A DNA stretch of 24,000 nt from Piscirickettsiaceae bacterium (GTDB lineage Bacteria; Pseudomonadota; Gammaproteobacteria; Nitrosococcales; Methylophagaceae), in the NCBI GenBank assembly GCA_024685995.1, contig JAIBDY010000008.1:1-24000 (forward strand). The letters are read 5' to 3'. Below the pieces are notes generated by a model, which was not told where the DNA came from, did not search any database, and was given only the letters and a program-made list of their open reading frames with translations. Within the stretch, counting starts at the first letter, position 1; the number at the start of each line of letters is the position of its first letter. This document shows, one piece after another, positions 1 through 24,000 of the stretch. A program made the position numbers and the translations under genes.

Positions 1-616
1 CTTTCCTGGGATGCAGTTACAGGAATCTGAATGGCAGGCGTGTTTAGCGACCGTCAATAACCTCAAAACCAAACCAGAATATATGGTGCTCAGCGGTAGT
101 TTGCCTACAGGGGTGCCCGATGACTTTCTGGGTCGTGTCGCTAGAATGGCTGCAAAACAAGGGATAAAAGTGATTCTGGACACCTCTGGTAATGCGTTGA
201 TAGCGCCATTGAAAGTCGGCGTTTACATGGCAAAACTTAATCTCAAGGAGTTTTATCAACTGGGCTATACCGGTGAGAACGATCATAACAAGCAATTGGC
301 TGCTATGGCCAAGATGGTAGAAGATGGCTTTGCCCATATTCTGGTTTTGACCCTCGGCGATCAAGGTGCGCTTCTAGCCGACCGGAATGGTAAGCTGATG
401 CATATCGCAGCTCCTTTCACCAACGTTGTCAGCCATGTTGGTGCCGGTGACAGTTTTGTTTCTTTAATGTTATACCAGTTATGTTCGGGAAAAACGGTTG
501 AAGAAGCCTTTCGATTTGGGGTTGCGGCAGCAGCAGCGGCCATACAAACAACGGGCAATCAAATTCAGGATATGCACAGTGTCGAGAAAATTTACCGTGA
601 GCTTGGCGGAAATTAA
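1..616 (+). CDS. PfkB-family sugar/sugar-phosphate kinase (1-phosphofructokinase / tagatose-6-P kinase-like); 5' end lies outside the window (frame continues from nt 2)
   Basis: The frame is open to the left edge (FPG precedes the first M). LSGSLPTGVPDDF and HVGAGDSF...AAAAAAIQTTG match the PfkB/ribokinase-family C-terminal signature (GAGD). The stop codon is at 614-616. Confidence 0.8.
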   Translation, partial: FPGMQLQESEWQACLATVNNLKTKPEYMVLSGSLPTGVPDDFLGRVARMAAKQGIKVILDTSGNALIAPLKVGVYMAKLNLKEFYQLGYTGENDHNKQLAAMAKMVEDGFAHILVLTLGDQGALLADRNGKLMHIAAPFTNVVSHVGAGDSFVSLMLYQLCSGKTVEEAFRFGVAAAAAAIQTTGNQIQDMHSVEKIYRELGGN

Positions 617-883
617 ACTACGACAGTCAGCCGATTCGATCTCCGTTGGCTTATGATTTACAGAACGCATTACGTTTCTTCGACTTAGTAACAAATTGCC
701 GGAGGAATATTTCGCTTAAATTCTATCTAAGATCGATTAATTTAGACGGAATGGAGTAAGCAAATATGGTTTAGAAATCTTCAATTTAATTTAGTCATTA
801 CACTTGTTAACTTGTACTTAAAATCCATCTGCTTCACGGCCGTGCCGGTTCTATTCCGGCCCTAGGTACCAACAAATACGATG

Positions 884-913
884 CCCAGCAGTTAATTCTG
901 CTGGGGCTTTTTT
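884..913 (+). terminator. Rho-independent terminator (8-bp GC-rich stem, 6-nt loop, T6 tail)
   Basis: CCCAGCAG (884-891), loop ttaatt, CTGCTGGG (898-905), then gcTTTTTT (908-913). It lies about 270 nt downstream of the kinase stop, so it may end a separate short transcript. Confidence 0.7.
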
Positions 914-1316
914 GTCTAGTATATATGAAGGTCTTGCGTTATTTTTGAACGCCCAAAAGGCCGCCAGACAAATAATATTTCGTGTTGTTTCATTACTTCA
1001 AGGGCGTTATCGAATTCTGGGATTAGGCAAAACCGGTATGAGCTTTGTCTACGATAAAAAAGCACCGAGAGTTTATATTTTTTGGGCGTGGTTGCCTTAC
1101 CTACACAGCTGATGACTCAAACCATGCCCTATCAGTCCCTTCGACTGAATTATTCATGTATGCAGATAGCTCCCGATTGGTGCAATGCTCTTTCCGATTT
1201 TTCTTCATTTTGATAGACAAAATAGTAGTTCATAGCTTTCCCTGCCTGATTCCTGACACTTTAACACCTAGCTCAAGCGTGCACGAAGTGCGTCGCTTGC
1301 AGCTGTTTATTATGCA

Positions 1317-1865
1317 TTACTTGGCCAACGATATTCCTTGTAATTCTATGCGAAGTTCTGTCAATTTATTAAGCAGCCCTTCAATATTTTTCTGGGCTGA
1401 ACCTTCATTGGCAAGCCTCAGTCTTTTTACAGCTGCGAAAGCGTCACCTACACCAGCGGTATGCGGTGCTATCACCGTGTCGTCAAAAACTACTGAGCCG
1501 TTATCTGTGTTGGATAAAATATATCGAACATGCGTAGTGACCTCTAAATTCAATCCAAATAGTGGTTGGTCGACCTTAAGCATTTTTACCTCTAACTGAT
1601 ATTTTCCGTTATCTGAATAGAGGCCCTGAGATTTGAGGCTCTTTTTTACAGCACCAGAAAATGCTTCATTATCAATTTCTGAGGTCCACGCAGGGTTCGT
1701 TTTTTCACCACCGGACACTTCCCCAAGCCCCAAGTTTTCTTTCATTTCACCAGAGTATTCTTTTTGTTCACCGTGGAAAACCATGTTCTCCATCTTTGCG
1801 CCTGAAGCACATCCCCAAAGATATGAGCATATAATTAGAACAAACGTAACCCTTATAAATTTCAC
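1317..1865 (-). CDS. Lipoprotein of unknown function (182 aa)
   Basis: GTG start preceded by a strong SD (AAGGAG plus a 6-nt spacer). Signal peptide with lipobox MKFIRVTFVLIICSYLWG|C. The overlapping antisense ORF at 1045-1599 is judged a shadow. Confidence 0.8.
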   Translation of the reverse strand: MKFIRVTFVLIICSYLWGCASGAKMENMVFHGEQKEYSGEMKENLGLGEVSGGEKTNPAWTSEIDNEAFSGAVKKSLKSQGLYSDNGKYQLEVKMLKVDQPLFGLNLEVTTHVRYILSNTDNGSVVFDDTVIAPHTAGVGDAFAAVKRLRLANEGSAQKNIEGLLNKLTELRIELQGISLAK

Positions 1866-1902
1866 TTTTTTCTCCTTAGTTTGTATTGTATAAACAGTGT
1901 GT

Positions 1903-1925
1903 TTATGAAGCCTGTGGCTTCATAA
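1903..1925. promoter_or_regulatory. Perfect inverted repeat TTATGAAGCC-tgt-GGCTTCATAA; candidate operator in the lipoprotein/MCP divergent region
   Basis: The 10-bp arms are exactly complementary with a 3-nt spacer. The repeat is centred about 50 bp upstream of the lipoprotein GTG. Its function is inferred only. Confidence 0.35.
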
Positions 1926-2307
1926 TAATTATTAAGTCATTGAAATTCATAGGCACATTTAGATTAGAGTTATTTTAAAGCAGGAGTTATCAGGCCAGCA
2001 TTAGTCGCCATTTAGTGGCAAATAAGGCCTAGAACAGATTGTGTGCTTTTGTCTCAAGGATGAGGCTGTGATCATGCGTAAATCTCCTTTTTTCGATCTA
2101 TTGAGTCCTTTATGTTTCAGGTAGGTATAGTAACCGTACCGTGTCAATTTATTTGCATTGGATGAAATATTTCATACTCTTTAATAATAAGCAACACTAT
2201 AGATATTTAGGGGAGCTATGACATAGCGCCACAGTTTGGTGTCATATTCGTGTAATAAATAGCTTATATACTCTAAAGTCCCGCATAACTTACTCTCTAG
2301 ATTATTT

Positions 2308-4245
2308 GTGAAACTCGTTACCGCATCCAAACTACTTCTTTCGGCGATTGTTTTTTTGATTTCAGTATCCATAGCTATTGGTATATGGGGGTGGAATGAG
2401 CTGGATAAACCCTATCAAATTAACCAGGATTTCCAGAAGCGCAAGGCCTTATTTGATGTCGATGTGCGTATTTTATTAGAACGCTATCTGGCTTCTGGGA
2501 ATGCAGATTTACTCCAGCAGGCTGAAAGTAAACTGGCGCAATTGATCGAAAGTGACATCGAATGGCTAGAGGAAGAAGACAATGAAAATATTAAACATGC
2601 TGTCAAAGCGATTCAAGAAAATGTCCAGCTTATCCGAGCCGCGGGTAAGTTAGCTGCGGATCCTCAAGGGTTATTAATCAATAATGAACGAGAACGCTCG
2701 GGTGATATTAATTTATTATTGAGCTATGTCAATAAAACCAAGGGTGAGCGCTTAGCTTTACAGGTCGCTTTTCTATCAGAATTGACCCGTCTGAGTGAAG
2801 CACTTAATCAGATTGGGCGCTTGAGACAACAATATTTTGGCGCGACGGATGTCAACGTGCAAGCAGCGTTGGTGAGTAAAAATGAAGAGGTCTTGATGCG
2901 TGCCCAAGCATTACTTTCGTTGCCTAGTTTAGGCATTTATAGCGAGGTTGATGAGGATGCTTTGGTGGCCGAAGAGCCTGAAGAAATTGGTCAAAGAAGC
3001 ATTCAGTCCATTATTTCATTGACGAAAAGATATGATAAAGAGCTTGAGAACACGATTAATCTAGATCAACGCATGCAAGAGAGCCGTGTCGTGTTGATTG
3101 ACTCGTTAACGGCACTATCGACATTATTGACCAATCTTTCCGGTCAGATTGAGCTGATAAAGTCGAATATTTCGACGAAGGTTGCATTGATGCTGTTGGT
3201 GTCAATCGGCTTAGTAGTGATAGCTGTTGCGGCCTTGTTTTTCTTGCAAAATAGGATGATAGGCTTTTTAATTCAACTCGAGTCCTTTTTTAGAAAATTG
3301 CTCAATGCAGACTATAAGCAGCAGCTCAACTCAAATTTTAATTTTAAAGAAGTGCTGTCGGTCGAAAACTCGGGACGACAACTACAAACTTATTTAGCCA
3401 GCCTCGTTGATAAGTTAAGTTCTGAATCTGAAAGAGTTGTATCTGCCTGTAATGAAATGCAATCGGTATCTGCAACGGCGGTCGATTTAACAAGAAAACA
3501 AGACGAATCAACAGCTCATGTAGCCGCTGCGGTGACGGAATTATCCTACTCATTTAAAGAAGTTGCTAATAATGCAGCGAATGCCTCTGAATCCGCTAAC
3601 GTTGCCGATGATGCGACATTGGCTGCCAAGCAACAATTATCGTTAGCCGCCACTGCGACGCAAAAGATGGTGACTGATTTATTAACCGTAGAAGAGGTGA
3701 TGGTACGCCTTGAAAAAGGTGGGGAAAGTATTGGTGTCGTCTTAGAGGTGATTCGCGGCGTTGCAGAACAAACCAATTTATTAGCATTAAACGCGGCGAT
3801 AGAGGCCGCCCGTGCAGGCGACCATGGTCGCGGTTTTGCCGTGGTGGCTGACGAAGTAAGACAATTGGCCTCTCGCACAACACAGTCAACAGAAGAGATT
3901 CGCAATATTATTCAAGATGTTATCGCAATCAGTGCTGAAGCAACGCAGACACTGAAACAACAAAGCCAAGAAGCTTCATATTGCGCTCAGCAAGCCACGG
4001 ACGCTGAAACGGCGATAACGCCTGTGGTGTTAGCGGTTGAAAATATTAAGGCGCTTAATACAGCTATCGCAGTAGCGACACAAGAGCAAACTTTGACCGT
4101 AGATGAAATAGCGCGCAATACGGAAGAAATCAAAGTGAATTCGGAGTTTGTCAATTCGAATATCTCTGATATTAAACGGGCAGGGGATAGCTTGTTGGAT
4201 GTGAGCGAGACATTGAATGGCTTAATTCGACAACTCAAATCTTAG
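2308..4245 (+). CDS. Methyl-accepting chemotaxis protein (645 aa)
   Basis: TM1 is [21 protein letters not shown], followed by a helical periplasmic region of about 260 aa and TM2 [22 protein letters not shown]. The canonical MCP signalling hairpin [38 protein letters not shown] is present. The GTG start has no obvious SD, so the start is less certain than the gene. Confidence 0.95.
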
Positions 4246-5027
4246 TGAAGGCACTAGCCTTTAGCTTCACCGCCATCGGGTCGGCCGCCGCCTTGACATG
4301 TCATGGTTGTCAAACCAACCACAAAAAAACAATGGGGTTTCAATCGACTTGTATATCTAATCGTATTGCCTATATAATCAGACAGGTAATGAGAAGCACG
4401 TCACAAAATATTTAAACGCTAGGCCGTTTAAATGACGAGCATGGATATTGGGTTCAATAAAGAGCCTTGTTCAAATAGCACGAATTCACCAACTATCCAC
4501 AGACCTAACCAGATAATTTAGCCCCTGAAAGTGCTGAATGTCAGTATGCGATTATCTTAAGCGATGGATTATGGAATTATTTTAAGGTGCTTTTATCGAA
4601 ATATAAAGGCGCAGGTATTCGACGATATGAATAGCATGCCTATTCTCTTATAAGTTATAAATGAATTTAGATGACCTACTTAAGCGATAGACAAATTAAA
4701 CAATTATTGTGCGATTACTTCTCAAAAGTAAGTGCCGAGCCTCATGGCGTCAGAACAAAAATACGCAGTCGTCCCCGGTCAGCCAATACTAGTTCATATA
4801 ATAAGGCTGATTCATTGGCCGAGAGTAGCTTGTAGCATCAAACTGCTTGCGCATCGGACGCATGCAATTACGTTCTATTTAGCCTGGAACAAAAAAGAAT
4901 ATCGTTGCTGACCACTCAGCTCAGGCTTCCGCCTTCTCAAAACTCTAAAAGAGATGCTTACAAAGTGTCGTTCTGGTCATTCTAAGCACTTATTTTAATC
5001 GGGCTTTATTAGCTCTATCTCATCGCG

Positions 5028-6416
5028 CTACTGTTTAAGCTCTAGCTTAATGATCTGCAAGATCCAATCTCTTAGTTTAGTCAATTCTTGTGCATCGAGC
5101 CCTTGATGGGCTTTTTGTAGCAGCTGAGTGAGTTGGACTTGGTCGGATTTATTCAATCGATTAAAGCGGTCGCTAAAATAGTTGTTGTCACCGTTAACGC
5201 TGGCTACGGTGCGATCAGCATGTGTGCGTTTGAGGACCAGATCTAAAAAAGCGACGGCGCGGCCTAATAATGCAAAGCTGAACGTTAGGTTTTTAATAGG
5301 GCCTGCGGTCAGTGTTTTACCCGCGACAGGCAGGCCTTGGATAGTCAAATTTTCAGGTGTTGCGGTGGCAAAAATTGAAGCGGCGCCGGACAGTAGGCCG
5401 CCAGTCAGCGCGCCGGTCATGAGCGAAGCACCGCCGACGCCGATATCGATAACAACTCCAGCCGCGGCGCCGGCCGAGGCGGAGAGCATGACGATTTTTT
5501 TTCGATCGAGACCATATAAATACCAATGGCTACTGTCAAATAGATCGGGGTAGTCGATGTCTAATGTCGGCGTATCAATATGCATTTCAGGATGGGCATA
5601 TAAAGCTTGGAGTTGGTTTTGCATATCGGTTTCAGTTTGGCGTAACGCTTGTTGGTATTCGGCTTTTAATGTTTTTTCTAGTGTTTGTTGCACAAATTCT
5701 GCGGGGACTTTGGTTTCGCTAACATGGCTCAGCATTTGGGCGAGATGCTCTGCCACCAATAATGCCGCTTGCTGCTCTATGCGTTTAAAATAGTCCTGCA
5801 GCGTGTCGATGGTGGACTCAAGGGCGTGACGCCATGGTTCATACAGTTCTGCAAAGGCGGTCAGGATCGTGAATTGTTTTTGCTGGTCAGCGGTCATGGG
5901 ATCAAAGACACGTACCACGCTGAAAAATTGATTCAATGCATTTTGCCATTCTTGAACATAAGCCTCGCCTCCGATGGGGTTGATGAGCGCCATTCGCGGC
6001 TGACTGGTCCATTGTAGGATGGTCATTTCGGCTTCAAATTCTGGACTATAAGGTCGCGAGCCATCGATGACATAAATAATGCCCGCGCCGTCTAGAATAG
6101 GTTGCAATAGCGCGATTTCATCTTGGAATTTGGTATTGCCCTCGTGACGTTGTTGGCTAACAAAGTCTTGTATGACTTGTTGACGCTCGGCAGCATTGGG
6201 CGAGTGTTGCTGCAACCACGATAAGACTTGGCGAGGGCGTTGAAATCCGGGGGTGTCTATCAAGCGATATTGGGGGATACCGTCAATATTGAGTTCAAAG
6301 GCTTGTGCTGAAGTCGTGGTGCCTGAAATTTCAGAGATTTTGACGGCATCTTGCCGGGTTAAGGTCGCGACAATACTCGACTTCCCCTTATTCGGGGCGC
6401 CTACCACAGCAAACAT
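5028..6416 (-). CDS. Membrane-associated GTPase, GTPase/DUF3482-like (N-terminal MMR_HSR1-type G domain plus a long C-terminal domain)
   Basis: G1 is GAPNKGKSS, G2 is SGTTT, G3 is DTPGF. There is a Gly/Ala-rich hydrophobic stretch, SASAGAAAGVVIDIGVGGASLMTGALTGGLLSGAASIFATA. I prefer the ATG at 6416 (MFAVVGAPNKGKSS) because GAGGTGA sits 8 nt upstream. The track start at 6440 has no SD. Family name is from recall. Confidence 0.85.
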   Translation of the reverse strand: MFAVVGAPNKGKSSIVATLTRQDAVKISEISGTTTSAQAFELNIDGIPQYRLIDTPGFQRPRQVLSWLQQHSPNAAERQQVIQDFVSQQRHEGNTKFQDEIALLQPILDGAGIIYVIDGSRPYSPEFEAEMTILQWTSQPRMALINPIGGEAYVQEWQNALNQFFSVVRVFDPMTADQQKQFTILTAFAELYEPWRHALESTIDTLQDYFKRIEQQAALLVAEHLAQMLSHVSETKVPAEFVQQTLEKTLKAEYQQALRQTETDMQNQLQALYAHPEMHIDTPTLDIDYPDLFDSSHWYLYGLDRKKIVMLSASAGAAAGVVIDIGVGGASLMTGALTGGLLSGAASIFATATPENLTIQGLPVAGKTLTAGPIKNLTFSFALLGRAVAFLDLVLKRTHADRTVASVNGDNNYFSDRFNRLNKSDQVQLTQLLQKAHQGLDAQELTKLRDWILQIIKLELKQ

Positions 6417-6429
6417 GGGGACCGTCACC

Positions 6430-7719
6430 TCAGCGCCCATTTTTTAAGCTAATGTGGTGCTGTTGGGCAAAAAACTGCCAAGATTTCAGTTGGCTTGCAT
6501 AACGAGCGTTATCGATCTCTTGGCTGAATAAGACTAAGTCTACGGCGGTGTGTTGTTGTAAAAGCTCAATACTGTCGGCCAATTCGCCGGTTGGCGTTTG
6601 CGCGGGGTCAACAATCATCAGTACTGGCCTTGTCCGCTTGTTGGCAGGCGACGTTAACCATTGTGCATCTTCAAGCCAGTTTGCATTGCCTAGGTTTTTG
6701 ACAGTGGCCAACGCACATTTTGGTTGCTGCCAACTGATGAGATCGACACCGGGCTGGTGGATGTCGATGGGCTCGAGCGAGGCATACCCCGCTTCAGAAA
6801 TCATCGGTTGCTGGCTCACTTGATGGGTTTGTGCGACGAGGAATTGTTCGATATCGCCACTATTGATGATGCTCCAGCGTAGCTGTTTCACAAGACGTTG
6901 ACGTAAGAATACAGCGAGTAATAACCGCGGCAAAATGCCATATACGATCATCGCCATCACCAAGGTCAACCACCAACTTTCTCCTGAAACGCCATAAAAT
7001 GCACTATCTTGCACGACCAAGCGACTCTGGCTAATCAGTTCTGCGCTGGGCGATGCAATAAACCAGTGCCATGGCCAAGAGAGTAGGGTCATCAATTGCG
7101 TCATGGTTGTATCGTTAGTGATGAGTGTTGACGACCAAGCAAAACGGTAGTCTTGGAAAGTTGCCAAGACGAAAAAGCCGAATAATGCTGAGGCGGAAAA
7201 CCATAAAGCCAATGTTTGGCTTTGCCAAAATAACCATGGTAATAATAGGTTTTTATAAGGTGAAAAGGGGCTTAAGCCGAGTTTCTTAACCAGTATGGCT
7301 TGAAAAGGGTGCCCAGCAATATGTTGTTTTGACGGGGAGAAAACGGAAAAATAAACGCTACTCAAGGTCAACAACAACGGAATAAAGGCAAATAAGGCGA
7401 GCGGCAGCCATAAATTAATAGGTTGGGTAGGGTTGTAGTTGAGTACGCTAACCATAGTCGCAAAACCTGTAATGGCTGCTATCAGGCCGAGGAATCCGAA
7501 AAACCAAGGCTTCGGCGTTATCATGCGTTGTTGTTTTCGCCATTGATTTAAATAGTCGTTGGTCGAAGAGGCTTGTCGTACGGGGTTCTCTAAATGGGGC
7601 AATTTAAGCTTGTTGTGTGCGACAAAGAGACGAAAGTTTAGCCACTGAAACAGTGCCGTGTTCGTACCGTTTTTGAAGAAAAAATGTAATATCGCTTTTG
7701 TCGGTAATGATGATGCCAT
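6430..7719 (-). CDS. Polytopic inner-membrane protein, DUF2868-like (429 aa); first gene of the pair with the downstream GTPase
   Basis: At least four hydrophobic helices are visible: FFGFLGLIAAITGFATMVSVL, LWLPLALFAFIPLLLTLSSVYFSVF, TLALWFSASALFGFFVLATF and WWLTLVMAMIVYGILPRLLLAVFL. A soluble C-terminal region of about 130 aa follows. The stop codon is 13 nt before the GTPase ATG. Family name is from recall of the DUF2868/DUF3482 gene pairing. Confidence 0.75.
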   Translation of the reverse strand: MASSLPTKAILHFFFKNGTNTALFQWLNFRLFVAHNKLKLPHLENPVRQASSTNDYLNQWRKQQRMITPKPWFFGFLGLIAAITGFATMVSVLNYNPTQPINLWLPLALFAFIPLLLTLSSVYFSVFSPSKQHIAGHPFQAILVKKLGLSPFSPYKNLLLPWLFWQSQTLALWFSASALFGFFVLATFQDYRFAWSSTLITNDTTMTQLMTLLSWPWHWFIASPSAELISQSRLVVQDSAFYGVSGESWWLTLVMAMIVYGILPRLLLAVFLRQRLVKQLRWSIINSGDIEQFLVAQTHQVSQQPMISEAGYASLEPIDIHQPGVDLISWQQPKCALATVKNLGNANWLEDAQWLTSPANKRTRPVLMIVDPAQTPTGELADSIELLQQHTAVDLVLFSQEIDNARYASQLKSWQFFAQQHHISLKNGR

Positions 7720-7966
7720 AGCTAACCTAAGTTCCCAAGACGATGCCCGAGTGTTTGTTTTGGTGTTTCGTGCGATACAACTAAGATAACAGTATAACTA
7801 ACAAACCGCGCCAGCATTTCATGTTAAGTCTGCAGTATAAACCGAGTTCATGTGGCACATTAGCGATAAGAGATAAATTTATAATTTGTTCCATGTGAAG
7901 CATTATTCAAAGCAAAACACAAAGCTTCCCGCTCAAAGGGCATGCAGATTCAATTTAGGCTTGCGG

Positions 7967-8971
7967 TTAGTAGGTGATAGTGACGGTCACAGTATCACTG
8001 TAACTGCCGCTGGGTATCGATTGGGGGGCGGGAACACGACCATAAATGGTCAGGTTCTGGCTGCTTCCTGTACCAGTGTTATTGGCCGTATCGACATCAA
8101 GGGTGTTACCCCAGCGTAGATTGTGAGCACTGTCGCGGTAAAGTTCATATTGAACATAATTACTGGAGGCATCAAGACGCATACGGCGGACTGTCCCATT
8201 GGCATGGAGGCCATTATCGAGCGATACTTTCCATGGTGTGGTCTTGGTGCAAGTAAAGCTGAAGTTAGTGGTTTGATCATTATTATTGTTGATCAAGCCG
8301 GGTACAGTACCAAAGTTGAGGTCGTTGACAACATCGATCTCGCAACTGGCAGGCACAACGGCGCTAGCGCTGAAGGGAAAAGTAATACTGCCGCCACCGT
8401 TGCCACCACTGGTGCAACTAGCAGGCCAGCTTGGTGTGCCTAATACTTCTTCTGCATAACGATAATCTAAGCGGGTATGACCACCAGTGAATAGGCTCTG
8501 GTAATTGTCGGCGGCGAGGCCAAGTTGTGCGGGCACTTGACCATACAGCGTGACCGATTCCATGCCTGAGCCGCCCAATACTGGGACGGCATACTGTAGG
8601 TCAATATCGACATCATCAGTGACACTGTCTCCCCAAGTTTGGCTACGACTTGCATCACGATAGATTTGAAATTGTAATGGGGCTAGTGAAGCGTTACTCA
8701 TGTTCCGAGAGTTAATGCTACTACCCGTGGCGCTACCCGCACCAAGATTAAGACACATGCGTACTCGGGCGTTGGCTAATACAGATAAACCGGCAGTGTG
8801 GCAATCGACCGTCACCGTCGCCGTATTATTTTGCATCGTGCCCATACTGATATTACCAAAGGTTAAATTACTGGCACTCGCACTACAGTCGGTTATCGAA
8901 ACAGCCTTGCATGGGAAGCCGAACAAAGTGATGATAAATAGGCTCGCGATTGGCTGATTTACTGTTGTCAT
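7967..8971 (-). CDS. Two-domain spore-coat-U (SCPU) protein; putative tip subunit/adhesin of a Csu-type pilus (CsuE-like position)
   Basis: It is the last gene of the operon. It carries two tandem pilin-like modules, ending VTLYGQVPAQ... and LTIYGRVPAPQSIPSGSYSDTVTVTITY, the same C-terminal motif as the upstream pilin. I prefer the ATG at 8971, which forms an ATGA overlap with the usher stop. The track start at 8992 has no SD. Confidence 0.8.
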   Translation of the reverse strand: MTTVNQPIASLFIITLFGFPCKAVSITDCSASASNLTFGNISMGTMQNNTATVTVDCHTAGLSVLANARVRMCLNLGAGSATGSSINSRNMSNASLAPLQFQIYRDASRSQTWGDSVTDDVDIDLQYAVPVLGGSGMESVTLYGQVPAQLGLAADNYQSLFTGGHTRLDYRYAEEVLGTPSWPASCTSGGNGGGSITFPFSASAVVPASCEIDVVNDLNFGTVPGLINNNNDQTTNFSFTCTKTTPWKVSLDNGLHANGTVRRMRLDASSNYVQYELYRDSAHNLRWGNTLDVDTANNTGTGSSQNLTIYGRVPAPQSIPSGSYSDTVTVTITY

Positions 8972-11367
8972 AGCGAGGTCTCTTTTAGACATGGGACAGG
9001 GCCGATATAACTGATCGGATCTTTAAGCGTGGGGTAATCGAATTCGGCGTAGCATGTGCTGTTAGGTAAATCGACACGGATGCGGTTTTTGTCTTGTAAG
9101 TTTTCAAGATAGGTTTCGCCATCAAAGCCTACAAATACTAAGCTATCGGGACGACTTTCTTGGTGTACACGACTCGCGACAGGTAAGGGCTGACCACGAG
9201 CATCGGTTAGCAGCACGATAGCGGCACGCACTTTTTTCACAGAGAATTGTACTAGCGTGCCAGCACGATCGCTTGGGGTTGTTACCTGATCTACGATAGT
9301 GACTTTATTATCAATGGGTAAATCCATAGGGTCAATTGATAGCCGGTTATGTTGCCAAGCGTTGAGTCTAGTCACTAGCAGGTTACCCTTATCATTAGTG
9401 TACCCAATGTTCCGATTTTCCAGTTTAACAGGCACATTGGGAATACCGTTAGTAGACACAACGGCGAAGCTATCATTGATGCGCCGTGAGGCAAAACCTT
9501 GGCGATTCATCCAGACGAGGCCGCCGCTGGCTTGGGCATAACTGGCATGTTGATCTCCGCTGCGAGCTATACCAGCAGCAACACGACCATAATTACCTTG
9601 CCAACTACCTTCTGCCGAGGTGTTGCTCATATTGCCATTATGTCCATTTTGAAGCCGCCAACCGTAACCGCCATCACTGGGCAATGCACGTTGTAGGCTG
9701 GCTTGATAACGGTTTCTGTTTGCATTGCGTTGCACATTACTACTGAATTGATAATGACGGTCAAAACTAAGATTAATGCCAAATTGCAGGTTGCGGTCTG
9801 CACTGTCGTTGAGATTTTGATTATAGGATAGATTGAGGAAAATACCGCGACTAATGCTATTACTCCAGTAGACACCGGCATAGCGCGAGGGTCGCTCATC
9901 ACTATCAGCATAGTCGAAGCGAGTGGCATTGATGCCAACATTCCCAAAACCGACCGCATGCACGCCCGCGAGTATTTGTTCGCTGATTTTCGGTGGTGCG
10001 CTACCATAGCGCGTTGCAACATCACGATAGCTGCCGAAGCTACGCTGGCTGGCGGCCGAAAAATTGAAGTGACTGTTACTCCAACTGTAACGCCAAGCTG
10101 TCTGGTGGCCCTGTGCATTGCCTTCATGACTACGCGAGTGAGCGAGGCTAATCACACCTGCCAATTGTGGTTGCCAGACTACACCGATACCGCCATTCAG
10201 TAAGTCACCCCCCGTTTCAGCATGACTTTCCATGGTGAGTTGGTTAGTCACGCCGTAACGAATACTGCCAGTGGCGACCAGTTCGTTTGCATAAGCAAAG
10301 GAACGGATACCATAGTCTTCATGAACCTTTCCAAGGTTTAATGACCAGTCTGATAGCCCTTCGGCGAGTAACTGTTGCGTACTGTAGAACGGAATATCAA
10401 TCGTGGTGGTGCGGCCAAGTATATCGGTGGTTACCACTTGTGCCAGGCCTGTGCCAGTGATGCCGGGTACGGTTGTGAGTTCAAAGGGACCTACAGGCAC
10501 CTCGGACTGATATCGGCGCATGCCATCGATGTAGAGTTCGACGGAGGAAGGCACCGTGGCTTTGCCGACAAACGAAGCCAGCGGCGAGGTTGTGCGGTAG
10601 GGCTGTAGTCTGAAATTACGACTAAACTGGATACCCCCAAAGCGTAAGGGACGGGTCCAACTCAATCCACCACTGATGGCATCGCCGAGGATGACGCGTG
10701 TTGCATGCTCAGGAAATGACCATTCACCAAAGGTATCCAGTGCCACGGTCTCGTTGTGCCAATCGTTGTTTGCCGTGCGTTGTGCACGAGTGATGGCGCT
10801 ATGGCTAAAGACGCCGCTACCAAACCCAAATAGTCGAAACTCGGTGGCGGCCGACGCTAAACGGTGGTCGCCGTCTTGATTGAGGTAAATATCGTAGTTG
10901 ACTAAGGCGCCTGGCGAGGCCATGGCTGTCGGAGCTGTTTGTGGCATCCCCGCCCAGAGTGTGGTTGTCGGTAGCGACAGTAATGATAATGGCGCGGTGA
11001 GTTGTAACTGTTGGGTGTTGACACGGTACGCTACCTCAAGCCCCGGCAGAGCGCTTAATGCGACGCTATCCTCGGAATCATAATTTTGTAAGGTGAAGCC
11101 TAACTGTCTTAGGTCGCTAACTTGGGCGAACAGCTCATTACCTTGTTGGGTAATAGCCAGCAGCGTCGGCTGGCGCGTTTGATTGAGAATCACTTCTAGA
11201 TATAAAGTGATGGCCTGTTGCTGATTCACATGATCGATGATGGCGTTGGCTGACAGGTAGCGTTCGCCGGAGACCTCTCCAGTTAACAATGCTCCCATCA
11301 GTAACGTTGCTAATCGTCTAGTCCGTCGCAGTAATCGGGACAAGAATACGCTCGACCAATTCACCAT
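8968..11367 (-). CDS. Fimbrial outer-membrane usher (799 aa, CsuD-like)
   Basis: Size, position between the chaperone and tip subunit, and beta-rich G/Y/N/S-rich composition are typical of PapC/FimD-type ushers. The ATG at 11367 has SD AAGGA 5 nt upstream. The N-terminus is signal-like (LATLLMGALLTGEVSG). Confidence 0.9.
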   Translation of the reverse strand: MVNWSSVFLSRLLRRTRRLATLLMGALLTGEVSGERYLSANAIIDHVNQQQAITLYLEVILNQTRQPTLLAITQQGNELFAQVSDLRQLGFTLQNYDSEDSVALSALPGLEVAYRVNTQQLQLTAPLSLLSLPTTTLWAGMPQTAPTAMASPGALVNYDIYLNQDGDHRLASAATEFRLFGFGSGVFSHSAITRAQRTANNDWHNETVALDTFGEWSFPEHATRVILGDAISGGLSWTRPLRFGGIQFSRNFRLQPYRTTSPLASFVGKATVPSSVELYIDGMRRYQSEVPVGPFELTTVPGITGTGLAQVVTTDILGRTTTIDIPFYSTQQLLAEGLSDWSLNLGKVHEDYGIRSFAYANELVATGSIRYGVTNQLTMESHAETGGDLLNGGIGVVWQPQLAGVISLAHSRSHEGNAQGHQTAWRYSWSNSHFNFSAASQRSFGSYRDVATRYGSAPPKISEQILAGVHAVGFGNVGINATRFDYADSDERPSRYAGVYWSNSISRGIFLNLSYNQNLNDSADRNLQFGINLSFDRHYQFSSNVQRNANRNRYQASLQRALPSDGGYGWRLQNGHNGNMSNTSAEGSWQGNYGRVAAGIARSGDQHASYAQASGGLVWMNRQGFASRRINDSFAVVSTNGIPNVPVKLENRNIGYTNDKGNLLVTRLNAWQHNRLSIDPMDLPIDNKVTIVDQVTTPSDRAGTLVQFSVKKVRAAIVLLTDARGQPLPVASRVHQESRPDSLVFVGFDGETYLENLQDKNRIRVDLPNSTCYAEFDYPTLKDPISYIGPVPCLKETSL

Positions 11368-12094
11368 TTATCCTTGCCGTAAATGTGCCACCACTGCCCA
11401 GTTTTAGGCCGTCTGGCAGTAGCCATTGTCGTTGCTGATTGGGTAGTACATAACCTGAAAGCCCGGGCGCGATGTTTATGCGTTGTTCGCCCTGCTGCCA
11501 ACTAAGGTCGGCAATCTGGGCGTGACTGTTGCCTTCATTACGGATGTGCAGAAAGTGACTGTCGTTGTCTTTGGTTAAGCGCGTATTCAAGATCGGCTCA
11601 ATAGTAATGTGATTTGGCGGTGTGAGAAAGACGGGGATGGAATAACGCAGTCGAAACTGTAGACCATCGGCTGGGGTATTGTCTGTTGTATCTAAAGGCA
11701 CCGGGACTTCATCGATGAGGATCCGATAACTGCGTTCGGTGGTGGTTGGCGGCTGGCCGTTACGGACTATCCGTACTAGTTGCTGAACATTGGGCGCCAG
11801 TTGCAACATTGGTGGGCTAGCGACAATAGCCTGACTAGGCAGCAATTGATCTTCTCCATCTTGTTGCCGCCATTCAAATACACGAACTTGAGCATATACA
11901 GTCGCTTTACCAGTGTTGATTAGCGTGAGTCCAGCGGCGTTACGTTCTGAGGCAACAAAAATTTGGGTGGGGGAGACCTGCATGCTGGCTTGACTGAGAG
12001 AGCAAACTAACATCAAAAGCGGTAGTGTTATCCTCGTCAGTAACCGCTTTAGCGTGGTGTTGAGTCGTAACTTTATCACCGCAACACTCATCAT
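11318..12094 (-). CDS. Periplasmic pilus chaperone (PapD-like, CsuC-like)
   Basis: About 258 aa with a signal peptide (LPLLMLVCSLSQASMQVSPTQIF). It has the two-lobed Ig-like chaperone size and motifs (VRVFEW, YRILIDEVP, LRYSIPVFL). The ATG at 12094 overlaps the pilin stop as TAATG. The TTG at 12100 in the track is an alternative start. Confidence 0.85.
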   Translation of the reverse strand: MMSVAVIKLRLNTTLKRLLTRITLPLLMLVCSLSQASMQVSPTQIFVASERNAAGLTLINTGKATVYAQVRVFEWRQQDGEDQLLPSQAIVASPPMLQLAPNVQQLVRIVRNGQPPTTTERSYRILIDEVPVPLDTTDNTPADGLQFRLRYSIPVFLTPPNHITIEPILNTRLTKDNDSHFLHIRNEGNSHAQIADLSWQQGEQRINIAPGLSGYVLPNQQRQWLLPDGLKLGSGGTFTARINGELVERILVPITATD

Positions 12095-12609
12095 TACCAA
12101 GTGATAGTGGCGGTGACGGTATCTTTATAATCCTGCGCGGGCGCGCTAGCACTAGGGACTTGGGCATAAATAGAGTGATTTTGTATTGCACCACTGCCAG
12201 TGAGACCGCCTTTAACAGAGCCAAAGGTCGTGTCGTCACCCCACAGCGTTGTGTAGGTATCAGAGTAGAGCTCGTAGGCGACAAAGTTGGTATTGACGGT
12301 TTGACCAATCATGCGCCGAGAGGTCGCGTCTGCATTTGCGCCGCTATTCAATGCGACGGTGTATGCCGTACCTTGCGTGCAGGTAACGTCAATAGAGGCG
12401 CTGCTGACCTGAATATTGGTTGCTGAGGAAGCTTGACTACCAAACACAACATTACCATCAGTCGAAGTGTCAATGCTACAGCTTGATGTGATCGTAATAG
12501 TGACATCAAAGTTACCGGTATCACTACCGGCAAAAACCAGTGGTGCGAAACCAAAGATCGATACTTTGGCAAGAACCTTAAGAAGGGTGTAAGGATTAAA
12601 ATAGTGCAT
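12094..12609 (-). CDS. Spore-coat-U domain pilin; major subunit of a Csu-type archaic chaperone-usher pilus (CsuA/B-like)
   Basis: Signal peptide KVLAKVSIFGFAPLVFAGS. Cys pair SSCSID...DVTC. C-terminal IYAQVPSASAPAQDYKDTVTATITW is typical of SCPU pilins. I prefer the ATG at 12609, because the track TTG at 12639 falls inside a TATAAT hexamer. Confidence 0.85.
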   Translation of the reverse strand: MHYFNPYTLLKVLAKVSIFGFAPLVFAGSDTGNFDVTITITSSCSIDTSTDGNVVFGSQASSATNIQVSSASIDVTCTQGTAYTVALNSGANADATSRRMIGQTVNTNFVAYELYSDTYTTLWGDDTTFGSVKGGLTGSGAIQNHSIYAQVPSASAPAQDYKDTVTATITW

Positions 12610-12638
12610 AATATTTGTTTTTCCATCCTGGTGTGACA

Positions 12639-12690
12639 ATTATATGACAGCGCACTAAGCTATAGGATTATCTGTTTGTTGACAAGATCT
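12639..12690 (-). promoter_or_regulatory. Candidate promoter region of the pilus operon
   Basis: On the - strand there is a TATAAT at 12644-12639, about 30 nt upstream of the ATG at 12609. There is also a TTGTCA-N17-TAGCTT arrangement further upstream. Neither has a full consensus partner hexamer. Confidence 0.3.
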
Positions 12691-12849
12691 TACCGGTGGA
12701 TTACGGCAAAAAATGTGAACGGTCGCCCATTATTTGTCCTTGCTGAATGCCACTGGATCGTTCGTATGTACGGTGTGACGGTCTAAAATGGTGCAATAAT
12801 CAAGTTGAATGCCGTAATGGTTAATTGTCGAAATAGAACAGGCCACAAA

Positions 12850-12857
12850 GGGGGGGG
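12850..12857. repeat. Homopolymeric G8 (C8 on the - strand) tract between the LysR gene and the pilus operon
   Basis: Counted directly in aaaGGGGGGGGcaat. It is about 240 nt upstream of the pilin ATG and about 65 nt downstream of the LysR stop. Confidence 0.9.
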
Positions 12858-12922
12858 CAATATGATCGCTTTGCGATGCCTCGCCTATACCGAAGATGGC
12901 TGTTGATGAAATGTGCGCGATA

Positions 12923-13822
12923 CTAAGAGCCGGAAAATAAAACCGTATTGGCGGTCTCGATCACTTCTGAAACGATCGGGTTGTTGATTTTCTTTTCGAC
13001 GGAAATAGCGTAGAAATTCTCTGACAGCGCCTCGGTCTGACCGATAAACTCGACATCATTTTGTTGCATCATGGCCGCTTTAATAACCGTCGGTGCGATA
13101 TATATCCCGACACCTTCTTGGCCAAAGGCTTTCATCAGTGCGCTGTCATCAAATTCTGCCACGATATGGGGTTGGAGGCGGTTATGGCTCAGCCATTGTT
13201 CAATATCTAACCGTAGTTGGCTGCCACTATTAGGTAGCAATAATGGGGCGCCATTGAGGCATTGTGGAAAGTCACCAGACAGGCGTTTTTTTATCGCCTT
13301 AGTCGCAAAAAAACTAATCGATGAGTGTCCGAGCTTATGGCTAAAGCCTCGGGTGCTGACATTGGGTGGAATGGGCCGATCCGCAATCACTAAATCAAGT
13401 CGATGGAGCGTCAAGTCTGCGAGTAAAGTGTCGATGTCGGCTTCACGGCAAACTAATCTGGTGGCATTAGGCATTTTGAGTGCAGGGAGTAAAATTTGAT
13501 GAGCGATTAATTTCGGCACAACATCAACCACGCCGACTTTAAATAAAAGTGGTTGGATGTTTGGTTGATATTGCATCATTTGTTCTAGTTCATTGCCTAG
13601 CGAAAATATTTCATCGGCATAGCTCAACACCTGTTGGCCAATAGGGGACAATTCTAGATTACGCCCAACTTTCTTGAATAAGGCGACGCCGTAATAGTCT
13701 TCGAGCAGACTCAGTTGACCGCTAATGGTTTGTGGTGTGATATGTAGGCGTTCGCTGGCCCGAGCGATACTGCCTTCTTTCGCGACCGTCCAAAAGTAAT
13801 GTAGGTGCTTGTAATTGACCAT
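12923..13822 (-). CDS. LysR-family transcriptional regulator, NhaR-like subfamily
   Basis: The N-terminal wHTH NYKHLHYFWTVAKEGSIARASERLHITPQTISGQLSLLE closely resembles the NhaR-type HTH (HLYYFW...LTPQTI). A LysR substrate-binding region follows. The ATG at 13822 has GAGG 8 nt upstream. The track TTG at 13849 adds 9 unlikely residues. No nhaA is adjacent. Confidence 0.9.
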   Translation of the reverse strand: MVNYKHLHYFWTVAKEGSIARASERLHITPQTISGQLSLLEDYYGVALFKKVGRNLELSPIGQQVLSYADEIFSLGNELEQMMQYQPNIQPLLFKVGVVDVVPKLIAHQILLPALKMPNATRLVCREADIDTLLADLTLHRLDLVIADRPIPPNVSTRGFSHKLGHSSISFFATKAIKKRLSGDFPQCLNGAPLLLPNSGSQLRLDIEQWLSHNRLQPHIVAEFDDSALMKAFGQEGVGIYIAPTVIKAAMMQQNDVEFIGQTEALSENFYAISVEKKINNPIVSEVIETANTVLFSGS

Positions 13823-13935
13823 GAAAAATACCTCGGTTTTTACGATCAATATATATAAAAAATTCGACTTTTACTAATGTTTAGGCTGTTTTATTCTGAG
13901 CATCGTAACACTCAAAATTCATTAAGGAGACGGTT

Positions 13936-14292
13936 ATGCAAGTTGATATACAAGCAAGATCTTTTACTTTGACGAAAGCGTTGAAAAGTTATGTTGAGAA
14001 AAAACTACAATTAGCATTATCAGGTTATGGCCGACATCGTCACTTCAAACGGGCAGTTATCAGATTGTCTGATGTTAATGGACCACGAGGTGGGGAAGAT
14101 AAACTATGCCACATCCAAGTGATGTTAGCTGGGGTACCGGATATTGTTATTAAAGATACAGAACACGATATGTATGCAGCGATAGATCGTGCAACACAAC
14201 GAGCAGGTAATGCCATTGTGCGTCGATTTGACCGTCAACGTAGGCGAGCCAGAAACCATTCACAACACACAGGGCAACACATCGTTGCCTAA
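13936..14292 (+). CDS. HPF/RaiA-family ribosome-associated (hibernation-factor-like) protein with a basic C-terminal tail
   Basis: SD is AAGGAG. The pattern MQVDIQARSFTLTKALKSYVEKKL...DVNGPRGGEDK...DMYAAIDRA fits the sigma-54-modulation/S30EA fold family. The tail is RRFDRQRRRARN. Confidence 0.8.
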   Translation: MQVDIQARSFTLTKALKSYVEKKLQLALSGYGRHRHFKRAVIRLSDVNGPRGGEDKLCHIQVMLAGVPDIVIKDTEHDMYAAIDRATQRAGNAIVRRFDRQRRRARNHSQHTGQHIVA

Positions 14293-14310
14293 GCTAAAGA
14301 GGAGTCAGTC

Positions 14311-14979
14311 ATGGCTATTTCAAGCAAGACACAGCCAAATCAATCAGTATCAACCCTAGCCACTAATGGCGTACTTCGCAATACTTATATATTGTTATCA
14401 ATGACATTGACATTCAGTGCGTTAACGGCTGGTGTAGCGATGGTCTTTAATCTGCCTCACCCAGGTTTAATAGTGACCTTGATTGGCTATTTTGGCTTAT
14501 TGTTTTTGGTGTCCAAATACCAGAATAGCGCCACAGGGTTGGCATTAGTGTTTGCCTTAACCGGCTTTATGGGCTACACGCTGGGACCGATAATCAATAG
14601 TTATCTATCTTTACCCAACGGTAACCAAATTGTGATGACGGCCATGGCTGGCACCGGTGCTATATTTCTAGTGTTGTCTTTTTACGCCACAACGACACGT
14701 AAAGATTTTAGCTTTATGGGCGCATTTTTGATGGTCGGTATTCTCGTTGGCTTTTTAGCGGGTTTGGCGGCTATCTTCTTCGAGATGCCGGGCTTGTCGT
14801 TAGCGGTGTCCGCGATGTTTGTTTTATTGATGGCTGGCTTAATTTTATATGAAACCAGCAATATTATTCATGGCGGTGAAACTAACTATATTATGGCGAC
14901 AGTCACTTTATATGTGGCCATATTTAACCTTTTCACCAGCTTGCTACATTTATTAGGCTTTATGGGGGATGGTGAATAA
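14311..14979 (+). CDS. yccA: Bax-inhibitor-1/YccA-family inner-membrane protein (FtsH modulator family)
   Basis: SD is AGAGGAG. The protein is collinear with E. coli YccA as I remember it (VLRNTYxLLSxTLxFSA..., TTRKDFSFMG, LYETSNIIHGGETNYIMATVTLYV). Seven hydrophobic segments. Confidence 0.9.
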   Translation: MAISSKTQPNQSVSTLATNGVLRNTYILLSMTLTFSALTAGVAMVFNLPHPGLIVTLIGYFGLLFLVSKYQNSATGLALVFALTGFMGYTLGPIINSYLSLPNGNQIVMTAMAGTGAIFLVLSFYATTTRKDFSFMGAFLMVGILVGFLAGLAAIFFEMPGLSLAVSAMFVLLMAGLILYETSNIIHGGETNYIMATVTLYVAIFNLFTSLLHLLGFMGDGE

Positions 14980-15018
14980 GTCCGCCTCCATAGCACCTAA
15001 CGTCGAATATAAACCCTG

Positions 15019-15050
15019 ATCCCAGTAGCGACTGCTACTGGGATTTTTTT
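15019..15050 (+). terminator. Rho-independent terminator of the hpf-like/yccA unit
   Basis: ATCCCAGTAGC (15019-15029), loop gact, GCTACTGGGAT (15034-15044), followed by a T-run to 15050. Confidence 0.85.
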
Positions 15051-15184
15051 GTTATAAGCGATGAATTAGAGACGACGACAAGGATGGCTTTATCTACCAT
15101 CGCTTAAGGTATGCTGAAGACTAGAAACTAGTGGAGATTGGCTGGGTCAAATAAAATACGGCGTAGGGGATATCTAAATTGGCG

Positions 15185-15940
15185 ATGGCAGACAGCGATA
15201 ACAAACTGGCTTGGATTACCGGAGGAGGCTCAGGGATTGGTAAGGCATTGGCTTTAGCTTTAGATCAGCAAGGCTGGCAAGTTGTCATATCAGGTAGAAC
15301 AGAGCCAAAGCTGCAAGCCGTTGCAGAGCAAGGTCGGCATATCGTCTATTTATTACTAGACGTGACAGACAGAGCGCAAAATCTAGCAGTATTTAATACC
15401 TTATGCGAACAATATGGCTTGCCCAATTTAGTGGTTTTAAACGCTGGAGACTATACCCCAATGCCCGCCGAGGCCTTCGACCTTGACTTGATTTATCGGT
15501 TGAACCAAGTGAATTATTTGGGGGTGATGAATGGTTTAGCGTCGGTTTTACCTGCGATGACTGCACGACAATCAGGACAAATATTACTGATGTCGAGTGT
15601 GGCGGGTTACCGGGGCTTACCCGATGCGGCACCTTATGGGGCGACGAAAGCGGCTTTAATCAATTTTGCCGAGTCTTTGCATAGGCCTCTGAAAGCACAA
15701 GGTGTTATGTTGAGAGTGGTAAACCCCGGATTTGTCACAACACAATTAACAGCGCAAAATAGTTTTAAAATGCCAGCGCAAATAACGACAACAGAAGCCG
15801 CCAAGAGAATAGTACAAGGTCTTGATAGTGATAGCTTTGAAATGACATTTCCGAAGCGCTTTACCTATGTTTTAAAAGTATTACGTTGCTTACCTTATCG
15901 GCTTTATTTCTTTTTGATCGGCAAAATAACGGGCAAATAG
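15185..15940 (+). CDS. Short-chain dehydrogenase/reductase (SDR) family oxidoreductase
   Basis: Cofactor motif TGGGSGIGKALAL, the NAG motif (VLNAGD), and catalytic S...YGATKAAL. The ATG is at 15185 (the track TTG at 15179 adds 2 aa). The stop abuts the next ATG. Confidence 0.9.
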   Translation: MADSDNKLAWITGGGSGIGKALALALDQQGWQVVISGRTEPKLQAVAEQGRHIVYLLLDVTDRAQNLAVFNTLCEQYGLPNLVVLNAGDYTPMPAEAFDLDLIYRLNQVNYLGVMNGLASVLPAMTARQSGQILLMSSVAGYRGLPDAAPYGATKAALINFAESLHRPLKAQGVMLRVVNPGFVTTQLTAQNSFKMPAQITTTEAAKRIVQGLDSDSFEMTFPKRFTYVLKVLRCLPYRLYFFLIGKITGK

Positions 15941-16363
15941 ATGGCTTCACAACAGACATTGGATGCCTACGTCGCTTTTTTTGAGCATATGACAAGGGAA
16001 GACCTAACGAGACTGCCAGAATTTTTTAACCAGCAAGCGCATTTTAAAGATCCGTTTAATGATGTGTATGGGCTTGAACGGATCAGTACGATCTTTCATC
16101 ATATGTTCGACACATTAACAGTCCCTAAGTTTGTTATTGAAGAAGCGGTGTTGAACGCTGATGTGGCCTATATTAAGTGGCAATTCACCGGTATCTTCAA
16201 AGCCAAGCCTATAGAGTTAATTGGTGTTAGCCGGGTTGTGTTTGATCCGCAAGACTTAGTCTCAGAGCATATTGACTATTGGGATGCCAGCGAACAGTTT
16301 TACATGAAACTGCCCATTATTGGCAGCCTGTTACGTTTTATACAAGGCCAAGCTGCAAGCTAA
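15941..16363 (+). CDS. NTF2-like / SnoaL-like small protein (140 aa)
   Basis: The ATG immediately follows the SDR stop (TAGATG). Size and pattern (FF..MT.EDL..L...F...A.FKDPFN...G...I...F) fit the nuclear-transport-factor-2-like family that accompanies this cluster in other genomes. This assignment is from recall. Confidence 0.7.
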   Translation: MASQQTLDAYVAFFEHMTREDLTRLPEFFNQQAHFKDPFNDVYGLERISTIFHHMFDTLTVPKFVIEEAVLNADVAYIKWQFTGIFKAKPIELIGVSRVVFDPQDLVSEHIDYWDASEQFYMKLPIIGSLLRFIQGQAAS

Positions 16364-16921
16364 TTACCAATCGAGTAAGTCAGATCTAAGCGCATCAGAT
16401 AAAGGGTTCTCTGCTAACCATAAACCGACATAGTAGCGGGCAAAATCGATGTTGGGATGTTGATAAAGCAATTCATCATTAAATAACAAAGCAAGCCCCT
16501 TATCAGGATGAATATCGAGACGAAAACGATCCCCTTCGCTGACGTCTTGGTAAAAGGCATGCAAGGCGGCGACATCATTTTGATATAAGGCGCGTTGTTG
16601 CGGCGAATGCTGGCGGCCCAGCGCCACATCAGCGCCTTCAATCAATTGTGCTTTTGACAAGGAGACTCGGTAACGGATTTCAAGCGAAAAAGGCCGTTCA
16701 TCGTCTAGTAGTCGAGACGACTGTGCCCGAGATTCGGCATAGAGCGCAGCATTATAGACCTTGATAAAAATTAACCATGTTGCGGTCGCAGTGGACTTTA
16801 ACTCAAGCTCGCCCCGGATCGGCGGGAAGTCAGGATGGGCAATGGGCATTGCCACGCTAACGCTGAGATTAAACAGCAATGACCACAGGATCCCAATAAG
16901 AATACGGTGTTTTATCATCAT
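16364..16921 (-). CDS. Secreted chalcone-isomerase-fold (CHI-like) family protein
   Basis: Signal peptide MMIKHRILIGILWSLLFNLSVSVA. The motif WLIFIKVYNAALYAE is characteristic of the bacterial CHI-like family. ATGA overlap with the upstream DUF3833 gene. Confidence 0.8.
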   Translation of the reverse strand: MMIKHRILIGILWSLLFNLSVSVAMPIAHPDFPPIRGELELKSTATATWLIFIKVYNAALYAESRAQSSRLLDDERPFSLEIRYRVSLSKAQLIEGADVALGRQHSPQQRALYQNDVAALHAFYQDVSEGDRFRLDIHPDKGLALLFNDELLYQHPNIDFARYYVGLWLAENPLSDALRSDLLDW

Positions 16922-17442
16922 TTTTTTTGGAAAACCAGCGTGACTTCACCTAAAAAGAAGCCAAATTTAGTCATTTTAGCGCGATTGATTAATACGCCAT
17001 CTTTCTGCAAAAACATCCAATCATCGAATTGCACTTGCACGGTACCATCTTGATAAGGCAAATTGAGTGTATAGGCCCAGTTCAAGGCATTGCCATAAGC
17101 GCGGCCTGTGGCATGACCAATTACATCCGCCGCTCGACCTTCATAATGATGTGCATCGATCTTGTTGATGGTCCATACACGTCGATCTAGGGTGCCATCG
17201 GCATAGACAAAGTCTTCTTCTAACACGAGGTTGCCTGCAACCATTTTTCCTAAGATCTCGACGGTAAACTGGCGTTCAACTTGACCTTTGCGGTTTTGAA
17301 ATATGCCCCAAGCACGAGTGTGACCAAGAAAGTAGTCCTCAATAACGAAATGGGGTGTCTTGTTTTGATATTGCTCGACAGACATATTACTGCAGCCAGA
17401 AAAAGTAAGGAGTGATAATAGAATTAAGAGGCTTTTTGTCAT
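16918..17442 (-). CDS. DUF3833-like lipoprotein
   Basis: The ATG at 17442 (ATGA overlap with the MFS stop, SD GAGGAA 8 nt upstream) gives MTKSLLILLSLLTFSG|C, a lipobox. The body (FVIEDYFLGHTRAWGIFQNRKG..., FDDWMFL, NRAKMTKFGFFLGEVTLVFQK) matches the DUF3833 pattern from recall. The 26-aa extension in the track is rejected. Confidence 0.8.
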   Translation of the reverse strand: MTKSLLILLSLLTFSGCSNMSVEQYQNKTPHFVIEDYFLGHTRAWGIFQNRKGQVERQFTVEILGKMVAGNLVLEEDFVYADGTLDRRVWTINKIDAHHYEGRAADVIGHATGRAYGNALNWAYTLNLPYQDGTVQVQFDDWMFLQKDGVLINRAKMTKFGFFLGEVTLVFQKK

Positions 17443-18746
17443 GGCAAGGTTCCTCTGTTGAGTTGTTGGCGTAGGAGCTGGTGTTGCTTGCGGTCTAATG
17501 GAAAACGCCATATCGTCCAAGCAGCCACAAGTTTAAAAGGAATTGGCAACAGTCCGTAAAGTACAGATAGCGCCCATAAATTATTATCAGCGGGAACGGT
17601 GTGGGTATCAAAGCCCAACAGCGTTAATAAGGGAAAAGCAATACCAACAGCCAAGGCTAGCGATAATTTCGTTGCCATCCCCCAAAGACCAAAGAAAAAG
17701 CCACTGCGTTGTCCACCGCCTTCGCGACTATCAAGATCAATGACATCGGCTTGAATCGATGCCGGTAATGCCATGTCGATGCCGAGGCTAAGACCAGACA
17801 AAATGCAGATAATCAGGAAAGGCATAAAGTCACCAGCCCCTAAGGTCGGTACCCAACAAAAAATAGCGACTGCCCATAACATGGATACCCCCCAAATACG
17901 GTGTTTGTTAAAGCGTTGAGACAGCTTTACGCCGATAGGGAGACCAATTAAGCCACTGACAAAATAAGCCGACAGCAATAAGCCAAATTGCTCGGGTATG
18001 GCGAGAACATAGCTGACAAATAGTAAAAATAAGGTGGCCGGTAGGCCGTTAGCGATGCCATTCATAAAATAAGCAAACAATAACCGAGTGAACAGACGAT
18101 TTTGTTTTAACAAGGTCAAACCAGCTTGAAAAGCGATAGGATCAGAACGCCGATTAGACTCCGGCACATTGAGCAAACAAAGTAGGACGGTAGCGGGGAG
18201 TAAAAAAACCAAAAACTGCGCCAGAACGATCAGCGCTTCACCGGGCGCATCACTGCTGATCCCCATGGCTAAAGGTAAGCCGGCAGCGAATAGTGTGCCG
18301 ATTAAGATAAAGCTTTCACGACTGGCTGTAATTGTACTACGCTGATCATAATCGTTCGATAACTCTGCACCCCAAGCGGTATAGGGTAAAGTGAGTAGGC
18401 TCCAGGCTAAATAAACCAATAAGCTCCAGCATAATAGCCAATAAAAGCCACTGCCTTCTGGCGGGATGAAAAGTGCCAAAATGGCCATAATTAACATCGG
18501 GGTCGCTATGGCCATCAACCATTTTCGTCGCGATGGTAATGGTAACCAATCAGACAATAATCCAATCAAGGGGTCAGTGATGACATCACTGACCCGTGCA
18601 ATCAATAGGGCTGTTCCCACAGCAGCAAGACCAAGACCGAACTGCTCGGCATAAAAAGTGGGCAAGTAGATATAAAGCGGTAACCCTAAAGCGGCCAGTG
18701 GCAGTCCGGGCAAACCATAAAACCAATAGCGACGACTAGCTGACAT
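17439..18746 (-). CDS. MFS transporter (GPH/COG2211-like, 12 TM)
   Basis: 435 aa, hydrophobic throughout. The loop motif after TM2 is typical of MFS (ARVSDVITDPLIGLLSDW). It starts 2 nt after the methyltransferase stop. Confidence 0.85.
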   Translation of the reverse strand: MSASRRYWFYGLPGLPLAALGLPLYIYLPTFYAEQFGLGLAAVGTALLIARVSDVITDPLIGLLSDWLPLPSRRKWLMAIATPMLIMAILALFIPPEGSGFYWLLCWSLLVYLAWSLLTLPYTAWGAELSNDYDQRSTITASRESFILIGTLFAAGLPLAMGISSDAPGEALIVLAQFLVFLLPATVLLCLLNVPESNRRSDPIAFQAGLTLLKQNRLFTRLLFAYFMNGIANGLPATLFLLFVSYVLAIPEQFGLLLSAYFVSGLIGLPIGVKLSQRFNKHRIWGVSMLWAVAIFCWVPTLGAGDFMPFLIICILSGLSLGIDMALPASIQADVIDLDSREGGGQRSGFFFGLWGMATKLSLALAVGIAFPLLTLLGFDTHTVPADNNLWALSVLYGLLPIPFKLVAAWTIWRFPLDRKQHQLLRQQLNRGTLP

Positions 18747-18748
18747 TG

Positions 18749-19966
18749 CTAATGTGGTTTGGCCATTAGGTATTGGTAAACCCCAGTGTGACCGGTTCGG
18801 AAAGCGGCCTCACAATAGGATAAATAATAGCGCCACATGCGGATAAAGCGCTTATCGTATCCCAGTGTTTCTACTTGATGGACAACATCATTAAAGCGCT
18901 GATGCCAGAGTAAGACCGTACGTTCATAATCACGGCTATAGTTAGTGGCCCGTTCGATCGCAAGTCCTGCATGCTGGGCGTGCTGAGCAAAGATTTCCGG
19001 AGAGGGCAACATACCACCAGGAAAGATATAACGTTGAATAAAGTCGACATTTTGTCGATATTGGTCAAAATATTGATGGTCAATAGTGATGGTTTGTAAG
19101 GCTATCTTGCCGCCGGGTTTTAGGCGTGAAAACAGCATATCAAAAAAATCAGGCCAATACGCTTCACCAACAGCTTCAAACATTTCAATACTCACAATAT
19201 GATCGAAGGGTTGTTTTAAATGCCGATAGTCTTGCAAGCGTAAGTCGACAAGTTCATTCAAGCCGGCATCATGAACGCGCTGTTTTGCCCAAGCCAGTTG
19301 CTCGGTCGATAAGGTAATGGCTGTCACGCGATAACCTTGTTTAGCCGCATGTTCGGCAAAACCGCCCCAACCACAACCGACTTCTAGAATATGTTGTCCT
19401 GGTGACGCGTTGATAGAAGCTAATAATTGTTGATACTTTCGAGTCTGGGCTCGTTCTAGGGATTCATTGGGGGCAGCGAAGATGGCGCTGGAATAGGTCA
19501 TGGTCGAGTCGAGCCATAAGCGATAGAAGTCATTGCCCAGATCATAATGTGCTGCAATATTTCGACGGCTACCTCGTTCGCTATTACGTCGGGCTAAGTG
19601 ACGCAAGCGATGAAATAGGCGGACAAAACTATTGGCTTCGATATGCGTCGATAACGCGGTTAAGTTCAGAGTGGCCCAATACAAAAAATCGGATAAATTA
19701 CGGGTATCCCAATCCCCTTGAATATAGGCTTCGGCAAAACCGATATCGCCATCACTAGTTAATTTTTTAATGATTTTCAATGCATTGTATATGGTGATAT
19801 TGGCATCGGGCCCCGTTTGTTTGCCCTCGACAAGATAAGTTTCATTACCAATATGAATATGAAGTCGGCCTTGTTGACAAGTCGATAGCATACGATAGAG
19901 TAACTTGATGACAATCGGTGCTCTAGGGTCTGGCAATAATGTTATTTGCGCGTTTTGACTATCCAT
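18749..19966 (-). CDS. Cyclopropane-fatty-acyl-phospholipid-synthase-family SAM-dependent methyltransferase
   Basis: SAM motif I is ILEVGCGWGGFAEHAAKQG. CFAS-family blocks are HYDLGNDFY, MTYSSAIF and IEMFEAVG..YWPDFF. The ATG at 19966 has GAGGTGA 7 nt upstream. The longer track start is rejected. Confidence 0.9.
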   Translation of the reverse strand: MDSQNAQITLLPDPRAPIVIKLLYRMLSTCQQGRLHIHIGNETYLVEGKQTGPDANITIYNALKIIKKLTSDGDIGFAEAYIQGDWDTRNLSDFLYWATLNLTALSTHIEANSFVRLFHRLRHLARRNSERGSRRNIAAHYDLGNDFYRLWLDSTMTYSSAIFAAPNESLERAQTRKYQQLLASINASPGQHILEVGCGWGGFAEHAAKQGYRVTAITLSTEQLAWAKQRVHDAGLNELVDLRLQDYRHLKQPFDHIVSIEMFEAVGEAYWPDFFDMLFSRLKPGGKIALQTITIDHQYFDQYRQNVDFIQRYIFPGGMLPSPEIFAQHAQHAGLAIERATNYSRDYERTVLLWHQRFNDVVHQVETLGYDKRFIRMWRYYLSYCEAAFRTGHTGVYQYLMAKPH

Positions 19967-20721
19967 TCGCTTTTCACCTCTTGTTGTCCTTCTTGATAAG
20001 AATGAAATTTTCCTCCCCGAAGCCATATTTTCAATGCTTGCCAATGGATCATGAACATAATTTTGAAAGACATCATGGGCATCATAAAAAAGGCTTTGAG
20101 CAAATGCCGGTTGTTTAATTCTGTCAGCGTCGTGTTTTGCGATGCAATAAGATGGAGTTGTCCATTTTGATATTCGTTTATTAAAACTCCCAAACTGGAC
20201 TTAGATTGACTGAATTTAAAGTGATATTGTTGATTCATACCAATAAACGGTGATACGTGAAAACGTTTGTCGGCAATACACTCCACAGGCCATTGCAAAC
20301 TGTTACCTTTGGAGTGGTGGACGTAATGGTAAACGCCGCCAAAGGTATTACTGACCTCACTGATAATCGCGATCGTTTCCCCCTGACTGTTGTCACAATA
20401 CCAAACGGCTATGGGGTTAAAGCCGTAGCCTAAAACACGTGGGAAACACGATAAGCGAATGCGCACAGCATCATCAATACCAGCATCGGCTAAGGTGCTT
20501 TCTACCCATGGCCGCCAAGCAGAACCATCCCGTGGGCCATGGTCTTGTGTTCGGACACTGAGTAAATTAAATCGATCTACACTTAACCATTTTAAAGCGG
20601 CGGCTTCTTGCTCAATAAGATCAATATCAATCAATAAGCCAAAAACACGATAGTTAAAGCGGTAGGCCATCGGCATCATCCGTTGATGCATGACATGTCC
20701 AAAAAACAGTTTACTCGCCAT
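19942..20721 (-). CDS. DUF1365-family protein
   Basis: The ATG at 20721 follows GGAGG. The N-terminus LFFGHVMHQRMMPMAYRFNYRVFGLLIDIDLI fits the DUF1365 opening pattern (G.V.H.R..P..H.F.Y......DLD). It is positioned between the COG2907 FAD protein and the CFAS-like gene, as in the conserved cluster. Confidence 0.8.
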   Translation of the reverse strand: MASKLFFGHVMHQRMMPMAYRFNYRVFGLLIDIDLIEQEAAALKWLSVDRFNLLSVRTQDHGPRDGSAWRPWVESTLADAGIDDAVRIRLSCFPRVLGYGFNPIAVWYCDNSQGETIAIISEVSNTFGGVYHYVHHSKGNSLQWPVECIADKRFHVSPFIGMNQQYHFKFSQSKSSLGVLINEYQNGQLHLIASQNTTLTELNNRHLLKAFFMMPMMSFKIMFMIHWQALKIWLRGGKFHSYQEGQQEVKSEWIVKTRK

Positions 20722-20723
20722 GG

Positions 20724-22007
20724 TTACCTCCGTTCCCAAGGAATAGGCACGGCTAGCTGTTTAGCAACAGAAACGGCCGAACTTAACGCGTCTTCATGAA
20801 AGCCATAACCAAAATAACTACCGGCAAACCAAGTTCTATTTTGTCCTTGCAATTGCTGAAGCTGTGATTGTGTGGCCATCGCCTGAAGATCAAAGACAGG
20901 ATGCATATACTGAATCCGTCGAATAATCTTGTCTGGGTCTATCTGGTGAATCGGATTTAAGCTAACAAAATAGTCTTGAGATGGCTCCAACCCTTGCAAG
21001 GCATTCATCCAATAGCTAACAGACAGCGATGGCGTTGCCCCACCACTTTGCTTGGCAAGGTAGTTCCAGCAAGACCATACTTTAGGATGAGTTGGCATCA
21101 GATTAGGATCGGTATGTAAATAGGTGTCGTTTTCTTGATAATGAAATGCAGACAAGACAGCGTGTTCTTTAGCTGTCGTGTCTGCAAGCAGAGACAAAGC
21201 CTCATCAGCATGGGTGGCGATAACGACTTGATCGACGTTGTGTTGTTGACCATCTTCTAAAGTAATGGTCACTATATTCGCTTTTCTGTCGACCTTTTTA
21301 ACGCCATTATTCACAATAACCTCTCCCGAATATGAAGCCAATAATTTGTCAACATAGCGTTGGCTACCACCCACAACGGTACGCCATTGTGGACGATTAT
21401 TAACATTTAATAGGCCATGGTTATCGAAAAACTGAGCAAAATTTTTGGCTGGGAATGACTGCATTTGCTGTGGCGGGCAAGACCAAATCGCTGCGGCCAT
21501 CGGCAGTAAATAATCGTTCTGCATGGCCTCGCCAATGCGAAGCTGTGAGAGCAAGTCACCTAAAGAGAGCGTCGGATCGGCTTGCTTATCGTTAATAAAT
21601 GCTTTGGCATGTCGGTTAAATCTAACAATGTCATAGATGAATTTAATGAATCGAGGTGATACCAGATTCCGCCGCTGGGCGAATAAGGTATCTAAGTTGT
21701 TACCGGCATATTCTAATCCCGAGTCTAAAATCGATGCCGAGAAGGTCATATTGGTCGGGCGTGTTGTTACCCCTAGGGTATCAAATAAGCCAACCAAATT
21801 AGGGTAGTTAGGTTCGTTGTAGACGATAAATCCGGTATCGACCGGCGTGTCCAACCCTGTCTGGGCATTGCTTACCGAGATAGTGTTGGTGTGGCCACCA
21901 ATATAAGCGTTTTTGTCGATCAACAGTATTTGATAGCGTTGACTCAATAGCCAAGCACTAGCCATACCCGCAATGCCCGATCCGATAACCGCTATTTTTG
22001 TCGTCAA
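20724..22007 (-). CDS. NAD(P)/FAD-dependent oxidoreductase (amine-oxidase/COG2907-like)
   Basis: Rossmann dinucleotide motif KIAVIGSGIAGMASAWLLSQRYQILLIDKNAYIGGHTNT. TTG start with a G-rich SD 7 nt upstream. 427 aa. Confidence 0.85.
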   Translation of the reverse strand: MTTKIAVIGSGIAGMASAWLLSQRYQILLIDKNAYIGGHTNTISVSNAQTGLDTPVDTGFIVYNEPNYPNLVGLFDTLGVTTRPTNMTFSASILDSGLEYAGNNLDTLFAQRRNLVSPRFIKFIYDIVRFNRHAKAFINDKQADPTLSLGDLLSQLRIGEAMQNDYLLPMAAAIWSCPPQQMQSFPAKNFAQFFDNHGLLNVNNRPQWRTVVGGSQRYVDKLLASYSGEVIVNNGVKKVDRKANIVTITLEDGQQHNVDQVVIATHADEALSLLADTTAKEHAVLSAFHYQENDTYLHTDPNLMPTHPKVWSCWNYLAKQSGGATPSLSVSYWMNALQGLEPSQDYFVSLNPIHQIDPDKIIRRIQYMHPVFDLQAMATQSQLQQLQGQNRTWFAGSYFGYGFHEDALSSAVSVAKQLAVPIPWERR

Positions 22008-22125
22008 TATTTCGCCCCCAAGTCCGTGACGTAGTGATGTCTCATAACGTCGTTATTTTGAGAAAATATCTTTTGTTGCAGACGGTGCAGACCCACAGAC
22101 TTTCGTTGAGTTATGCCCGATTGTG

Positions 22126-22323
22126 CTACCCGATTTGCCACGGGATACTCAAGGCCTGAATGTCGTCGGGGTGTTCATAAGAAGTGACAATGATTTTTAA
22201 CTTAAGTGCCAAATCAGTGTGAGCGATATTGCTGTTAGCTTTCTCAGAGACAGAGGCTGTCATGCTGGCTGCATGAAAATAAGATGCTCCATTCTTCATG
22301 GCTAAAACCACTTTATGGTTCAT
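22126..22323 (-). CDS. Hypothetical small protein (65 aa); doubtful
   Basis: This is the only ORF in the 305-bp gap between yfcH-like and the FAD oxidoreductase. Its ATG lies 8 nt before the yfcH-like stop, with no SD and no recognisable motif. Confidence 0.2.
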   Translation of the reverse strand: MNHKVVLAMKNGASYFHAASMTASVSEKANSNIAHTDLALKLKIIVTSYEHPDDIQALSIPWQIG

Positions 22324-23236
22324 GACGTTGCTGGCTGTTGAAAAAAAGATGGTTCAAGGCATGCGTTAATGTTGAGTAGCTAAAACGAAAGCCATTGGCT
22401 GTGGCGCGTTGTGGTATGGCGCGTTGTCCGGTCAGCAATAAACGTGACATCTCTCCAAGAGTGGTTCTTAATAACCATGCGGGGACTGGCAGAGTGAGAT
22501 AATGCCGTGTCTGTTTAATGAGTGCTGCGGTGAAGGCTTGATTGGTGACGGGGTTGGGGGAGCAGGCATTGAAGACGCCATTTAAGTGTTCATGATGCGC
22601 CAAAAACATTAACAAACGGACCATGTCCGCGATATGGATCCAAGGCATATATTGCTCACCAGTGCCGATATGGCCACCCATGCCTAGCTTAAAAGGCAAG
22701 CTCATTTTTTGTAAGATACCACCCGCTGACGATAACACTAGCCCTGTTCTGACAATACAGACCCTGATCCCCGAATGTTCTGCGCGTAAAGCTTGTTTCT
22801 CCCATGCATCACATAGCTGGTGGGTATACTCATCATGATAATAAGATTGCTCCGTTAATATCCTGCCTTGACCATCACCATACCAACCGACAGCCGAGCC
22901 GCTAATCAGGCATGCGGGTGGTTGTTTTCTAACACGCATCCAATCCACAAGTTGATGTGTAAGATTGATACGGCTGGAGGCTAATAAGGCTTTACGCTGG
23001 GCTGACCATCTCGTATTAGCAATCGGCTCGCCGGCCAAGTTGATCACAATATCAATGGTGGTGTCAGAGGGGATATTGCTCAAAGATTGGACAGCTTTAA
23101 CCTCCATACCGCATTTACTTTTTACAGTATCTGGGCGTCGACTCAACACGGTGACGTGATGGCCGTCAGTGGTTAACTGCCGACACAGTGCGGAACCAAT
23201 TAAGCCTGTACCGCCTGTTATCAAATAATGTTTCAT
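22313..23236 (-). CDS. yfcH: YfcH-like epimerase-family protein (TIGR01777 / SDR39U1-type, atypical SDR with a DUF1731 C-terminus)
   Basis: ITGGTGLIGSALCRQL, INLAGEPIANTRWS, SGSAVGWYG and the C-terminal LLTGQRAIPQR...GFRF are collinear with E. coli YfcH as I remember it. The ATG at 23236 has AAGGTG 10 nt upstream. Confidence 0.85.
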   Translation of the reverse strand: MKHYLITGGTGLIGSALCRQLTTDGHHVTVLSRRPDTVKSKCGMEVKAVQSLSNIPSDTTIDIVINLAGEPIANTRWSAQRKALLASSRINLTHQLVDWMRVRKQPPACLISGSAVGWYGDGQGRILTEQSYYHDEYTHQLCDAWEKQALRAEHSGIRVCIVRTGLVLSSAGGILQKMSLPFKLGMGGHIGTGEQYMPWIHIADMVRLLMFLAHHEHLNGVFNACSPNPVTNQAFTAALIKQTRHYLTLPVPAWLLRTTLGEMSRLLLTGQRAIPQRATANGFRFSYSTLTHALNHLFFNSQQRHEP

Positions 23237-23297
23237 CAAATATACACCTTAGCGTGAAGGAGACTTGATGTTGGCATTATTATACAAATAAATATTC

Positions 23298-23326
23298 TTG
23301 TACAACTATTTGGCGCTTGTTAGTCT
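23298..23326 (+). promoter_or_regulatory. Candidate sigma-70 promoter of ybgA (-35 TTGTAC, 17-nt spacer, -10 TAGTCT)
   Basis: The hexamers were read directly. The -10 lies about 24 nt upstream of the ATG, with GAGGGGG as the SD. The -35 element is embedded in the TTGTACAA palindrome. Confidence 0.3.
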
Positions 23327-23349
23327 ATTACTGAAGATGAGGGGGTGAT

Positions 23350-24000
23350 ATGAAAATCAAGGTTGGGATCAGTAGTTGTCTGTTGGGCAACGAGGTGCGT
23401 TTCGATGGTGGCCATAAGCATTCGACACTCTGTAGTGAGGAGCTAGCCCGCTATTTTGACTTTGTTGCAGAATGTCCAGAGGTTGGAATAGGGCTAGGGA
23501 TCCCCAGAAAACCAATTCGTTTAATCGGTGATGTCAACGCCCCTTCAATGGTGTCAACGCATGATGAGAGCATCGATCATACCGACAAAATGCTTGAATT
23601 TAGCCACCGAAAGGCAAAGGAGCATTCAGATCTCTGCGGGTATATCTTTATGAAAAACTCACCCAGTTGCGGCCTCTTTCGCGTCAAGGTGTATCAAGAC
23701 AACGGTTATCCTGCAAAAGAGCCTGGTAGGGGCGTTTATGCCCGCATCATAACCGAAAAAAATCCATTGTTACCAGTAGAAGAATCTGGCAGATTAACCG
23801 ACCCAGCATTACGGGAAAATTTTATTGGCCGTGTATTTGCCTACCATAACTGGCAACAGTTAATACGGTCGGACTTGAGCTATCACAGCATTATCGACTT
23901 TCATTCACGTTATAAATATAGCTTGATGGCGCATGCGCCGGCGAGCTATGTTGAGTTAGGTAGAATGTTAGCGGATGCAGGTAAACATGACGTCGCTAGC
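23350..24000 (+). CDS. ybgA: YbgA-family protein (DUF523 plus DUF1722); 3' end lies outside the window
   Basis: It is absent from the ORF track because no stop is reached. I translated it by hand: MKIKVGISSCLLGNEVRFDGGHKH...MKNSPSCG...HSRYKYSLMAH, 217 codons open to nt 24000. The SD is GAGGGGG. The opening VGISxCLLGxxVRFDGGHK is the YbgA hallmark. Confidence 0.85.
   Translation, partial: MKIKVGISSCLLGNEVRFDGGHKHSTLCSEELARYFDFVAECPEVGIGLGIPRKPIRLIGDVNAPSMVSTHDESIDHTDKMLEFSHRKAKEHSDLCGYIFMKNSPSCGLFRVKVYQDNGYPAKEPGRGVYARIITEKNPLLPVEESGRLTDPALRENFIGRVFAYHNWQQLIRSDLSYHSIIDFHSRYKYSLMAHAPASYVELGRMLADAGKHDVAS

Follow-up and report, generated by a model that had tools for sequence, protein, structure and literature searches.

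The window, the 24,000-nt stretch of DNA analysed here (contig JAIBDY010000008.1 of a Piscirickettsiaceae bacterium), carried an ordinary member of the catalogued DUF2868 + MMR_HSR1/DUF3482 family pair (named 'DUF2868 domain-containing protein' and 'GTPase/DUF3482 domain-containing protein' at NCBI), with both proteins scoring far over the curated cut-offs. We tentatively propose that the membrane protein and the GTPase make up an inner-membrane complex switched by nucleotide, each supplying one of its two subunits, with a coupling nearer to that of FeoB than to that of the dynamins, although we give this reading somewhat less than an even chance. The DUF2868/DUF3482 family represents a real knowledge gap though this instance is routine. 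It is a strictly linked membrane NTPase pair, under purifying selection and present in every genome sampled of one gammaproteobacterial family; by the alignments, its whole GTPase family lacks the Asp and Lys of G4 and has a strict Asp/Asn in G5, thus making nucleotide preference a directly assayable question, and an invariant Asp in a glycine-zipper hairpin offers a second handle for testing.

Gene arrangement and distribution

The two genes, their possible starts and the upstream gap were located as follows.

6430..7719 (-), DUF2868 gene, 429 aa, stop codon within the coordinates (ORF, PF11067)
5028..6428 (-), GTPase/DUF3482 gene, 466 aa from the likely GTG start, stop codon within the coordinates (ORF, PF01926 + PF11981)
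ATG 6440 (470 aa) and ATG 6416 (462 aa, the database call) (-), alternative starts of the GTPase gene
7720..7966 (-), gap from the pilus tip gene to the DUF2868 gene, 247 bp with conserved patches

Both ORFs were on the minus strand where the original prediction had placed a gene for a 429-aa membrane protein and, following it, a GTPase gene. The first-ATG reading of the GTPase ORF extended over 5028..6440 (-). The prediction that this gene begins 13 nt after its neighbour, behind a strong Shine-Dalgarno sequence, assumed ATG 6416 and was not upheld, as the likely start is GTG 6428 and the 'GAGGTG' taken for the Shine-Dalgarno sequence contains that start codon. ATG 6416 is disfavoured because it would remove a Pro situated 2 residues ahead of FAVVG (MxxPxFAVVG) and conserved in 29/29 nearest GTPase homologues. 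In the two nearest relatives, the GTPase start lay 1 nt past the DUF2868 stop (TAAgGTG in L015 and TAAtATG in L016), and the window read TGAgGTG at the same junction. The conserved Pro and these starts point to GTG 6428, 1 nt beyond the DUF2868 stop, as the most likely start. Depending on the start chosen, the two genes in the window are 1 nt apart or overlap by 11 nt, with stop and start likewise 1 nt apart or overlapping in the relatives; the two genes are translationally coupled whichever start is used, and the idea that they form a unit was borne out.

The unit stood by itself between a non-coding stretch and a pilus operon, as had been described: the 782 bp downstream contained no ORF of at least 60 aa and no Rfam match, and a SCPU/usher/chaperone pilus operon was located upstream, beyond the 247-bp gap. 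When this gap was aligned with that of the nearest relative, blocks were conserved; a promoter belonging to the pair may lie there. Terminator-like sites were not called within the gap, and the 5 promoter-like sites called over 4200-8200, none of them within the gap, showed no excess over shuffled controls.

Family assignments given in the original prediction were recovered by profile search. The DUF2868 protein matched PF11067 over residues 156-420 (97 bits, E = 2e-27, gathering cut-off 26.8 bits), and the GTPase matched PF01926 (MMR_HSR1) over residues 11-95 (55.3 bits, cut-off 21.9 bits) and PF11981 (DUF3482) over residues 167-445 (147.3 bits, cut-off 29.2 bits). Apart from DUF2868 and DUF3482, only a generic Era/Der-type G domain was assigned by HMM, and no characterised family. 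A literature search by DUF names and Pfam accessions found no functional study, in keeping with the claim of a pair lacking an assigned function; PMC12864544, which analysed hypothetical proteins of P. aeruginosa, includes the pair in its list.

When 201 genomes were sampled, each representing one family of the class, DUF2868 and DUF3482 exceeded their Pfam cut-offs in the identical 12 genomes and neither was found in the remaining 189. In all 12 the genes were on the same contig and strand and adjacent, with DUF2868 first, so that the claimed recurrence held and the pair was syntenic wherever either gene was found; order, adjacency and coupling in the window were the same as in 11/11 other sampled families, and the motifs agreed with the family consensus. 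No other neighbour was conserved in the 19-kb neighbourhoods, and no DUF2868-DUF3482 fusion protein was present among near relatives. Both partners divided into the same two deep clades, and their pairwise identities were correlated (r = 0.93, a value confounded by shared phylogeny). Against the nearest relative, dN/dS was 0.14 in the DUF2868 gene and 0.07 in the GTPase gene. Thus, both genes are under purifying selection, and the two constitute an obligate pair in the bacteria sampled. One sampled gammaproteobacterial family possessed the pair in 10/10 genomes, two of them Pseudomonas, and matches were also observed in Neisseria gonorrhoeae.

The G domain and its nucleotide-binding motifs

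The AF2 model of the GTPase (pLDDT 85.8, pTM 0.84) comprised a G domain, a long antiparallel helical stalk, a hydrophobic hairpin and C-terminal helices, in that order. The features of the G domain were as follows.

5841..6428 (-), G domain of the Era/Der class with a three-helix insert past switch II (AF2, Foldseek and PDB profile)
6375..6401 (-), G1/P-loop GAPNKGKSS; family consensus GHPNKGKSS, Ala replacing His here
6312-6326 (-), G2 SGTTT (translation of the exact coordinates)
6243..6257 (-), G3 DTPGF, a hydrophobic residue at the Ras catalytic Gln position
5970..5981 (-), G4 position NPIG, within ALINPIGG, replacing NKxD
5898..5906 (-), G5 position FDP; family F-[D/N]-[A/P], Asp172 here, directly past strand beta6 in the model

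The order of secondary structure elements in the model was canonical, beta1-alpha1-beta2-beta3-(3 helices)-beta4-alpha3-beta5-alpha4-beta6-alpha5. The best sequence and fold matches of the domain were Der, MnmE, Era, and FeoB_N; Foldseek returned Era, Der, Nog1, and EngB at E = 1e-4 to 1e-3, and a PDB profile search returned Der at 2.5e-16. For the pair as a whole, matches in fold and profile searches were confined to this domain (Era, Der, EngB).

G1 and G3 were exactly as predicted when the coordinates were translated. The G1 position that is Ala here was His in 114/116 close homologues and is usually His or Arg in the DUF3482 GTPase family; N9, G11, K12, and S13 were invariant, and N9 occurred in 127/127 representatives. 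In G3, D54, T55, P56, G57, and F58 did not vary among close homologues, and their conservation in the 127 representatives was 90% or more. Of the close homologues, 116/116 had F at position 58, where F, L or M occurred over the two clades; being hydrophobic and directly after DxxG in place of the catalytic Gln, F58 is the hallmark residue of the HAS-GTPases. The Era/Der-like (TEES-class) motifs G1 GxxNxGK[ST], G2 Thr, and G3 DxxG were all present, with the G1 Asn, the G2 Thr and DTPGF conserved in the family. The NKxD of that class was absent: a regular-expression scan of the G domain (residues 1-200) found no [NT][KQ]x[DE], so that a canonical NKxD had not been mis-aligned in the original prediction. 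The sequence ALINPIGG without an Asp was confirmed at the G4 place, with N146 at the C-terminal end of strand beta5 in the model, where G4 is expected in G domains.

The divergence of G4 is real, as predicted, but is not special to this protein. The G4 Asn was invariant in the 127 representatives, and the fourth position was G in 53, D in 15, and another residue in 59; family-wide, G4 read N-x-I-x, and the second deep clade had LNFxA. Judged from these alignments, loss of the guanine-reading Asp of G4 is a trait of the whole DUF3482 GTPase family, not a peculiarity of this copy. At position 172, in G5, the same representatives had N (71) or D (56) and nothing else, and Asp172 is a candidate for a relocated base-reading residue. 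In the unrelated family YchF/Ola1, which also has a P-loop GTPase fold, G4 likewise lacks the canonical Asp; YchF has NxxE at G4 and prefers ATP.

Compared with Era, Der (EngA), MnmE, and EngB of the TrmE-Era-EngA-YihA-septin-like class, the window GTPase shared the P-loop Asn within G1 GxxNxGKS, the GTT of G2, and the DTPG of G3 with a hydrophobic residue after it. It differed in possessing G4 N-x-I-x instead of NKxD, G5 F-[D/N], and the three-helix insert after switch II, in lacking a KH or other RNA-binding domain, and in being presumably membrane-anchored with a dedicated membrane partner. K+-activated GTPases are recognized by the G1 Asn (GxxNxGKS) together with a second Asn at Lys+5 that stabilises the K-loop (PMC3466195). 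The first was present here as N9; the residue at K12+5 was Ala, and close homologues had Ala/Ser there, the other clade Arg.

Membrane segments of the two proteins

The predicted membrane-related features, with the AF2 model of DUF2868 having a mean pLDDT of 82.8, were as follows.

7441..7497 (-), DUF2868 TM1, residues 75-93; Kyte-Doolittle 19-residue window 2.02; model helix 71-93
7363..7419 (-), DUF2868 TM2, residues 101-119; hydropathy 2.12; begins at a P-I-N motif
7156..7212 (-), DUF2868 TM3, residues 170-188; hydropathy 1.95; long model helix 150-188
6964..7155 (-), DUF2868 Trp-rich loop between TM3 and TM4, residues 189-252; motif DYRFAWSSTL ... SWPWHW; predicted periplasmic
6907..6963 (-), DUF2868 TM4, residues 253-271; hydropathy 2.26; YG..PR motif
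6433..6777 (-), DUF2868 C-terminal alpha/beta domain, residues 315-429; predicted cytoplasmic; no P-loop; alternating strand/helix model
5361..5504 (-), glycine-zipper hydrophobic hairpin of the GTPase, residues ~305-352; ...GVVIDIGVGGASLMTGALTGGLLSGAAS...; invariant Asp324; presumed membrane anchor

DUF2868 thus appears to have four hydrophobic helices in an N-in/C-in topology, with the C-terminal domain cytoplasmic and the Trp-rich loop periplasmic, as predicted from the charge distribution: the loop contained 2 K+R versus 5 D+E, and the flanking cytoplasmic segments were K/R-rich. Invariant positions were Asn102 of the P-I-N motif (in both the 12-family alignment and alignment A2), W195, T198, and P224 of the loop (over 12 families), and, in TM4, Y260, G261, P264, and R265 in alignment A2, of which only P264 and R265 were retained in the 12-family alignment. 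The protein was the shortest of the 12 compared (429 aa versus 460-584, as translated longest ORFs), and part of the TM2-TM3 segment found in the family was absent from it.

The glycine-zipper-like stretch noted in the C-terminal half of the GTPase was present. Its G316, G320, D324, G335, and G339 were invariant and the Asp was kept in 12/12 families. The two hydropathy values of the hairpin were 1.82 and 1.42, and pLDDT was below 50 for GTPase residues 323-363; since the confidence is this low and the hydrophobicity only moderate, the modelled hairpin could be peripheral and not membrane-spanning.

Possible action of the pair

In the complex that we tentatively favour, the G domain would hydrolyse nucleotide probably only once dimerised or engaged by its partner, as in the Era/MnmE/FeoB group, since a hydrophobic residue replaces the catalytic Gln and the P-loop Asn is kept as in that group. 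The on/off movement would travel via the stalk to the hairpin and to the four-helix bundle of the partner, and a membrane-embedded site, formed by the buried hairpin Asp and the invariant Asn, Pro-Arg, and Trp/Thr positions of DUF2868, would change state. A G-domain movement that alters such a site would place the coupling nearer to that of FeoB, whose G domain controls a conduit through the membrane or a signal across it, than to that of the dynamins. The base pocket would be rewired, with G4 keeping the Asn alone and G5 a strict Asp/Asn, and either guanine would be read from G5 or nucleotide specificity would be relaxed. That the output is a conduit or a signal we only infer, since fold and sequence searches with DUF2868 gave no significant relative among transporters or channels (Slo1 fold matches had TM-scores of 0.10-0.15, and a recurrent CNT-family Pfam match reached 10-18 bits versus a cut-off of 32.3).

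Like FeoB, the pair has an N-terminal G domain of the same class, after which come a helical domain and a membrane part, but here the membrane part combines a two-helix glycine zipper with a four-helix protein encoded separately, instead of the FeoB core/Gate domains. No FeoB_C or Gate domain was matched in Pfam or NCBIfam, and membership of FeoB was rejected (PF02421, FeoB_N, 26.7 versus a cut-off of 27.0; TIGR00437, 16.2 versus 315.65). FeoB retains the Asp at G4 (NxxD). A bolder version of the two-subunit reading, which we consider improbable, is a new split G-protein-coupled membrane conduit or transmembrane switch, in which a 12-helix unit would be assembled from two four-helix partners and two GTPase hairpins, with an invariant Asp buried in each hairpin; as nucleotide would be read from G5 and not G4, such a unit might respond to ATP, XTP or an alarmone besides GTP.

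The order of G domain, helical hairpin stalk, hydrophobic hairpin and C-terminal helices is like that of bacterial dynamin-like proteins (BDLP, LeoA/LeoBC, IniA, DynA). By analogy with dynamin, atlastin, and mitofusin, the G domains would dimerise, the stalk bend and the hairpin paddle deform, fuse or repair the inner membrane, with DUF2868 as receptor or anchor. The weak matches to LeoA/LeoBC (NCBIfam 21.4 bits; PADLOC 34 and 31 bits) agree with this, but they were at the P-loop level, the PADLOC matches spanning residues 11-68 only. The G domain is small and Era-type, of ~190 residues versus ~300 in dynamins, with Era, Der, and EngB as its best relatives. Membership of the dynamin superfamily was rejected, as Dynamin_N was not matched at E <= 0.01 and the model of the LeoA/HP0731 subfamily, NF041922, gave 21.4 bits versus a cut-off of 325; a whole-chain dynamin fold was likewise rejected, IniA (6j72) being the sole dynamin-like Foldseek match (E = 0.021, prob 0.66, rmsd 33 A), while every significant match of the GTPase was to the G domain of Era, Der, Nog1 or EngB. 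The conserved, predicted periplasmic loop of DUF2868 would also go unexplained if the membrane were remodelled from the cytoplasmic face; this loop argues for a trans-membrane role of the pair instead, and remodelling is considered unlikely.

Rather less likely is a heterodimeric switch in which the C-terminal domain of DUF2868, as a dead G domain, would pair with the live one (SR-alpha/beta or Rag-type) as GAP or effector, serving signalling and not transport. The domain does alternate beta and alpha elements, local Foldseek 'prob' values were 0.95 for EngB, 0.84 for EF-Tu, 0.82 for chain 6ulg_F of FLCN-FNIP2-Rag-Ragulator, and 0.63 for Gtr1, and the best hhalign local match aligned the beta-alpha-beta of this domain with beta4-alpha3-beta5 of the G domain. 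However, these Foldseek matches, which were local and only to G domains, were non-significant (E = 0.35-1.1), the hhalign comparison gave E = 0.28 and a probability of 0.2%, and the domain, besides having no P-loop, was the least conserved part of DUF2868 in the 12-family alignment. Such a switch overlaps with the two-subunit complex and does not exclude it.

More doubtful again is a membrane-tethered relative of Era/Der/EngB, a factor for assembly or quality control that would bring ribosomes or nascent membrane proteins to the inner membrane, DUF2868 being its receptor there. The nearest G-domain relatives are all ribosome-biogenesis GTPases (Der, Era, Nog1, EngB), and a weak match to SRP-receptor-beta was observed (PF09439, 17 bits), but the likeness does not extend past the generic G domain and lies mostly in residues 1-115. 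Neither a KH domain nor another RNA-binding domain was detected in the GTPase, the DUF3482 part had no relative among PDB profiles at E <= 1, and the absence of the pair from 189/201 sampled families is unlike the distribution of core ribosome factors.

A mobile two-gene system of the anti-phage defence or toxin-like type, suggested by the combination of a membrane protein with an NTPase, the patchy distribution, the weak LeoA/LeoBC matches and matches at the ends of Moraxella prophage records, is very improbable, given that PADLOC systems including Eleos LeoA/LeoBC were rejected (the GTPase matching at the P-loop only, DUF2868 matching no model), that both genes are under strong purifying selection and have the deep two-clade division in common, and that only 3/72,556 plasmid records matched, two being mislabelled Neisseria chromosomes and one a 485-kb replicon. 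The pair was essentially missing from plasmids and phages, and this near-absence and its presence in all 10 genomes of one family, Pseudomonas included, indicate that it is a housekeeping rather than a mobile pair.

Gene organisation, surroundings and start of the GTPase gene

The two genes encoding the DUF2868 membrane protein and the GTPase formed a co-translated, obligate pair under selection. The first product has four membrane helices and a cytoplasmic domain, and the second combines an Era-class G domain with a helical stalk and a hydrophobic hairpin. The features of the locus were as follows:

4246-5027: 782-bp stretch separating the GTPase gene from the convergent MCP gene
5028-6440, minus strand: GTPase ORF read from its first ATG, 470 aa, second gene of the pair, after DUF2868
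6416-6440, minus strand: in-frame candidate starts of the GTPase gene, ATG 6440, GTG 6428 and ATG 6416
6430-7719, minus strand: DUF2868 ORF, 429 aa, first gene of the pair
7720-7966: 247-bp gap separating the DUF2868 gene from the pilus tip gene
7967-12639, minus strand: four-gene operon of Csu/SCPU-type chaperone-usher pili (SCPU pilin, PapD chaperone, usher and two-domain SCPU tip), directly upstream of the pair

Pfam searches assigned the DUF2868 ORF to PF11067 (97 bits, cut-off 26.8) and the GTPase ORF to MMR_HSR1 (55.3 bits) and DUF3482 (PF11981; 147.3 bits, cut-off 29.2); the proteins are thus members of Pfam DUF2868 and DUF3482. The first 100 or so residues of the GTPase gave only sub-threshold NCBIfam matches, to Der, HydF, MnmE, Era, EngB and others. 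Translation of the exact coordinates reproduced every motif quoted in the original prediction, and the flanks were as it had described them, with the pilus operon upstream and 782 bp downstream devoid of any ORF of at least 60 aa; this downstream stretch had no Rfam match. The pilus operon was a neighbour shared only with the nearest relative locus (L015) and was not found at the next one (L016, 74% identical). Since L016 carries two short Phage_T4_gp19 fragments in place of the 782-bp stretch, the downstream flank is variable. Several blocks of the gap at 7720-7966, e.g. TTTCACATG.AACAA, CTAACATGA and GTTATACT, were conserved with the nearest relative, and this gap may be a regulatory region; the terminator and promoter consensus scans called none within it, and in the regions up- and downstream of the pair Rfam and these scans gave nothing above background.

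The original prediction had placed the GTPase start 13 nt after the DUF2868 stop, at ATG 6416, and the public gene call (P0001, 462 aa) likewise uses this codon. However, an N-terminus MxxP[VIAM]FAVVG was present in all 29 nearest homologues, and its conserved Pro would be lost if translation began there. The GTPase genes of the two nearest recorded relatives start exactly 1 nt past the DUF2868 stop (TAAgGTG in L015 and TAAtATG in L016), and the window junction, TGAgGTG, has the same register. The conserved Pro and the register of these junctions therefore favour GTG 6428 as the probable start, giving a protein of 466 aa with the N-terminus (M)TVPMFAVVG, 1 nt after the DUF2868 stop. As the two genes overlapped by 1-8 nt or were separated by a gap of a few nt in all 12 families carrying the pair, translational coupling is the rule.

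Linkage, distribution and selection

The class was sampled with a single genome for each family, 201 in all. PF11981 scored above its Pfam cut-off in 12 of them and PF11067 in exactly those 12; neither was found above cut-off in the other 189. All 12 genomes carried the two genes on one contig and one strand, directly adjacent and with DUF2868 upstream, so that the synteny on which the original prediction depended was borne out in each of them. No other conserved neighbour was detected by all-against-all BLAST of the ORFs from the 12 loci, with neighbourhoods of up to 19 kb. Natural fusions of the two proteins were likewise absent among relatives sharing 5-residue words with a concatenated query (residues 1-895). 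Both partners divided into two matching deep clades, the DUF2868 grouping being the same as that of the GTPase, for which clade 1 was marked by GHPNKGKSS, DTPGFQR and ALINxIG, and clade 2 by GHTNxGKTSLLRTL, DTPGLED and LNFxA. Pairwise identities of DUF2868 and GTPase proteins were correlated (r = 0.93, a figure inflated by shared species history). Comparison with the nearest relative gave dN/dS values of 0.14 (DUF2868) and 0.07 (GTPase).

The GTPase was found in 32 of 401 genomes of a phylum-level sample, all 32 from the same class, and in none of 14 well-known control genomes. One family had it in 10 of 10 genomes, two of which were Pseudomonas (exact protein match). Named relatives at about 70% identity came from the marine gammaproteobacteria Aestuariicella, Oceanobacter, Thalassolituus and Methylophaga; the window itself comes from a MAG with a completeness of 82% and a total length of 1.84 Mb over 56 contigs. 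The pair is essentially a chromosomal module, and the plasmid and phage collections yielded matches only in a megaplasmid, in mislabelled Neisseria chromosomes and at the edges of Moraxella prophage records. The Neisseria gonorrhoeae records of the plasmid collection (NZ_CP119142.1 and NZ_CP119140.1, about 2.17 Mb) are evidently chromosomes; each encodes a DUF3482-type GTPase at a place where the record lists no feature. In KR093654.1 and 13 more Moraxella catarrhalis "phage Mcat" records, a DUF3482-like GTPase (24% identity, 65% query coverage) was located within 1-4 kb of the record ends; it is probably host DNA at prophage borders.

The GTPase: G domain, stalk and hairpin

The AF2 model of the GTPase (pLDDT 85.8, pTM 0.84) had the canonical G-domain order beta1/P-loop/alpha1/beta2/beta3/G3/helices/beta4/alpha3/beta5/alpha4/beta6/alpha5, with three helices at residues 61-108 against one in a canonical G domain. 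Foldseek comparison with PDB returned G-domain matches only, namely Era (3iev, 1.4e-4), Der/YphC, Nog1 and EngB, and a profile search of PDB sequences was consistent with this (Der at 2.5e-16). The G1 motif GAPNKGKSS (6375-6401, minus strand) carries Ala after the first Gly, where the family has His or Arg; His occupied this position in 114 of 116 close homologues and Pro in the nearest relative. Its P-loop Asn is that of the Era/MnmE/FeoB group, and N9 was invariant among 127 representatives sharing less than 50% mutual identity. The K+ signature was only half present, because the P-loop Asn is retained and the second Asn (G1 Lys +5) is replaced, by Ala in the window protein and by Ala, Ser or Arg across the family. 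In G3, DTPGF, a hydrophobic residue replaces the catalytic Gln, the substitution by which HAS-GTPases are defined (PMC3466195).

Apart from G4, the window GTPase thus belongs to the generic class of Era/Der-like G domains; its G4, at the end of beta5, reads N146-P-I-G. A regex scan of residues 1-200 found no [NT][KQ]x[DE], in agreement with the non-canonical G4 of the original prediction. Among the 127 representatives, the G4 Asn was invariant and the third position mostly Ile; the second was P, R or another residue, Lys not being among the eight commonest, and the fourth was G in 53, D in 15 and other residues in 59. The second deep clade has LNFxA at this site, so that the loss of the guanine-reading Asp and of the Lys is ancestral to the family and not peculiar to the window gene. 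At the G5 site (the SAx position), directly after beta6, the family has F171-[D/N]172-[A/P], residue 172 being N in 71 and D in 56 of the 127, with nothing else, and Asp in the window protein. With its placement relative to the base pocket taken from G-domain topology, D/N172 is a candidate base-reading residue. Representatives with D or E at G4 had N at G5 in 19 cases versus 5, and those with G at G4 had D in 31 and N in 22; as the sequences are related to one another, this association between G4 and G5 is suggestive only.

In the DUF3482 part, alpha5 was followed in the AF2 model by a pair of long antiparallel helices (193-230 and 240-272), forming the stalk, and then by a hydrophobic Gly/Ala-rich hairpin at about residues 305-352 (hydropathy 1.82 and 1.42; pLDDT below 50 over 323-363). 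The C-terminal helices beyond the hairpin were well modelled and fold back against the stalk. Small residues of the hairpin recur at i, i+4 spacing (G316, G320, D324, G328; S331, G335, G339), and its Asp was present in 12 of 12 families. For this part, no PDB relative was found by sequence at E <= 1 or by fold with Foldseek.

The DUF2868 protein and a proposed mechanism

The DUF2868 protein (model pLDDT 82.8) had four hydrophobic segments, residues 75-93, 101-119, 170-188 and 253-271, with hydropathy of 1.95-2.26. Ten Lys/Arg residues lay in the N-terminus and four in the TM2-TM3 loop, which is free of acidic residues, and a further cluster followed TM4. The TM1-TM2 turn lacked charged residues, and the loop joining TM3 to TM4 was net acidic. 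This charge distribution fits an N-in/C-in topology, with the Trp-rich loop DYRFAWSSTL ... SWPWHW predicted to be periplasmic. Residues N102, W195, T198, P224, the Trp before TM4, P264-R265 and W414 were invariant across the 12 families, among which the window protein was the shortest and lacked part of the TM2-TM3 segment. The C-terminal 115 residues formed a domain of alternating beta and alpha elements that has no P-loop. This domain might be a dead G domain, but its local Foldseek matches to EngB, EF-Tu and Gtr1/Rag and the hhalign comparison with the partner G domain (E = 0.28) were non-significant. No sequence relative was found in PDB at E <= 10. The only recurring hint was a sub-threshold Pfam match in 17 of 50 homologues to the C-terminus of Na+-dependent CNT nucleoside transporters (PF07662; 10-18 bits, cut-off 32.3), which is probably noise or compositional and at most a faint lead:

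about 6985-7195: weak PF07662 match of P0127-P0148, residues about 175-245, covering TM3 and the conserved loop

In the proposed mechanism, the DUF2868 protein and the GTPase would form a single inner-membrane complex. Hydrolysis by the G domain would need dimerisation or a partner, as in its class, because the catalytic Gln is absent, and the stalk would pass the nucleotide state on to the hairpin and to the helices of the partner. The output would lie inside or across the membrane, with a FeoB-like logic, rather than in dynamin-like bending of the cytoplasmic leaflet; this output is weakly preferred because the buried Asp is invariant, as are polar and Pro-Arg positions in the partner helices, and because the periplasmic loop is conserved. 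Taken as a whole, the mechanism is tentative; that the two proteins act as one co-functional membrane complex is very probable, and the specific conduit-or-signal output is rather doubtful.

By the tests run, the pair proteins are outside the dynamin superfamily, FeoB and the PADLOC defence families. Dynamin-like membership was rejected on the results of Pfam, NCBIfam, Foldseek and PADLOC, and FeoB membership on those of Pfam and NCBIfam. A role in anti-phage defence or as a mobile element was rejected as well, the PADLOC matches being at P-loop level only and the plasmid and phage collections being as good as empty of the pair. A literature search on the DUF names and the Pfam/InterPro accessions retrieved no functional study, in line with the original prediction that the pair has no assigned function; mentions were confined to in-silico lists, marker tables, a machine-learning feature list and a proteome study of Thiodictyon, in which a DUF2868 protein was more abundant in the dark.

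Follow-up and report, generated by a model that had tools for sequence, protein, structure and literature searches.

A probable furan fatty acid gene cluster with predicted envelope accessory genes and a candidate LitR-type operator in a marine gammaproteobacterium

Gene content and organization of the locus

The window analyzed here is the whole 24-kb stretch of DNA. Toward its right end lie ten open reading frames that an earlier, sequence-only reading had described, and all of these (10/10) were found where it had placed them, with each family that it had named confirmed by Pfam or NCBIfam models. The left boundary is a strong hairpin resembling an intrinsic terminator (15018..15045, plus strand; 12 pairs and a T run) on the 3' side of an upstream Bax1-I/YccA-like gene, so that the two genes that follow need their own promoter in 15046-15178. 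These are a short-chain dehydrogenase/reductase (SDR) gene (15179..15940, plus strand, with an alternative ATG at 15185 that was used in the earlier reading; Pfam adh_short, 1.4e-42) and a SnoaL-like (NTF2-like) gene (15941..16363, plus strand; SnoaL_2, 1.5e-10). The TAG of the former is immediately followed by the ATG of the latter.

The minus strand carries a chain of six genes, encoding, in the direction of transcription, an FAD oxidoreductase (20724..22007; Amino_oxidase, 1.1e-17, and NAD_binding_8), a DUF1365 protein (19942..20721; DUF1365, 1.8e-70, full length), a cyclopropane fatty acid (CFA) synthase-like protein (18749..19966; CMAS, 2.7e-86), a GPH-family MFS carrier (17439..18746; MFS_2, 1.1e-69), a DUF3833 lipoprotein (16918..17442; DUF3833, 1.8e-64) and a chalcone isomerase (CHI)-like protein (16364..16921; Chalcone_3, 3e-19). 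Base-by-base reading of the junctions gave a gap of 2 nt between the FAD and DUF1365 genes, an overlap of 25 nt between DUF1365 and CMAS, a gap of 2 nt between CMAS and MFS, and ATGA overlaps at both MFS/DUF3833 and DUF3833/CHI-like, in agreement with the tight spacing already noted for this chain. Judged from these junctions, the MFS, DUF3833 and CHI-like genes are translationally coupled to the first three. The plus-strand pair had been said to face the chain. Its genes and strands were given correctly, but the SnoaL-like and CHI-like genes converge stop-to-stop with 0 nt between them (16363/16364) and do not meet head-on.

Beyond a spacer of 305 nt (22008..22312) lies yfcH (22313..23236, minus strand; NCBIfam TIGR01777, 341.8 bits against a cut-off of 207), followed by a candidate operator matching the class II LitR consensus (23281..23304) and by a divergent "ybgA"-like gene that starts at 23350 on the plus strand and runs beyond 24000 (2-thiour_desulf, 5.8e-37, then the start of DUF1722).

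The core trio

Homology and gene order identify the core of the locus as a copy of the already described furan fatty acid (FuFA) pathway UfaD-UfaO-UfaM, here in a marine gammaproteobacterium. Lemke et al. (2020, PMC7380195) have reported the genetics and biochemistry of the three proteins in Rhodobacter sphaeroides and Rhodopseudomonas palustris, including the O2-dependent formation of the furan ring by UfaO. The FAD oxidoreductase, DUF1365 and CMAS genes have identical order and strand in 51/51 related loci, counting those with full flanks of at least 6 kb on each side. This conservation of the neighborhood supports the earlier proposal that the locus serves to modify membrane lipids, is linked to light and photo-oxidative stress and is related to UfaM/UfaD/UfaO.

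The FAD protein is assigned as UfaD, the predicted desaturase that makes the conjugated diene. Its gene directly precedes DUF1365 in all 51 loci, starts with TTG preceded by GGGGG eight nt upstream, and its product matches LkcE in the PDB (1.9e-33). The DUF1365 protein is assigned as UfaO, which would close the furan ring on an 11-methyl-10,12-diene acyl chain in an O2-dependent reaction. Its AF2 model (pLDDT 87) had no match at E<=1e-3 in a fold search of the PDB. The CMAS-family protein, a two-domain phospholipid fatty-acyl methyltransferase, is assigned by position and family as UfaM (cis-vaccenate 11-methyltransferase), taking as its start the ATG that overlaps the end of ufaO by 25 nt. 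The gene directly follows DUF1365 in every one of the 51 loci. The protein matches the CFA synthase 5z9o (2.7e-58) and falls below all NCBIfam Cfa equivalog cut-offs (263.6 against 400). In-operon homologues have been shown to be UfaM in R. palustris (RPA2569) and in Halomonas, whose ufaM makes 11-methyloctadec-12-enoate in Escherichia coli (PMC12089945).

Accessory genes

The MFS, DUF3833, CHI-like, SDR and SnoaL-like genes are each present in 16 to 30 of the 51 loci, in conserved order, and are classed by this comparison as optional accessory genes. The MFS and DUF3833 genes each occur in 28/51 loci, and the CHI-like gene in 16/51, invariably after DUF3833 and/or MFS. In a PDB sequence search the MFS protein is nearer to the lysophospholipid symporter MFSD2A (7oix, 1.7e-22) than to sugar carriers (MelB, 5e-7). 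The DUF3833 protein has a lipobox ending in FSGC, with Cys17 invariant in 46 homologues, and its AF2 model (pLDDT 93.5) predicts a 10-strand calycin/nitrobindin-like beta-barrel for this lipoprotein. Foldseek matches of this model in the PDB include BFA1, the FABP-like Ycf58, THAP4 nitrobindin and OssO, all with TM of about 0.6. Two distant DUF3833 homologues taken as search anchors fall in the same cluster type, and Pelagibacter loci retain the trio together with DUF3833 and the SDR gene. The translation of the CHI-like gene, the last of the minus-strand chain, begins with a signal-peptide-like segment, and its product is predicted to be a secreted protein of chalcone-isomerase fold. The MFS, DUF3833 and CHI-like proteins are thus predicted to lie in the envelope, as inner-membrane, lipoprotein and secreted components, respectively.

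The SDR gene encodes a classical short-chain dehydrogenase/reductase and is present in 30/51 loci; in 31 of the 32 cases scored among related loci, it and the ufa genes are on opposite strands. The SnoaL-like gene, found in 19/51 loci, directly follows the SDR gene in 18 of these 19, and its product has no PDB relative by sequence search. In R. sphaeroides the SDR RSP1087 has been reported as a member of the core sigmaE-ChrR regulon (PMC5507510), and its deletion left fatty acids unchanged; the profile was likewise unchanged after deletion of RSP1088 (lipoprotein) or RSP1089 (PMC7380195). On this evidence the accessory genes have no biosynthetic role, and it is by association that they are linked to FuFA. 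The locus is a new member of a known system and ordinary in kind, with a usable lead on its helper genes.

Flanking genes and candidate regulatory site

The protein encoded by yfcH is an extended SDR of the SDR39U1 family (PDB match 4b4o, SDR39U1, 4.2e-44). Within 7 kb of the trio, yfcH occurs in 1/51 loci and the ybgA-like gene in 0/51. The closest relatives (L006, L007, L085 and L086) are the only ones in which yfcH adjoins the ufa genes, and in a relative with an 81% identical UfaO the block of eight genes is retained without either yfcH or the ybgA-like gene. By this distribution the two are lineage-specific neighbors and not pathway members, and the "ten-gene cluster" of the sequence-only reading, although made of ten real frames, was drawn too wide. 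The name ybgA also fails, since the protein has an N-terminal TudS domain that E. coli YbgA lacks. It is by domain content a TudS-DUF1722 fusion, RudS, a family reported in 2024 as tRNA 4-thiouridine (s4U) desulfidases (PMC11417400). The window end truncates it at residue 217 of 314 aa; a 100% identical protein (P0243) has 314 aa and both domains. Cys10, Cys42 and Cys107 are visible and agree with the three cluster cysteines of PMC11417400. Of the proteins listed earlier as lacking an assigned reaction, two have one, DUF1365 as UfaO and the YbgA-like protein as RudS.

The minus-strand transcription unit probably begins with yfcH. The yfcH-ufaD spacer, 305 nt here against 68-69 nt in close relatives, contains no terminator-like site, sigma-70-like match, LitR-type or sigmaE-type site or Rfam match; it is without an operator, and an independent promoter could lie within it. 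The 110-nt intergenic region between yfcH and rudS holds the candidate operator TATACAAATAAATATTCTTGTACA (23281..23304; TATACA-N12-TGTACA), which overlaps sigma-70-like hexamers on both strands. It matches perfectly the consensus T(G/A)TACA-N12-TGTA(C/T)A of class II LitR proteins, derived from footprinting of PmlR2 and PplR1 (PMC9758184). The site is the sole perfect match in the 24 kb, and 0/100 shuffles yield one. The sequence-only reading saw no regulator in the window, which is correct as far as regulator genes go but overlooks this site.

Relatives carry similar sites. In an 86%-identical relative (L092) a near-identical site is found some 45 nt 5' of rudS, whose own end is overlapped by a MerR gene. 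Every other perfect match in 1.4 Mb of loci falls within the promoter region of a MerR, ufa or SDR gene; these matches include one between a MerR gene and a desaturase gene that heads a series running to yfcH-ufaD (L006) and one between SDR and ufaD genes (L025). With at most two mismatches, sites were found in 6/25 ufaD-upstream regions against 62/2000 random windows. On the other hand, no conserved motif was found upstream of ufaD among close relatives, and relatives with 78-81% identical UfaO have neither yfcH nor a detectable operator. The MerR proteins of relatives have no Pfam B12-binding domain. Genes that recur beside the trio encode photolyase, regulators of MerR/LitR type, short LOV proteins, ECF sigma/ChrR, glutathione peroxidase and DCC1-like proteins, in line with the earlier statement that the trio recurs next to photolyase genes. 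The window itself ends before any light or oxidative-stress regulator gene, and none was found in it. Frames at 11318-12639, of a size suggestive of ECF sigma/ChrR, were rejected as SCPU pilus genes.

Proposed function and alternatives

We consider it likely that the locus is a FuFA operon with envelope accessory genes, under LitR-type light control from the yfcH/rudS promoter region. The core is identified by homology and position and its chemistry is taken from the published homologues; we infer the accessory roles and, from a single operator site plus the evidence of relatives, the regulation. The minus-strand chain would act on acyl chains already within membrane phospholipids. UfaM would convert cis-vaccenate to 11-methyl-12-trans-18:1, UfaD would convert this to the 10,12-diene, and UfaO would insert O2-derived oxygen and close the furan ring to give 9M5-FuFA, a scavenger of radicals and singlet oxygen. 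The MFS, DUF3833 and CHI-like proteins would most likely bind and move FuFA-bearing lysolipids, free FuFA or their oxidation products across and beyond the inner membrane, and the convergent SDR and SnoaL-like proteins would most likely process a carbonyl-bearing FuFA derivative. Transcription would start between the divergent yfcH and rudS genes, where a class II LitR-type MerR repressor would sit on the promoter region in the dark and come off under blue light. yfcH, and the ufa genes via read-through, would then be induced jointly with rudS (tRNA s4U removal); the lack of a terminator-like site between yfcH and ufaD is counted in favor of read-through. The repressor gene would most likely follow rudS directly, a short way beyond nt 24000, and yfcH and rudS would share a regulon with the ufa genes, not a pathway.

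The in-operon methyltransferase may instead be a dispensable RSP1089-like paralogue or an ordinary cyclopropane synthase, so that the operon alone would yield no FuFA or a different modified lipid. RSP1089 lies in the equivalent place and FuFA forms without it, the R. sphaeroides ufaM (RSP2144) lying elsewhere beside phrB (PMC7380195), and by analogy such an arrangement could apply here too; the best solved relatives of the methyltransferase are also bona fide CFA synthases. We regard this as unlikely, as the protein's score falls well short of the NCBIfam cut-offs for Cfa, CfaB and Brucella CFA synthase, the genes in equivalent position in R. palustris and Halomonas are functional ufaM, and the 24-kb window has no second CMAS gene. 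Control by ECF sigmaE-ChrR in response to singlet oxygen, as in Rhodobacter, Pseudomonas syringae and Vibrio cholerae, has been published for such genes (PMC5507510), and several relatives (cluster 19; L089) have ChrR beside the cluster, with or without an ECF sigma gene. It appears quite unlikely here, where the sigmaE-type motif TGATC-N15-20-CGTA occurs once, within the yfcH coding sequence and at chance rate (59/100 shuffles), neither an ECF sigma nor a ChrR gene lies in the window, a perfect LitR-type match is present instead, and the nearest relatives carry MerR genes, not ChrR.

Nitrobindin-like barrels bind heme, as do some CHI-domain proteins. The accessory proteins might accordingly bind heme or another tetrapyrrole and not lipid, for example to sequester a photosensitizer, and the Foldseek matches of DUF3833 do include nitrobindins (3ia8, 3wje), nitrophorins and a phycobiliprotein lyase. 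However, the FABP-like Ycf58 and polyketide spirocyclases score equally, identities are 8-17%, and the accessory genes are coupled to lipid-modifying enzymes and an MFSD2A-like carrier, which makes this reading very unlikely. The sequence-only reading treated the ten genes as a single biochemical pathway, in which YfcH and the YbgA-like protein would act on lipid. The ten genes are adjacent, yfcH and rudS have an operator-bearing divergent promoter region in common, and in the nearest relatives yfcH immediately precedes ufaD. The rarity of yfcH and rudS near the trio, the tRNA s4U substrate of RudS (PMC11417400), and the fatty-acid desaturase gene that in relatives stands in the place of yfcH across this operator, divergent from rudS (L092) or from a MerR gene (L006), leave such a pathway highly improbable. 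The earlier interpretation as a whole is partly supported. Its view of pathway and product in a gammaproteobacterium as open no longer applies to the core, given the Halomonas ufaM product (PMC12089945) and the pseudomonad light regulon (PMC9758184).

Comparison with known systems

In R. sphaeroides, RSP1091-RSP1087 groups UfaD, UfaO, a CFAS-like gene, the lipoprotein RSP1088 and the SDR RSP1087, and is induced by photo-oxidative stress, resembling the locus here. Together with RSP2143-2144 it belongs to the core sigmaE-ChrR regulon, with sigmaE-ChrR encoded divergently, whereas the window has a candidate LitR-type operator and no sigmaE-ChrR pair. The SDR gene is within the operon in R. sphaeroides and convergent here, the functional ufaM is next to phrB and away from the operon, and none of the MFS, CHI-like and SnoaL-like genes present here has been reported in that system. 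R. palustris RPA2571-RPA2570-RPA2569 correspond to ufaD-ufaO-ufaM (Lemke et al., 2020, PMC7380195), and gene numbering suggests that they are contiguous as here. R. palustris is an alphaproteobacterium, unlike this host.

Sumi (2020) and Maruyama (2022, PMC9758184) have described the class II LitR/short-LOV regulon of the Pseudomonas pplR1/pmlR1 region, with light-inducible phrB, SDR, FAD oxidoreductase and ufaM genes. Its operator T(G/A)TACA-N12-TGTA(C/T)A overlaps sigma-70 promoters, as the candidate here overlaps sigma-70-like hexamers, and a phrB-litR-rudS operon has also been described (PMC11417400). Unlike in Pseudomonas, the regulator and photolyase genes are outside the window, the operator is common to yfcH and rudS and not directly before ufaD, and the host is related to Methylophagaceae and is not a pseudomonad. 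RudS of Pseudomonas and Salmonella has the two-domain architecture and the three cluster cysteines of the copy here (PMC11417400), whereas E. coli YbgA is DUF1722 alone, without the N-terminal TudS domain, and is inactive on s4U. Halomonas sp. YLGW01 (PMC12089945) is gammaproteobacterial and carries ufaD-ufaO-ufaM as three consecutive genes, as here.

Organization of the Gene Cluster

All ten genes that a sequence-only reading had placed at 15185–24000 were recovered from the ORF list and a translation of the last 651 bases, and their coordinates and families were confirmed with Pfam and NCBIfam. The forward strand carries an SDR gene at 15179–15940 (Pfam adh_short, 1.4e-42) and a SnoaL-like gene at 15941–16363 (SnoaL_2, 1.5e-10). 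Genes on the reverse strand encode a CHI-like protein at 16364–16921 (Chalcone_3, 3e-19), a DUF3833 protein at 16918–17442 (DUF3833, 1.8e-64), an MFS protein at 17439–18746 (MFS_2, 1.1e-69), a CFA-synthase-like methyltransferase at 18749–19966 (CMAS, 2.7e-86), a DUF1365 protein at 19942–20721 (PF07103, 1.8e-70), an FAD protein of the amine-oxidase type at 20724–22007 (PF01593, PF13450) and YfcH at 22313–23236 (NCBIfam TIGR01777). A ybgA-like gene, with a 2-thiouracil-desulfurase domain followed by DUF1722, runs from 23350 onward on the forward strand. The G+C content is even across the region (43–47%). The nearest named relative is a Methylophagaceae MAG with a DUF1365 protein (UfaO) 81% identical to that of the window, and homologues of the ybgA-like protein in Methylophaga and Cycloclasticus are 66–69% identical.

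Inspection of the junctions base by base bore out the tight packing described earlier for the reverse-strand chain: 2-nt gaps separate the FAD and DUF1365 genes and the CMAS and MFS genes, the DUF1365 and CMAS genes overlap by 25 nt, and ATGA overlaps join MFS to DUF3833 and DUF3833 to CHI. On the other strand the stop codon of the SDR gene is followed immediately by the ATG of the SnoaL-like gene. This pair had been described as facing the chain; more exactly, the two units converge and abut stop to stop at 16363/16364, zero bases apart. The related loci L002 and L085 are packed as tightly, abutting stops included (the stop-against-stop end lies at 16361–16366 in the window, at 14361/14362 in L002 and at 8162/8163 in L085). 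No terminator was found between the convergent SnoaL-like and CHI-like units, and ends of this kind imply transcriptional collision or antisense overlap.

Extent of the Cluster among Related Loci

A scan based on the UfaO alignment, with one genome per species, yielded 80 gamma- and alphaproteobacterial loci. Gene counts were taken from the 51 that are flanked by 6 kb or more on each side, a sample picked by similarity to the query and hence biased. Within it, the FAD and CMAS genes were present at 51/51 loci, and the order and strand of the FAD–DUF1365–CMAS trio were constant. The accessory genes were less regular, with SDR at 30/51 loci, MFS and DUF3833 at 28/51 each, SnoaL at 19/51 and CHI at 16/51, and 13 loci carried the trio with none of them. 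When present, the SDR–SnoaL pair was nearly always encoded on the other strand, converging on the trio from downstream or diverging from it upstream. Pelagibacter loci retain the trio with DUF3833 and SDR, and when two distant DUF3833 proteins were taken as independent anchors, they too lay in this cluster. The accessory families recur with the furan fatty acid (FuFA) pathway from SAR11 to purple sulfur bacteria.

The flanking genes are of another kind. The yfcH gene was found at 1/51 loci and ybgA, within 7 kb, at 0/51, so that the conserved neighbourhood covers the trio and, at 16–30 of the 51 loci, the accessory genes but not yfcH and ybgA, and the earlier reading of a ten-gene cluster was an overstatement. 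A relative with a UfaO 81% identical has an identical eight-gene block with other flanks. Another relative, whose UfaO belongs to the same 90% cluster, shares synteny with the window over 9.1 kb, with 84% identity at the nucleotide level; its upstream genes are yfcH, a small ORF and one for a ferredoxin reductase, and the ybgA-like gene (rudS, see below) is not among them. From the co-occurrence counts and the changes of flank, the unit consists of an invariant trio to which accessory genes are added in modular fashion, and yfcH and rudS are lineage-specific neighbours.

Furan Fatty Acid Biosynthetic Core

The functions of the trio are known from other organisms. Lemke et al. (2020, PMC7380195) have shown that the FAD protein RSP1091 of Rhodobacter sphaeroides is UfaD, which desaturates 11-methyl-12-trans-18:1 to the 10,12-diene, and that the DUF1365 protein RSP1090 is UfaO, which closes the furan ring using O2. 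The earlier statement that DUF1365 lacks an assigned reaction is therefore outdated. CMAS genes in the same position encode the methyltransferase UfaM in two organisms, R. palustris and Halomonas. The three genes lie side by side in Halomonas, whose operon methyltransferase, expressed in E. coli, yields 11-methyloctadec-12-enoate (PMC12089945). R. sphaeroides can dispense with the gene at this place, RSP1089, and has its ufaM at another site.

In the window, the UfaO candidate is full-length, matching profile positions 1–233 of 235 in PF07103; the UfaO proteins of the retrieved alphaproteobacterial loci show 38–46% identity. The UfaD candidate is an FAD protein of the amine-oxidase/phytoene-desaturase-like type, encoded 2 nt from the DUF1365 gene and adjacent to it in 51/51 loci. 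The methyltransferase gene adjoins that of UfaO, and its product is a two-domain bacterial CFAS-type protein of the CMAS family. It falls well below every NCBIfam equivalog cut-off for cyclopropane synthases, scoring 263.6 bits against a cut-off of 400 for NF008686, 257.7 against 600 for NF053839 and 236.3 against 650 for CfaB (NF040703). By family, position and homologues, we conclude that 18749–22007 is a predicted ufaD-ufaO-ufaM operon, which would place 9M5-FuFA in phospholipids, with the caveat for ufaM that RSP1089 presents. An AF2 model of UfaO (m229c6b2fd391; 19942–20721) was confident (pLDDT 87, pTM 0.84) and shows a large beta structure with two C-terminal helices. Foldseek against the PDB gave no fold match for it at E<=1e-3, with a weak partial resemblance to calycin barrels, and a sequence search of the PDB with DUF1365 gave no meaningful match.

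Accessory Genes

Lemke et al. (2020, PMC7380195) have also reported that deleting RSP1087 (SDR), RSP1088 or RSP1089 leaves the fatty-acid profile of R. sphaeroides as it was, which argues that genes of these types are not biosynthetic. For the accessory proteins of the window, predicted location and folds suggest a part in the trafficking or repair of lipids. Among solved structures, the MFS protein is closest to MFSD2A lysophosphatidylcholine symporters (7oix, 1.7e-22, vs 5e-7 for MelB), the best stretch of the 7oix match spanning the C-terminal half alone (residues 192–424). The DUF3833 protein has an invariant lipobox cysteine, and its AF2 model (pLDDT 93.5) consists of a signal helix and a 10-strand barrel that resembles nitrobindin, the FABP-like Ycf58, BFA1 and polyketide spirocyclases in Foldseek (E 1.5e-4 to 1e-3, TM 0.52–0.67, identity 8–17%). 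The CHI-like protein, by its Chalcone_3 domain a candidate for the CHI-fold fatty-acid-binding proteins, has a signal-peptide-like N-terminus. Sequence searches of the PDB gave no meaningful match for the CHI-like, DUF3833 or SnoaL-like proteins.

These features support, though they do not prove, an envelope route handling FuFA-bearing lysolipids or oxidation products, and the SDR/NTF2 pair could process carbonyl products. A bolder reading, which we regard as rather unlikely, is that the five accessory genes serve the turnover of FuFA and not its synthesis, as the other half of its biology. The MFSD2A-like carrier, the DUF3833 lipoprotein and the periplasmic CHI-fold protein would then shuttle FuFA lysolipids, or the dioxo-ene products of their oxidation, from the inner membrane to the outer envelope or back, and, more speculatively, the SDR and SnoaL-like (NTF2) pair would reduce and cyclodehydrate a 1,4-dicarbonyl product to the furan in an enzymatic, Paal-Knorr-type regeneration. 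By such regeneration FuFA would be recycled and not sacrificed as an antioxidant. A role in turnover would also explain the unchanged steady-state fatty acids of the unstressed R. sphaeroides deletions. The locus is a compact case for such questions, with three biosynthetic genes translationally coupled to those of an MFSD2A-like carrier, a predicted calycin-barrel lipoprotein and a secreted CHI-fold protein, and abutting an SDR/NTF2 pair.

RudS and YfcH

The ybgA-like protein contains a TudS domain (PF04463, 5.8e-37) at residues 5–145, with the three TudS cysteines Cys10/42/107, and DUF1722 from residue 189. An identical full-length protein, P0243, has 314 aa and both PF04463 and PF08349. YbgA of E. 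coli, in contrast, lacks the TudS domain, being a stand-alone DUF1722 protein that is inactive (PMC11417400). RudS, which combines TudS with DUF1722, was shown in 2024 to remove tRNA 4-thiouridine (s4U) and sits in LitR/photolyase operons (PMC11417400). The domains and cysteines of the ybgA-like protein are those of the RudS architecture, and the view that YbgA has no assigned reaction is thus superseded for the predicted protein of the window. This architecture and the LitR/photolyase operon context suggest that rudS shares a light regulon, and not chemistry, with the ufa genes. YfcH scored 341.8 bits for TIGR01777 (cut-off 207.35) and contains PF01370 (Epimerase) and PF08338 (DUF1731); its match to the SDR39U1 structure 4b4o was 4.2e-44.

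Regulation in the Window

No gene of the window encodes a light or oxidative-stress regulator; the one regulator gene present is a LysR-family ORF (12923–13849), ~1.3 kb upstream of the cluster. No ECF sigma or ChrR was found among the window ORFs. Two ORFs considered as a hidden ECF sigma/anti-sigma pair, at 12094–12639 (181 aa) and 11318–12100 (260 aa), proved to encode pilus proteins, an SCPU pilin and a chaperone of the PapD type. A search for the sigmaE motif (TGATC-N18-CGTAT type) gave one relaxed match, at chance rate and inside the yfcH coding sequence.

What the earlier reading missed is a candidate LitR-type operator. The footprinted operator of PplR1/PmlR2, the class II LitR repressors of Pseudomonas, is T(G/A)TACA-N12-TGTA(C/T)A, and the sole perfect match in the 24 kb lies at 23281–23304 (0 mismatches; 0/100 shuffles match), in the 110-nt divergent intergenic region between yfcH and rudS, where sigma-70-like hexamers of either strand overlap it. 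Related loci totalling 1.4 Mb hold just three further perfect sites: that in L001 duplicates the window site, that in L006 lies between a MerR gene and a desaturase-...-yfcH-ufaD string, with the MerR-phr pair divergent from the operator, and that in L025 lies between SDR and ufaD. In addition, L092, a related locus with a RudS 86% identical, has a near-identical site 44 nt upstream of rudS and a gene for a 301-aa MerR protein overlapping the end of rudS. No Pfam B12-binding domain was detected in the MerR proteins of L092 and L006. Sites with at most 2 mismatches were found in 6/25 ufaD-upstream regions vs 62/2000 random windows. From this we infer a LitR-type repressor gene shortly after nt 24000, with control over both divergent promoters. 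With the predicted site, the class II LitR operator footprinted in Pseudomonas would reach a distant lineage of gammaproteobacteria, in which FuFA synthesis and tRNA s4U removal would be linked in one light response.

Control of the ufa genes from this site would involve read-through from yfcH into ufaD, which is plausible but unproven, given a 305-nt spacer with no terminator-like site or operator. The spacer (22008–22312) also gave no promoter-like or Rfam match, an Rfam scan of the whole window found nothing, and an alignment of the ufaD-upstream regions of seven close relatives showed no conserved promoter or operator. The spacer is 68–69 nt in L085 and L006, so that ~240 nt are extra here; it carries a 65-aa ORF (22126–22323) that is also called as a gene in L001 and has no Pfam match in the precomputed annotation. 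In three relatives (L006, 5845–7684; L085, 153–1474; L092, 8613–9791) the gene of a membrane fatty-acid desaturase (PF00487), accompanied by one for a 2Fe-2S ferredoxin or a ferredoxin-NAD(P) reductase, stands under the same LitR-type operator, either ahead of yfcH-ufaD or diverging from rudS. None of these desaturase and ferredoxin genes is present in the window, which indicates that the promoter region was rearranged within the lineage.

Other Loci in the Window

A chaperone-usher pilus operon of four genes, belonging to the spore-coat-protein-U (SCPU/Csu-like) type, occupies 7967–12639 on the reverse strand and encodes an SCPU pilin of 181 aa, a PapD chaperone, an usher of 799 aa and an SCPU tip protein of 341 aa with two domains. 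At 5028–7719 (reverse strand) the genes of a GTPase with DUF3482 (470 aa) and a membrane protein with DUF2868 (429 aa) overlap and look like a conserved pair. A predicted lipoprotein of 182 aa at 1317–1865 (reverse strand), with a signal peptide that includes WGCAS and no Pfam match, is encoded next to an MCP gene (2308–4245).

Comparison with Known Regulons

All ORFs in the related loci were clustered de novo and then assigned with Pfam. The recurrent neighbours were a MerR-family regulator of ~300 aa (17 loci), photolyase (15 loci), a short LOV/PAS protein (12 loci; none in the window), ChrR, glutathione peroxidase and a DCC1-like oxidoreductase (6 loci each), and DUF3429, a CryB-type DPRP and DUF6134 (4 loci each). 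Other contexts contained a divergent ECF sigma with ChrR, or a MerR protein with B12-binding domains. In L089 (2171–2194 and 630–1933), a related locus whose cluster is flanked by ECF sigma and ChrR genes, TGATCC, a sigmaE-ChrR-type -35 element, lies upstream of ufaD. The earlier proposal of a light/oxidative-stress lipid-modification module related to UfaM/UfaD/UfaO was right in kind, as photolyase, MerR, LOV and ChrR neighbours recur.

The core sigmaE-ChrR regulon has been reported to include SDR, lipoprotein, DUF1365, amine oxidase, phrB and cfaS genes (PMC5507510, PMC3546557), and a published regulon of V. cholerae involves ChrR and MerR. In pseudomonads a class II LitR/short-LOV system controls phrB, SDR, FAD oxidoreductase and ufaM (PMC9758184). 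The gene cluster appears to have been swapped between LitR-type and sigmaE-type control across lineages. The core of the window brings nothing new, being one more ufaD-ufaO-ufaM operon, in an uncultured marine gammaproteobacterium related to Methylophagaceae, and the question of the accessory genes is not particular to this locus. Overall, the recurrent neighbours of the cluster agree with the published sigmaE-ChrR and class II LitR/short-LOV regulons, and the window locus belongs to this already known system.
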